From assembly GCA_041660745.1 (NCBI GenBank), contig JBAZVT010000003.1, forward strand, positions 1,880-65,879: DNA of 64,000 bases. The letters run 5' to 3'. The position numbers and the translations under genes were made by a program. Position 1 is the stretch's first letter; each line of letters opens with the position of its first letter. The DNA comes from Minisyncoccota bacterium (lineage in GTDB: Bacteria > Patescibacteriota > Minisyncoccia > Phycocordibacterales > JBAZVT01). Below the pieces are notes generated by a model. It had not been told where the DNA came from, made no database searches, and saw only the letters and a program-made list of their open reading frames with translations. Of the stretch, positions 1 through 64,000 are shown piece by piece.

Positions 1-117
1 TGAGTCCATACTGACACCTTCTTCGGTGACCATTCCAGTCTGGCGCATGAGGGCGTCGGTAAGGGTTGTCTTGCCGTGGTCAACGTGTGCGATGATTGCT
101 ATATTTCTGATTTCCAT
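1..117 (-). CDS. typA: Translational GTPase TypA/BipA, N-terminal 39 codons (the rest lies left of the window)
   Basis: Too short for the ORF track. Reverse translation from the ATG (CAT at 115-117) reads [48 protein letters not shown] is the G1 P-loop of EF-G-family GTPases, and [17 protein letters not shown] is the BipA-type N-terminus. Confidence 0.7.
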
Positions 118-182
118 TTTGATAAAAAATACTTAAATTACGGAACTAAAAAAACGCCTCTCGGCTGTTTATGTGTGTATAA

Positions 183-1559
<1,377 letters not shown>

Positions 1560-1577
1560 AATTTTTTAGCAAAAAAA

Positions 1578-1606
1578 TGACCGCATTGTAAGCGGTCATT
1601 TTTTTT
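1578..1606 (+). terminator. Rho-independent terminator after eno
   Basis: Stem TGACCGC (1578-1584) pairs with GCGGTCA (1592-1598) and is followed by a T8 run. Confidence 0.8.
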
Positions 1607-1640
1607 GCTCATTTTTCCTTTTTTTCGTATACTTAAATAC

Positions 1641-3161
1641 ATGAAATCAAATCATGGGAAACAAACAGCCTTAATTGTTTTAGACGGGTGGGGCTATCGA
1701 GAAGAAACAAAAGACAATGCCATTGCGGCTGCAAAAAAGCCGAATTTTGATAGGTTGTGGAACATGTATCCTCATACTACCTTAGAGGCGAGCGGGCTCG
1801 CTGTGGGGCTTCCAGAAGGTCAAATGGGTAACAGTGAAGTCGGGCATACTACTATTGGTGCGGGGGCGATTATGGATACTGACTTGGTGAGAATTTCAAA
1901 ATCCGCTAATACTGGTGAGTTTGAAAAAAATCCCGCTTTCAGTACTCTTTTTGAACATGTAAAGAAAAATAATAGCACGTTACATTTTTGCGGACTTATT
2001 GGTCCAGGTGGCGTGCACGCACACAGCGAACATCTCTTTGCATTACTTCGCAGCGCAAAGAACTCGGGTCTTTCTAGAGTAACCGTGCATGCATTTATGG
2101 ATGGTAGGGACACACCCCCACAAAGTGGATCTGGATATCTCAAAGAGCTCGAAGAAAAAATTGCGGAAATTGGCGTGGGACATATTGCAACAGTTTCTGG
2201 TAGGTACTACGCAATGGATCGTGATAGTAATTGGGATCGATTGGCGCAAGCAGAGGCGGCGATATTCTTTGCAAAGGGGAATGAATTTTCTGGCTCCGCA
2301 TCAGCCTATATGGAGCTGCAATATCAGAATGCGGTTGTAGATGAACATGTGATTCCTGCGGTGTGTACAGATATTGGGGCGGGATCATCTATTATCGAAA
2401 AAAATGACGGTGTTTGCTTCTTCAATTTTCGTGCTGATCGTGCTCGCATGTTTACACGTCACTTGTCGGAGAAAATTGTTACTGAAAATTTATTCATAGC
2501 AACGATGACTGTATATGATGAGGCTGTACCTGTATCTGCCGTCGCTTTTCCTCCGATTTCTATTACTGAGACTCTTGCAAAATCTATTTCAGAAGCTGGG
2601 TTATCACAAGTACATGTTGCGGAAACAGAGAAATTTGCGCATGCGACATACTTCCTTAATGGTGGGCATGAGCAACCATATCCAGGGGAAGAACACGTGT
2701 TAATTCCAAGTCACAAAGATGTTGCGACACACGATCTTGCTCCAGAGATGCGTGCTGCGGAAATTGCAGATAAGGTTGTTGAATATATAGAAAAGGGAAC
2801 TGATTTTATTTTTATCAATTTTGCAAACCCAGACATGGTGGGGCATACAGCAAACGTCCCTGCGATTATTACTGCGATTGAGGCAGTGGATACTGTCTTA
2901 GGGAAAGTTATTACTGTCCTAGAAAGGAAAGGTGGAGTTGCTTTTATTACGGCAGATCACGGAAACGCAGAAGTGAATATTGATCCAGAAACAGGGAAGA
3001 GACATACTGCTCACACCACAAATCCTGTCCCGGCAATTCTTACAGAGGTGGGGACTGTTCTCCGGGATGGTTGTGGACTTTCACATATCGCCGCAACAGT
3101 TTTGCAGGTTATGGGTGTTGATGTGCCACGAGAGATGACGGGGAAGAGTTTGATTGGGTAA
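1641..3161 (+). CDS. gpmI: 2,3-bisphosphoglycerate-independent phosphoglycerate mutase
   Basis: Lies in ORF 1605..3161, with the likely start at Met 1641 (MKSNHGKQTALIVLDGWG). Motifs NSEVGHTTIGAG, FMDGRDTPP and TADHGNAE are typical of iPGM. Confidence 0.95.
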   Translation: MKSNHGKQTALIVLDGWGYREETKDNAIAAAKKPNFDRLWNMYPHTTLEASGLAVGLPEGQMGNSEVGHTTIGAGAIMDTDLVRISKSANTGEFEKNPAFSTLFEHVKKNNSTLHFCGLIGPGGVHAHSEHLFALLRSAKNSGLSRVTVHAFMDGRDTPPQSGSGYLKELEEKIAEIGVGHIATVSGRYYAMDRDSNWDRLAQAEAAIFFAKGNEFSGSASAYMELQYQNAVVDEHVIPAVCTDIGAGSSIIEKNDGVCFFNFRADRARMFTRHLSEKIVTENLFIATMTVYDEAVPVSAVAFPPISITETLAKSISEAGLSQVHVAETEKFAHATYFLNGGHEQPYPGEEHVLIPSHKDVATHDLAPEMRAAEIADKVVEYIEKGTDFIFINFANPDMVGHTANVPAIITAIEAVDTVLGKVITVLERKGGVAFITADHGNAEVNIDPETGKRHTAHTTNPVPAILTEVGTVLRDGCGLSHIAATVLQVMGVDVPREMTGKSLIG

Positions 3162-3188
3162 TGTTGGACGTGTATAAAAAATCTAAAA

Positions 3189-3220
3189 ACCTCAAGATTG
3201 TTGGTCTTGGGGTTTTGTGT
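3189..3220 (+). terminator. Rho-independent terminator after gpmI
   Basis: ACCTCAAGA pairs with TCTTGGGGT (one G-U pair) and is followed by a T-rich tail. Confidence 0.6.
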
Positions 3221-3233
3221 TTAGCGGTTGATT

Positions 3234-3345
3234 ATGAAGAAAAAATAACAGGTGTCTTCATGATTCCTACATGATTAGTGGCTCAAAATATGATGTAATA
3301 GGGTGCCCCTTGTTTTTCATGAAGATTATTCATATAATCTTCATG
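3234..3345 (+). promoter_or_regulatory. Cluster of ATGAAG / CTTCAT inverted repeats and TTCAT direct repeats upstream of the response regulator gene
   Basis: ATGAAG at 3234 pairs with CTTCATG at 3255. CATGAAG at 3318 pairs with CTTCATG at 3339 as a perfect 12-bp palindrome, CATGAAGATTAT..ATAATCTTCATG. TTCAT occurs at 3316, 3329 and 3340, spaced 11-13 bp. All lie 45-160 bp upstream of the ATG at 3391. Confidence 0.4.
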
Positions 3346-3390
3346 TGATATTCCTACTGTAGAAGAGTAATAGTTTAATATACATTTTAT

Positions 3391-4059
3391 ATGCGAATAC
3401 TAATTGTTGATGATGATGAGAGTATGGGCAAGATGCTCCAAAAGGGTTTAGAAAAAATGGGTTACGCCGCAGATTATCTTTCAGATCCGGAATTGGCAGA
3501 ACGCCGTCTAAGTGTTTCTCATATGGATTATGACGCTGTTATTCTAGACCTCATGATGCCTAAGAAGACTGGTTTTGAAGTTGCAAAAAGTCTTCGTTCT
3601 CAGAAGATTGGTATTCCTATTCTTGTCCTCTCTGGCAAGTATGATATCAATGACAAGGTTGCTGCCCTTGATAGTGGGGCAGATGACTATATGGTTAAGC
3701 CATTTTCTCTTGATGAAGTTGTTGCTCGTATTAGAGCGTTGCTACGTCGTCCAAAAGAAGTGATTCCTGAAGTAATGCATACACGAAACATTACTCTTGA
3801 CCCAGCAACGCGCACTGTTACGGTGAACAACAAAGCAATTGAGCTGACTGTAAAGGAGTTCTCCCTCTTAGAATATTTAATGCGTCATCCTGGACAAGTA
3901 GTAAATCGTAATCAAATTCTTGACCATCTTTGGGGTTTTGATTTTGACTCATTTTCAAACGTTGTTGATGTGCATGTGAAAAACCTGCGTCGTAAGCTTG
4001 GTGGTGCAAAGTCGCCAATAGAAACCATTCGTGGTGTGGGGTATAGGATTAAGACTTAA
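3391..4059 (+). CDS. OmpR/PhoB-family response regulator (receiver plus winged-helix DNA-binding domain)
   Basis: Receiver motifs MRILIVDDD, ILDLMMP (phospho-Asp) and MVKPF. The C-terminal trans_reg_C region is LTVKEFSLLEYLM...IRGVGYRI. Confidence 0.93.
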   Translation: MRILIVDDDESMGKMLQKGLEKMGYAADYLSDPELAERRLSVSHMDYDAVILDLMMPKKTGFEVAKSLRSQKIGIPILVLSGKYDINDKVAALDSGADDYMVKPFSLDEVVARIRALLRRPKEVIPEVMHTRNITLDPATRTVTVNNKAIELTVKEFSLLEYLMRHPGQVVNRNQILDHLWGFDFDSFSNVVDVHVKNLRRKLGGAKSPIETIRGVGYRIKT

Positions 4060-4092
4060 TATAGAGTAATAGGATAAAGAGTAATTAAGCAG

Positions 4093-4140
4093 GCAAGACA
4101 AGCCGCGCCCCGCAAGGGCGCGGCTTGTCTTGCTATTTTC
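4093..4140 (+). terminator. Rho-independent terminator after the response regulator
   Basis: A 17-bp GC-rich stem, GCAAGACAAGCCGCGCC paired with GGCGCGGCTTGTCTTGC, followed by TATTTTC. Confidence 0.8.
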
Positions 4141-4186
4141 TCCTTACGTTGCATACTATTTTGAGATATTTGATTTGTCTGTATAA

Positions 4187-5326
4187 TTGCTTCAAATGGC
4201 TTCAGAGAATCTTCACGGAAGAAAAATTTTTAATCATGCAGGAAGTATCGCTGCGAGTAGTTTTTTTCTTTTTATAGCATTGGGCGCTCTCGCTGTTTGC
4301 GCTTTTTTTGCAGAAAGTGTGTTTGAGCAGATTAAGGCAAAAGCTGCTACTGCCTCGGCCAGCCCTTTGGTAAAATTTAAAACAGACTCTGGCAAAAAAC
4401 CTCAATTTATTCTTCTTGGTTTTGATGGATCACGTTCTCTGGATGCGTGGGAAAAGATTCTAGATTTTTCGCAAGAAATGAAGGGGATTGGTACACATGT
4501 TAATTTTACTTTTTTTATAAGCGGAGTGTATTTATTGGATGAACAGAATAAAGATATATACAAAGATCCACTTGGAAGCATTGGGCGGTCTCTTATTGGT
4601 TTTGGAAGATCAGATGACATTGCTCCGCGGGTATCTTTTATTAATAGGGCAATTACTGATGGGCATGAAATCGGTTCTCACGCCAATGGGCATTTTAGTG
4701 GGCATCGGTGGACGTTTGAACAATGGATGCAAGAATTTACATCTTTTAATTTTTTGATTGATGCCATTAAAACAAATAACAGTAATTTGGTTTTACGCGA
4801 ATCTTTGCGAGTTTCCTCGGGCGACATTATTGGTTTCCGTGCACCAGAACTCGCTACCAATGTAAACATGTATCACGCGCTAGCCTCATCAAGTTTTGTG
4901 TATGATGCAAGTGGTATCTCACAAAAAACAGATTGGCCAAAACGAGATAAATTCGGTATATGGCATATTCCATTGTCTACTATTTTCTTGAATCCGGGTC
5001 GTATTCCTACTATTACTATGGATTATAGTGTTTTTATGACTCAAACAGACGCTCAGGACACTGTCTTGAAAGATTCTCCTGAGTGGATGAGACTATATGA
5101 ACAGTTGTCTGGTGCGTACCGGGAATTGTTTGATGGTGTATATGACGGCGGAAGAGAGCCTATTGCTATTGGACATCATTTCTCGGAATGGAATAGTGGG
5201 GTGTACTGGGAAGTTATGAAAGATTTTATTCGTGAAGAATGCGGAAAACCAGAAGTTAATTGTGTGACATACAAGGAGTTGGTGGGGTATATGGAGGCAC
5301 AAGAAAAGAGTCTGGTGAGTTTATAA
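4187..5326 (+). CDS. Membrane-anchored polysaccharide deacetylase-like protein (NodB-type fold)
   Basis: N-terminal TM segment (SSFFLFIALGALAVCAFFA). LLGFDGS and GHEIGSHANGH resemble the Asp and His-His metal motifs of carbohydrate esterase 4 deacetylases. Confidence 0.6.
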   Translation: MLQMASENLHGRKIFNHAGSIAASSFFLFIALGALAVCAFFAESVFEQIKAKAATASASPLVKFKTDSGKKPQFILLGFDGSRSLDAWEKILDFSQEMKGIGTHVNFTFFISGVYLLDEQNKDIYKDPLGSIGRSLIGFGRSDDIAPRVSFINRAITDGHEIGSHANGHFSGHRWTFEQWMQEFTSFNFLIDAIKTNNSNLVLRESLRVSSGDIIGFRAPELATNVNMYHALASSSFVYDASGISQKTDWPKRDKFGIWHIPLSTIFLNPGRIPTITMDYSVFMTQTDAQDTVLKDSPEWMRLYEQLSGAYRELFDGVYDGGREPIAIGHHFSEWNSGVYWEVMKDFIREECGKPEVNCVTYKELVGYMEAQEKSLVSL

Positions 5327-5350
5327 AAAGAGTGGAAATATCCACTCTTT

Positions 5351-6475
5351 TTATTTTATTTTTTTTGCTGAGTCTTTAATGTTGGGAAGCAGAATAAAAA
5401 ATGTTGTTCCGGCGTGGACTTTTGAGGTAAACCATATTGTCCCGCCCATTTTATCAATAATCGTTTTTACAATATATAGACCCAAGCCCGTTCCTTCTAC
5501 CTTCATGTTTTTGATATTTTTTGCACGATATAGTTTGGTAAATATATTTTTTTGTTCGTGAACGGGGATACCGTAACCATTATCTTTTATGGTAACTAAG
5601 ATCCCATTTTTAATTGACATTTTTTTAGACTGAGTGCAGTGTTGTTGGACTTCAATGGTAACTTTTCCTTTGGTGGGGGTGTATTTTAAGGCGTTTGAAA
5701 TGATATTTTGGATGACAATTCTAGTCAATTTCTCATCAATATTTAACACAGAGTCTTTTAGGTGGGATATAAATTGGAAGTGTATGTTTTTTTCTTTCGC
5801 AATATGATACTGCTCATGCATAATATCTTCGATCATTTTTTCTATATCAGTTTCGTGTGCTTCAATAGAAAATGTTCCTCCTTCAATTTTTGAAATATCG
5901 AGGAGGTTGTTGACCAAATCTGTAAGTTTGTGATTGCTGTCGTGGATTTCTCGGATGTATTCTTTTTGTTCATCCGTCATATTCATGGTTGGGTCGAGAA
6001 GCATTTCTGCGCTCATATTGATAACGGAAAGTGGCCCTCTGAATTGATGTGAAAGGAATGAAATAAATTCGGTTTTTGCTTTATCAATTTCTTTTTCTCG
6101 CGTAATATCCCGTTCTATAGCGAGGAAAAATCTTACATTTCCTTTTGAATCTATAATGGGAGATAGGTGCATTTGTGCTATGTATGTAGAACCATTTTTT
6201 CTTCGGTTCGTGATTTCATATGAGAAATTCTTTTTTTCAATAAGAATTGTCTTCCACAATTCTTTATAAAAATTCTGTGGCATGACTCCGCCCCAAAGTG
6301 ATGGTTTGTGTCCAATGATTTCCTCTTTTGTATATCCCGTCATCTTTTCGCCGACGTGATTTACATAAATGATAGTCCCTTCTTTGTCCGTAATAAAAAT
6401 ATGGTCAAACGCTTGTTCAACAGCGTTCTTAAATAGTTCTGACGAAATTGTGTTGGTAGGTTCGTTCATAGACAA
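5351..6475 (-). CDS. PAS-domain sensor histidine kinase (cytoplasmic, no TM segment seen)
   Basis: PAS-like N-terminus, H-box SFLSHQFRGPL, N box NALKYTP, G boxes DNGYGIP and GTGLGLYIV. Confidence 0.92.
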   Translation of the reverse strand: MSMNEPTNTISSELFKNAVEQAFDHIFITDKEGTIIYVNHVGEKMTGYTKEEIIGHKPSLWGGVMPQNFYKELWKTILIEKKNFSYEITNRRKNGSTYIAQMHLSPIIDSKGNVRFFLAIERDITREKEIDKAKTEFISFLSHQFRGPLSVINMSAEMLLDPTMNMTDEQKEYIREIHDSNHKLTDLVNNLLDISKIEGGTFSIEAHETDIEKMIEDIMHEQYHIAKEKNIHFQFISHLKDSVLNIDEKLTRIVIQNIISNALKYTPTKGKVTIEVQQHCTQSKKMSIKNGILVTIKDNGYGIPVHEQKNIFTKLYRAKNIKNMKVEGTGLGLYIVKTIIDKMGGTIWFTSKVHAGTTFFILLPNIKDSAKKIK

Positions 6476-6600
6476 GTTCTTTTTTTATGCCAATAAGTCA
6501 TTATTAAGAAATTGTTTCAGAATTATGAAGATGTAGTATTGTATCTATGTGGCTAAATTAAGCCATATAACGTAATTTATTAATACAGTTTTACTATATA

Positions 6601-6640
6601 CATGAAGTATGTGATTTCTGTGTTTATTGTATACTTCATG
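6601..6640. promoter_or_regulatory. CATGAAG...CTTCATG inverted repeat in the kinase/truB divergent promoter region
   Basis: CATGAAGTAT (6601-6610) pairs with ATACTTCATG (6631-6640). The arm motif is the same as upstream of the response regulator gene. ATGTGATTTCT inside it resembles ATGTGATATTCCT at 3342-3354. Confidence 0.35.
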
Positions 6641-6683
6641 AGAATAAATTGCAACTTTGTCAATAGCACGTTAGTATAAACTC

Positions 6684-7322
6684 ATGAAAGATGGAGATAT
6701 TGTTTTGGTTGATAAGCCGAAGGGTATTACATCGTTTGATGTGATACGGAAGTTGTGGCGAACATATGGAAAGATGAAAATGGGGCATGCGGGGACACTT
6801 GATCCAAATGCAACTGGTCTCATGATACTTGCAGTTGGGTCTGCAACAAAGCGCTTAAATGAATTTTTGAAACTGCCCAAGTGTTATGAGGCAGAAATAC
6901 AGTTCGGTATACAGACTGACAGTGGCGATTGCACAGGGAAGATTATTGCAACTACAGATACTGAAGGTCTATCCACACAGCGAATTACAGATACTCTTGT
7001 GGGGATGAAAGGAACACTTGAACTTGCAGTGCCAATGTACTCGGCAATAAAAAAAGATGGGAAAGCGTTGTATGCGTATGCTCGTGCCGGAGAAGCTGTG
7101 GTGGTTCCTGTAAAACCGATGACTATTCGTAATGCGCATTGGGATGGGTATGATTCGGTGACAGCTCGAGCAAAAGTATTCTTTGATGTGGAAAGCGGGA
7201 CGTATATTCGTACCCTTGCAGAGGAATTAGGAAGACGAATGAATACTGTTGCGACATTGGTTGAGCTTCGTCGGCTTTCAATTGGAGAATATAAAGTTGA
7301 AGGTGCTTTAAAATTGGAATAA
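6684..7322 (+). CDS. truB: tRNA pseudouridine-55 synthase TruB (short form, no obvious PUA domain)
   Basis: LVDKPKGITSFDV and GHAGTLDPNATG (catalytic Asp motif). Confidence 0.92.
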   Translation: MKDGDIVLVDKPKGITSFDVIRKLWRTYGKMKMGHAGTLDPNATGLMILAVGSATKRLNEFLKLPKCYEAEIQFGIQTDSGDCTGKIIATTDTEGLSTQRITDTLVGMKGTLELAVPMYSAIKKDGKALYAYARAGEAVVVPVKPMTIRNAHWDGYDSVTARAKVFFDVESGTYIRTLAEELGRRMNTVATLVELRRLSIGEYKVEGALKLE

Positions 7323-7335
7323 TAAAGGGTATCCA

Positions 7336-7362
7336 CTCCAGGGCAGATCCCTGGACCATTTT
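7336..7362 (+). terminator. Terminator after truB
   Basis: TCCAGGG pairs with CCCTGGA (loop CAGAT), followed by CCATTTTTGG. Confidence 0.6.
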
Positions 7363-7402
7363 TGGAATTCGCAGACTCGCCCAAAACTATAGCAGAGCTA
7401 TA

Positions 7403-7482
7403 GGGTATTTACCCTTTGATGCCTTCCTCGGCTCGGAAGTGAGAAAGGGGACTTTCTCACTTCACTCACTCTACGTCAGCAA
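7403..7482 (+). repeat. Intergenic structured repeat, family A, copy 1
   Basis: GGGTATTTACCCTTTGATGCCTTCCTCGGCTC, then the 12-bp hairpin GAAGTGAGAAAG/CTTTCTCACTTC, then CTCTACGTCAGCAA. Homologous to 30238-30320 (reverse orientation) and 60875-60935. Confidence 0.85.
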
Positions 7483-7490
7483 TAAGAGTC

Positions 7491-8213
7491 TTAGAAGGTC
7501 TTTTTAATGTATACGAGGTACTCTATATTGCCAGTTCCGCCAATAATAGGAGATTGGATTGATTCCCATTCTGATAGGTGGTTTGCAGTCGTCCAGGCGT
7601 GAATTTTCTCAAGTGCAGAATTGCGGGCGTTTTTGTCAGTCACAACGCCCTGTCTGTTGAGATTGTCTTGTCCCACTTCAAATTGTGGTTTTACAAGGGC
7701 TATAATTTCGGCATCGTTTTTTAATAATGTCAGTACTGCAGGTAGGACTTGTGTCAGGGAAATAAAAGAAACGTCTATGACTGCGAGATCAACCAGCTCG
7801 GGTAGTTGTACTTTCCTCACATCCATCTGTTCTAGGGTGATGACGCGCGAATCATTTCGTAGTGAAGCATCAAGTTGGTTTGTGCCGACATCAATGGCAT
7901 ATACTTTTTGTGCCCCCGCTTGCAATAGGCAGTCTGTAAAACCTCCGGTTGATGATCCGATATCTGCCACTACATATCCTGATGGTTTTACAGAAAATAC
8001 TTCTAAAGCTTTCTGTAATTTTTCACCACCACGACTCACAAAAGGAAGAGGTTTTATGATATGTATATCTAACTCCTCTTCAATTTCCTCGCTTGGTTTT
8101 ATAATTGATTTGTTATTAATGGTTACCAGGCCGCGTTTAATAAGCTCGGCTGCGGCGGTGCGAGAACGACAAAGCCCTTTTTTAAACATGAGAACATCGA
8201 CTCTTTTTTTCAT
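7491..8213 (-). CDS. tlyA: TlyA-family rRNA 2'-O-methyltransferase (S4 domain plus FtsJ-like methyltransferase)
   Basis: S4-like N-terminus (RTAAAELIKRGLVTINNK), VSRGGEKL, and the SAM motif ADIGSSTGGFTDCLLQ. Confidence 0.9.
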   Translation of the reverse strand: MKKRVDVLMFKKGLCRSRTAAAELIKRGLVTINNKSIIKPSEEIEEELDIHIIKPLPFVSRGGEKLQKALEVFSVKPSGYVVADIGSSTGGFTDCLLQAGAQKVYAIDVGTNQLDASLRNDSRVITLEQMDVRKVQLPELVDLAVIDVSFISLTQVLPAVLTLLKNDAEIIALVKPQFEVGQDNLNRQGVVTDKNARNSALEKIHAWTTANHLSEWESIQSPIIGGTGNIEYLVYIKKTF

Positions 8214-8306
8214 CAGTAACCAGCATACCGTAAATTTTCTGTAAAATCTAATCCTGAGCTAAAATATAACTATTTTACTACTTTCATTTTTGTACTTGAA
8301 TTTGGG

Positions 8307-8315
8307 TGGTATAAT
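8307..8315 (+). promoter_or_regulatory. Extended -10 element TGgTATAAT immediately upstream of the sigma-factor ATG
   Basis: TGGTATAAT at 8307-8315. The ATG codons at 8320 and 8323 lie only 4-7 nt downstream, which implies a leaderless or near-leaderless mRNA. Confidence 0.4.
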
Positions 8316-8319
8316 CCAC

Positions 8320-8886
8320 ATGATGGAAAAAACCGATGAAGAACTTGTCAAAGAGTATAATGTCACCGGGGACACAGATGTATTTGAGGTGCTTGTGAGG
8401 CGGTATGGTAAGTCTATATATAATTTTATCTATCGATATGTTGGCGCTGATTCTTACTCGAATGATTTGGCTCAAGATACGTTTGTAAAAATGTGGAAGA
8501 ATATAAAAAAATTTGATGGTAATAAACGATTTAAAACATGGATATTCCAGATTGCAAAAAATACCGCTTTAGATTGGCTAAAGTCGAAACATTCAAAAAC
8601 TTTTTCTGAGATTGAGGCTCTTATGGGTCTCGACGAGGAGTATTTGTTTGAGGTTATTGATACCGAACCTCTTCCTGATGAGTTAGTGGGAAGAAAGGAA
8701 TTAAAAAAAGAAGTTGAGCAAGCTCTTGTAAATATTAATCCAGAATATCGTGCTGTTGTTTCTTTGCATATTTTTTCAGATCTTACGTTTCAAGAGATAT
8801 CAGATATTACAGGGGTGTCAGTGCATACAGTAAAAAGTCGTTATAGGAGGGCACTCATAATGCTTAAAAAACATCTTATGCCGTAG
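8320..8886 (+). CDS. ECF-type RNA polymerase sigma-70 family factor
   Basis: Lies in ORF 8290..8886, with the likely start at MMEKTDEEL (8320). Region 2 is DLAQDTFVKMW and region 4 HTH is FQEISDITGVSVHTVKSRYRRAL. Confidence 0.88.
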   Translation: MMEKTDEELVKEYNVTGDTDVFEVLVRRYGKSIYNFIYRYVGADSYSNDLAQDTFVKMWKNIKKFDGNKRFKTWIFQIAKNTALDWLKSKHSKTFSEIEALMGLDEEYLFEVIDTEPLPDELVGRKELKKEVEQALVNINPEYRAVVSLHIFSDLTFQEISDITGVSVHTVKSRYRRALIMLKKHLMP

Positions 8887-8921
8887 TGCACCAAAGCCTT
8901 CCTCTGTGTCGTACTATAAAC

Positions 8922-9329
8922 ATGAATGAATATGAGAAATTAATTCAATGTATACCAGATATACACCCCAGGGAAGATTTTGTGGAGGTGGTTATGTTAC
9001 GAGTTAAAAAAGAATTATACATGCGAGCATGGAGACGTTTTGTTACCGGTTCGTTTTTTGCGGTAGCTTCTTTTGTGGCTCTCGTTCCTGCGGTTGTACA
9101 GTTGTACTCCACATGGTTTCAGTCTGGTTCCGCAGAGATAATCTCCCTTGTTTTTTCAGATTTTACTATCGTGACTACCTACTGGAAAGAATTTCTGCTG
9201 TCGTTTGTAGAATCGGTGCCATTTATTCCTTTTGTGGCGGTGTTGGCTTCAGTGTGGGTATTTCTCGTTTCGGTGAGAAGTTTGTTTAAAATACCGACAA
9301 AATCTTTTGGCTTGTTATTCAATAAGTAA
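8922..9329 (+). CDS. Putative anti-sigma factor / multi-pass membrane protein
   Basis: Lies immediately downstream of the ECF sigma gene. Has a short cytoplasmic N-terminus followed by 3-4 hydrophobic segments. Assigned by position only. Confidence 0.45.
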   Translation: MNEYEKLIQCIPDIHPREDFVEVVMLRVKKELYMRAWRRFVTGSFFAVASFVALVPAVVQLYSTWFQSGSAEIISLVFSDFTIVTTYWKEFLLSFVESVPFIPFVAVLASVWVFLVSVRSLFKIPTKSFGLLFNK

Positions 9330-9339
9330 TTATTATCAT

Positions 9340-9852
9340 ATGGATTTAGATATAAAAAAGGGAGTTCAGTCAAAAACATTTAAATGGGTTTTGTATAGCA
9401 TAGGAATTTTTCTTATATTAGTTATTGTTTTTCGTGCAGGTATGTTCGTTGGCTTTTATCAGGCGAAATTCTTGGGTAATTGGAATAATAATTATTCTAA
9501 TAATTTTATTGGTCCACGAGAAGGCTTTGGAAGAATGGGACCTGGTGGCACAATGGATTTTAGAGATGACGCCTTTTTTAATTCTCACGGTGTTGTGGGA
9601 TCTGTCTTAAAGACGGCATCCTCATCTTTTATTATTGTGGGGAATGACGGTGTTGAGAAAAAGGTTATTGTTGGTAAAGAAACATCGATACGAAAATTTC
9701 GAGATGAGATTAAGGTTTCGGACATTATTGTTGATGATCAGGTTGTTGTTTTTGGGGCTCCCAATAGCGCTGGACAGATTGAAGCTCGACTTATAAGGAT
9801 TGCACCCATGCCAATGAATGGAAAAGCTTTGCCAAAATCATTTATTCAATAA
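9340..9852 (+). CDS. Hypothetical single-pass membrane protein
   Basis: Lies in ORF 9307..9852, with the likely start at MDLDIKKG. Has a TM segment (WVLYSIGIFLILVIVF) and then a beta-rich extracytoplasmic domain. No family recognised. Confidence 0.6.
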   Translation: MDLDIKKGVQSKTFKWVLYSIGIFLILVIVFRAGMFVGFYQAKFLGNWNNNYSNNFIGPREGFGRMGPGGTMDFRDDAFFNSHGVVGSVLKTASSSFIIVGNDGVEKKVIVGKETSIRKFRDEIKVSDIIVDDQVVVFGAPNSAGQIEARLIRIAPMPMNGKALPKSFIQ

Positions 9853-9854
9853 GT

Positions 9855-11522
9855 ATGAAAAAAACAAACTTCTTTTTACGAATCGGTCGTTTTATAAAGA
9901 GACATAAGATAATTTCTCTTGTAATTATTCTTATTATTATCGTGAGTGGATACTGGTTATATCATTCTAAAACAACAGCAACCGCAGAGACGAAGTATGT
10001 TATCGGCACTGTGCGTGTTGGCGATGTCTCGTCTGTAGTCACTGGTACAGGTCAGGTTTCTGCAGAAAGTAGTGTGGATATTAAATCAAAAGTCTCGGGT
10101 GATATCGTGGCACTATATGTAAAAAATGGTGATGAGGTGGGTGAGGGGAGTATCATTGCTCAGATTGACTCTGAGGATGCATTGAAAAATCTACGAGATG
10201 CGGAAATAAATTTAAAAAGCGCACAAATTTCTTTAGATAAAGTTCTTCAGCCGGCAAATACTTCTACGGTATATGACGATGCTTTTAATACAATTACAAA
10301 TGCATTTCTTGATTTGCCAGTTATTTCAGATGAATTGTATAGCATGTTATATGACCGGAAGCATTCTCTGTACTTGGCTGATGATCAACAGGTTAATTTT
10401 TACTCGGGGAAGACGGGGGTGAGTCTTAAAAGAGGTGCAGAGTTAGAATATAATACCGCCAAAAAACTCCTTAAGAGTTCCTTGGCCACATATAGAACAA
10501 CACCTCGTCTTTCGGAGCCGGCCGTTATAGAATCATTGCTCGGAGATACTTTGGTTACTGTGCGTGCGATGTCGGACGCATTAAAAAACATACAAACAAC
10601 AGTTAATTATATTAGTGATAAAATTGATACAGATAAACCCTCAGAACTTGGTGTTGACCAAAGTGCTCTTGTTTCGTATACATCAAAATTGAATGGCCAT
10701 GTGTCTAATGTACTGTCTTCACAGACATCTATTGAATCTGCAAAAACTTCGGAAGTTAATGATTCTTTAGATATCCAGTCACAGAAACTTTCTCTTGAAC
10801 AAAAGAAAAATGCTGTTTCGGATGCCCAAGACACGCTTTCTGATTATTATGTTCGTGCCCCGTTTGGTGGAGTTGTTGCAGATGTGCCGGTTAGTGTAGG
10901 TGATGGTGCTTCTTCTGCAATGGTACTTGCAACCATTATTACTAAAAAACAGATTGCTACAATACCCCTCAATGAAGTGGATGCTGCAAAAGTAAAAACT
11001 GGTCAAAAGGTAGTCTTAACATTTGATGCAGTGTCGGGTCTAGAAGTCGTTGGGGAAGTGTCTGATGTTCAAACATTAGGAACAGTGAGTCAGGGTGTTG
11101 TCTCTTATGATGTTCAAATATCTTTTGACACCCAAGACACTCGCGTGAAGCCATCTATGAGTGTGTCCGCAGCCATTACGACCGACATAAGGGAGAGTGT
11201 GTTGTCGGTGCCGACATCCGCCGTGAAAACAAGTAGAGGGGGTTTGTATGTTGAAGTCGTTGATAATGTTCCAAAAGGCTCAGGAACGACTACTGCTGTG
11301 GGGGGGATCATATTATCAACGCCACCACGACAGCAGATAGTAGAAGTGGGGCTTACGGGTGATTCACGAATAGAGATTATTTCTGGTCTCAACGAGGGAG
11401 ATCGTATCGTTACACGTACCATCACGGCATCAGGTGCGGCGACGACAGCTAGTGCTGGCAGTATTTTGACGGGTGGAAATCGTAGTACGACTGGGCAGGC
11501 TGCACGGGCGCTCGGACGATAA
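9855..11522 (+). CDS. HlyD/MacA-family periplasmic adaptor (membrane fusion protein)
   Basis: N-terminal TM segment, a long coiled-coil region, the barrel-sandwich motif YVRAPFGGVVADVPVSVGD, and a low-complexity Ala/Thr/Gly C-terminal tail. Confidence 0.85.
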   Translation: MKKTNFFLRIGRFIKRHKIISLVIILIIIVSGYWLYHSKTTATAETKYVIGTVRVGDVSSVVTGTGQVSAESSVDIKSKVSGDIVALYVKNGDEVGEGSIIAQIDSEDALKNLRDAEINLKSAQISLDKVLQPANTSTVYDDAFNTITNAFLDLPVISDELYSMLYDRKHSLYLADDQQVNFYSGKTGVSLKRGAELEYNTAKKLLKSSLATYRTTPRLSEPAVIESLLGDTLVTVRAMSDALKNIQTTVNYISDKIDTDKPSELGVDQSALVSYTSKLNGHVSNVLSSQTSIESAKTSEVNDSLDIQSQKLSLEQKKNAVSDAQDTLSDYYVRAPFGGVVADVPVSVGDGASSAMVLATIITKKQIATIPLNEVDAAKVKTGQKVVLTFDAVSGLEVVGEVSDVQTLGTVSQGVVSYDVQISFDTQDTRVKPSMSVSAAITTDIRESVLSVPTSAVKTSRGGLYVEVVDNVPKGSGTTTAVGGIILSTPPRQQIVEVGLTGDSRIEIISGLNEGDRIVTRTITASGAATTASAGSILTGGNRSTTGQAARALGR

Positions 11523-11538
11523 AAAAGACGATACTAGT

Positions 11539-12255
11539 ATGATTGAATGTAAAAATATAACAAAAATATATAAAAGTGGAGATACAGAAACATTCGCACT
11601 TAACAATGTTTCTTTTACGATTGCGGACGGTGAGTTTGTGGCAATTATGGGGCCGTCTGGTTCTGGTAAGTCAACACTTATGCATATTCTTGGCGCATTA
11701 GATACTCCCACGTCTGGAACATATGTTCTTGATGGAGAAGATGTTTCTACGCTTTCTGACGATGAACTCGCGGATATCCGAGCGCAAAAAATTGGTTTTG
11801 TATTCCAAGCATTCAATCTTCTACCTCGTGCAACGGTGCTTCGTAATGTTAGTCTTCCTCTCGTGTATTCAGGCGTTTCTGAACAGGAGCGAACAGTGCG
11901 AGCACAGGAGGCATTGCGGTCCGCGGGACTTTCCGAGGATAGGTGGGGTCATCTTTCAAATCAACTCTCGGGCGGTCAAATTCAACGTGTGGCAATTGCG
12001 CGTGCACTTGTGAATAATCCTTCTGTTATTATGGCGGATGAACCTACTGGCAATCTTGATTCAAAAACTGGAGAGATCGTCTTGGGGACGTTTCAACACT
12101 TTAATCGTGAATTAAAACGAACTATTATTTTAATTACGCATGAACTTGATGTCGCACAACATGCTGATCGTATTATCCATATCAAAGATGGAAAAATTGT
12201 TGAAGATAGAAAAAATCTGAATAAGAGAGTAATTGAGCATGTAAAATATTTATGA
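11539..12255 (+). CDS. MacB/LolD-type ABC transporter ATP-binding protein
   Basis: Likely start at MIECKNITKIY. Walker A GPSGSGKST, signature LSGGQIQRVAIARAL, Walker B VIMADEPTGNLD. Confidence 0.93.
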   Translation: MIECKNITKIYKSGDTETFALNNVSFTIADGEFVAIMGPSGSGKSTLMHILGALDTPTSGTYVLDGEDVSTLSDDELADIRAQKIGFVFQAFNLLPRATVLRNVSLPLVYSGVSEQERTVRAQEALRSAGLSEDRWGHLSNQLSGGQIQRVAIARALVNNPSVIMADEPTGNLDSKTGEIVLGTFQHFNRELKRTIILITHELDVAQHADRIIHIKDGKIVEDRKNLNKRVIEHVKYL

Positions 12256-13475
12256 CAATAAAAGATTTACTTCACGAAACGACATCGGCATTGCTTGGCA
12301 ACAAGGTTCGTACGGGACTAACAATGCTTGGAATTATTATTGGCATCGCTTCCGTGATTGCCATGCTTGCTGTTGGACAAGGTGCAAGTGGTTCTATTCA
12401 GTCTAGTATTCAGGCACTTGGTTCTAATTTGTTATTGGTGAGTCCTGGAGCTCAAAGAGGACCCGGAGTACAAGTGAGTGCTGGCCGTGGTTCATCGCAG
12501 ACGCTTACCCGGGCAGATGCAGATGCTATTGGAGTATCAGTTTCTTCTGTTGCTGCCGTTGCCGCCAATGTTTCTACTCGCCTACAAATAGTTGTATCTG
12601 GTGCAAATACAAATACGTCTATTATTGGTACGGTGCCAGAGTATGCAGTGGTTCGGAATGTAGAAATTGCAGAAGGCGACTTTATTACCGAAGAAGATGT
12701 AAGAGATTTGGGTCGTGTAGTGGTGCTTGGTCCCACGACACGAGATGATTTATTTGGGATTGACGGAGAGTCTGTCGGGAAAACAGTGCGTGTAAACGGT
12801 ATTAATTTTAAGGTTATTGGAGTTACAAAATCTAAGGGTGGTTCTGGTTTCGGTAATGCTGACGATCGAGCATACATACCACTGACATCTGCACAGAAGT
12901 TTCTAACTGGGAATATATATGTAAGTGAAATAAGTGTACAAGCCGAGAGTTCTGATGTTATGGCTGATGTGCAGAGTCAGATTACAGCGCTTCTTTTAGA
13001 TCGACATAATATTACCGATCCAACATCGGCTGATTTTAATGTATTAAACCAAGCAGATATTATTTCTAGTGCGTCATCTGTTACTAATATTCTCACTATC
13101 CTTTTGGCGTCTGTGGCGGGCATCTCTCTTGTTGTTGGAGGTATTGGAATTATGAATATGATGTTAACCACAGTGACGGAACGTACGAGGGAAATTGGTC
13201 TCAGAAAAGCTATCGGTGCAAAGAAAAAAGATATCAGTGCTCAGTTTTTAATTGAGTCAATTGTTCTTACGTTTACGGGCGGAATTCTTGGGGTAATATT
13301 AGGTTGGACAGTTGCGTTTATTATAACTGCAACAGGATTGTTGACTGCACAGGTCTCTCTTTTTGCAGTGCTGCTTGCATTTGGTGTGGCGGCAGCAATA
13401 GGTATTATTTTTGGTTATTATCCAGCTAAACGTGCTGCGGGTCTGAACCCGATTGAAGCATTGCGTTATGAGTAG
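12252..13475 (+). CDS. MacB-type ABC transporter permease (MacB periplasmic domain plus FtsX domain)
   Basis: A 4-nt overlap with the ATPase gene. N-terminal TM segment, a large extracytoplasmic domain, and a C-terminal FtsX-like 3-TM bundle (REIGLRKAIGAKKKDI). Confidence 0.9.
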   Translation: MTIKDLLHETTSALLGNKVRTGLTMLGIIIGIASVIAMLAVGQGASGSIQSSIQALGSNLLLVSPGAQRGPGVQVSAGRGSSQTLTRADADAIGVSVSSVAAVAANVSTRLQIVVSGANTNTSIIGTVPEYAVVRNVEIAEGDFITEEDVRDLGRVVVLGPTTRDDLFGIDGESVGKTVRVNGINFKVIGVTKSKGGSGFGNADDRAYIPLTSAQKFLTGNIYVSEISVQAESSDVMADVQSQITALLLDRHNITDPTSADFNVLNQADIISSASSVTNILTILLASVAGISLVVGGIGIMNMMLTTVTERTREIGLRKAIGAKKKDISAQFLIESIVLTFTGGILGVILGWTVAFIITATGLLTAQVSLFAVLLAFGVAAAIGIIFGYYPAKRAAGLNPIEALRYE

Positions 13476-13503
13476 AACAAAATACCAGCCCGAAGATGCT
13501 GTT

Positions 13504-13728
13504 TTAGTCGATGGGAATATCTAATATTTTTCCAGGGGAGTGATGTCCAGAAATAATACGTATTTTTTTTGGCGTAATGTTAAAATGCTCCGCGATTATT
13601 TCTATAACTCTTCTATTTGCGCGATTATTTTCTGCTGGTTCTCGTACGGATATATTAAAATGATCCGTGCTTTTTTGTGTAAGAGTATCTTTTTTTGAGT
13701 CGGGAGTGACGCGAACTTTTATATACAT
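13504..13728 (-). CDS. DUF167 (YggU-like) family protein
   Basis: MYIKVRVTPDSKKD...ENNRANRRVIEIIAEHF...IISGHHSPGK matches the UPF0235/DUF167 pattern. Confidence 0.75.
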   Translation of the reverse strand: MYIKVRVTPDSKKDTLTQKSTDHFNISVREPAENNRANRRVIEIIAEHFNITPKKIRIISGHHSPGKILDIPID

Positions 13729-13932
13729 ACAGGCTATCATATCAGAAAAAAATATTGTTTGTCATGGAATAATGCCCTTGCACATTTTTATATTTCGTTT
13801 TGATTTTTTAATTACAAAATTGCCGAAGTGGGCCATTTGTGATGACAATACTTTTTTAAATAAAATAAATTAACACATTCTTAATTAACCGTTCACCGCA
13901 TTCTCACTCTTTTGTTTTAATAATTACCCATG

Positions 13933-14009
13933 AATTATGAAATCCCATTCCTTGTTGCACCAGACTTTTTAAAAAAGTTTTGGCGTGCCGGGGCGCGGAT
14001 TTCATAATT
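13933..14009. repeat. Perfect 13-bp inverted repeat with a 51-nt spacer (MITE-like or long hairpin)
   Basis: AATTATGAAATCC (13933-13945) pairs with GGATTTCATAATT (13997-14009). Confidence 0.7.
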
Positions 14010-14073
14010 TAAAAAGGTCGGCGAAAATAATTTCTTTAGGTTTTGTATTACTACTTTATTTTAAAAATATATT

Positions 14074-14730
14074 ATGAAAAAAATTTTTGCTTTCACTTCA
14101 ATTATTGCTTTAGCTCTTGTTTTTGCTCCAGCGGCATCTCATGCAGCTTGGAGTAATGACGTAAATATCACGACAACGAATTCTGCAGACATTGTTAATT
14201 CCTTTAATGTATCCGCACACACGGGTGACAATGTCTCAAAAAGTGGTTCTGGAGGTGCGTCTGGGGGTGGTGGTTCAGTAACAAATTCTGGCAGTGCTAA
14301 CACAGGTGGGGCTGGAGGAGCTGGAGGTGCAGGCGGAGAGGGGGGTGTAATTGCAACTGGTGATGCTTCCGTATCAGTTCTGGTCACCAATATAGCAAAT
14401 GATACTGACATAGAGGTTGATTCAACTGCATTGGCGGAGGATGCTTCCGATAACGATGTAAATATTATTACATCAAATACAGCAGCGCTACGAAATGAAG
14501 GAGTTCTATCAGCGTTCACTGGCTCAAATAAGGTAAAAGCTGGTTCAGCATCTAGTGATTTGTCTGGCACTGGTGGCAGTGTTGATTCAAGTGGTAATGA
14601 AAATGTCGCCGGTGCTGGTGGCGCCTCTGGAGCAGGAGGTATGGGTGGATCTATTGTAACTGGTCATAGCACTGTATCTGCAGATGTTATGAGTATTGTT
14701 AATATGACGGTTAAGCGTGTTATGAGATAA
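14074..14730 (+). CDS. Secreted Gly-rich protein made of two tandem copies of a bipartite repeat (TGxN and TGDA motifs)
   Basis: Signal peptide MKKIFAFTSIIALALVFAPAASHA. Unit 1 runs NDVNITTTNSADIVNSFNVSAHTGDNVS..(poly-Gly)..VIATGDASVSVLVTNIAN. Unit 2 runs NDVNIITSNTAALRNEGVLSAFTGSNKV..(poly-Gly)..IVTGHSTVSADVMSIVN. Confidence 0.8.
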   Translation: MKKIFAFTSIIALALVFAPAASHAAWSNDVNITTTNSADIVNSFNVSAHTGDNVSKSGSGGASGGGGSVTNSGSANTGGAGGAGGAGGEGGVIATGDASVSVLVTNIANDTDIEVDSTALAEDASDNDVNIITSNTAALRNEGVLSAFTGSNKVKAGSASSDLSGTGGSVDSSGNENVAGAGGASGAGGMGGSIVTGHSTVSADVMSIVNMTVKRVMR

Positions 14731-14825
14731 CTACTTTTGTCGTCGGAGGAAAGGGATTTTTCCCTTCCTTCGGCAAGGTTTTGATGCGATGTCAAAACCT
14801 TGCCGAAGGAAAACCTTCCAATTCT

Positions 14826-15365
14826 ATGAAAAAAGCATCATATATTTTCTGTTGTGTGCTGGTGTATTCTGGCTTCTATACTGCACTGATAGTATCGGCA
14901 GCTTCTTCCTCTGTGGTTAATTCAATCACGATTACTTCAGAAACTGGGGGTAATACTGTATTGGGCGGTGAAGAAAGTCGGGGTACTTCTAATACACATA
15001 TCCAGGCAAAGACAATTATAGATGGTGTTGTAGTAGAGGATATTAATCAGAACTATTCTTCTACGAGTCCGGTTAATTTTAAAGAAACATACAATCAGAA
15101 TATTGGATCGGGAAATGAAACGGAGACAGTGAAAACAATTATAAAAGTTCAGGCGCAGACAGGTCAAAGTTCATTGGTGGAAGATTTTAATAAAAAGAAA
15201 GCGGCGACATCAACAGCCACAACGTCTCTCGCACGTCCTGTGAAGACAACGCAAGATGGTCACGTTGCGGCTTCGAGTTCAGTATTATTAGCCGAAGGGG
15301 GTTTGAAAGCGCGAGGCCTTCTTCAACAATTTATATCATATGTATTTTCAATCTTTCGTTTCTAA
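14826..15365 (+). CDS. Secreted hypothetical protein with one TGxN half-repeat
   Basis: Lies in ORF 14781..15365, with the likely start at MKKASYIF. Has a signal/anchor segment, and NSITITSETGGNTV matches the first repeat motif of the flanking genes. Confidence 0.65.
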   Translation: MKKASYIFCCVLVYSGFYTALIVSAASSSVVNSITITSETGGNTVLGGEESRGTSNTHIQAKTIIDGVVVEDINQNYSSTSPVNFKETYNQNIGSGNETETVKTIIKVQAQTGQSSLVEDFNKKKAATSTATTSLARPVKTTQDGHVAASSSVLLAEGGLKARGLLQQFISYVFSIFRF

Positions 15366-18090
15366 ACATATTGTTTCACAAGGCAGAGGGATTGTTTCCT
15401 TCTGTATAATTTTTTCTTTGCTCTTGGCCCAAGGTGGTGCGGTTATTGTTGCAGGGGCACAAACACCTGATTCTAGTTTAGGTACGACAACAGAGTCTAG
15501 CACCATAACAGAAGCTGCTATTGTGCCAGAGGAAAATGATTCTGTGACGTCTATTACGACTGGTGACGCATCTGCGGAGAGTAGTGTGGAAACTGGAACA
15601 AATACCAATCTTATTTCTGAGGGGCAGAGTACATCTTCCTCGGACACCCTAATGGCAACGAGTACACACGATTCTTTATTAGAAGTGGCTACGACTAGCG
15701 CAACTACTTCTTCCGATACCACTACCACAGGCACAAGCACGTCTCTAGTACCTGATGAGGGTACAGAGGTTATTGTGGACACAACAAGTACGTCCACTAT
15801 TGTAAATAATGCCACAACTACTGCAAATACAGGTGTAAATGAAATTCAAAACGCAACATCGACCACGGCAACAAGCACTGCCACAAGTACAGCGGTTATC
15901 GATACTGGTGATGCGGCGGCTAGTACAAATATAATTAATGTTGCCAATGTTAATGTGTTTGATTCTAATGGAATGATCATGCTTCTTAATAGTTTATCTG
16001 GTATGACGGGTAATGTTGATTTGCGAGATGCACTCTCGGGAATTACTTTTGAATCATTCTGTGGCGAGGGGTGTGATGGAACGAGTACACCTTTATCTGC
16101 TCTCATTTCAAATAATAGTACATCAACAATTGATAATAACATTGTTGTTGGTGCTCAAACGGGGAATAACGGTATTTCTGGACCAGGCACTGACGGAACT
16201 ATTATGACTGGGGATGCGTATGCGGCAGCCAATGTGGTAAATATGGCAAATACAAATATTGTTGATTCAAATTATCTCCTCTTTGTTTTTAATGGGCTGG
16301 GAAATATGATTAATGGTGATTTTATTTTGCCGAGCGCAGGATTCTTCTCTAACTTTTTTTCTGGAAGTTCAGGAAGTAGTATGTCGGGGCAGTCTACTCC
16401 CGCAGTCTTATCTTCCACAACTGATCTAGATATACAAAATGAGAATTCGTCGATAATCAATAATTCCGTTGATGTTCATGCGGGCACGGGGGATAATAGC
16501 GTGTCGTCTGAAATGGGATCTACAACAGCTTCTAGTAGTATTGTAACGGGAGACGCACAGTCTGGAACAAATATTTTTAACGAGACTAATAGTAATCTTG
16601 TCGGCGGCGGATCGTTCATGGTACTTTTTAGAGTTTTTGGAAAATGGAGTGGAAATGTACTAAATACTCCAGACGGAATTCAATGGAAAGAAACACCTCA
16701 TGGGGTTGAACTTGTTGGAGATGTTCCTTCTGTTCTTGATTCAAGCGAGACAGATTCATCTGATCAAAATATATCAATTTCTAACAACAATAGTTCAAGT
16801 GTCACAAACAATATAGAGGTGTATGCGTTGACCGGAGATAATAAAATTACGGACAAAACTGGAAACTCTGAGATTGAGACTGGAGATGCATATGCAACAG
16901 CGAACGTAGTCAATATTACTAATACCAATATTGTTGGACGTAACTGGATTCTCGCAATCATTAATATCTTTGGTGATTGGGGAGGGAATATTTCTTTTGG
17001 TCAACCTGATTTGTGGGTTGCGGGGGAAGTGGAATCCCCTGGAAAGATTACGCGTGGTTCAGAACTAAAATACACATTTACTATTACAAACAAAGGCGAT
17101 GCTCCCGCGCATGATGTTGTGTTAAAGAATGTTTTTGATAGTCCATACGTGTACTTTGGAGAGAGATCAACTGATGTTCCTAATAATATGTCTGACTGGA
17201 ATATTGGAACATTGGCACCACAACAAACTGTTACTGTAGAAAAAGTGGCAACTGTAGACACGGGCTTGCCACGAGGGTCAACTCCCGTCTCGTCTGAAAT
17301 TTCTGTGCAGGGGAATGAAACTGATGCAAATACAGTAGATAATAGTGACGTTATATCATTTGTAGCTTCCGGATCTACGTCTTCAAGGGGTGGGAGTAGA
17401 CCTCGAGAAACAAAAATGCCATTACCAATACTTCTTGTTTCTACGACAAATGATGCGCTGACGACGCCTCTTATGGCTACTGCAAGTAGTAGTGTAAATT
17501 ATACTATTACAATAGAAAACAATGGGGATACTTCGTATAATTCCATCCTTACAAACACACTCAAGGATAGTTCTGGGGGTATTGTTAGTCAGGAACAGTG
17601 GAATTTGGAAATGATTGCTCCGCGTGAAGAAGTTTCTGTTTCATATACAGCTATCTTTGGCACAAGTACACCCCCCGGAGTGTATACCAATTATGCTCAG
17701 GTGGTCGCGTCCTCTTCGGAACAACTTGGGCAGTCTGTTGTCTCAAATGTGGCGACGAGTGCTGTGGTTATTCTTAGCCCAGAGGTCTTTAATGCAGGAT
17801 TTTCCTTTGCCACAACCACCCCTGTTCTTTCTACAGAGAACATTGAGCCACTTGCAGGGGCTATTTCAGACTCAAACATAGTTGATTCGTCCCCAGACGC
17901 TACTGCTGTGGAAAAAATAGATACTATAGTAAACAATCAGGTTGCAAATGTGGGAAGCGCGTGGAATTTTGTAGTGAGTCCATATTGGCTCATTTTCCCA
18001 ATACTTGGACTGATATCACTGGCATTATTAAAAAAGAAGGGTAGTGTGAGACAGTTTGCGAGGATGAGAAATAAGTTTACGGTTTGGTAA
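15340..18090 (+). CDS. 916-aa surface protein: Thr/Ser-rich region, at least 5 TGDA repeats, two DUF11-like Ig-fold repeats, and a C-terminal hydrophobic anchor
   Basis: N-terminal signal segment. Repeats are ITTGDASAESSVETGTNTNL, IDTGDAAASTNIINVANVNV, IMTGDAYAAANVVNMANTNI, IVTGDAQSGTNIFNETNSNL and IETGDAYATANVVNITNTNI. The DUF11-like segments are LKYTFTITNKGDAPAHDVVLKNVF and VNYTITIENNGDTSYNSILTNTL. The C-terminus is WLIFPILGLISLALLKKKG. Confidence 0.85.
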   Translation: MYFQSFVSKHIVSQGRGIVSFCIIFSLLLAQGGAVIVAGAQTPDSSLGTTTESSTITEAAIVPEENDSVTSITTGDASAESSVETGTNTNLISEGQSTSSSDTLMATSTHDSLLEVATTSATTSSDTTTTGTSTSLVPDEGTEVIVDTTSTSTIVNNATTTANTGVNEIQNATSTTATSTATSTAVIDTGDAAASTNIINVANVNVFDSNGMIMLLNSLSGMTGNVDLRDALSGITFESFCGEGCDGTSTPLSALISNNSTSTIDNNIVVGAQTGNNGISGPGTDGTIMTGDAYAAANVVNMANTNIVDSNYLLFVFNGLGNMINGDFILPSAGFFSNFFSGSSGSSMSGQSTPAVLSSTTDLDIQNENSSIINNSVDVHAGTGDNSVSSEMGSTTASSSIVTGDAQSGTNIFNETNSNLVGGGSFMVLFRVFGKWSGNVLNTPDGIQWKETPHGVELVGDVPSVLDSSETDSSDQNISISNNNSSSVTNNIEVYALTGDNKITDKTGNSEIETGDAYATANVVNITNTNIVGRNWILAIINIFGDWGGNISFGQPDLWVAGEVESPGKITRGSELKYTFTITNKGDAPAHDVVLKNVFDSPYVYFGERSTDVPNNMSDWNIGTLAPQQTVTVEKVATVDTGLPRGSTPVSSEISVQGNETDANTVDNSDVISFVASGSTSSRGGSRPRETKMPLPILLVSTTNDALTTPLMATASSSVNYTITIENNGDTSYNSILTNTLKDSSGGIVSQEQWNLEMIAPREEVSVSYTAIFGTSTPPGVYTNYAQVVASSSEQLGQSVVSNVATSAVVILSPEVFNAGFSFATTTPVLSTENIEPLAGAISDSNIVDSSPDATAVEKIDTIVNNQVANVGSAWNFVVSPYWLIFPILGLISLALLKKKGSVRQFARMRNKFTVW

Positions 18091-18241
18091 ATATCGTTCA
18101 GAATTTCTAAAAAAGAGTACGTGTAAAATTCTACTGAATTTTCACTCGGTCTCGGCTACCCGCCTGCGAAGCCTCATTTTTAGAAAATCCTCACTCCAGT
18201 AGAATAAGGTGTCCTTCGGACTCTAGGATTAGGGTACATAG

Positions 18242-18274
18242 AAAAGCCGCCTGAGTACAGGCGGCTTTTCTTGT
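18242..18274 (+). terminator. Terminator after the 916-aa gene
   Basis: AAAAGCCGCCTG pairs with CAGGCGGCTTTT (loop AGTA), followed by CTTG. Confidence 0.75.
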
Positions 18275-18317
18275 ATGTAGAGGAGGAAATGCCTTATTTT
18301 AAGCAAAATAACACATA

Positions 18318-18346
18318 TTGACGGAAGTACTCAAAAGGTGTATAAT
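18318..18346 (+). promoter_or_regulatory. Near-consensus sigma-70 promoter (TTGACG, 17 nt, TATAAT)
   Basis: TTGACG at 18318-18323 and TATAAT at 18341-18346, 72 nt upstream of the ATG at 18418. That ATG is preceded by the SD AAAGGAGG. Confidence 0.6.
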
Positions 18347-18417
18347 AGTATGTAGAGTGACTGAAGTCACAAACCGACTTCCGCCGGGTTGCGGATTGAA
18401 ATAAAAAGGAGGTCGTT

Positions 18418-18945
18418 ATGACCAAGGTTCAGGGTAATTGCGTTATTTTCTTGCTTGTGTCATTGATCATTGTTGGTTTTTGTATGCTTCCGGTGAACAA
18501 GCGTGAAAAACTGCTTCAGAATCAGTCAACAATGGCGCCGGCGGCAATGTCTCAAAACACCAGAGTCTTTCTGGATTACGTCGCTGGCAAGACAATCTCC
18601 AAGACTGACGTGGACGAAGCCTTTTACATAAGGGGTTCGGCTGGTTGGCTCGACACGGAGAAGATTCTTCGTGTGGCGAATGATCTCAAGGTTCCATGGG
18701 CTCAAGTCCATGATACGCTGGTTGTTCTCAACGAGAACTCGACAGTCATGTACATCGGTTCACAGGACAAGATTCTCGCCAAGTTTCGGGCGACCACTCA
18801 GCCAACCACAGCGCCGACGGTTCAGGTGGAGGCGACAAGTCAGGGTTCGTTGCCACCGGCAAGTGTCGTCGTCTATGGATGCTGGGCTCGCAACTATGTG
18901 GAGTCGGCGTACCAGGCGACTCATGATATGGGTCGGTGGGAATAA
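18418..18945 (+). CDS. Hypothetical membrane-anchored protein in a high-G+C islet
   Basis: Strong SD (AAAGGAGGTCGTTATG), an N-terminal TM segment (CVIFLLVSLIIVGFCML), and a Thr/Pro linker. No family recognised. Composition differs clearly from the flanks. Confidence 0.65.
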   Translation: MTKVQGNCVIFLLVSLIIVGFCMLPVNKREKLLQNQSTMAPAAMSQNTRVFLDYVAGKTISKTDVDEAFYIRGSAGWLDTEKILRVANDLKVPWAQVHDTLVVLNENSTVMYIGSQDKILAKFRATTQPTTAPTVQVEATSQGSLPPASVVVYGCWARNYVESAYQATHDMGRWE

Positions 18946-19003
18946 GGAAGATTACGTTTGGTTCTAGTGCCCGTGAACAGCAGTTCGCGGGCATAGTTTT
19001 TAT

Positions 19004-19037
19004 AAAAAAACCGGCTGATGGCAGCCGGTTTTGTTTT
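19004..19037. terminator. Bidirectional terminator between convergent genes
   Basis: An A7 run, then CCGGCTG paired with CAGCCGG, then TTTTGTTTTT. A second hairpin, GCCCG..CGGGC, lies at 18968-18992. Confidence 0.75.
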
Positions 19038-19924
19038 TAATCAAAAAACTTTATGAGATAGGAGTCGATTTCTCGTTGATCCATATCGTAAAAATTCTTT
19101 TTATCTCGGTAGAGTTTTTTGGCGAGACTCTCTCCGACATATCTCCAATGCCAAGGTTCATATTGATAATAAGCATTGTTCTGCGGGTATGAAAGTATAA
19201 AACCATATTTATAGGCATTATCTTGAAGCCATTTGTATGCAATCGTTCCATCAAATTGAGAATAATCTGAACCTAATTTGGCGGTGGTGAGATCAACTGT
19301 TGTTCCGAGTTGGTGTTCAGAATATCCCTGGTCTGCAGAGAATTTATTCGCGCCCGCACCATAGATCACTTTGTAGCTCGAGTTTAGTGAAGTCTGTTCT
19401 CCAAAAGAGCGGTATGCAGAGATGATTCGTAAGTCAGTCCCTGTAGCTTGTACGTCCTCTAGCATTTCTTTTAGGTGGGGCCAAACACCAGATAGTATTT
19501 CAAGGGGGCGTTCTTTGTTGTTGAGATATTCGGTGGAGATTAGCCGCAGTCTTTTGGGTGTGTAATGTTCGTTAAGAAAAAATACTTTTGAATATTTTTG
19601 TAATAATTGTTCGTCTATTGCGTTAAGTTTTTCTAACTCACTAACAGAGCTAGAAATATCTTCAATCTGTTCATTAAAAAGATTGTTCTTCTCTTGTTCG
19701 GTAGCAAGGGCCTCGCTTAGATTAAACTTATCGGTTTCAACTTGGGTCAGTTTTTCGCTTAGGTCTCTATTGAGCTGAATTTCTGCTTGAAGCGCTTGGT
19801 GAGTGTTGCGTGCGATCAAATAGTAGCGGACTCCTCCCACAGCACATAACACAGTAATCCCAATAGTTATAGGGAACACAAAATGCTTATATTTTGAAAG
19901 GGATTCTGAAAAAGATGGGTTCAT
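19037..19924 (-). CDS. VanY/M15B-family D-alanyl-D-alanine carboxypeptidase with N-terminal TM segment and coiled coil
   Basis: Motifs ISAYRSFGEQ, SEHQLGTTVDL and EPWHWRYVG (zinc ligands of peptidase M15). Confidence 0.85.
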   Translation of the reverse strand: MNPSFSESLSKYKHFVFPITIGITVLCAVGGVRYYLIARNTHQALQAEIQLNRDLSEKLTQVETDKFNLSEALATEQEKNNLFNEQIEDISSSVSELEKLNAIDEQLLQKYSKVFFLNEHYTPKRLRLISTEYLNNKERPLEILSGVWPHLKEMLEDVQATGTDLRIISAYRSFGEQTSLNSSYKVIYGAGANKFSADQGYSEHQLGTTVDLTTAKLGSDYSQFDGTIAYKWLQDNAYKYGFILSYPQNNAYYQYEPWHWRYVGESLAKKLYRDKKNFYDMDQREIDSYLIKFFD

Positions 19925-19961
19925 GGGTAAGATTATACCATAAATACTGCTGCTTGTGGTT

Positions 19962-20129
19962 TTAGCCGTTACTGAGCTTAAACCCTAACCAAATGCCCCC
20001 AATCCCACCTACTGCGGAGAGCGTGATTGACCACATGGAGAGAAATCCCGCCCCCCAGAGATTTGGTACGTAGCTACCAATAGTAGAACCCACAATCATT
20101 CCGATCCAGATGAGAGATTTTGATTCCAT
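19962..20129 (-). CDS. 55-aa two-helix small membrane protein
   Basis: Below the ORF-track cutoff. Reads MESKSLIWIGMIVGSTIGSYVPNLWGAGFLSMWSITLSAVGGIGGIWLGFKLSNG, starting at the ATG at 20129 and ending at the TAA at 19962-19964. Confidence 0.5.
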   Translation of the reverse strand: MESKSLIWIGMIVGSTIGSYVPNLWGAGFLSMWSITLSAVGGIGGIWLGFKLSNG

Positions 20130-20165
20130 GCGGATAGTATATCAAAAAATTAGTTCTTGTGTTTT

Positions 20166-21134
20166 TTAACTTAATATAATATTAAATATATAGCCCGTCG
20201 CAATAATCCCTGTAGCGACTATGCCAGCAAAAATGAGAATAAGTTGGGTTTTCATAACCTTCTTTAATATGATAAATTCGGGTAATGATAGTGCGGTGAC
20301 TGACATCATGAACGCCAACGCTGTCCCTACACTGACTCCCTTTTCCAAAAGAACACTCACAAGAGGAATGATGCCTGCCGCATTTGAATATAGTGGTATC
20401 CCTATAATTACTGCAACAGGGACGCTGTACCAGTGAGATGAGCCAATAATAGCAGTCAGGGCACTCGCTGGAACATAGCCATGAATAAGTGCTCCCAATC
20501 CGATGCCGACCAAGAGATAGGGCCAGACTTTTTTGATAATACCCAGTGTGTATTCGGAAGCAAAGTAGGCTCGTTTGGAGACGCTTATTTTTGTTTCTTC
20601 AAAATGAGCTGAAATTTTTTGTTTAAACACAAAGTCTTCGATGAGGTTTTCTGGTTTTAGGCGTCCAATGATAATACCACTCAGTATCGCGATTATTAAT
20701 CCTGTGATGACATAGAGGAGTGCAATTTTCCAACCAAACATTCCCAATAGAAGCACAAGAGCGACTTCGTTAATCATTGGAGATGATATGAGAAAAGAAA
20801 ATGTTACTCCAAGTGGCACCCCTGCCTGTATAAAACCTAGGAAAAGGGGAATAGCACTACAAGTACAGAATGGAGTAATGATTCCAAATAAAGACGCCAA
20901 GATATTACCAACGAATTCATTTTTTCTTACGAGAATACTACGTATTTTTTCCGCGGGTATAAAAGTTCTTACAAAAGAAATGGTGAAAATGATAATGACG
21001 AGCAGGAGAAGTATTTTGATTGTGTCATATATGAAGAAGTTCACAACGTGTGCAATGTGTGTTTCTGTCTGGATGTTTAAAATAGTAAAAGTTAGAAAGT
21101 CTGCAACAATTTTAATAGGATAAAATATGTCCAT
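20166..21134 (-). CDS. Predicted permease (YraQ/ArsP-like, PF03773-type)
   Basis: 8-10 TM segments. The Cys motif PFCTCSAIPLF is typical of this permease family, and the gene is the last in an ArsR-regulated redox operon. Confidence 0.75.
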   Translation of the reverse strand: MDIFYPIKIVADFLTFTILNIQTETHIAHVVNFFIYDTIKILLLLVIIIFTISFVRTFIPAEKIRSILVRKNEFVGNILASLFGIITPFCTCSAIPLFLGFIQAGVPLGVTFSFLISSPMINEVALVLLLGMFGWKIALLYVITGLIIAILSGIIIGRLKPENLIEDFVFKQKISAHFEETKISVSKRAYFASEYTLGIIKKVWPYLLVGIGLGALIHGYVPASALTAIIGSSHWYSVPVAVIIGIPLYSNAAGIIPLVSVLLEKGVSVGTALAFMMSVTALSLPEFIILKKVMKTQLILIFAGIVATGIIATGYIFNIILS

Positions 21135-21146
21135 GTAAATAAATTA

Positions 21147-21389
21147 TTAAGCAGACTGTTGTAAAATTATATTTTTTATTTTCTCCATATCCGCCGTTGC
21201 TCCAACCAAGACAACCTTATCGTTAATGACAAGCACGGGGCTCTGTAAAAGTCCCATTGCCACTATTTTCTGAATATCGCTTATATATTCGATTTCTGCC
21301 GTAATACCCATATCTCTTACGGTAGTTTGTACCAACTCAAACATTTTTTTACATGTAGGACATCCTGAACCAAGCACTTGGATTTTCAC
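21147..21389 (-). CDS. Thioredoxin-fold redox-active disulfide protein (CxxC)
   Basis: MKIQVLGSGCPTCKKM is the N-terminal CPTC motif of the small 'redox-active disulfide protein 2' family. Confidence 0.8.
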   Translation of the reverse strand: MKIQVLGSGCPTCKKMFELVQTTVRDMGITAEIEYISDIQKIVAMGLLQSPVLVINDKVVLVGATADMEKIKNIILQQSA

Positions 21390-21401
21390 GAGATATAGAG
21401 A

Positions 21402-21641
21402 TTATTTAGCGAGTAATGATTTAAATACTTCTGGTTGAAAACCAACAATGATATTGTTATCTATTTGAATTACAGGCACGCCCATCTGACCGCTTTTTTC
21501 TACCATTTCTTCACCAGCCTTTCTATCTTTGCTAACGTCAATATCTTCAAAGGGGACATTATTTTCTTTAAAGAAATCTTTTGCGTAAACACAGTATGGA
21601 CATGTTGGCGTTGAATAGACTTTTACGGTGTGGTTTTTCAT
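21402..21641 (-). CDS. Glutaredoxin-like protein (NrdH/Grx family)
   Basis: VKVYSTPTCPYCVYAKDFF carries a CPYC active site, and GVPVIQID is also present. Confidence 0.85.
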   Translation of the reverse strand: MKNHTVKVYSTPTCPYCVYAKDFFKENNVPFEDIDVSKDRKAGEEMVEKSGQMGVPVIQIDNNIIVGFQPEVFKSLLAK

Positions 21642-21670
21642 ATTGTTTTTTAATTATTGTTAATTTGTAA

Positions 21671-21943
21671 TTATTTGTATTTACAGATCAATTTTTTAAG
21701 ATCTGATACAAAAGGTTTGTCGGGAAGTTGATAAAAAGTACATTTGCCTTCTTGTGTGGGGTTAAGTAAGCCGTCGCGTTCCATAATGTGTAAGTGATGG
21801 GATACAATTGCGACGCTCATGGCGAGTTCTTTTGCAATGTCTGATACGCAAATTTTTTTATTATTAAAAATAACGCATAGAATTTTTAGACGGTTTTCTT
21901 CACCAACAGTCTTTAGTGCTTGTGCTAGTTCGTTCAAATGCAT
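21671..21943 (-). CDS. ArsR/SmtB-family transcriptional regulator
   Basis: Winged-HTH region LKILCVIFNNKKICVSDIAKELAMSVAIVSHHLHIMERDGLL. Confidence 0.88.
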   Translation of the reverse strand: MHLNELAQALKTVGEENRLKILCVIFNNKKICVSDIAKELAMSVAIVSHHLHIMERDGLLNPTQEGKCTFYQLPDKPFVSDLKKLICKYK

Positions 21944-22022
21944 GTTTGAATGATATACCTAATAGAAAAAGATGTCAACAAAGTAAAAACTCACACAATC
22001 TACAAATTGTGTGAGTTTTTTA

Positions 22023-23066
22023 TTAATTTTTGTTTAAAGTTATTTCTGAAGTTTTTTCTGGGGTTATAGTATTCTTGATAATATCCCAGTAGGTTGAGTC
22101 TCCTTTTTTTGTTTTTTGCCAATACCACCATTCTGATCCCCACATATAGACTCGCGATGCTCCAACACGGCGAGCGTAATTAATATTTTTTTCTAATTGT
22201 CGCGGATTCATTGTTTGTTCTTGTGTAGAAATGTCTGTGGTGAGGGGGGATCCATTATGAAACCATGGTTCACCTTGCAGTTCTGAAATAAAGAAATTAT
22301 CAAAACTGTTACCAAATAAACGTGCTTTTATTCGGTAAAGTCCTGCGGGAAGATAGTCGTAGTGCCACACGAAGCCGTAGCGAGAAATGATAAGTCTGTA
22401 TAGCGTTGAGCCGAGGATGTCTCCTGTTTTTGATGCTGAATACCATATAGACATCTCACCACTGTCCGTCATAACAATTTTACGGGTGGGATCCAATTGT
22501 CGTACGAGTGCGACTTCACGTTCAACGAGTGTTTTGTCAAAGGCATCGCAATCGCCAAAATCAAATTTGATAAAAGGCTCGTTTTCAATTTGCCAGTATT
22601 CTATGGATGGATTATTTTTGTATCTTTCAATCGCGTGTTGTATATAAGAGAGTACTTCTGACTGTCTTTTTTCTTTACTAAGTTCTCTTGCCCACTGGGG
22701 AAAATAACATTCTGGCCACCGGGGTATTTTTTGTCCGACGACAAAAAGAATTTTTGTATTATGTTTTCCCGCCTCATTCACAAGATAATCTGTTTCGGAA
22801 AAATCAAATGTTCCTTGTTGGGGTTCGAGCTTATTCCAGGGAGCGGATAAGCGTATCATTGTGGGTTTGAGGTCAGCAAGTATTGCTTGATATGTTTCTT
22901 TCCAGTCAAGGCCGAGAGACTCAGCGTATTCTGGACTGAAACTTACGCCAAATCGGGTGTTGGAGATATTATAAGAAAGAGTCCATAGAATCCCATATAT
23001 AAGAATGAGTATACCTATCAGTATTACGAGTATTCTTTTAATATATTTTAAAATTTTTTTATACAT
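22023..23066 (-). CDS. Membrane-anchored clan GH-A (TIM-barrel) glycoside hydrolase-like protein
   Basis: N-terminal TM segment. WNKLEPQQGTFDF and YWQIENEPF (the NEP acid/base motif) are typical of GH5/GH42-like enzymes. Confidence 0.6.
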   Translation of the reverse strand: MYKKILKYIKRILVILIGILILIYGILWTLSYNISNTRFGVSFSPEYAESLGLDWKETYQAILADLKPTMIRLSAPWNKLEPQQGTFDFSETDYLVNEAGKHNTKILFVVGQKIPRWPECYFPQWARELSKEKRQSEVLSYIQHAIERYKNNPSIEYWQIENEPFIKFDFGDCDAFDKTLVEREVALVRQLDPTRKIVMTDSGEMSIWYSASKTGDILGSTLYRLIISRYGFVWHYDYLPAGLYRIKARLFGNSFDNFFISELQGEPWFHNGSPLTTDISTQEQTMNPRQLEKNINYARRVGASRVYMWGSEWWYWQKTKKGDSTYWDIIKNTITPEKTSEITLNKN

Positions 23067-23083
23067 ACTATGTTAAATCAGCT

Positions 23084-24004
23084 CTAAAGAAATAAAAGAC
23101 CCGTAACGATAAGTACTATTGCTAGCGTCTGCATGATAAATTCTTTTCGAGTAAAATCTTCGGAGAATATTTTAGGGCGCATTTTTGTAAGAAGAAATAT
23201 AAAAATAAATACAAGGACATATTGTAAGCCAGCAAGCGCATTGACGATTGCCACACTTCCTATTGCAATAGCGTATTGAATACAGAGGGTGGAAACAATC
23301 CCAAGAGTTTTTGTTGTTGCAAACTTTGTGATTGATCCTTTTTGTTTTTCTACAGGTTGTTGCTGTGACTGTTCTGGAATGGCAACTTTTTTGTTGAATA
23401 TTTGTTTTCTAAAGCGGGGAATTAAAATAATGGCAATACCAACAATTCCTATTGAGCTTTTTGTCCAGATGAGTCCATTAATGAAGGGGTAGAGGGTGTA
23501 GATGTGTTTTGCGGAGATGTGTGAAAATGCAAATAGTAATCCGGAAATTATCGCCCACAGGAAGCCAAGATAGAGACCTTTTTCTCTATTGCTTTTTTCA
23601 TAGGAAAGAAAAAAGCTTGCGCCAATGAGAAGGGTGAGTCCTATTTTTTCATGCGGACTAAATGATGTGTTGAGTACAAAATACGAAAGAATAGCAGTTG
23701 CGACTGCGACTACCGCACCGACAAGTGGTGTAAGGTGGCTCGCTTCTCCGTGTCTGAACGCTATGTACATGGCCCACACTCCAAGACCGAAAGATATACC
23801 TGAGCCGAGCGACCACAACAAGTCTATGTTGTGTGGAAATCCAAAAAACGGTAGAAGGACTACAGTTATTGCTGAGAAGATTGTTGTGTAAAAAGCATAT
23901 ACTGCCGGATGTTTGAAGTTTGTTGTCAGAATACTTTTGTCTAATATTGAGACAAAAGCTAGAGCTGCATATCCGACAGATGCAAAGATAAATGAAGTGA
24001 TCAT
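23084..24004 (-). CDS. EamA/DMT-superfamily membrane transporter
   Basis: About 10 TM segments in two similar halves. Assigned on topology, with weak sequence recognition. Confidence 0.55.
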   Translation of the reverse strand: MITSFIFASVGYAALAFVSILDKSILTTNFKHPAVYAFYTTIFSAITVVLLPFFGFPHNIDLLWSLGSGISFGLGVWAMYIAFRHGEASHLTPLVGAVVAVATAILSYFVLNTSFSPHEKIGLTLLIGASFFLSYEKSNREKGLYLGFLWAIISGLLFAFSHISAKHIYTLYPFINGLIWTKSSIGIVGIAIILIPRFRKQIFNKKVAIPEQSQQQPVEKQKGSITKFATTKTLGIVSTLCIQYAIAIGSVAIVNALAGLQYVLVFIFIFLLTKMRPKIFSEDFTRKEFIMQTLAIVLIVTGLLFL

Positions 24005-25356
24005 AAGAAGTGGATATCTTGTATCTCTGTTTTGGTGCCTTGAGTAACGACGTTTATAATATTTTTTGTGCCATGTTTCGGACCATTCAAATAACCGTCC
24101 AGCGCTCCTTCAGCGAGAAGTCCTGAATTAATCCAGTCAAAAAGCCATTGGTGGGTATATCGTGAATCATCCTGCTGGAATCCAGCACCAATCATTTGCA
24201 ACCAAGATTTGTTGAATGTTTCTTGGGATCCGACAGTTGGTGCCATGATGATTGGAAGTCCGAGTCCTGCGTAAAATGAAAGCTCGCTCGGTTTTGTCCA
24301 GAGTAGATCAGTTTCTTGTAGGATCATGTCGAACTCCTTGAAATATTCAAATTTGTTTTGGTTGTATATAATCTGTATTCCGTTGTTATAGAGATCTTTT
24401 AAATTATTTTTTTCAATTGCTTCTTCAAATTTTTCTTTAATTATTTTTGATGAGCCTGCTACGAGATTTATTTTGATGGCCCCTTTTTTAATAGCTTCTG
24501 ATAGGGATGAGAGAACTTGAATACCGATTTCACTCTGTGCTCCAGCACCACCAATAGCGAAAGTGATTGTGATAGGAGTGTTGTCATATATCGCTCGCTT
24601 GATTTTTCCACAGTGTGCAGAAATAGTTTTGTTGAATTTTTTTTCAAAAATACCACGTGGGTCAAGTTTAATTATTCTGCGAGAAAGAGCCTTGAGTAGA
24701 ACATTGTCAGTATCGTCTGTTCCAATAAGTTCTTCAGGAAGCGGAAAACCAGTCACAATTATTTTTTGAGAGTTTACGCCATACATCTGTAATCGTTCTT
24801 GCACTCGGCGAGTTGGGGCAAGATAGGTAATTCTGCTTGTCTCTGGATTTAAAGGTGCCCACGCACGAGAGATATCGGTATCCGTGCAAAGACAATAGAT
24901 GTCACCGGCATATCCATGTTCTTCGGCAAAAAAGGCTGCAGTAAAAAATGTCGCCACAAAAGGGAGGGGTTTTTTGTTGAGAGTATCTATCAGATCTTTT
25001 CCAAAACCTTTATGTATTGCTCGGTATGTTTTTTGTAGTTGGGCTGTTGGTTTTGAAAGGTCTCGTTTTGGGTAAAACTGTTCAATCGTCTGAAAGAAAT
25101 CTAAAATACCGAAGATTATTTTCCCAACAAGAGGAAAACTCGTCATTTTGGAAAACCAATTATATCTTTTTTCCATTGTGTCCCAGATAATTTTATCGCT
25201 TTGTGCAATGCCGGGATAATTGTTTGCTGCGATAATCATGGGTTCTTTTATATTCCACTGTGGTGGTGTGGTTGCAATTGAAAGGAGGGGAAAACCGGCT
25301 CGCTGGTGTCCATATCCCATATCAACAGCGACTACGTATACATGTTCATGTTTCAT
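24001..25356 (-). CDS. GT-B fold glycosyltransferase-like protein (MGDG-synthase/MurG-like)
   Basis: N-terminal VVAVDMGYGHQRAG resembles the GxGHxxA motif of GT28-type enzymes. There is a 4-nt overlap (ATGA) with the downstream transporter gene. Confidence 0.45.
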   Translation of the reverse strand: MKHEHVYVVAVDMGYGHQRAGFPLLSIATTPPQWNIKEPMIIAANNYPGIAQSDKIIWDTMEKRYNWFSKMTSFPLVGKIIFGILDFFQTIEQFYPKRDLSKPTAQLQKTYRAIHKGFGKDLIDTLNKKPLPFVATFFTAAFFAEEHGYAGDIYCLCTDTDISRAWAPLNPETSRITYLAPTRRVQERLQMYGVNSQKIIVTGFPLPEELIGTDDTDNVLLKALSRRIIKLDPRGIFEKKFNKTISAHCGKIKRAIYDNTPITITFAIGGAGAQSEIGIQVLSSLSEAIKKGAIKINLVAGSSKIIKEKFEEAIEKNNLKDLYNNGIQIIYNQNKFEYFKEFDMILQETDLLWTKPSELSFYAGLGLPIIMAPTVGSQETFNKSWLQMIGAGFQQDDSRYTHQWLFDWINSGLLAEGALDGYLNGPKHGTKNIINVVTQGTKTEIQDIHFL

Positions 25357-25497
25357 ATAGATAGATTATAGCAAGTAATCTATCTGTTGTGCCATGATAT
25401 AACTGTGAATAATAGAGCCTGTTTACAATCTAATGTTTGAAACAAAAAAGACGAGCGAGTTTTGGAAAACTCGCTCGTCTTTTTTGGTATGTAATAA

Positions 25498-25653
25498 TTA
25501 CAAGCTGAATGTGGTGCCGAGGAAATATGGCCAAAGGATAATGGCGAGTACTCCTTTCCAGAAGGCGAGGTGAAGAAAGCCTATGGTGAAAAGCCATGCT
25601 CCTACCCATAATAACCCCGCACAACCACCTTGATTGACGTTTATTTTTTGCAT
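25498..25653 (-). CDS. Possible 51-aa small membrane protein
   Basis: Internal Met of ORF 25498..25800: MQKINVNQGGCAGLLWVGAWLFTIGFLHLAFWKGVLAIILWPYFLGTTFSL. It is followed by a 16-bp-stem terminator at 25448-25481. Confidence 0.35.
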   Translation of the reverse strand: MQKINVNQGGCAGLLWVGAWLFTIGFLHLAFWKGVLAIILWPYFLGTTFSL

Positions 25654-25723
25654 GGTTTCAGTGTATAATTTTTTTATGTGAAATGAGGGAAGAGTTTTAT
25701 TGCTATGGTAGGATGAGATAAGT

Positions 25724-25763
25724 ATAAAAAATCCGTCGGGAACCACTTGGTGGTTCCCGACGG
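25724..25763 (-). terminator. GC-rich terminator after the purH-fragment gene
   Basis: CCGTCGGGAACCAC pairs with GTGGTTCCCGACGG, with a T6 tail on the minus strand. Confidence 0.8.
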
Positions 25764-25792
25764 GGTATTGGCTGTATGCCGAGATAGGGGGG

Positions 25793-26392
25793 TTACCCAT
25801 GCTTGACTTGCGGAGTGAGGAATCTTTGCCCGCTCGCTTTTTTCTGACGCATCCACTTCGTGATCATCCGGTCGTAGTCCGAGGTAGCTGCAAAGACCTT
25901 GATCACCAACCTCTCGCGCTGGTCTTCCGAGATAGCGCCGGTTACAGTCAGTGATGCAACCACCCACTCATAATCGGTAGGATCAATGACCGGGATTGTC
26001 GAGATCCCGTTCTTGGACGCTGCGCGGATGAGCGAGGGGCCGCCGATATCAATCTCCTCAATGTCAGGTTTGTTCTTGAAGTCGTACAGATTGACCACGA
26101 CGAGATCAATCAGGTCGATGTGGTGCTCGACGAGCGCCGCAAGGTGTGCGGGAATGGCTCGTGCGGCGAGTATGCCGCCGAAGATGTTTGGATGGAGTGT
26201 CTTGACACGGCCGTCCAGCATTTCGGGAAAGCCCGTGACCTGCTCAATCGGAGTTACCTCGATGCCGACTGCCCGCAGTGCTTTCGCCGTCCCGCCGGTA
26301 GAGATGAACTCCCAACCTAGGGTGGCGAGCGGAAGAAGTTTTTCCAACCCACTCTTGTCCGTAACCGACACCAGTGCTCTTGGCATTGCCAT
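25793..26392 (-). CDS. Stand-alone IMP cyclohydrolase (MGS-like N-terminal domain of PurH) in a high-G+C islet
   Basis: ALVSVTDKSGL...ISTGGTAKAL...GRVKTLHPNIFGGILA...VVVNLYDF...IDIGGPSLIRAASKN is the PurH IMPCH domain. The ORF stops after the inter-domain linker, and no AICAR transformylase domain follows. SD is AAGGAG. Confidence 0.85.
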   Translation of the reverse strand: MAMPRALVSVTDKSGLEKLLPLATLGWEFISTGGTAKALRAVGIEVTPIEQVTGFPEMLDGRVKTLHPNIFGGILAARAIPAHLAALVEHHIDLIDLVVVNLYDFKNKPDIEEIDIGGPSLIRAASKNGISTIPVIDPTDYEWVVASLTVTGAISEDQRERLVIKVFAATSDYDRMITKWMRQKKASGQRFLTPQVKHG

Positions 26393-26469
26393 GAGAACTC
26401 CTTTTTAGGATTTTCTGCCACTGAAAGCCGTGGCCGCTTAACCGTTCTGAATGTAAGACTACGTATTTA

Positions 26470-27575
26470 ATTTTTTATGTCAAGATTTTGTACTCGTCCA
26501 CCACATATGAGACTCTGACGCTGGTAATGTAGACACAATATACCTCAAAGGAGATACAAGACCAAGCGACCAATGAGGACGCCTAGTGTTGTACCAAAGT
26601 AACCAATTAATGAGAGCTTCATTAAAAGCATCAATGTCATGAGCTAAAAGTTTTCTGTTTCTGTTAACAAAAGCTTCCACAACAGTTCGGTTGAATCGTT
26701 CAACTTCAGCGTTCATTTTTGGCGATCTTGGATATGTGTGAAAATGAACGATGTTGTTCTTTTCAAGCAGAACGTCAAAGTGGTCAGCAAACTCACTACC
26801 ATTGTCTGTTTGCACATGCGTAACAGGAAGTGGTGCAACATGTTTAAACTTCATCATGAAGTCAGCAGATGCTTTTGATGAATGAGAAGTATACGCATAT
26901 GCAAAAGCAAATTTTGATTCGCAATCAATACCAGTGAGCAAATATCTTTTAATACCATCGGTGAAGCGGATGACCGAATCTGCTTTAACTAGTCCTCCTT
27001 CGTGACCTTTAGAACGCAGTTTCTTGCGTTTAACTCTGATTTTCTCTCGAAAGGTATCTGATTTTGCATAGTATGAAAGTTTCGTATATTTTGGAAGTTT
27101 TCCTTGTTTCTTGAGATCATTTAACATTCGACCGACAGTAGATGCGGAGAGATCGGCAACCTTGTCTTCTTTCATGAGTACCGCCAGTTTGTCTTTGGAA
27201 AGTCTTGGATCATTCTGGCGTTCCTTGAGAATGAAATCTTCTACAACTTTTGGGATGACACGTTTTCTTCTTTGTTTAGGAGCAGTACTTTTTTTGTTGA
27301 GAAACTCCAGTTTTCCCATACCATCTCGAAGTTCTTTTTGCCAGCGAAAAAGAGTTGGTCTTGAAATGCCAAAGGCTTCTTTAGTGGCAGTTGTTCCATA
27401 CTTCTCCCAAAACGCTAATATCCTGCACCTTTCTTTTGCGGTTTCGCTAATCATATACTTGAAGCGTATCACACGCTCCCAAGTACTAATGAAGCCCTTT
27501 GTTCCTCTAAATTTATTGAAAATGCGCATATGAAAACTCTAATTAAAGAGTCTCATATGTTTCTGAACTTATGCA
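26470..27575 (-). mobile_element. IS481-like insertion sequence (boundaries uncertain)
   Basis: A single DDE (rve) transposase ORF. The only terminal symmetry found is the 12-bp inverted repeat CATATGAGACTC (26506-26517) / GAGTCTCATATG (27549-27560). No target-site duplication was identified. Confidence 0.6.
26480..27529 (-). CDS. IS481-family transposase (HTH plus integrase-core DDE domain)
   Basis: N-terminal HTH region and an rve core (TGIDCESKF...VQTDNGSEF...NAEVERFNRT...YNTRRPHWSL). Confidence 0.88.
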   Translation of the reverse strand: MRIFNKFRGTKGFISTWERVIRFKYMISETAKERCRILAFWEKYGTTATKEAFGISRPTLFRWQKELRDGMGKLEFLNKKSTAPKQRRKRVIPKVVEDFILKERQNDPRLSKDKLAVLMKEDKVADLSASTVGRMLNDLKKQGKLPKYTKLSYYAKSDTFREKIRVKRKKLRSKGHEGGLVKADSVIRFTDGIKRYLLTGIDCESKFAFAYAYTSHSSKASADFMMKFKHVAPLPVTHVQTDNGSEFADHFDVLLEKNNIVHFHTYPRSPKMNAEVERFNRTVVEAFVNRNRKLLAHDIDAFNEALINWLLWYNTRRPHWSLGLVSPLRYIVSTLPASESHMWWTSTKS

Positions 27576-27670
27576 GGTTATGGCAAAAAACGCCTTAGCA
27601 GGAGAGCCCCAAGACTAACTGTTGAAAAAAGCCTCAAAAGTGCTAAGGTGTATACATACAAACTTATACC

Positions 27671-29047
27671 ATGAGAATTCTATTCATCTCAAACGACCTT
27701 ATAGCTGGAAATCTCGCCTATCGCCTCAAACAAGAAGGTCATGATGTTAAGTTGTTCGTTGAAGAACCCCTCAGTAAAGAATGCTTCTCTGGATTAGTAG
27801 AAAAAATCGAAGATTGGAAAAAGGAACTTGATTGGGTTGGAAAAGACGGGTTGATTGTTTTTGATGACGCAGGATACGGTGAAATGCAAGAAAAGCTTCG
27901 TAACGATGGCTATACTGTATTTGGCGGTTGCTATGTTGGCGACAAACTTGAAACAGAAAGAGAGTACGGCCAAGCAATCTTCAAAGAATACGGCCTCAAG
28001 ACAGCTCCCCTCAAAAACTTTTCTTCTGTCCAAGATGCAATTGCATATGTAAAGAAAAATGGTGGGTCCTGGGTTATCAAACAAAACAACCACAACTTCA
28101 AACATCTCAGCTACGTGGGTAAATTTGAGGACGGAAGAGATATTGTTAACGTTCTAGAAAACTACGAACTACGCAACGGAGAGATAGACAAAATTACTCT
28201 GCATAAAAAGATTGAAGGCGTGGAAATAGGAGTGGGTAGATATTTTAATGGAACAGACTGGGTAGGGCCAATAGAATATAATATAGAACATACGAAACTA
28301 TTCCCTGGCTGTATTGGACCGACAACGAGCGAAATGGGAACTCTTGCTTGGTATGACGATGATGAATCAGGCAAACTTTTTAAAGAAAATTTAAATCTTC
28401 TCAAGCCATTCCTGCAACATATAGGCTATCGAGGTGATTTTGAAGTCAATTTTATAGTTAACGAGACGGGTGCATATCCACTGGAAGCAACCGCGCGTCT
28501 CGGCACCCCCATCATTCATTTGCATGATGAGATACACGAGAGTCCATGGGGAGAATTTTTATATGCCATCGCCCGTGGTGAACAATATGATTTAAAATAC
28601 AAGAAAGGATTTGGTATTGTCGTTGTTATTGCCACTCCCCCATTCCCATACTCAGAACGTGCTTACAATAGACTTTCAAACAACAACTCATACCGCTACA
28701 ACATATATTTTGATCACGAGATGAGCGCAGAAGAAATGAGCCATATTCATTTTGAAGAGGTGGCTGTGCGTGCTACTGATCCAAAACAACTCTATGTTGC
28801 AGACAGCCGAGGTAATGTTCTCTATGTTACTGGTATGGGACAAACAATCCAGGAAGCACGGGATATCACCTACGAAAAAATAAAACCGATTGTTATTCCT
28901 AAAATGTTCTACAGAAACGATATCGGAGTCGAATTTGAAAAAAATAGTCTTGGAAAACTTAAGGAATGGGGCTACATAGCCGACGGAGAAAAAAGTGAGG
29001 TAGCAGAAATGAACACAATTAGTGAGAAAACGATCGTAGGAATATAA
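27671..29047 (+). CDS. PurD-like ATP-grasp enzyme (phosphoribosylamine-glycine ligase homologue)
   Basis: Collinear with PurD: MRILFISN, LETEREYGQAIFKEYGLKTAP, GGSWVIKQNN, EHTKLFPGCIGPTTSEMGT and FEVNFIVNETGAYPLEATARLGTP. It is divergent, so true GARS activity is uncertain. Confidence 0.6.
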   Translation: MRILFISNDLIAGNLAYRLKQEGHDVKLFVEEPLSKECFSGLVEKIEDWKKELDWVGKDGLIVFDDAGYGEMQEKLRNDGYTVFGGCYVGDKLETEREYGQAIFKEYGLKTAPLKNFSSVQDAIAYVKKNGGSWVIKQNNHNFKHLSYVGKFEDGRDIVNVLENYELRNGEIDKITLHKKIEGVEIGVGRYFNGTDWVGPIEYNIEHTKLFPGCIGPTTSEMGTLAWYDDDESGKLFKENLNLLKPFLQHIGYRGDFEVNFIVNETGAYPLEATARLGTPIIHLHDEIHESPWGEFLYAIARGEQYDLKYKKGFGIVVVIATPPFPYSERAYNRLSNNNSYRYNIYFDHEMSAEEMSHIHFEEVAVRATDPKQLYVADSRGNVLYVTGMGQTIQEARDITYEKIKPIVIPKMFYRNDIGVEFEKNSLGKLKEWGYIADGEKSEVAEMNTISEKTIVGI

Positions 29048-29063
29048 TTCGCATCCAAAAGAA

Positions 29064-29092
29064 CAAAAAACCGCCACACGGCGGTTTTTTGT
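29064..29092. terminator. Bidirectional terminator
   Basis: An A6 run, then ACCGCC paired with GGCGGT, then T6. Confidence 0.7.
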
Positions 29093-29104
29093 TACAGACT
29101 ATTT

Positions 29105-30094
29105 TTATGTTTCTAAAAGCTCTCGTATCCCATCTTCAATATTCACTGTTGGCTTCCAGTCGAGAAGTTTCTTAGCAAGCGCATTATCAGCAAGAGTGTG
29201 TTTCGGTTCTAAACGTCCAGAAATATGTTCAACGGGACCGCCAATAAGCTCGGCAATTTTATTAATTGAAACATTATTCCCCGCCCCAATATTTATCACC
29301 TCACCCTTCCCCACCTTATCACTTTCCATTGCCAAGATATTTGCTCGCACAACATCACGCACATGAGTAAAATCGCGAGTCTGTTTACCATCTCCAACAA
29401 TAGTCATTGGCTTCCCTACCTGTCGCTGTTTCAAAAAACTCGGGATTACAAGTGCATATGCACCCTCAGAACTCTGCCTCAAACCATATACATTAAAATA
29501 TCTGAGACTGACTGTAGGCACCCTGTACACCTCGCTCCATGTCTTGCAATATATTTCTCCAACATATTTTTGTAAGCCATAGGGACTCTTGGGCATTGCA
29601 GTCATAGACTCAACCAGTGGCATTGTTGGTTGGTCACCATATACAGAACTTGAAGCAGAATAAATAAGTTTTTTGACCCCTGCCCATCTACATGCCTCAA
29701 GCACATTTATTGTTCCGCCAATATTAACTTCGTTTGTTTCCTGAGGATGTTCTATAGAATACTGAACGCGAGGCAAAGCAGCACAATGGAAGACGTACTG
29801 AACATCTTTAAATACTTTCTTTATTGATTCCAGACTACACACATCGGCAATATGAAGTGTTGCTTTTTTGTTCACATTTTCTCTCCTCCCTTCAGATAAA
29901 TTATCTATAATATGCACATTGAAACCTCTTTCAACTAATGCATCAACTATATTAGAGCCAATAAAACCGGCACCGCCGGTTACAACAACTTTTATAGTTG
30001 ATGGCGGGATAGTGACTCGTTTTAGTCTACTTCGTTTTGTATTTTTATTTTTCATTATCATCATAGGAAGAGACATTATAACGTATCTAGACAA
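29105..30094 (-). CDS. NAD-dependent sugar-nucleotide epimerase/dehydratase (SDR), paralogue A
   Basis: VVTGGAGFIGSN Rossmann motif and the YGLQK catalytic Tyr-x3-Lys. The true start is probably an internal Met (MIMKNKN...). Confidence 0.9.
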   Translation of the reverse strand: MSRYVIMSLPMMIMKNKNTKRSRLKRVTIPPSTIKVVVTGGAGFIGSNIVDALVERGFNVHIIDNLSEGRRENVNKKATLHIADVCSLESIKKVFKDVQYVFHCAALPRVQYSIEHPQETNEVNIGGTINVLEACRWAGVKKLIYSASSSVYGDQPTMPLVESMTAMPKSPYGLQKYVGEIYCKTWSEVYRVPTVSLRYFNVYGLRQSSEGAYALVIPSFLKQRQVGKPMTIVGDGKQTRDFTHVRDVVRANILAMESDKVGKGEVINIGAGNNVSINKIAELIGGPVEHISGRLEPKHTLADNALAKKLLDWKPTVNIEDGIRELLET

Positions 30095-30237
30095 CCAGTC
30101 ACTGTGGATTACTCACAAAAACTACACTAGCCCACAGAATATTTTTTTACGCATGAAAAAATAATTTTTATCCACACACAAAGCCGTTCGCTGATAAGCG
30201 AACGGCTTTGTGATTTATTTTTCGTTTTCTTTTTCTA

Positions 30238-30320
30238 TTGCCGACGTAGAGCGAACGAACTGAAAAAGTGCTGACTTTTTCAGTTCTGAGCCGAGGAAGG
30301 CATCAAAGGGTAAATACCCT
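30238..30320 (-). repeat. Intergenic structured repeat, family A, copy 2 (reverse orientation)
   Basis: The reverse complement reads GGGTATTTACCCTTTGATGCCTTCCTCGGCTC, then the hairpin GAACTGAAAAAGT/ACTTTTTCAGTTC, then CTCTACGTCGGCAA. It starts directly after the stop codon of the gene at 30321. Confidence 0.85.
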
Positions 30321-31244
30321 TTATTTCTCCATCTCCAACAGCTCCCTTATCCCCTCCTCAATTTTCATTGATGGTTTCCAGCCAAGTAACTTACGGGCAC
30401 GTGAATTATCTGCAAGGGTGTGTTTCGGTTCAAGACGTGCGGGGATATGCTCTGCGGGACCGCCAATGAGTTTGGCGATTTCATTCACGGAAATATTCTG
30501 TCCGGATCCTATATTAATCACCTCGCCCTTCCCCACCTTATCGCTCCCCATCGCTAAAATATTTGCTTGTACAATATCTCGCACATGAGTGAAGTCGCGA
30601 GTCTGTGTACCATCTCCTGTAATAGTCATCTTCTTGCCCTCACGATGCTGTTTGAGAAACCGGGCAATAACAAGTGCATAAGCACCCTCTTCGCTCTGGC
30701 GAGGGCCGTAGGCATTAAAATAGCGCAAACTGACGGTAGACAAGCCATACACCTCACTCCACGTTTTACAATAGAGTTCCCCGACATATTTCTGTAAACC
30801 ATAGGGACTTTTTGGACTGGCAAGCATACCTTCCACAAGAGGCATTTTTGTCTGATCACCATATGCCGCAGATGAGGCGGAATAGATAAGTTTTTTCACC
30901 CCTGAAGCGCGACAGGCCTCAAGCACATTTATTGTTCCGCCAATATTAACCTCGTTTGTTTCTTGAGGATGTTCTATAGAATACTGAACTCGAGGCATCG
31001 CAGCAAGATGGAATACATAGTCAGCACCTTTGAATAATTTTTTCAGAGCTGTGAAATTACAAATATCTGCGACATGAAGATGTGCCTTTTTATGCACATT
31101 CTTTCTCTTCCCCTCCGAAAGATTATCTACAACATGAACATCGAAACCCTTCTCCACAAGTGCATCTGTTAGATTTGAACCTATAAATCCTGCTCCACCA
31201 GTGACGACAACTTTGATTTTTGAATCATTCTTCAATGCAGGCAT
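30321..31244 (-). CDS. NAD-dependent sugar-nucleotide epimerase/dehydratase (SDR), paralogue B
   Basis: Has the same motifs as paralogue A. The two proteins align along their whole length with most residues identical. Confidence 0.9.
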   Translation of the reverse strand: MPALKNDSKIKVVVTGGAGFIGSNLTDALVEKGFDVHVVDNLSEGKRKNVHKKAHLHVADICNFTALKKLFKGADYVFHLAAMPRVQYSIEHPQETNEVNIGGTINVLEACRASGVKKLIYSASSAAYGDQTKMPLVEGMLASPKSPYGLQKYVGELYCKTWSEVYGLSTVSLRYFNAYGPRQSEEGAYALVIARFLKQHREGKKMTITGDGTQTRDFTHVRDIVQANILAMGSDKVGKGEVINIGSGQNISVNEIAKLIGGPAEHIPARLEPKHTLADNSRARKLLGWKPSMKIEEGIRELLEMEK

Positions 31245-31249
31245 AAAAA

Positions 31250-31702
31250 TTAAATATGATTTTTAATGTATTCAAACGCCTCTTTAAACATGTCGCGAGC
31301 ATCGTCAAAAGAAATTGTGGCAAGTGCTTGCTCAAATGGGAACCACTGACAATCACGGATCTCGGAAGGTTGTGGAGTGACAGACTGCCCTGGTGCGATG
31401 CCCACAAAAAATGTGAGTGTCCTGTGATATTTCTTTCCTTCACGCTCAAAGGAATACTCATTTACATACTTAGGCGAGTCTTGTATAAGAACCCCCGTAA
31501 GCCCAGTCTCCTCTCGAAGCTCTCTTTCGGCAGCAGCAACATCGGTTTCATTACCCTCTCGGTGACCCTTTGGGAAAAACCAATTTCCTGTCTTAGAACT
31601 TCGGACAAGTAAAAAGAACAGCTCGTTATCTTTCTTAAACACAGGAATAACCCCGTAAGAACTGTCTTCTATTACAGTTTCGTTTGTAGTCATTTGTTCC
31701 AT
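31250..31702 (-). CDS. NUDIX hydrolase
   Basis: Likely start at MEQMTTNE. The Nudix box is GHREGNETDVAAAERELREETGL. Confidence 0.85.
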   Translation of the reverse strand: MEQMTTNETVIEDSSYGVIPVFKKDNELFFLLVRSSKTGNWFFPKGHREGNETDVAAAERELREETGLTGVLIQDSPKYVNEYSFEREGKKYHRTLTFFVGIAPGQSVTPQPSEIRDCQWFPFEQALATISFDDARDMFKEAFEYIKNHI

Positions 31703-31745
31703 GATAGCATAAAATCGGGGTGTTTTCCTAAACGCCCCGATTTTC

Positions 31746-33137
31746 TTAAACCCCAGTTCGTGAAATAAGAGCCTTGAGCGTTTTAAGTGCAATTTTAATG
31801 TCTAGCACAACAGAGCGATTTTTGATGTAATACAAGTCGTAGGAAAGCTTTGTTTTAGTCTCAGATGCTGCCGCGTCAAACTTGGGCGGAGCGACCTGGT
31901 ACAGCTGTGCCCACCCAGAAAGACCGGGCTTAATTAAGTGGCGGATATTGTAATATGGAATCTCTTTTTCATACACCTTCACAAGTTCCGGCATTTCAGG
32001 ACGAGGACCAATAAGTGACAAGTCCCCTTTCATCACATTCCACAACTGAGGCAACTCATCAATACGAGTCTTACGAAGAAAAGCGCCAACACGAGTAATG
32101 CGACGTGCATTATTACCCTCGCGAAGATCCACAGACATGCTGCGGAATTTAATCACTCGAACAGTTTTGTTGTTTACCCCCACACGCTCTTGAATAAAGA
32201 AAAATGGCTTGCCGTCTTCTATCAAAATCGCAAACATAACAAAAGGAGTAATAATAAGAGCAATGATTCCGAGAATAACAGCAATAATAATATCCATCAC
32301 ACGCTTTAGGGCATCATAGGTCACTTTTGGTGAAACAGAAATGTTTTCCAAAAACCAATTATATCTCACAAGTGAAAGAGGAATCCGATCGAAAATATCC
32401 TCATATATTTTATGCATATCAATAAAATGTACCTTTGAAAAAATGAGATTGTATAATGAGGGCAAAATAGGTTCCACTTTTTCATTACGCAAATCAATGG
32501 CGATCATATGAATATCCTCTCCGTACACCCGAGAGACAATCTCTTGTTGAAAATCAACACCCTGAACCTTGTCCAAGTCTAACGACGACACGAAGCGAAT
32601 ATTATAACGTGAATTATTATTAACCTCCTCCACCAGTTCTTTCATTTCTGAACCAGATGCTACAATAATTGCATTCTCTTTCTTCCCTGCTCCAAAAAAC
32701 TCCACCCCATAAATACGCCATAGAAGCATGAAGCCAAAAGATATAATGAGATATATAAAAAGATTTGTTTTTGGGGTTATTCCAAAGTACGGAATGAAGT
32801 AAAAGAAAAGAACAGCAATAATGCTATTTATTACCTGAGCCTGAAATATAATATGCGGCAATTTCTTTTTAAGAAAAACTGTGTGCTTTTCATAGAGGCC
32901 AGCAATATAGAAGACAGCAATCCACACCGCAAAAAGCATTGAAAACGGTACGGCATGACTCACGAAGAGTTCTTGGGATGGTAATCCACCATATCGGACG
33001 ACGAGCATTATCCATAGAGAAATAAAGAAAAAAATGATATCCCCAAGGAATAGCACGAGTGACTCTTTTTTACCGTTATAAACCATAATGAAGCATACTA
33101 CAACAGTTTTGGCATTTGATAAAGACCTCAAATTCAC
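31746..33137 (-). CDS. Polyprenyl-phosphate sugar-1-phosphate transferase (WbaP/bacterial sugar transferase family)
   Basis: N-terminal TM bundle and a C-terminal Bac_transf domain (VIKFRSM...RIDELPQLWNVMKGDLSLIGPRP). Confidence 0.9.
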   Translation of the reverse strand: MNLRSLSNAKTVVVCFIMVYNGKKESLVLFLGDIIFFFISLWIMLVVRYGGLPSQELFVSHAVPFSMLFAVWIAVFYIAGLYEKHTVFLKKKLPHIIFQAQVINSIIAVLFFYFIPYFGITPKTNLFIYLIISFGFMLLWRIYGVEFFGAGKKENAIIVASGSEMKELVEEVNNNSRYNIRFVSSLDLDKVQGVDFQQEIVSRVYGEDIHMIAIDLRNEKVEPILPSLYNLIFSKVHFIDMHKIYEDIFDRIPLSLVRYNWFLENISVSPKVTYDALKRVMDIIIAVILGIIALIITPFVMFAILIEDGKPFFFIQERVGVNNKTVRVIKFRSMSVDLREGNNARRITRVGAFLRKTRIDELPQLWNVMKGDLSLIGPRPEMPELVKVYEKEIPYYNIRHLIKPGLSGWAQLYQVAPPKFDAAASETKTKLSYDLYYIKNRSVVLDIKIALKTLKALISRTGV

Positions 33138-33235
33138 CGCCCCACCCTAAAAAGGTCGGACCTTTTTATGACAACTTTTGAAATACTTGTCTAGGAATTG
33201 CTGTTTTAAAGGGTTATTTTGTGTATAATACAACA

Positions 33236-34366
33236 ATGAAAAACAAGAAAAAGGTCCTTCATCTCATTACCAAATCCAACTTTGGTGGCGCACAACGGTA
33301 CGTCTTTGACCTAGCGACATCTCTACCGAAAGAAGCGTACGAAACAACTGTAGCATTTGGTGGACATGGAATTCTTGAAGAAAAGCTACACACTGCAGGC
33401 ATACGGACAATCACCATACAAAACCTAGAGCGCAATATTGGTATTTTGAAAGATATCTCACTTGTATTTTCATTACGAAAGTTATTCAAGAGCGAAAAAC
33501 CAGATATTGTACACGTAAATAGCTCAAAAATAGGCGGCGTAGGAGCCTTGGCAGCACGCTGGGCCGGTATTCCGAAAATCGTCTTCACAGCTCACGGCTG
33601 GGCATTCAACGAGCCACGTGGATATTTTTCACAAACAGCCATCAAGTTCCTCTCGTGGCTCACCGTGCTTTTTTCTACCGATGTAATCGTACTTTCACAA
33701 AAAGAATTTGACCAGGCGAGCGATTGGCTCTGCACACAAAAGAAGCTGCGGATCATTCCTACAAGCGTCACGGCGACAACCTTTGCAACCCAGACAGAAT
33801 CACGCAATGCAGTGGCGCCACACATAGAACCGGGGAAAGTATGGCTTGGAAGTATCGCGGAACTGCATCGCAACAAAGGACTCGATATTCTCGTGGATGT
33901 TTTTGCAGAGATTGCACACACATACCCCAACACAGTCTTGGTTTTGATTGGCGGCGGCGAGGAAGAAGAAAATCTCAAGAAAAAAATATCTGAGTATGGG
34001 TTGCAAGAGCGAGTGGTTCTGCCTGGATATATACTCGACGCAAAAAAATATCTTCCAGCGTTTGATATATTTGTACTCCCCTCCCGCAAAGAAGGCTTGC
34101 CGTATGTGATTTTAGAGGCTGGGCAAGCAGGTGTACCAATTATCTCAACAAGTGTTGGGGGAATACCAGAAATAATAGAAGATATGAAAAGTGGCATACT
34201 CGTGCGCCCACAGTCTGTATACGAACTCAAAAAAGGGCTAGAATATGCACTCACCCATTCCGAAGAAATGAAAAAGTATGCGCGAACACTTCAAGAAAAA
34301 ATCACTCAAAATTATTCACTGGAAAAACTTTTAGAAAAAACAGAAGAAGTATATAGAAAAAAATAA
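33236..34366 (+). CDS. Family 4 (GT-B) glycosyltransferase
   Basis: Likely start at MKNKKKVLHLI. The C-terminal EX7E-type region is SRKEGLPYVILEAGQAGVPII. Confidence 0.88.
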   Translation: MKNKKKVLHLITKSNFGGAQRYVFDLATSLPKEAYETTVAFGGHGILEEKLHTAGIRTITIQNLERNIGILKDISLVFSLRKLFKSEKPDIVHVNSSKIGGVGALAARWAGIPKIVFTAHGWAFNEPRGYFSQTAIKFLSWLTVLFSTDVIVLSQKEFDQASDWLCTQKKLRIIPTSVTATTFATQTESRNAVAPHIEPGKVWLGSIAELHRNKGLDILVDVFAEIAHTYPNTVLVLIGGGEEEENLKKKISEYGLQERVVLPGYILDAKKYLPAFDIFVLPSRKEGLPYVILEAGQAGVPIISTSVGGIPEIIEDMKSGILVRPQSVYELKKGLEYALTHSEEMKKYARTLQEKITQNYSLEKLLEKTEEVYRKK

Positions 34367-34410
34367 GGAGAAATAAACCGCGCCCCATGGGGCGCGGTTT
34401 ATTTCTCCTT
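34366..34410. terminator. Bidirectional terminator (20-bp palindrome)
   Basis: AAGGAGAAATAAACCGCGCCCC pairs with GGCGCGGTTTATTTCTCCTT. Confidence 0.75.
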
Positions 34411-34418
34411 ATACTTTA

Positions 34419-35576
34419 TTATGCCCCCACCCCCACAATCTCGTTTCGAGCACTGTCTTTATGTGCTGGGCGACTATATCGACGCATGCCCATCAACAAA
34501 CCAATTGCGCCAAATTCAGTGAGCAAATGTGATCCTCCATAACTCATAAAAGGCACAGTAACACCAGTTACAGGCAACAAACCAATATTCATACCGATAT
34601 GGACAAGAAAATGACTGATAAACAATATAGCAACCCCACACCCGAACAATATCTCAAAATTTGTGGCTCCCCTCACTGCATTTGCAAGAACACGCCAAAT
34701 AATCACTCCGTACAAAACAAACAAAAGCATCACTCCAACATACCCCCACTCTTCAGCAAACGCTGCAAAAATAAAGTCCGTTTCATATTCAGGCAAGAAT
34801 TTTAATCGTGACTGCGTGCCGTAGCCAACACCCTTACCGAGGATCTGTCCCGAACCAACCGCAACTGTTGACTGATACGCATTGTATCCTGTACCACGAA
34901 TATCCGCGAGAGGATGTATAAAATTCATAATACGATTTTTTTGATAATCCTTAAACACCCCTACCCATAACCCACCAAAGACAAGCGCACCAATCAGAAA
35001 CACCGCAAACAAATGCTTTTTATTAATTCCAGAAACGAGCACCATTCCAAGCCAAATACAAAACATAATAATTGCTGATCCAAAATCTGGCTGGAGAAAG
35101 ACGAGCCCGAAGATAATAAACGCGTACACACCCGAAACAAGGATGTGTCGGATGTTGGCAATCTCAATATGTCGTCGCGAAAAATATTTTGCCAATACTA
35201 AAATAAGTATAACCTTGATTGGATCAGAAGGTTGAAACGACACGCCGCCTAGTTTAAACCAACTCTCTGCACCCTTTGTCGCAGTAACAAAGCCCAGAAG
35301 CACAAGGAGCACCACACATGATGAAGCAAATAATGCAACAAGGACACCTGTGCGACGCAAGAAACGAAAATCAATAAAACTAATTCCTATAGAAAAAAAA
35401 GTCATAATAAACACCCACAAAAGTTGTTTTTCAAACTGAAAATTACTTCCAACAAAGGAATTCATTGTTACCATCCCTGCAGCAGCAACAAGAAAAACTG
35501 CACACATAAGAATCCAATCAACAGAAAAGAAACTAGCGAAACGATGTGTGATATTTCTGCGAAAATCTTCTATCAT
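34419..35576 (-). CDS. FtsW/RodA/SpoVE-family peptidoglycan glycosyltransferase
   Basis: 10-TM SEDS protein with motifs SFQPSDPIKV, QPDFGSAII and PFMSYGGSH. Confidence 0.9.
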   Translation of the reverse strand: MIEDFRRNITHRFASFFSVDWILMCAVFLVAAAGMVTMNSFVGSNFQFEKQLLWVFIMTFFSIGISFIDFRFLRRTGVLVALFASSCVVLLVLLGFVTATKGAESWFKLGGVSFQPSDPIKVILILVLAKYFSRRHIEIANIRHILVSGVYAFIIFGLVFLQPDFGSAIIMFCIWLGMVLVSGINKKHLFAVFLIGALVFGGLWVGVFKDYQKNRIMNFIHPLADIRGTGYNAYQSTVAVGSGQILGKGVGYGTQSRLKFLPEYETDFIFAAFAEEWGYVGVMLLFVLYGVIIWRVLANAVRGATNFEILFGCGVAILFISHFLVHIGMNIGLLPVTGVTVPFMSYGGSHLLTEFGAIGLLMGMRRYSRPAHKDSARNEIVGVGA

Positions 35577-35585
35577 AATGGGTTA

Positions 35586-36971
35586 CTATTTCAGACTGGA
35601 ATAAACCCGAGAAACTATTTCTATGGAAGTAGGGCCCTTCTTACAGATAGAAGTGGCAATATTATTATAAATACCTTTCAACTGATCGGTTGTTGCTGCA
35701 GTGTAGAAATGACCAGCCGAACTTGCTGCGTTTTTCAAGAAATCAGAACTCACCTTTGCACCGAGACCGATTGTATAAACTTCCACCCCACTCTCCTTTG
35801 CAGATGAGACGGCTGCCAACGCTTGTTGTTCAGGATATTTTACACTTTCACCAGCAGGATCCCGCGGTAACGTTGCGGCACCATCAGTGAGTAGTACGAG
35901 CACTTTACCCGCACGCTCATTATGTCGCGGCGATTCAAGCTCCTCCCGTGCTTTTGTAATCGCATCCGCGATATTTGTATTTTGCAAAACACCGGTCTTA
36001 ATTGAAATAGCGGTGATAGACTGCTTCAATACATCATACGCATTTGACAAGACGCTCGTTGTTGCGATCGTTGCTTCGTTAGCAAAAGAAACTACACCCG
36101 CCTGATCTTCTTTTCGAAGTTGCCCGAGAAAAGAAGCGGCAGCATTTTTTACATCAGTAAGTGGTTGGGGCGGATTCTTGTTGTCATCAGCCATACTGCC
36201 AGAACGATCCAGCGCAAGCACTATATCCACAGGAACATCACACATACCCTCACCTGCATCTATCGGCATTGGCCATGTAAACGTAACCCTCTTCTTCTCA
36301 CCGCCCAAGAGACCGTCTACAATTGTGCGAGATGAAGCTATGACATTTTCTTTACTATCAAAAATCAAAGCTATAAGTTCTATATTTTGATACGGATCAA
36401 CTCCAGGATTAGACACTGTTACATCCAAACGTGGTGTGGTATCTCTACCCGTGAGAACTGTATTTTCTGTTTTTATTTCAGGTTCTTGTCCTGAAAACTT
36501 TTTCCAAAGTATTTTACCGGGGAACTCAAGCGTCACACGATTAGGTTTTGCTTTGTCCAAGACTAAATTTTGTTCAAAAATAGCAGTACTTTTCCGTGCA
36601 GGAAGAAACGTAACCCCTTCTTTCGTCGCAAGAAGATTGTTCTGCCTATCAAATACTCTAAAAATATATGGGGCACTAACAGCACGAGCAGTAGCGTTTG
36701 GATTTTCTACATACGCAGCCAAACTGTATACATTCCCTTTTATATTAAAAGACCGAGCCCAATGGATAATAGGGTTAATCGTCTGCGCAGTACAAAGCAG
36801 TGAACATGTTCCCCCACAATCAATCCCTTCTTCAACACCATTCTGCTTGCCATCTGCACATGTTGGACGTTGATATATGAGAATCGCTAAAGGAATAGCA
36901 ATAATTAGAAAAACGGTTAAGAAAAAACCGCCGCCATATAACATTTTTCTACGCGTTGCCCATGCTGACAT
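35586..36971 (-). CDS. Membrane-anchored von Willebrand factor A (vWA) domain protein
   Basis: N-terminal TM segment. The MIDAS motif is LALDRSGSM, followed by LLTDGAATLP. Confidence 0.8.
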   Translation of the reverse strand: MSAWATRRKMLYGGGFFLTVFLIIAIPLAILIYQRPTCADGKQNGVEEGIDCGGTCSLLCTAQTINPIIHWARSFNIKGNVYSLAAYVENPNATARAVSAPYIFRVFDRQNNLLATKEGVTFLPARKSTAIFEQNLVLDKAKPNRVTLEFPGKILWKKFSGQEPEIKTENTVLTGRDTTPRLDVTVSNPGVDPYQNIELIALIFDSKENVIASSRTIVDGLLGGEKKRVTFTWPMPIDAGEGMCDVPVDIVLALDRSGSMADDNKNPPQPLTDVKNAAASFLGQLRKEDQAGVVSFANEATIATTSVLSNAYDVLKQSITAISIKTGVLQNTNIADAITKAREELESPRHNERAGKVLVLLTDGAATLPRDPAGESVKYPEQQALAAVSSAKESGVEVYTIGLGAKVSSDFLKNAASSAGHFYTAATTDQLKGIYNNIATSICKKGPTSIEIVSRVYSSLK

Positions 36972-37049
36972 GCGAATATTATATCATATATTAAAATAAC
37001 TATGCGCAACAAAAAACTGCACTCTGGCAGTTTTTAAATCTAAATGAGT

Positions 37050-37200
37050 ATCGAATACTAAGTTCTGGGTCATGCTTCTCCTTCTTACAGAAGCTGTACA
37101 CCTTTTGGATATAATTTCGCAAAACTCAATTCTATCTCAAAAGGTCTTGCGCTGGGGACCCAACCCCAGCTCACCCTCCAATGGAGGGGAAAGTAATAAA
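37050..37200 (-). repeat. 5S trailer duplication / possible decayed 5S fragment
   Basis: The 19-nt string ATCGAATACTAAGTTCTGG occurs at 37050-37068 and 37238-37256; the second copy covers the 5S 3' end plus its flank. ATGGAGGGGAAAGTA at 37181-37195 is the exact complement of 5S positions 37265-37279. Confidence 0.5.
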
Positions 37201-37250
37201 AAAACACTCGAGTGGAGTGCTTTTTTCATCTTCTGTAATCGAATACTAAG

Positions 37251-37360
37251 TTCTGGCGGCTAGCTACTTTCCCCTCCATAAGAGTATCATCACCGCAAGA
37301 GAGCTTAACTTCTGAGTTCGGAATGAGATCAGGTGTATCCCCTCCGCCATACCACCAGAA
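37251..37360 (-). rRNA. rrf: 5S ribosomal RNA
   Basis: The minus strand reads TTCTGGTGGTATGGCGGAGGGGATACACCTGATCTCATTCCGAACTCAGAAGTTAAGC...CCGCCAGAA. This gives helix I pairing and the conserved CCGAAC / AGAAGTTAAGC loop-B/C region. Confidence 0.9.
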
Positions 37361-37498
37361 CTTAAAATTCGATATATCAAAAAACAAACCTAATAATTAC
37401 ACGGAAATACACACATCTCGCCCATCGCGAGTAGTATATAATTCCATGTAACAGGGTAAAAAACAAAAAATCTTTCTGTGACGTATCACAGAAGTGGA

Positions 37499-40916
<3,418 letters not shown>

Positions 40917-41221
40917 ACCACAATATATTTTTTGTTTTTGTTTTACCCTGTTACATAGAATCATCTACATAACAAGTTACTTCTACATTTTACCTGCGTA
41001 TCTCCAGCTTCGAAAAGACCATATAAAATGGTTGCTGGGATACAATGAACAAATCTTATCCCGATGTGAATCGAGAATCAGCAAATGTTATTTTTCAAGG
41101 TATCGATCGTTCGGAAATAAAAAACCGCTTTTTGAGGCGGGGGTGGACTACACAAGAATACTTGGTCGTCTAACTCCGCTTTAAAATGTGGTTAGTGATC
41201 TGCATATCTGTAATGGGTATT

Positions 41222-41249
41222 AGTATACTCATAGAATAAATCCTGTCAA
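41222..41249 (-). promoter_or_regulatory. Putative rRNA promoter (TTGACA, 16 nt, TATACT)
   Basis: The minus strand has TTGACA (41249-41244) and TATACT (41227-41222), about 300 nt upstream of the 23S 5' end. Confidence 0.55.
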
Positions 41250-41369
41250 CACTTTTTCATTCCTTTTACATATTGCACATACAGACACCTCTTTTGTATA
41301 CATTTTAGCCCTAAGATCCTATTCAAAATCTAAACGCAAAATAGTAATATAAATATTTGCTTGTCTGTC

Positions 41370-41470
41370 TAAACTTCCAAATTTCGGCTACAAATCAATT
41401 ATTTCTCCTCAACAGGTCTCGACATGCTTCGTCGAAATAAATTATTTTTCGCTCGAAATTTGGAAGTTTA
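41370..41470. repeat. 101-bp element bounded by a perfect 17-bp inverted repeat
   Basis: TAAACTTCCAAATTTCG (41370-41386) pairs with CGAAATTTGGAAGTTTA (41454-41470). Flanking TGTCTG / CAGACA extends the stem, and there is an internal palindrome TCGAC..GTCGA. Confidence 0.7.
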
Positions 41471-41504
41471 TTTCAGACATTAGATATTGAACAGGCTCTT
41501 AAAC

Positions 41505-41540
41505 AAAAATCACTTTCTTTTTGAAGAAAGCGATTTTTGC
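41505..41540 (-). terminator. Terminator after the gene at 41568..42251
   Basis: ATCGCTTTCTT pairs with AAGAAAGTGAT on the minus strand, followed by a T run. Confidence 0.7.
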
Positions 41541-41567
41541 ACGGTATATGTAGAGAATTACTACGTA

Positions 41568-42251
41568 TTATCTATTTGAAATCTCCTCGCGAGTTTTTTC
41601 AATAAAACGCGCTGCGGCCTGTTGGCCACCAAGACCAAAGGAGAGACCAAAGGCGAGAGCAACAGCAACCACAACACCAGTGAAGAGTGTCTGGATAAGT
41701 GAAGTTGCAATACCAAGTTGAACGAGAGCCATAAGAATCGCAAAGATCCAAATTGTCCAACGAGAAACCGTACCGATAAATCTTGCAGACTTTACACCAG
41801 CAGCTGTTGCTGAACCGGTAATCAATCTACTAACAATATCAGCAAAGACTGCACCGGCCACAAGGATGATTGCAGCAATTATTACCTGTGGCAAAAAGCC
41901 GACAACAAGCTGAGTCAGGATTCCTTTTACTTGCGAGAGACCAAGCACATCCACAGCAGCAATAAGGAAAGCGATTATGATAAACCACTTTACTACCCCA
42001 CCAATAAATGCACTTGAGTTCAATCTGAACCCGCCACGTGCAAGAACTTTTTCTAAGTTTGCTCTGCGAAGAACATCATCAAGCTTAATAACTGCGACAA
42101 GGCGAGCGATTGCTGAACCCACAAAAATCGCAACTACCCAGCCAATAAGAATAATAAGAATCGCTACGACAACTACTGGGACAAATCCTGCAACTCCAAA
42201 CCAGAGATTTTGGAATGAACCGAGTAAAACTTCTTTCCACGTTATTAACAT
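41568..42251 (-). CDS. Membrane protein with conserved TM-helix repeats (MscS-N-terminal-like)
   Basis: Repeated pattern of a hydrophobic helix followed by a short charged loop (VVVAILIILIGWVVAIFVGSAIARLV ...). Recognition is weak. Confidence 0.55.
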   Translation of the reverse strand: MLITWKEVLLGSFQNLWFGVAGFVPVVVVAILIILIGWVVAIFVGSAIARLVAVIKLDDVLRRANLEKVLARGGFRLNSSAFIGGVVKWFIIIAFLIAAVDVLGLSQVKGILTQLVVGFLPQVIIAAIILVAGAVFADIVSRLITGSATAAGVKSARFIGTVSRWTIWIFAILMALVQLGIATSLIQTLFTGVVVAVALAFGLSFGLGGQQAAARFIEKTREEISNR

Positions 42252-42362
42252 TGTTCGTGATTAATTATTACTAGTAATGAACCCCTTTATTATAGCATTT
42301 ATGAAGATGGTGGGTAGTCCTTTCACCATGCTCCCACAAGGTGAAAGCCTCGTGAAGTAGCT

Positions 42363-42409
42363 GGGAATAAAAATAGGGCGTTCTCAAAGAACGCCCTATT
42401 TTTATTCCC
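42363..42409. terminator. 21-bp-stem palindrome / terminator
   Basis: GGGAATAAAAATAGGGCGTTC pairs with GAACGCCCTATTTTTATTCCC. Confidence 0.7.
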
Positions 42410-42434
42410 ACCTTCTACCTCCATTCTTCTTAAT

Positions 42435-43064
42435 TTATATAATGTTCAATTTATTGAAAACTTTCTCGTGTGGGTAATCAAGAATATCTCTCACAAGCTT
42501 GTCACAGACACCAAGACGGTACAGAAAATCGTCTGTCTCAAAAACAGAATATACAAGCTCCTTCCCCACTTCAGATTCCAATCCTTTCACCGCATTATCA
42601 AGAGCTGTTTTTTTAATGTTGTCGCCAACAATAAGAAGATCAACACGAGCATCCCAGTACTGATTGAACACTCCCGATGTTACTACCATTTTTATTTTTC
42701 CTGCCTTCATGAATCGCTCTGCGAGATCCCCTTTTGTAACTGGCATCATACTAATAAGAAATGTCTGAAGCGGTAAGAGATACTGACATTTATCATTAAG
42801 CTTCCAACCATGAAATTTCTTTGAAACAAAAACTTTCTTTTTTCCCTTTTTTACCTCGACAGATTTATGCACATCGCGCTTTATAAGCATACCGATACTT
42901 TCTAGGAGAGCGATTTCTTTCCGTGTTTCAGCTTTGCCAGTTTTAGAACGAGCCATGACATCATCGAGATCAAAAACCATCTTCTGATTAAACAAGAAGA
43001 GACGCATGATTTTTACTTTTGCGGCGCTTCCAAACAATTTCTGTAATGTGTCCATAGTATTCAT
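42435..43064 (-). CDS. Hypothetical protein with N-terminal winged-helix-like region
   Basis: KVKIMRLFLFNQKMVFDLDDVMARSK...EIALLESIGMLIKR looks like a wHTH. No family was recognised with confidence. The extended -10 TGGTATACT lies upstream on the minus strand at 43078-43086. Confidence 0.6.
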   Translation of the reverse strand: MNTMDTLQKLFGSAAKVKIMRLFLFNQKMVFDLDDVMARSKTGKAETRKEIALLESIGMLIKRDVHKSVEVKKGKKKVFVSKKFHGWKLNDKCQYLLPLQTFLISMMPVTKGDLAERFMKAGKIKMVVTSGVFNQYWDARVDLLIVGDNIKKTALDNAVKGLESEVGKELVYSVFETDDFLYRLGVCDKLVRDILDYPHEKVFNKLNII

Positions 43065-43116
43065 AATGGGTAATAGTATACCACACTCTTTTACAGTTTT
43101 TTAGTACCAATATTTC

Positions 43117-43178
43117 TGTCATTGCGAGCGACTTCAGCAGCTGGTACCCGAGAGCGGTATACTCGCGTGGCAATCCAG
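43117..43178 (-). repeat. CATTGCGAG / GCAATCCAG repeat unit (family C)
   Basis: CTGTCATTGCGAGCG....CGCGTGGCAATCCAG, which is the reverse orientation of the CTGGATTGCCACG..CTCGCAATGACAG units elsewhere. Confidence 0.75.
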
Positions 43179-43312
43179 TCTAATACCCACACCCCCAGTC
43201 GCATGCGAGGATGTACACAAAAAGCGGTATAGAAAAATTTTTAAACCAATTTCTTTTTCTAACAAAATTCGAGCTTTTGTACGCATGCAACGGGGTTCCG
43301 TTGAAATAAAAT

Positions 43313-43340
43313 AAAAACCCGCCTTTCGGCGGGTTTTTAT
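43313..43340 (-). terminator. Terminator after rplL
   Basis: AAAAACCCGCC pairs with GGCGGGTTTTT. Confidence 0.85.
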
Positions 43341-43341
43341 T

Positions 43342-43737
43342 TTATTTCAACTCCACTTTTGCACCTGCATCCTCAAGAGCTTTCTTGAGAGCCTCTGCAT
43401 CTTCTTTCTTCATACCTTCCTTGAGCATCTTTGGAGCTGCATCAACGAGGTCTTTTGCTTCCTTGAGACCAAGAGCAAGAGCTTCTTTTACAACCTTAAT
43501 AACTGCAATCTTCTGAGCACCTGCATCTGCGAGGTTAACACTGAAAATTGTTTTCTCTTCTGCCGCACCCGCTGCTGCTGGAGCTGCGACTGCTGTTGCT
43601 GCTGCAGAAACACCAAACTTAACTTCAAAGAATTTTACAAGCTCGTTGAGATCAAGTACTGACATGTTCTCAATTGCTGTTACGATATCCTTGAATTTTG
43701 CTGGAGTCTCAACAACTGTATTCTGTGCGTTGTCCAT
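43342..43737 (-). CDS. rplL: 50S ribosomal protein L7/L12
   Basis: Ala-rich hinge [17 protein letters not shown] and the C-terminal domain [24 protein letters not shown]. Confidence 0.97.
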
Positions 43738-43807
43738 AATAATTCGTAATAATTAATAAATATTAAGCCTGCTTTTTCCTAAACCCTTCGGGTCGGACGA
43801 ACCTCAT

Positions 43808-44299
43808 TTATGAGGTTTTAGTCTTTGCGATAGCATCGAGAGCGATAACAAGTCCCTGTATTGGAGAATTGATAACGTTGACGAACATACCATAAAGAGT
43901 TTTCTGAGAAGGAATGAGGGCGATAGCCATCATCTCTTCTTTGTTCATAAACTTACCTTCGAAGACACCTCCGAGGATTTGAATTTTCTTGTCGAGCTTC
44001 TTCTGGAAGTCATAGACTTCGCGAGCTGCATCGGTAAGATCTTTACTGAATGCCATTCCAAGTTCGCCTGGGAGTTCTGGCAACGTACCAGTGACACCAC
44101 CATCAACAAGAGCTTTCTTAGTGATAGTTTTCTTAGCAATCTTGTACCCTATTCCCAAGCCCTTGAGAGTCTTGCGAATAATAGTAGCGTCAGCAACTGT
44201 CAATCCATGGAAGTTGAAGAGAACGATAGAACCAGAGGTTTTTACCGCATCACTTACTTCTGCATAAATTTCCTTTTTCTTTTCTTTTGAGATAGCCAT
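43808..44299 (-). CDS. rplJ: 50S ribosomal protein L10
   Basis: MAISKEKKKEIYAEV...FNFHGLTVADATIIRKTLK, located immediately upstream of rplL. Confidence 0.95.
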   Translation of the reverse strand: MAISKEKKKEIYAEVSDAVKTSGSIVLFNFHGLTVADATIIRKTLKGLGIGYKIAKKTITKKALVDGGVTGTLPELPGELGMAFSKDLTDAAREVYDFQKKLDKKIQILGGVFEGKFMNKEEMMAIALIPSQKTLYGMFVNVINSPIQGLVIALDAIAKTKTS

Positions 44300-44336
44300 T
44301 TGGAATTTTTTACGAACGTAGTGAGTTTAAAATTCC

Positions 44337-44403
44337 CACCCTGTTAAATCCCCTGAGTACAGGGAATCATAGAAATCTGATTTCTATGACATTTAACAGG
44401 GTT
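44337..44403 (-). repeat. Three-way-junction palindromic element, family Z, copy 1 (rplJ leader)
   Basis: The outer stem is CCCTGTTAAAT paired with ATTTAACAGGG. It encloses two hairpins, CCCTG..CAGGG and CATAGAAATC..(G)ATTTCTATG. Confidence 0.8.
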
Positions 44404-44505
44404 GTGAAAATATATTCGCTAGGCTCGTTATTTTCTACAAAATAAATCGACCCGTAAGGGCCTGATAAAAGTGAGATCTCACATATCAATAGATATGTGA
44501 GTAAA

Positions 44506-44611
44506 CCTCGATAGGCTATTCCAGCAAAGCTGGACGCCCGTCCACCGAAGGTGGATTAGGGACCTGTATTAAAGCGGTTTTCCGCTGCCTATTGTCTTTG
44601 GCCTTACGAGG
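44506..44611 (-). ncRNA. Structured leader RNA upstream of rplJ (candidate L10-leader-type autoregulatory element)
   Basis: On the minus strand, the closing stem CCUCG-UA-AGGC / GCCU-AU-CGAGG encloses three hairpins: GCGG-aaaa-CCGC, CCACC-uucg-GGUGG and CCAGC-uuu-GCUGG. It lies between a putative promoter and rplJ. Confidence 0.3.
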
Positions 44612-44615
44612 TACA

Positions 44616-44643
44616 TATTTACATAAAATAGTTCACTTGTAAA
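44616..44643 (-). promoter_or_regulatory. Putative rplJL promoter (TTTACA, 16 nt, TAAATA)
   Basis: Minus-strand hexamers at 44643-44638 and 44621-44616. Confidence 0.3.
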
Positions 44644-44705
44644 GCAAGTACCCGCAGAACAATCTTTTTAAAAAATATATAATTTTCTACTAAAACCCTC
44701 CATTA

Positions 44706-44746
44706 TAAAAAGGGTGCGGTCCGCAGCGGACCGCACCCTTTGTTTT
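44706..44746. terminator. GC-rich palindromic terminator
   Basis: AGGGTGCGGTCCGC pairs with GCGGACCGCACCCT, flanked by A and T runs. Confidence 0.8.
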
Positions 44747-44770
44747 CCAACCGAGCGACACAGGTGGTCG

Positions 44771-45031
44771 CTACTCTTCTTGACCGTTTTCAGGGCAGTC
44801 CGGTTCCAACTCACAAGAGAAGTAGTACCCGAGACAGACTCCAAAGAGAATGAAACCAATCGGTCCCCCAACAACAGTAAGAGCCCTGCCCCAGAAGTCC
44901 GATTCCCTTGGCTCAAGATGACTCCGGAAAAGTCCGAAATCCTGCCAAAGAAATATCAAAACGCTCCAGACAGAACAGCAGGCCCAAAGACATGGAAGCC
45001 ACTGATAAGGATTGTGAAAAAAGGCACTCAT
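44771..45031 (-). CDS. 86-aa hypothetical two-TM protein (high-G+C islet)
   Basis: Internal start of ORF 44771..45271, with SD AAAGGAGA 6 nt upstream. Reads MSAFFHNPYQWLPCLWACCSVWSVLIFLW...GGPIGFILFGVCLGYYF. Confidence 0.5.
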   Translation of the reverse strand: MSAFFHNPYQWLPCLWACCSVWSVLIFLWQDFGLFRSHLEPRESDFWGRALTVVGGPIGFILFGVCLGYYFSCELEPDCPENGQEE

Positions 45032-45077
45032 ACAGCATCTCCTTTCCCGAAAGTTCCTACACAGAAGGCAAGTACGA

Positions 45078-45365
45078 TTACTCCTGCATTGGTTTGTGCA
45101 GTATTCTTTCACGCCTCGCAAGCGCCCCCGCAAAATCGTGAGCACATATTGAGATGGGTCCGAAGAGGACCCTGAATATGTACAGACGCCACGATGCCCA
45201 CGAGAATTTCCCCCGAGAAAGATCTGGGAAGAAAACGAACGCAGCGCCGATTGAGTAGCGCAGCCACGCAAGAACCGCGAGGCCTACAACAACAGCAACG
45301 ATCCCGACGGGTACAACCAGACATTCCCACATAAGAATCTCCTTCCAAAAAATAAACATCCACAT
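45078..45365 (-). CDS. 95-aa hypothetical membrane protein (high-G+C islet)
   Basis: Internal start of ORF 45078..45458, placed after the upstream terminator hairpin, with SD GAGGA. Reads MWMFIFWKEILMWECLVVPVGIVAVVVGLAVLAWL... Confidence 0.45.
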   Translation of the reverse strand: MWMFIFWKEILMWECLVVPVGIVAVVVGLAVLAWLRYSIGAAFVFFPDLSRGKFSWASWRLYIFRVLFGPISICAHDFAGALARRERILHKPMQE

Positions 45366-45405
45366 TCTTTCCTCATCCTTTATACCACACCTCATATCTA
45401 ATATC

Positions 45406-45440
45406 AAAAAGACCCGGGCATGTGTATGCCCGGGTCTTTG
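45406..45440 (-). terminator. GC-rich terminator after the 79-aa ORF
   Basis: AAAGACCCGGGCAT pairs with ATGCCCGGGTCTTT, with a T run on the minus strand. Confidence 0.8.
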
Positions 45441-45464
45441 TCCTAATGATTTGGACAAACTACT

Positions 45465-45704
45465 TCACCCCTGAAACATGTTCGCAAGAGCAATGCGCTG
45501 ACCGACACCGACGTATGGCTTCTGTTCAGAAGCAGGGAAACAACCTGCTAGCGGTGTTCCATACCCCTCGGGACCCCACAACGAACCAGGCTTGTGATAC
45601 CCACGTCCACACGATGCGACAGCCGCCAAGTCGCAAGGAGGCAGGCCACTCACATCTGCCCACGTCAGATCGCTCACCTCAGCAGTAACGTAACCGCCAC
45701 GCAT
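45465..45704 (-). CDS. 79-aa hypothetical soluble protein (high-G+C islet)
   Basis: SD GGAGG 5 nt upstream of the ATG, and its own terminator. Reads MRGGYVTAEVSDLTWADVSGLPPCDLAAV...; no family recognised. Confidence 0.5.
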   Translation of the reverse strand: MRGGYVTAEVSDLTWADVSGLPPCDLAAVASCGRGYHKPGSLWGPEGYGTPLAGCFPASEQKPYVGVGQRIALANMFQG

Positions 45705-45783
45705 AGTGCCTCCATAGGTAAAAGAAAAGTTTATTCCGCGAACGCTCTATCACCAGAGTACCATATTGGAAGCATCGTGGGTA

Positions 45784-48700
45784 TTATTCTTCTTTTACCT
45801 CGTGTCCACCTTCAACAAAAATAATTTCCGGCACAACAACTTCTTCCGTTTGTAATTCTAATACCTCTAAAGGTTTATTTAGGGCATCATTTTTTTCCTC
45901 AACAACACCCTCCCCGCTTTCTAAATTATCGGGTTCTTTGTATTCATCGGCAATAGGTGTGGGAGTCTCTCCTTCTGTTTTTTCTTCAGAACTCACAGGG
46001 ACCTCCTCTTCCGTTTTTTCTAAAGTAGTGCTTGCTATTGATGCAGATTCCGTTTCTTCTAACATGGCCATTTGCATAGCACCGAAGACACCATCTTCGT
46101 GTATTTCAATAGCCTCAGAAAGAAGTGCAACAGTCACTGGATCTTCTGCATATGCGAGCTTAGGATTTCCTGACGGCACAGCATCAAACCATGGTGAAAA
46201 ATCGACAAGACCAAAGACTGAATCCCCCACTGCAAGATTATTTTTTATCTCTTCAAATGGCCCCGTCGCGTCACCCCACCAATTTTCTTGTGCGAGGATA
46301 GTATTTTCACCCGTAGAAAGAATGCCGTTTGAACGATTTCCAAATATTTGACTGCGAGCAACCGAAGCACTGTCCCCAAAGAAAAGAATCCCATATTCAT
46401 TACGGGCAAGTGTACTTGAAGCAATCACAACTTTCCCATCATCAAATATCCCAACACCCTCAGCTTCATTATCTGAAATATTTGAATTTGTAATCGTCAT
46501 TAAACCCGATGCCAAACTATTTCCAAATATTTCTACACCTGCACCACAATAAGAAATATCTGCATCAGAAATTTCTGCGGAAGAATTGTCGTATACATAC
46601 ACCCCTACCCCGTCCACACGGGAAATATTTGGACGTGTGACTTGGGCGGTGCTATTGGCATATATAGACAAAGCATCTCCAGAAATATTTGAAAGAGCGA
46701 GGTCAGAAAAAATCCCATGAGAATCCATGTACAGATTAATTCCGCCCGTAGTATTTTCAGCGCGCACGTCAGAAAGAGTGACCTCGGCCCCGTCGTATGC
46801 ATTCACAATGGAATCACCGCCAGAAATACTAGTATCCTGTATCGCAAGCGTACACTGTCTACAGGTGACGGTATCAGTATATGGAGAGCCTGTGATTGTG
46901 CTGTTTGAAATAACCACTGAAGAACTTGCCTGTGCACTTATTCCATCCTCAAGTTTTTTTATTTTTGTATATCCAAATACATTTCCTACAGACCCTGAAT
47001 AAAACTCCGTTGCACCAGTGCCATATTCAGAGAGTTCCCCATTATCAGAAGACCTCAAATCTCCCCCGACAGAATCATCTGTAAATTCAGTAAAAATAAC
47101 TGGATTGTCTGATGTGCCAAGCGACTTGATAGTACCCTCCACAGAAAGTCCTGTTGCATAACTCCCCCAACTTCCATTATCGTAAAATTTTACAATCGTC
47201 CCAGGCAAGAGTGTCAGCGTTGTTCCTGAAGCGACGTGTATATTACCTTCAAACACATACGGACTTTCTTCTGGAGTGAGTATCATATCTTCTGTAAAAG
47301 TTTCCCCTCTATACCACACAGTCGAAACACTGTTACGTGACTTTGGCGTGCCTAGGATATATCCATCTTTTGAATCTTTTCCATTTGCAATTTCTCCGGT
47401 GTTCGCATTCCAGTTTTCATAATCAAATCCCCCAACATACGGCGAGACCCGTTCCATGGTTCTTTTGTCACCAGTATCATTACTCCCCCCTGGCCAACTT
47501 CCTTCAACCAACACTGTCGTGTCTATGGTTGTAGATCCGTAATTTAGATTCAATATAACACCACTATTGTTGAGAGCTCCGACATATACAAGGTCTGCTT
47601 GGATATCTGAAACAGAAGTATTGTCTGTTCTCTCCAAGAGAAAGTAGCCATGGGCAGGAATTGTTTTTGATAATGAAATACGCGGTGTTCCAGTAGCTTT
47701 ACTATTAACAAGAGCCCAGCCCGAAAGATCTATATCATACGGAGTCGTGTTATACAGCTCCAACCATTCATCATTAGCATCAGCCTCTGTGCCCATCCAA
47801 GCAACTTCATTAATAACTACAGGCATCGTCGCAACAGACACACTCACTGCAACAGGCTCAGAATCACCACCTGCATTGTGTGCTGAGACAGTAAATTGTA
47901 AGTCACTTCTATCATCAACAACCACGCTGAGCCCAGAGTATGTGGTTGTAGAAACAAGACCGTTTAAATTAAATGTAAAATATTCAGCAATACCAAGAGA
48001 TTCATCTGCTTGCCAGGTCAACGTCAGGGTTGTTGTTGCAACTAGACAGCCAGTCGAGACGAGAGACTGCGAACACTCAGCGACTGAAAAATTTGTAACT
48101 CCAGGAAGCTCAGGAAGAAACGGTGACGGGATTACAGGAACCTCCGGTTCTCCGGGAGATGCTGTGTGGCGGGATCTATTTGACCCAGAATAAATAACCT
48201 GTGTTGGGTTATAAAAAGGCGCAAACACCCCAGTTGGGAAATTTGCGTCAGCTACTTTTGATTGATCTATAAAGCTCGGTGTAGAATTAAGTTCCAATCC
48301 CTCACCCTCATCAAGGACTGTGGTGATACTATTAGTAGTCTTTGACTGTAAAAAAGTAATTGATTTTATTGCAGACTGTGCAAAAGTCTGAGCACTTTCA
48401 CCTGTCTTTTTCGCAACAACCGTTGCTGTTGTCTTTCCGGTATATCCAAGAACGGAAGCGATATTCCCACCCGTTTGCACTGTCCACAACGTTCCATAAT
48501 TAGCACCCCTCCAGGCGCTTGTCGCAACTTTTGCCACAGGTGCACCTATGTAATCTGAGAAAAGATACGCAAAGCCAATTGGTATAAGTTGAAAAATATT
48601 TTTCTTCGCAAGACCCTCAGCAAGCTCTTTATCCTTCAGCGCCTCTTCTACTTGCTCCTGCTTTTGCTCTGCAAGATATTCCTCGCGCGCCGCTTTCGCC

Positions 48701-55939: not shown

Positions 55940-58297
55940 ATGGCACGAGAAAAATTAGAAAAAGAAACACGAACAGAGCGCGAGGAACGTGGCGAGAAAT
56001 TTGAACGTTCCCAAAGAAAACAGAAAAAACAACGTGGTGTTTTTCGAGACCTCCAAGACGAGACCCGTCAGCATGTCTGGGGGATCGTATTTTTTGTTAT
56101 TGGAATTTTTCTCATTTTGGCAGCATTCGGCGGCAGCGATAGTAACCTCGCAGGACGAGCTGGTGGATTCTTCTATGGGACATTTCACACCCTACTCGGT
56201 ATCGGTTATTACATGATTCCCCTTCTCATGTTCATGCTCGGCATATCTTTTATGAAAGCTATGGAGAGAAGTTTTGCACTTACAAAAACTATTGGTGCGG
56301 TAATCTTCTTCCTCTCTTCTCTCGGAACAATTGGCACTATCGGTATCATTGTTGATGATCGCATCGGTGGCATCCTCGGATATTATGTTGCCCTACCCCT
56401 TGTCGGACTTTTTGATATTTATGCGACGCTCATCTTCCTCCTCGCACTCGTCGGTATTTCTTGTCTCATCATATTTGATACACACATCAACTTCAGCACC
56501 TTTGCTTTCGTAAAAAGAATGTTTGCACGGAAAGAAAAAGTACTCTCTGCAGAATTGGATACCGAGGAGGAGAAAAAGGCAGATGCAGCTATTGCTGTTG
56601 AGATGAAAAAAGTAGAAGAAAAGCCAGAACAAGCAGCCCAGAAAAAAGCACCTCTCGGAAAGATAGATGATAAAGATTTTTCTGTCTCTCAGAGGCACTT
56701 TGCCCTTGGGGTAAAGTTCATCCCTCCCCCGCTCTCCCTGCTGGAACGAGATAAAGGGAAACCAGAAGTTGGTGATATCAAAGCACAAGCAAACATCATC
56801 AAGCGTTGTTTACAGAATTTCGGCATCACTGTGGAAATGGACGAAATCTCTATCGGACCAACTGTCACACGATACGCACTCAAACCCGCAGAAGGTGTGA
56901 AACTTTCAAAGATAGTCTCACTCCAAAACGACCTATCTCTAGCTCTCGCTGCCCACCCCATCCGTATTGAAGCACCTATCCCCGGCAAGTCGCTCGTAGG
57001 TGTTGAAATACCAAACGTTACCAAAACCATGGTTGGTCTTGGATCCATGTTTGCTATGCCAGAATTCTTGGAATCACCAAAACCAATGCTTGTATCTATC
57101 GGTCGCGGTATTTCTGGAGCATCGCATTTCTCCGACTTGGCAAAAATGCCCCACCTCCTTGTTGCTGGTGCTACCGGTTCCGGTAAGTCTGTGACCATCC
57201 ACACACTCATCACTTCGCTTCTCTACCGCAACTCACCAGAAGACATGAAATTCATTATGATTGACCCGAAGCGTGTGGAACTTACTCTCTACAACAAAAT
57301 CCCCCACCTCCTTACCCCCGTTATTACTGATGCGAAGAAAACTATTCTATCTCTGAAGTGGGCAGCTAAAGAAATGGACCGACGCTATGATGTGTTGCAG
57401 ATTGAAAAGTGTAGAGATATAAACTCGTACCACAAGAACATCCTCGGTCCCGCCATGAAGAAATATGAGGAAAAGCTAGCAAAAGGAACCGTAAGCGAGG
57501 AGGACCAGAAAAAGATGCCTGAGACGATGCCTTACATCGTGATTATTATAGACGAGCTCGCAGACCTCATGCAGGCATACCCACGAGAACTGGAATCAGC
57601 GATCGTCCGCCTCGCACAAATGAGTCGTGCTGTTGGTATTCATCTCATTATTTCCACACAACGTCCATCTGTAAACGTTATCACCGGTCTTATCAAAGCA
57701 AACATTCCGACTCGTATTGCTCTTCAGGTGGCTAGTCAGATAGATTCACGCACAATTTTAGATATGGGAGGTGCCGAAGAATTGCTCGGCGCCGGAGATA
57801 TGTTGTATCTCTCCCCTGATATTTCCAAACCAATCCGCGTACAGTGTCCGTTCATATCTGAAAGCGAGGTTAAAAAGGTAGTGGATCATGTTGCGGAACA
57901 ATACGCAGGATCAATTCCAAGCGAAATTAACTTTAGTGAAGAACAACAAAAAAATGCCCTCTTTGACGCACAGCTCGACGAAGTAGCTGATATGGAAGAC
58001 GAGGACGAACTCTATGAAGAGGCTCGAGAGATTGTTATTGCATCACATAAAGCATCTACTTCATTTCTTCAGCGAAAGCTGGGGGTTGGATATGCTCGCG
58101 CGGCAAAACTTATTGATTCACTGGAAGCACGCGGTGTCGTGGGTCCTGGAAACGGATCTAAGGCTCGTGATGTCCTGGAAAGTGCCCCTCAAGGCATTGG
58201 GGAGGACTTTGCAGCAGCAAGTGCAGAAGCAGCACGAGAAGATGCTAGATCTGGTGGTAATACAGATACAGAAGAAGAAGAGGCTAAAACGTTTTGA
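55940..58297 (+). CDS. ftsK: DNA translocase FtsK/SpoIIIE
   Basis: N-terminal TM segments, Walker A GATGSGKS, IIIDELADLM, and the C-terminal gamma (wHTH) domain SFLQRKLGVGYARAAKLIDSLE. Confidence 0.95.
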   Translation: MAREKLEKETRTEREERGEKFERSQRKQKKQRGVFRDLQDETRQHVWGIVFFVIGIFLILAAFGGSDSNLAGRAGGFFYGTFHTLLGIGYYMIPLLMFMLGISFMKAMERSFALTKTIGAVIFFLSSLGTIGTIGIIVDDRIGGILGYYVALPLVGLFDIYATLIFLLALVGISCLIIFDTHINFSTFAFVKRMFARKEKVLSAELDTEEEKKADAAIAVEMKKVEEKPEQAAQKKAPLGKIDDKDFSVSQRHFALGVKFIPPPLSLLERDKGKPEVGDIKAQANIIKRCLQNFGITVEMDEISIGPTVTRYALKPAEGVKLSKIVSLQNDLSLALAAHPIRIEAPIPGKSLVGVEIPNVTKTMVGLGSMFAMPEFLESPKPMLVSIGRGISGASHFSDLAKMPHLLVAGATGSGKSVTIHTLITSLLYRNSPEDMKFIMIDPKRVELTLYNKIPHLLTPVITDAKKTILSLKWAAKEMDRRYDVLQIEKCRDINSYHKNILGPAMKKYEEKLAKGTVSEEDQKKMPETMPYIVIIIDELADLMQAYPRELESAIVRLAQMSRAVGIHLIISTQRPSVNVITGLIKANIPTRIALQVASQIDSRTILDMGGAEELLGAGDMLYLSPDISKPIRVQCPFISESEVKKVVDHVAEQYAGSIPSEINFSEEQQKNALFDAQLDEVADMEDEDELYEEAREIVIASHKASTSFLQRKLGVGYARAAKLIDSLEARGVVGPGNGSKARDVLESAPQGIGEDFAAASAEAAREDARSGGNTDTEEEEAKTF

Positions 58298-58358
58298 TTA
58301 CAAAACATTCGCCCAGGGAAAAAGATTATTAATCGGTCGGAGATTAACCAACACATCT

Positions 58359-58716
58359 ATGAGGATAGAAAACAACAGAGGAAAAATTATTTTGAAAATG
58401 AGCGTTGTTATTGTTGTTATCCTGGGCGTTGCTGGATATTGCTACCATCAATCCTCAAGACTCATAGATGGGCCTCAGGTCACCATCATCTCCCCTCTCA
58501 ACGGCTCAAGCTCTTCATCACCTCTTACAGAAATTGTTGGTATCGCCAAAAAATATTTCAAAAATCACACTCAACGATCGCCAAATTTTTATTGATGATA
58601 ATGGGAACTTTAGTGAACGGCTTTTATTATCAGATGGGTATAATATTTTAAAGATTGACGCTCAAGATAAGTTTGGAAAGAAAACGGAAAAAAAGATAGA
58701 AATCGTTAGAATTTAA
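58359..58716 (+). pseudogene. Frameshifted gene for a small membrane-anchored Ig-like (bacterial Ig / Gmad2-like) protein
   Basis: Frame 0 reads MRIENNRGKIILKMSVVIVVILGVAGY...GPQVTIISPLNG...TEIVGIAKK and then stops at 58595. The +1 frame continues NISKITLNDRQIFIDDNGNFSERLLLSDGYNILKIDAQD...IEIVRI. The switch lies in the A6 run at 58548-58553. Confidence 0.6.
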
Positions 58717-58743
58717 TACAATTAATAATAAAAGGAAATTTTT

Positions 58744-59820
58744 ATGGTGAAGAAAGAAAAAAAGGAAGCTAATTCAGGAGTGCGAGAAATCGAAGCGGCT
58801 ATTGCAGAAATCAAAACGAAATTTGGCGATGAATCAATCATGCGTCTCGGCGAAAGACCTCATGTGGATGTAGATGTAATCCCCACAGGCTCTATTGGTC
58901 TCGATGCGGCGCTTGGTGTCGGAGGTCTTCCGCGCGGAAGAATTGTTGAAATATTTGGTCCAGAATCATCTGGTAAGACTACCCTCGCCCTTCATGTCGT
59001 GGCAGAGGCTCAAAAGAAAGGCGGTGTCTGTGCATATATTGATGCAGAACACGCAATGGATCCAGAATACGCAACTAAACTTGGTGTTAATATCGACAAC
59101 CTCCTCCTCTCTCAACCAGATACGGGCGAACAGGGTCTTGATATTGTGGACAGTCTAGTCAGAACAGGAAAAATCGATGTTATTGTCATAGACTCAGTCG
59201 CAGCACTCACACCAAAAGACGAAATTGAGGGAGAAATGGGCGCATACCATGTCGGCAAACAAGCTCGCCTTATGTCACAAGCTCTCCGCAAGCTCACTGG
59301 TATCGTTGCAAAAAGCAAAACCATTGTCATTTTCATTAACCAGATCCGCATGCAAATCGGTGTGATGTTTGGCAACCCAGAAACAACACCGGGAGGAAAG
59401 GCCTTAAAATTCTACACCTCCATACGTATTGATATCAGAAAAATAGCTCAGATCAAGAAAGGAGAAGAAATCATGGGAAGCCGTGTCCGCGTAAAAGTGG
59501 TCAAAAACAAGGTGGCTGCCCCATTCAGGCAGACCGAGTTCGATCTTATGTACAACGAAGGTATCTCTATTGAAGGTGAGATCCTCGCTCTCGGAGAAAA
59601 AATGGGCATGATTTCAAAGAGTGGTGGTGCTTCCTATACCTATGGTGAAATGAAACTTGGACGTGGCTATGACGCAACACGAACATTCCTCCGCACCAAT
59701 CCAAAAATAAAAGACGAAATCCTCGGCAAGATTCGCAACGAGCTCAAAGAAGGTAAAATTATGACCGTTGGAAAAACAAAAGAAGAAGTGGAGGATGAGA
59801 AGGAAGAAGAGCCAAGCTAA
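58744..59820 (+). CDS. recA: Recombinase RecA
   Basis: GPESSGKTT Walker [18 protein letters not shown] and [22 protein letters not shown]. Confidence 0.98.
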
Positions 59821-59900
59821 GATACCGCACACTACTTAAAAATAGACAAAAACGGCCAATTAGCATAGAATTGCGAGGTTACTATAATATAAAAGGCACA

Positions 59901-60485
59901 ATGTCACTTCTTGAATATAATGAAGTCGTAGAACGAAAATATATCATATTGGACGGACAACCATACGAAGTTCTCACTTCACATGTTTTTCGTAAACAAC
60001 AGAGAAAGCCTGTTAATGCAGCAAAACTCAAGAACCTTATCACAGGTAAAGTCACGGAACATTCATTCCACGTATCCGAGAAAACTGAAGAAGCAGAAAT
60101 TGAAACACGAGAGGTAAAGTATCTGTATACAAGCAAGGGTGAATACTGGTTCTGTGAAGCTGAAGACCCTGCAAAACGTTTCCAGCTCTCTGCAGAAATT
60201 GTCGGGACAGCAATACAATTTATAAGAACAAATACAGTGATGGACTCGTATGTTTTTGATGACAAAATCATGGGCGTCCGCCTCCCTATCAAAGCCGACC
60301 TCAAAGTTGTAGATGCTCCTCCTGCAGTCAAAGGCGACACCGCAAAGGGTGGCAACAAGCAACTCAAACTTGAAACAGGTGCTGTTATCAACGGCCCCCT
60401 CTTCATTGAAGAAGGAGAGACCATCCGTGTTAATACAGAAACTGGAGAATACGTGGAGCGAGTAAACGAAGGAAAGAAGTTCTAA
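59901..60485 (+). CDS. efp: Elongation factor P
   Basis: The ATG at 59901 is used because the ORF-track start at 59871 is TTG. KYIILDGQPYEVLTSHVF...AKLKNLITGK, with three-domain EF-P collinearity. Confidence 0.88.
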   Translation: MSLLEYNEVVERKYIILDGQPYEVLTSHVFRKQQRKPVNAAKLKNLITGKVTEHSFHVSEKTEEAEIETREVKYLYTSKGEYWFCEAEDPAKRFQLSAEIVGTAIQFIRTNTVMDSYVFDDKIMGVRLPIKADLKVVDAPPAVKGDTAKGGNKQLKLETGAVINGPLFIEEGETIRVNTETGEYVERVNEGKKF

Positions 60486-60524
60486 GACAAGGCACTAGCT
60501 ATTAGCCTCTAGAATCTAGCCATA

Positions 60525-60556
60525 AAAAATATCAAGGTTCGACCTTGATATTTTTT
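60525..60556 (+). terminator. Terminator after efp
   Basis: AAAAAATATCAAGGT pairs with ACCTTGATATTTTTT. Confidence 0.85.
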
Positions 60557-60574
60557 GTATCCAACACCAAATAC

Positions 60575-60610
60575 AAAAGCCGCGCCCAGAGGGCGCGGCT
60601 TTTGTTTTTC
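60575..60610. terminator. Bidirectional GC-rich terminator (serves rpsR on the minus strand)
   Basis: AAAAGCCGCGCCC pairs with GGGCGCGGCTTTT. Confidence 0.8.
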
Positions 60611-60623
60611 TTATGTAACTAAT

Positions 60624-60827
60624 TTAATTAGCTACGAATGGGAGAAGGCCCATGAAACGAGCACGCTTTACAGCTTCTGAAAGCTTGCGCTGATTCTTGG
60701 AGCTAACACCACTGCGCTTGTGTGATGTGATACGGCCATGAGGATTGAGGAACTTTTTGAGGACCTCTATATCCTTATAGTCTATATGCTTTATGTTGTT
60801 TTGCGCAAAATAGCACTGTTTTTTCAT
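60624..60827 (-). CDS. rpsR: 30S ribosomal protein S18
   Basis: IDYKDIEVLKKFLNPHGRITSHKRSGVSSKNQRKLSEAVKRARFMGLLPF. Confidence 0.96.
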   Translation of the reverse strand: MKKQCYFAQNNIKHIDYKDIEVLKKFLNPHGRITSHKRSGVSSKNQRKLSEAVKRARFMGLLPFVAN

Positions 60828-60874
60828 GTCTGATTTTTTAAGAGCGAAGCGATATAAAAGATGCCAAACTTTTG

Positions 60875-60935
60875 TTGCCTTCCTCGGCTCGGAAATGAGA
60901 AAATTTTTCTCATTTCTCTCACCCTACGTCGGCAA
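60875..60935 (+). repeat. Intergenic structured repeat, family A, copy 3 (lacks the GGGTATTTACCC module)
   Basis: TTGCCTTCCTCGGCTCG, then the hairpin GAAATGAGAAAA/TTTTCTCATTTC, then CCCTACGTCGGCAA. Confidence 0.8.
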
Positions 60936-60945
60936 GAAAAATCGG

Positions 60946-61002
60946 CACCCTGTTAAATCCGCTTCGCGGTATCTGCTTTCCAAGCAGATATTTAACAGGG
61001 TT
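60946..61002 (-). repeat. Three-way-junction palindromic element, family Z, copy 2 (ssb-rpsR spacer)
   Basis: The outer stem CCCTGTTAAAT / ATTTAACAGGG and the flanks CAC...TT are the same as in copy 1. The inner hairpins differ: CCGC-TTC-GCGG and ATCTGCTT-TCC-AAGCAGAT. Confidence 0.8.
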
Positions 61003-61054
61003 AAGATTTTGTAACCGCACAATGTCGCTTTCGCTTCATTCTACGGACAAAATC

Positions 61055-61507
61055 TTAAAATGGAATGTCTTCAGGGTTAATCTCTTCTTCTGGATATTCT
61101 ATCGCTGGAGCATCTGCCGTCGGAGCCGGTGCGCCTTTCGTATCCTTTTCAGGATATGCGGCACCTGGTGTTCCTCCCTCTTTACGAGGACCAAACTGAA
61201 TTCGGTCTGCAATAACTTCTGTGCGATATTTTTTCTCTCCATCTTTACCATCCCAACTGCGTGTCTGCATTCTTCCCTCCACGAGGATAGAAGAGCCTTT
61301 TTTCATGTATTGAGCTGTTGTTGCAGCTTGATTTCCAAACACTACCACGTTGTGATAATCTGTCGCATCCTGGCGAACACCGCTCTTGTCCTTCCACGTT
61401 CTATTAGTTGCAACTGAGAAGGTGCATACTTTTATACCAGAAGGTAAAGATTTCAATTCTGGATCACGAACCAAATTACCTATGATAATTGCTTTGTTGA
61501 GATACAT
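61055..61507 (-). CDS. ssb: Single-stranded DNA-binding protein
   Basis: OB-fold N-terminus MYLNKAIIIGNLVRDPELK...TDYHNVVVFG and the acidic tail EEEINPEDIPF. Confidence 0.95.
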   Translation of the reverse strand: MYLNKAIIIGNLVRDPELKSLPSGIKVCTFSVATNRTWKDKSGVRQDATDYHNVVVFGNQAATTAQYMKKGSSILVEGRMQTRSWDGKDGEKKYRTEVIADRIQFGPRKEGGTPGAAYPEKDTKGAPAPTADAPAIEYPEEEINPEDIPF

Positions 61508-61591
61508 CCTGAGAATTAGTTAATTGATAATCTATCCTCATTATACTCCAAATGGAGTCTTTTTGCTTTGAGTTACAGTATCTCTTCTTAC

Positions 61592-61689
61592 GGTCATTGC
61601 GAGTGCGTCCGAAGCAATCCAGTTTTTCTTGAATCTTGAATCAAATTCCTGGATTGCCACGTCGGAAGACCTCCTCGCAAAGACAGAGG
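61592..61689. repeat. Family C repeat units in inverted arrangement (rpsF-ssb spacer)
   Basis: GGTCATTGCGAGTGCGTCCGAAGCAATCCAG (61592-61622) and CCTGGATTGCCACGTCGGAAGACCTCCTCGCAAAGACAGAGG (61648-61689). Confidence 0.8.
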
Positions 61690-61713
61690 AGAAATATTTG
61701 TAATTAAAGGTAC

Positions 61714-62220
61714 CTATTTAATTTCAGTAACAAGACTATCGATTTGCTTGTCAATTTCAGCCTCGTTAACAGGAAGAGCTTCTGCTGTCTCTATCTTCTT
61801 GTCTGCTGCAATTTCTGCAGACTTTTCTCTGATTTTCAGCATGTTGCTGATAAGAGTATTTTCTCTGACGGTTTTGATGATGAGGTAACGTAGAACCATT
61901 GGACTTGCACCCAACGCTTCCTTAACGTTCTTAATCATTGCTGGGTCAAGATCAAACTTAATCCAACCAAAATACGCCTTGTTATACTTGTCATGACGAG
62001 CTTCTGCAATCTTCGTCATTTCATACGCGAGAGGGATAAGCTTAGGAAAATCGTCGGAGATAAACATACCGCCATTCTTCTCAATCATGTCTTTGATTGT
62101 GGCGAATTCTCCGGCAAGCTTTTCCTCTGGAAGAGACGGTATCAAGTGAAAACCGATTTCATACACTTGAGTTCGCTCTGCTTGCCCTACTTGCGCAGTA
62201 ACTGTCTTTTTTATAGCCAT
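61714..62220 (-). CDS. rpsF: 30S ribosomal protein S6 (with C-terminal extension)
   Basis: Start at the ATG at 62220 (MAIKKTVTAQ...). YEIGFHLIPSLPEE...AYFGWIKFD...VLRYLIIK follows the S6 pattern, and the gene sits in the rpsF-ssb-rpsR order. Confidence 0.8.
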   Translation of the reverse strand: MAIKKTVTAQVGQAERTQVYEIGFHLIPSLPEEKLAGEFATIKDMIEKNGGMFISDDFPKLIPLAYEMTKIAEARHDKYNKAYFGWIKFDLDPAMIKNVKEALGASPMVLRYLIIKTVRENTLISNMLKIREKSAEIAADKKIETAEALPVNEAEIDKQIDSLVTEIK

Positions 62221-62327
62221 TGTACTGCGTTTTAAACTTAATAATGAAGAGATATCGAAATCTCCCAAACCTCCGCTTGAGCAGTGATTCAGGAGGTACA
62301 TTAACACAAAAGCGGTTAGAAGTAAAT

Positions 62328-62678
62328 CTAACCCTGGATATAAAATAGAAGGAAAGGAATCGCCAAAGGTAATATCAGGAACCAAAAAAAGACACAGTAC
62401 ATCCGTCGTTTTTCCAACTTTTTATCCGCAGTTAAATTGTATTTTCGAATATTATAGAAATAAAATTCCAAGCCAACATGTTCTGCAAAATTAACCAGTG
62501 CAATTGGTATACCAAATATCAAAAGCGCAAACGCGCCGAGACTCTCATTAAAACTAGTTGACGGAGCTGGAAAAGAGGCTCGAAATTTAAATAAAATAAA
62601 TAACAAGGCTATTCCACTAAGAAATAAACTGATTGTTATTACATTTTTTTGTAGTTTTAATTTTTTATCTATATCCAT
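62328..62678 (-). CDS. Hypothetical 116-aa three/four-TM membrane protein
   Basis: Hydrophobic segments ITISLFLSGIALLFILF, AFALLIFGIPIALVNF and VFFWFLILPLAIPFLLF. No family recognised. Confidence 0.5.
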   Translation of the reverse strand: MDIDKKLKLQKNVITISLFLSGIALLFILFKFRASFPAPSTSFNESLGAFALLIFGIPIALVNFAEHVGLEFYFYNIRKYNLTADKKLEKRRMYCVFFWFLILPLAIPFLLFYIQG

Positions 62679-62685
62679 GTAAAAA

Positions 62686-63498
62686 TTATATCATGTTTAT
62701 AATAAACACTCTTTTCACATTCTTTAATAACTGCACCCTGACAGTTTCTACATCCCCTCCTCTAATTTCTGCCATGGTTTTTACAACTTCGGACACAAAT
62801 GTCGGTTCGTTACGCTTGCCGCGATACGGTACAGGTGCAACGTAGGGCGAGTCTGTTTCAGCCATAATCATGCCTGATGGTGCAAATCGAATCACTTCGT
62901 CATATTGGCGAGCAAATGTAATTACACCAGTAAAGGAAAGTGTAAAACCAATCTCAATAGCATCTTTTGCTATACCCATATCCCCAGCAAAGAAATGAAA
63001 ATTTGCCCGTACCGGAGCTTTTTCCCGTGCAGTCTTTAACATTTCCAAAACATCTCTATACGCATCCATACTCCCCTTAGTGGGTCGAGCATGAATCATA
63101 AGAGGAAGATTGTGCTTCTGAGCAAAAGCAATATGCTGGGCAAAAAGTTCTTTCTGTCTGTTTTTTTCTACCTCGATGTCACCAGTGAGATTAAAATATT
63201 CTAAGCCACACTCCCCCACAGCAACCACTTTCTCTGATTCTGCAAGCTTTTCAAAAACTGCTTCGTCAAAAATCGCACCAGCATCATCTGCAGGATGAAC
63301 ACCAATTGATGCGTAAATATTTTCATTCTCTTCTGCAAGAGCGACCGCTTTTTTTGAATCTTCGACATCAGTTCCAATTGTAATAGTCCCCACCCCAACA
63401 TCTCTCATACGTGCCAAAACAGCATCCCTATCTGAATCAAATTCAGATCCGTGGAGATGTGAGTGGATGTCGAAGTATTTAATAGACTCGGGAGTCAT
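62686..63498 (-). CDS. tatD: TatD-family metal-dependent hydrolase/DNase
   Basis: FDIHSHLH, GECGLEY, LMIHAR, HFFAG and ETDSPY metal-ligand motifs. Confidence 0.92.
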   Translation of the reverse strand: MTPESIKYFDIHSHLHGSEFDSDRDAVLARMRDVGVGTITIGTDVEDSKKAVALAEENENIYASIGVHPADDAGAIFDEAVFEKLAESEKVVAVGECGLEYFNLTGDIEVEKNRQKELFAQHIAFAQKHNLPLMIHARPTKGSMDAYRDVLEMLKTAREKAPVRANFHFFAGDMGIAKDAIEIGFTLSFTGVITFARQYDEVIRFAPSGMIMAETDSPYVAPVPYRGKRNEPTFVSEVVKTMAEIRGGDVETVRVQLLKNVKRVFIINMI

Positions 63499-63515
63499 AA
63501 TTTTAAATTTGGAAA

Positions 63516-63563
63516 CTACAGAGGCTAAGCCTTGGCGTCGAACGCCAAGGCTTAGCCTCTGTA
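63516..63563 (-). terminator. Hairpin family H, copy 3, terminator after metG
   Basis: CTACAGAGGCTAAGCCTTGGCGT pairs with ACGCCAAGGCTTAGCCTCTGTAG. Confidence 0.8.
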
Positions 63564-63572
63564 GTAAAATTC

Positions 63573-64000
63573 CTAATCTTTTCTCATAAAGAGAGGCTTT
63601 GCTGGCATTTCTCGATTCAAAATTGCATGTTGAATTTTTCCTGCTGTTTCAGGAAGGATTGGTACAAGCAAGAGTGAGATAAGATAAAGATTTTCTAGCA
63701 CAAACTCAACGTCTTTAATTGCTGCAGCGGGATCACTCTTATGTTTCTTAAAAGGCTCGTTTTTCTGTATATAACCATCCGTATCTTTTATGAGGCTCCA
63801 CACAGCATCGCAAGCTATGGTCGTATTATATGCATCTAACGCATTTTTGTACGTTCGCACCACATCTATCGTAGCCTTAGTCACAGAGTCCTCTATGGCC
63901 TCTTTGCGGGCTTCTGCAAGCATCGCGCCATACGTAACAGCCATCTTTAATGATCGATTAACAAGATTTCCTAGACCATTTGCAAGGTTTGCATTGTATA
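63573..64000 (-). CDS. metG: Methionyl-tRNA synthetase, C-terminal (anticodon-binding) part; the gene continues beyond the window
   Basis: The reading frame extends to the window edge (..YNANLANGLGNLVNRSLKMAVTYG...). The NxLxNxxGNLxxR pattern and the following helical domain are MetRS-like. Confidence 0.8.
   Translation of the reverse strand, partial: YNANLANGLGNLVNRSLKMAVTYGAMLAEARKEAIEDSVTKATIDVVRTYKNALDAYNTTIACDAVWSLIKDTDGYIQKNEPFKKHKSDPAAAIKDVEFVLENLYLISLLLVPILPETAGKIQHAILNREMPAKPLFMRKD

What the first reader, a model, noticed from the sequence alone, without database searches (positions are those of the whole stretch)
44700..45780. High-G+C islet with three small self-contained ORFs between rplJ and the giant secreted-protein gene
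About 1.1 kb has markedly higher G+C than its neighbours; I counted 31/60 in line 45181.

On the minus strand it contains:
- A 79-aa soluble ORF with SD GGAGG and its own GC-rich terminator (45406-45440).
- A 95-aa membrane ORF (SD GAGGA).
- An 86-aa Cys/Trp-rich two-TM ORF (SD AAAGGAGA), closed by a second GC-rich terminator (44706-44746).

The consensus-like SD sequences and GC-clamp terminators contrast with most resident genes, which have weak or no SD. I recognise none of the three proteins. They could be a horizontally acquired micro-cassette, for example a small effector with membrane partners, but the function is unknown.
Basis: seen in the sequence. Interest (0 to 1): 0.55.

Follow-up and report, generated by a model that had tools for sequence, protein, structure and literature searches.

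The report
Orphan small-ORF insertion upstream of rplJ
About 1.05 kb of G+C-rich DNA, seen only in this Paceibacterota (CPR) genome, sits between a surface-protein gene and the ribosomal rplJ operon; its three small ORFs have good ribosome-binding sites, a promoter and terminators, but no relatives anywhere and no normal coding-sequence signature, so it is a real but ordinary orphan islet of unknown function.

Summary
Window 44706-45783 has G+C 0.51, against 0.41 for the window. It carries three minus-strand ORFs (79, 84-105 and 86 aa) and two long perfect hairpin terminators.

- **Insertion:** the one fully syntenic relative (L002) has only 280 nt between the orthologous surface-protein gene and rplJ. 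About 40 other relatives have 30-540 nt there. The islet is therefore a lineage-specific insertion, not an assembly chimera.
- **For translation:** all three ORFs have a Shine-Dalgarno site 4-7 nt before an ATG. None of 3000 shuffles gave even two such ORFs. The host genes are almost all Shine-Dalgarno-less and often look leaderless. ORF B also has a host-type extended -10 promoter.
- **Against evolved genes:** there are no homologues among about 15 billion proteins, nor in the Pfam, PHROG, NCBIfam or PADLOC libraries. There is no codon-position periodicity (z 0.15-1.4; resident median 7). Amino-acid composition equals a random translation of the G+T-rich strand, which explains the "Cys/Trp-rich" look. 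AlphaFold2 gives pLDDT 39 for A.
- **Also excluded:** no RNA family or RNA structure, no repeats, no mobility genes.

Best reading: an inserted orphan cassette, probably expressing small, mostly membrane peptides, of foreign or de novo origin. No donor or function could be identified. Interest is low to moderate.

The parts
44706..45783 (-). Lineage-specific G+C-rich insertion (the islet). It runs from the stop codon of the LTD/beta-helix surface-protein gene to hairpin T2, just upstream of the rplJ promoter and L10 leader.
   Evidence: G+C is 0.51 against 0.41 for the window. L002 has a 280-nt gap at this place and relatives have 30-540 nt. Homology to the L002 intergenic region resumes at about 44655.
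45709..45713 (-). Shine-Dalgarno site GGAGG of ORF A, 4 nt before the ATG.
   Evidence: It is the only GGAGG on this strand of the islet.
45465..45704 (-). ORF A, 79 aa, soluble, Gly/Pro/Ala-rich, 3 Cys. No terminator separates it from the upstream giant gene, so it is probably co-transcribed with that gene.
   Evidence: Called by NCBI (MFA6094480.1), JGI and Logan. The only database matches are itself and a repeat-inflated spurious hit. AlphaFold2 pLDDT is 38.7. Periodicity z is 1.4.
45408..45439 (.). Hairpin T1: a perfect 14-bp stem with a 4-nt loop, an A-tract and a T-tract. It looks like a bidirectional intrinsic terminator and lies 25 nt after the stop codon of A.
   Evidence: Fold z is -2.3 to -5.2 in windows containing it.
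45379..45407 (-). Putative promoter of B-C: -35 TTGATA (45407-45402), a 17-nt spacer ending in TGG, and -10 TATAAA (45384-45379). This is an extended -10 of the resident type.
   Evidence: Read from the sequence. One search detects TATAAA with TGn. It shares GTGTGGTATA with the upstream sequence of the resident gene at 42435-43064.
45078..45395 (-). ORF B, a small membrane protein. Possible starts are 45395 (105 aa, as annotated by NCBI), 45365 (95 aa, with GAGGA/AAGGA upstream) and 45332 (84 aa, with AAGGAG 45344-45339 at 6 nt, the best ribosome-binding site).
   Evidence: Only match is itself. Hydrophobic stretch at residues 8-46. Periodicity z is 1.05, with T at codon position 2 at 0.43.
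45039..45044 (-). Shine-Dalgarno site AAGGAG of ORF C, 7 nt before the ATG. The ribosome-binding-site context resembles that of B (GGAA(A)GGAGAT.CT.TATG).
   Evidence: The repeat pair D8, 45034-45044 / 45334-45344.
44771..45031 (-). ORF C, 86 aa. It has two hydrophobic helices and an acidic C-terminal tail. The 6 Cys and 5 Trp are what the strand's base composition predicts.
   Evidence: Called only by JGI. AlphaFold2 gives a helical hairpin with pLDDT 66. Periodicity z is 0.15. Composition log-likelihood ratio is -0.19 bits/aa.
44709..44741 (.). Hairpin T2: 16-nt perfect arms flanked by A- and T-tracts (44706-44746), 24 nt after the stop codon of C. It closes the B-C unit and insulates the rplJ promoter and leader.
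   Evidence: Fold z is -3.7 to -4.6.
44300..44660 (-). Flank, not part of the islet: the ancestral rplJ promoter region and L10 leader.
   Evidence: Rfam L10_leader matches 44431-44619 at 31.6 bits, below the gathering score of 44. The core AAGGCCAAAGACA is conserved in relatives. Fold z is -4 to -6.
44714..45175 (+). Plus-strand 153-aa ORF, judged a shadow ORF.
   Evidence: It starts with GTG inside T2, has no Shine-Dalgarno site, no Pfam hit and periodicity z 0.16. Only the Logan gene caller reports it, and it is a singleton.

Best explanation
The islet is about 1.05 kb of DNA inserted, in this Paceibacterota lineage only, between the 3' end of a conserved LTD/beta-helix surface-protein gene and the promoter and L10 leader of rplJ-rplL.

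It is organised as two expression units on the same strand as its neighbours:
1. ORF A (79 aa, soluble) is appended to the surface-protein transcript. It is translated from its own GGAGG site and closed by hairpin T1.
2. ORF B (84-105 aa) and ORF C (86 aa) form a bicistron. It is driven by a host-type extended -10 promoter that starts in the T-tract of T1. Each ORF has an AAGGAG site. Hairpin T2 closes the unit and also shields the rplJ leader from read-through.

The likely products are one short, probably disordered peptide and two small hydrophobic peptides that insert into the cell membrane.

The ORFs have no homologues, no codon periodicity and an amino-acid composition dictated by the G+T-rich strand. 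They are therefore orphan, young or decaying genes, of foreign or de novo origin, and not members of an evolved protein family. They are probably dispensable accessory envelope peptides.

**Shown:** the insertion, its composition, the ORFs, the Shine-Dalgarno sites, the hairpins, and the absence of homologues and of coding statistics.
**Inferred:** transcription, translation, membrane insertion and foreign origin.
**Unknown:** function.
For: **Insertion**
- L002 keeps the gene order RAYT - g202 - giant - rplJ - rplL - g209 - g227. Only 280 nt (G+C 0.38) lie between the giant gene's stop and rplJ, against 1484 nt here.
- About 40 relatives have gaps of 30-540 nt with G+C below their locus mean.
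- The promoter and leader align with L002 up to about 44655.

**Not a chimera**
- An independent assembly is identical.

**Translation signals**
- Three of three ORFs have a strict Shine-Dalgarno site at 4-7 nt. No shuffle out of 3000 gave two or more. Only 5 of 122 ORFs elsewhere in the window have one.
- Every AAGGAG and GGAGG on this strand of the islet sits in front of an in-frame ATG of a long ORF.
- ORF coverage has P = 0.002.
- Hairpins lie 24-25 nt after the stop codons of A and C.
- The TGGTATAAA promoter matches resident promoters.
- Two annotation pipelines call A and B, and JGI also calls C.

**Orphan status**
- Searches return only self-matches.
- Nothing was found in Pfam, PHROGs, NCBIfam or PADLOC.

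**Context**
- Relatives L008, L009, L011, L019, L039 and L047 carry their own unrelated small TM ORFs at the same position. Small lineage-specific membrane ORFs upstream of the rplJ leader therefore recur in this clade.
Against: **Missing coding statistics**
- Codon-position mutual information gives z = 1.4, 1.05 and 0.15 for A, B and C, and 0.96 for the three concatenated.
- Resident 261-nt chunks have median z 7, with 93% above 3. High-G+C resident genes give 5-12.
- E. coli 780-nt chunks never fall below 6.1.
- The sliding profile through 44140-45700 cannot be told apart from the non-coding L10 leader.

**Composition and structure**
- The amino-acid composition log-likelihood ratio (-0.10 to -0.19 bits/aa) matches shadow ORFs (-0.11 +/- 0.11), not resident genes (+0.045 +/- 0.07).
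- AlphaFold2 finds no fold for A.

**Origin and expression**
- There is no donor, second copy, mobility gene or flanking repeat.
- The host mostly ignores Shine-Dalgarno sites, so their use here is unproven.
- No expression data exist.

**Mitigation**
- Real small or poorly characterised E. coli genes (yaaX, yaaI, yaaY, insA) also score z below about 2.
Confidence: 0.5

Rival explanations
1. The islet is a non-coding spacer. The functional parts are the two strong bidirectional hairpins, acting as tandem terminators or insulators between the long surface-protein transcript and the autoregulated rplJ leader. The ORFs are by-products of a stop-poor, G+T-rich strand.
For: - No codon periodicity. 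Composition and periodicity resemble shadow ORFs and the adjacent leader.
- No homologues.
- Overlapping ORFs of 77-166 aa exist in other frames and on the other strand, which is typical of G+C-rich DNA.
- AlphaFold2 pLDDT for A is 39.
Against: - Three correctly spaced Shine-Dalgarno-ATG pairs in front of the three longest same-strand ORFs never appeared in 3000 shuffles.
- ORF coverage has P = 0.002.
- A terminator function needs about 40 nt, not 1 kb.
- The relative L002 manages with a 280-nt gap.
Confidence: 0.25
2. The islet is a remnant of a phage or plasmid lysis or toxin module. B would be a holin-like or type-I-toxin-like small membrane protein with alternative starts (M1/M3/M12, analogous to holin/antiholin dual starts). 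C would be a second membrane partner or immunity protein.
For: - B is 84-95 aa with a hydrophobic core and a basic C-terminal tail (ARRERILHKPMQE), and has two ribosome-binding sites serving nested in-frame starts.
- C is a two-helix hairpin with an acidic tail.
- The Shine-Dalgarno-led, G+C-rich, orphan character fits mobile DNA.
Against: - No PHROG, PADLOC or Pfam hit.
- No match in IMG/VR contigs, phage genomes or plasmids.
- No endolysin, integrase or attachment-site repeats nearby.
- The resemblance is architectural only, and it is what any hydrophobic ORF would give.
Confidence: 0.08
3. The islet is an assembly chimera or contaminating DNA from a co-occurring high-G+C organism.
For: Atypical G+C. 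The organism was seen in only one sample.
Against: - The Logan assembly of SRR18595301 is 100% identical across both junctions, 41599-46473.
- The two flanks are direct syntenic neighbours in L002. A chimera would need two precise false joins that return to the same locus.
- The B promoter is of the host type.
Confidence: 0.03
4. The real gene is the plus-strand ORF 44714-45175 (153 aa), or the islet is a structured non-coding RNA.
For: One gene caller chose the plus-strand ORF. High G+C in an A+T-rich genome is often a sign of structured RNA.
Against: - The plus-strand ORF has a GTG start inside the T2 stem, no Shine-Dalgarno site or promoter, periodicity z 0.16, no Pfam hit, and a Lys/Pro/Thr-rich antisense-like sequence.
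- On the RNA reading, no Rfam family matches even at E up to 10, apart from terminator-like noise.
- Fold z-scores inside the islet run from about -1.6 to +0.8, except at the two hairpins and in one window, 45100-45249, at -3.9.
Confidence: 0.04

Closest known systems
Orphan (ORFan) small-gene islets or strain-specific genomic islets in bacterial genomes
   Same: A discrete insertion between conserved syntenic neighbours, with atypical G+C, short ORFs without homologues, and its own expression signals.
   Different: It is very small (about 1 kb). It has no integrase, tRNA, attachment site or insertion-sequence hallmarks, and no donor can be found. The ORF content is statistically indistinguishable from random translation. 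The translation signals (Shine-Dalgarno) differ from the host's mostly leaderless or Shine-Dalgarno-less style.
Small lineage-specific membrane ORFs upstream of the rplJ leader in related Paceibacterota (L008 99 aa, L009 96 aa; about 50-aa single-TM family in L011, L019, L039 and L047)
   Same: Same position (after a large secreted beta-helix protein gene, before the L10 leader), same strand, and a similar size and hydrophobic character to B and C.
   Different: No sequence similarity to A, B or C. Those ORFs are A+T-rich like their genomes, lack Shine-Dalgarno sites, and in L008 and L009 abut the upstream gene directly.
Class II holins / holin-antiholin dual-start genes
   Same: B is under 100 aa and hydrophobic, with a charged C-terminal tail and nested in-frame starts that each have a ribosome-binding site.
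   Different: There is no PHROG or Pfam match, no endolysin or other phage gene, and no viral relatives.
MerF/MerE/MerT-type small Cys-pair metal transporters
   Same: C is 86 aa with two TM helices, a CxxxCC motif in TM1 and a Cys pair in the C-terminal tail.
   Different: There is no Pfam or NCBIfam match and no mer operon context. The Cys content (4.2% over A, B and C) is what the strand's base composition predicts (5.0%), so the motif carries no weight.

Membership tests
Horizontally acquired genomic islet | Present between genes that are adjacent in related genomes | tested here: met
   L002 has 280 nt between the giant gene and rplJ, against 1484 nt here. Relatives have 30-540 nt.
Horizontally acquired genomic islet | Composition deviates from the host | tested here: inconclusive
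   G+C lies at z = 3.5, but a resident region reaches 0.505. Tetranucleotide distance is not an outlier. Shine-Dalgarno usage deviates strongly from the host.
Horizontally acquired genomic islet | Identifiable donor or homologous copies elsewhere | tested here: not met
   Only self-matches among about 15 billion proteins. Nothing in phages, plasmids, IMG/VR or 52 related loci.
Horizontally acquired genomic islet | Mobility hallmarks (integrase or transposase, flanking direct repeats, tRNA target) | tested here: not met
   No flanking repeat longer than 15 nt. No tRNA in the window. The nearest transposase-like gene, a RAYT at 50387-51082, is conserved in L002, which lacks the islet. T1 and T2 do not resemble each other.
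Bona fide protein-coding genes | ORF with start codon, ribosome-binding site and transcription signals | tested here: met
Bona fide protein-coding genes | Three-base periodicity and protein-like amino-acid composition | tested here: not met
   z is 1.4, 1.05 and 0.15 singly and 0.96 combined, against resident median 7 and an E. coli 780-nt minimum of 6.1. The composition log-likelihood ratio falls in the shadow-ORF range.
Bona fide protein-coding genes | Conservation under purifying selection | not testable with these tools
   No second sequence exists to compare. The organism was seen in one sample only.
Bona fide protein-coding genes | Confident predicted fold | tested here: inconclusive
   A has pLDDT 38.7. 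C has pLDDT 66 as a helical hairpin. Single-sequence predictions are weak evidence either way.
Structured non-coding RNA | Rfam match or folding energy beyond shuffles | tested here: not met
Holin / phage lysis cassette | Family match, or an adjacent endolysin or phage genes | tested here: not met
Mer-type Cys-pair transporter | MerT, MerF, MerE or MerC profile match and mer operon neighbours | tested here: not met
   The Cys content is explained by base composition.
Diversity-generating retroelement (template/variable repeat next to the giant gene) | Repeat pair of about 100 nt that differs at adenines | tested here: not met
   No repeat involves the islet.
Ribosomal protein L10 leader (flank, 44431-44619) | Rfam RF00557 at gathering score; conserved core upstream of rplJ | tested here: inconclusive
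   31.6 bits against a gathering score of 44. The core AAGGCCAAAGACA is conserved in relatives, and the region has strong fold z-scores.

The most novel reading that the evidence does not exclude
The islet may be a snapshot of gene birth or gene capture in an ultra-reduced CPR genome. A piece of G+C-rich, essentially random-composition DNA has been wired with Shine-Dalgarno sites, a host-type promoter and terminators. It is translated into new small membrane peptides in an organism whose own genes are mostly leaderless or Shine-Dalgarno-less. This would mean that a minority Shine-Dalgarno-dependent initiation mode is reserved for, or tolerated in, newly acquired genes. Other Shine-Dalgarno-bearing, G+C-rich pieces at 18418 and 25793 hint at the same thing.
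Probability: 0.15. Interest if true: 0.55.

Novelty: new member of a known kind. Interest (0 to 1): 0.3.

Why it matters
If the ORFs are expressed, this is a compact, well-delimited case of new small-protein genes arising or arriving in a symbiont-sized CPR genome. It has a clean before-and-after comparison (L002 against this genome). It also shows an internal contrast between Shine-Dalgarno-led newcomers and leaderless resident genes.

That contrast could be used to flag recent acquisitions in Patescibacteria genomes. It could also be used to ask whether these organisms retain functional Shine-Dalgarno recognition.

If the ORFs are not expressed, the case shows that gene callers annotate composition-driven ORFs in G+C-rich spacers. 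NCBI, JGI and Logan disagree here. Either way no known function or new mechanism is revealed, so the practical importance is modest.

Tried and rejected
**Homology and database searches that found nothing**
- Rfam, at gathering and at E up to 10, gave nothing in the islet. It gave only a sub-threshold L10 leader in the flank.
- Pfam, PHROGs, NCBIfam and PADLOC gave nothing for A, B and C. Pfam gave nothing for the plus-strand ORF.
- Word-seeded searches of 5.8 billion protein clusters for A, B and C returned only self-matches.
- Exhaustive HMMER with A against 1.84 billion cluster representatives returned A itself plus P0004. P0004 is a 4632-aa protein made of near-identical repeats, probably eukaryotic. 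Its E-value of 3e-6 comes from summing 10 near-identical repeats that each score about 26 bits, so I rejected it as spurious.
- blastn against phages and plasmids found no match.
- IMG/VR scans for A, B and C found none.
- A metagenome scan with the giant protein found only LTD-domain paralogues and no closer relative.
- tblastn, blastn and tblastx of the islet against 52 related loci and the rest of the window found nothing. A weak collinear hit in L045 proved spurious.

**Other tests that led nowhere**
- Exact-protein look-ups of rplJ, rplL and A show the organism occurs in one sample only, so no strain comparison is possible.
- The repeat search found no template/variable repeat pair, no attachment-site-like flanking repeats, and no second copy of T1 or T2.
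- The large structured RNA idea was rejected on fold z-scores.
- The similarity of T2 to the REP palindromes flanking the RAYT gene is limited to a shared 7-mer, GGACCGC. I treated it as chance.
- A literature search for Shine-Dalgarno or leaderless usage in CPR/Patescibacteria found nothing usable.
Full report
**Source and context**

The window comes from a Candidatus Paceibacterota (CPR/Patescibacteria) MAG. ORFs A and B are NCBI proteins MFA6094480.1 and MFA6094479.1 (locus tags WC757_01165 and WC757_01160), on an 80.8-kb contig.

On the minus strand the local gene order is:
- a RAYT-like Y1 transposase gene (50387-51082);
- a 202-aa gene;
- a 1263-aa secreted protein gene with LTD and right-handed beta-helix domains (45784-49575);
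- the islet;
- the L10 leader, rplJ (43808-44299) and rplL (43342-43737);
- a 209-aa gene and an MscS-like 227-aa gene.

**Check of the observation**

G+C of 44700-45780 is 0.510, against 0.411 for the window. This is z = 3.5 relative to other 1081-nt windows outside the rRNA. The minus strand is rich in G and T (T 0.30, G 0.30, A 0.19, C 0.21). The deviation is real but moderate. Windows starting near 25500 reach 0.505, and the tetranucleotide distance is within the window's range.

I add three details:
- B has nested starts. The inner in-frame ATG at 45332 (84 aa) has the best ribosome-binding site, AAGGAG at 6 nt. Its context closely resembles that of C (AAGGAG at 7 nt; repeat D8).
- Immediately after T1 there is a TTGATA-17-TATAAA promoter with a TGn extension (45407-45379). 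It shares GTGTGGTATA with the upstream sequence of the resident gene at 42435-43064.
- No terminator lies between the giant gene and A, so A is probably co-transcribed with that gene.

**It is an insertion, not an artefact**

A Logan assembly of run SRR18595301 reproduces 41599-46473 exactly.

Among 50 rplJ loci from GTDB species representatives, L002 (MAG ELA554, rplJ 61% identical) keeps the whole gene order from RAYT to the MscS-like gene. In L002 the orthologous 1348-aa gene stops at 6552 and rplJ starts at 6833. The gap is 280 nt with G+C 0.38 and contains only a hairpin and the leader. In this window the gap is 1484 nt.

Across about 40 relatives the gap upstream of rplJ is 30-540 nt, with two exceptions of 1000 and 1246 nt. 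Its G+C is below the locus mean. Many of these relatives also have a gene for a large secreted protein of 860-1350 aa directly upstream.

The rplJ promoter and L10-leader core (AAGGCCAAAGACA) align between the window (from about 44655 downward) and L002. The extra DNA is therefore about 44706-45783. Our giant protein also has a C-terminal acidic tail of about 133 aa that is absent from the L002 orthologue.

**Evidence that the ORFs are translation units**

The host hardly uses Shine-Dalgarno sites. Of 49 resident genes only about three have one: 18418 (AAGGAGG), 25793 (AAGGAG) and recA at 58744 (AAGGA). Sixteen of the 49 have a -10-like hexamer ending 4-13 nt before the start codon, against 6.6% at random positions. 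This suggests leaderless mRNAs.

In the islet every AAGGAG and GGAGG on the minus strand lies 4-7 nt before an in-frame ATG of one of the three long ORFs. With a strict definition, three ORFs are led by a Shine-Dalgarno site. Of 3000 dinucleotide shuffles, 3.9% gave one such ORF and none gave two. Elsewhere in the window 5 of 122 ORFs of at least 60 aa qualify. Same-strand ATG-ORF coverage (819 of 1037 nt) has P = 0.002. Hairpins follow the stop codons of A and C by 25 and 24 nt.

**Evidence that they are not ordinary evolved genes**

- *No homologues.* Searches of 5.8 billion clusters for A, B and C return only self-matches, and all are singleton clusters. The exhaustive HMMER search with A adds only a repeat-inflated false positive. 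Pfam, PHROGs, NCBIfam and PADLOC are empty. Phage, plasmid, IMG/VR and related-locus DNA give nothing.
- *No codon periodicity.* Mutual information between base and codon position gives z = 1.4 (A), 1.05 (B), 0.15 (C) and 0.96 for the three joined. Resident 261-nt chunks have median 7, with 93% above 3. The high-G+C resident genes at 25793 and 18418 give 5-12. In a sliding scan the whole stretch 44140-45700 cannot be told apart from the non-coding leader, while both flanking genes rise to 5-25.
- *E. coli control at 51% G+C.* The median for 261-nt chunks is 4.8, with 10% below 1.5. The 780-nt chunks never fall below 6.1. However, small poorly characterised genes score as low as the islet ORFs (yaaX 2.1, yaaI 1.9, yaaY -0.4, insA 0.8). 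The test therefore argues against evolved genes, not against translation.
- *Random-like amino-acid composition.* Per-residue log-likelihood ratios of protein-like against random-from-own-bases composition are -0.10, -0.12 and -0.19. Shadow ORFs in the window give -0.11 +/- 0.11 and resident genes give +0.045 +/- 0.07. Observed Cys (4.2%) and Trp (5.0%) are near or modestly above the random expectation (5.0% and 2.9%). The "Cys/Trp-rich" trait is therefore a by-product of composition.
- *Weak structure predictions.* AlphaFold2 gives no fold for A (pLDDT 38.7). For C it gives a helical hairpin at pLDDT 66, as expected for any hydrophobic sequence.

**Other readings excluded**

- No Rfam family matches, and no folding signal exists beyond the two hairpins.
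- No template/variable repeat, attachment-site-like repeat or second copy was found.
- The plus-strand 153-aa ORF starts with GTG inside T2 and lacks every signal.

**Comparative context**

Several relatives carry their own small hydrophobic ORFs at this spot:
- L008 has a 99-aa ORF that overlaps the stop codon of the upstream large gene.
- L009 has a 96-aa ORF that starts 2 nt after the upstream large gene.
- L011, L019, L039 and L047 carry a single-TM family of about 50 aa.

All are unrelated to A, B and C. The junction before the rplJ leader therefore repeatedly hosts lineage-specific small membrane ORFs in this clade.

**Conclusion**

The islet is a genuine lineage-specific insertion. It carries two Shine-Dalgarno-dependent expression units for orphan small ORFs, one soluble and two membrane-type. 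Its signals say "translated". Its content says "not shaped by long-term selection".

The most economical explanation is a recently captured or newly arisen cassette that produces small accessory, mostly membrane, peptides (confidence about 0.5). The main rival is a non-coding spacer with terminators (about 0.25). Specific functions such as a holin or toxin, or a Mer-like transporter, rest on architecture only and failed every membership test. The donor and the function remain unknown.

This is a new member of a known kind, the orphan small-gene islet, and is of low to moderate interest.

Noticed in passing
window-wide; examples at starts 19924, 25356, 36971, 43064 and 62678: Resident genes almost never have a Shine-Dalgarno site (about 3 of 49). 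Sixteen of 49 have a TATAAT-like box, six of them with a TGn extension, ending 4-13 nt before the start codon, against 6.6% at random positions. The organism seems to rely largely on leaderless or Shine-Dalgarno-independent initiation.
   Followed up: partly
window 25793-26392 (-), and 25498-25800: This is the second G+C-rich patch (gene G+C 0.56). It holds a 199-aa fragment of PurH, with the MGS domain plus only the first 62 of 311 AICARFT/IMPCHase profile positions. It is preceded by a good AAGGAG site. It looks like a truncated, possibly foreign gene fragment.
   Followed up: partly
window 18418-18945 (+): A 175-aa ORF with G+C 0.51, a perfect AAGGAGG site at 5 nt, no Pfam match and normal codon periodicity (z about 5). 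It is another gene led by a Shine-Dalgarno site and rich in G+C, in a genome that otherwise lacks such sites.
   Followed up: partly
window 37507-40906 (-) and 37251-37359 (-): The 23S rRNA match spans 3400 nt for a 2925-position model, so about 475 nt are extra (insertions or introns, which I recall as frequent in CPR rRNA genes). 5S follows it. There is no 16S gene and not a single tRNA gene in 64 kb.
   Followed up: no
window 50343-50386, 51101-51144, 51397-51430; gene 50387-51082 (-): An IS200-like Y1 transposase (RAYT-type, Pfam Y1_Tnp) is bracketed by near-identical 44-nt palindromes (CATAGGACCGCCCTATG...), with a further partial copy nearby. This is a REP/RAYT-like arrangement. The gene is conserved in L002 and L047.
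   Followed up: partly
window 45784-46180 (-): The LTD/beta-helix surface protein carries a C-terminal tail of about 133 aa, rich in Glu, Thr and Val, that is missing from the L002 orthologue. That orthologue stops 18 nt after the residue aligned to position 1130. It is a second lineage-specific addition directly abutting the islet.
   Followed up: partly
L008 3276-3575; L009 7504-7794; L011 916-1074; L019 1711-1872; L039 7419-7562; L047 7481-7636: Related Paceibacterota have their own small hydrophobic ORFs between the large secreted-protein gene and the rplJ leader. Four of them form a single-TM family of about 50 aa with an N-terminal motif F(F/W)K.T.GF. None resembles A, B or C.
   Followed up: partly
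window 43342-44299 and loci L002-L047: In this clade rplJ-rplL is not linked to rplK-rplA or rpoB-rpoC. Instead it is consistently followed, or in some relatives preceded on the other strand, by a conserved 209-aa protein without a Pfam match and an MscS-like 227-aa protein.
   Followed up: no
window 53800-55920 and 60420-61700: Several short dispersed repeat families (for example CATCCTCGCAAAGACAGA and AATCCTGGATTGCTTCGG) and a 25-nt perfect-stem palindrome at 54359-54427 occur in and around intergenic regions. They may be a family of small repeated elements.
   Followed up: no
window 45716-45726 / 45790-45800: An 11-nt perfect inverted repeat pairs the last codons of the giant gene with the sequence immediately 5' of ORF A's Shine-Dalgarno site. 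It could couple translation of A to termination of the upstream gene, or it could be chance.
   Followed up: no
window 29100-29399 / 30322-30621: A 300-nt direct repeat at 76% identity links the 3' ends of two adjacent ORFs (29105-30094 and 30321-31244). Their N-terminal regions share the motif VVVTGGAGFIGSN. They look like tandem paralogues, probably NAD-dependent epimerase/dehydratase-type genes, though I did not run a family search on them.
   Followed up: no
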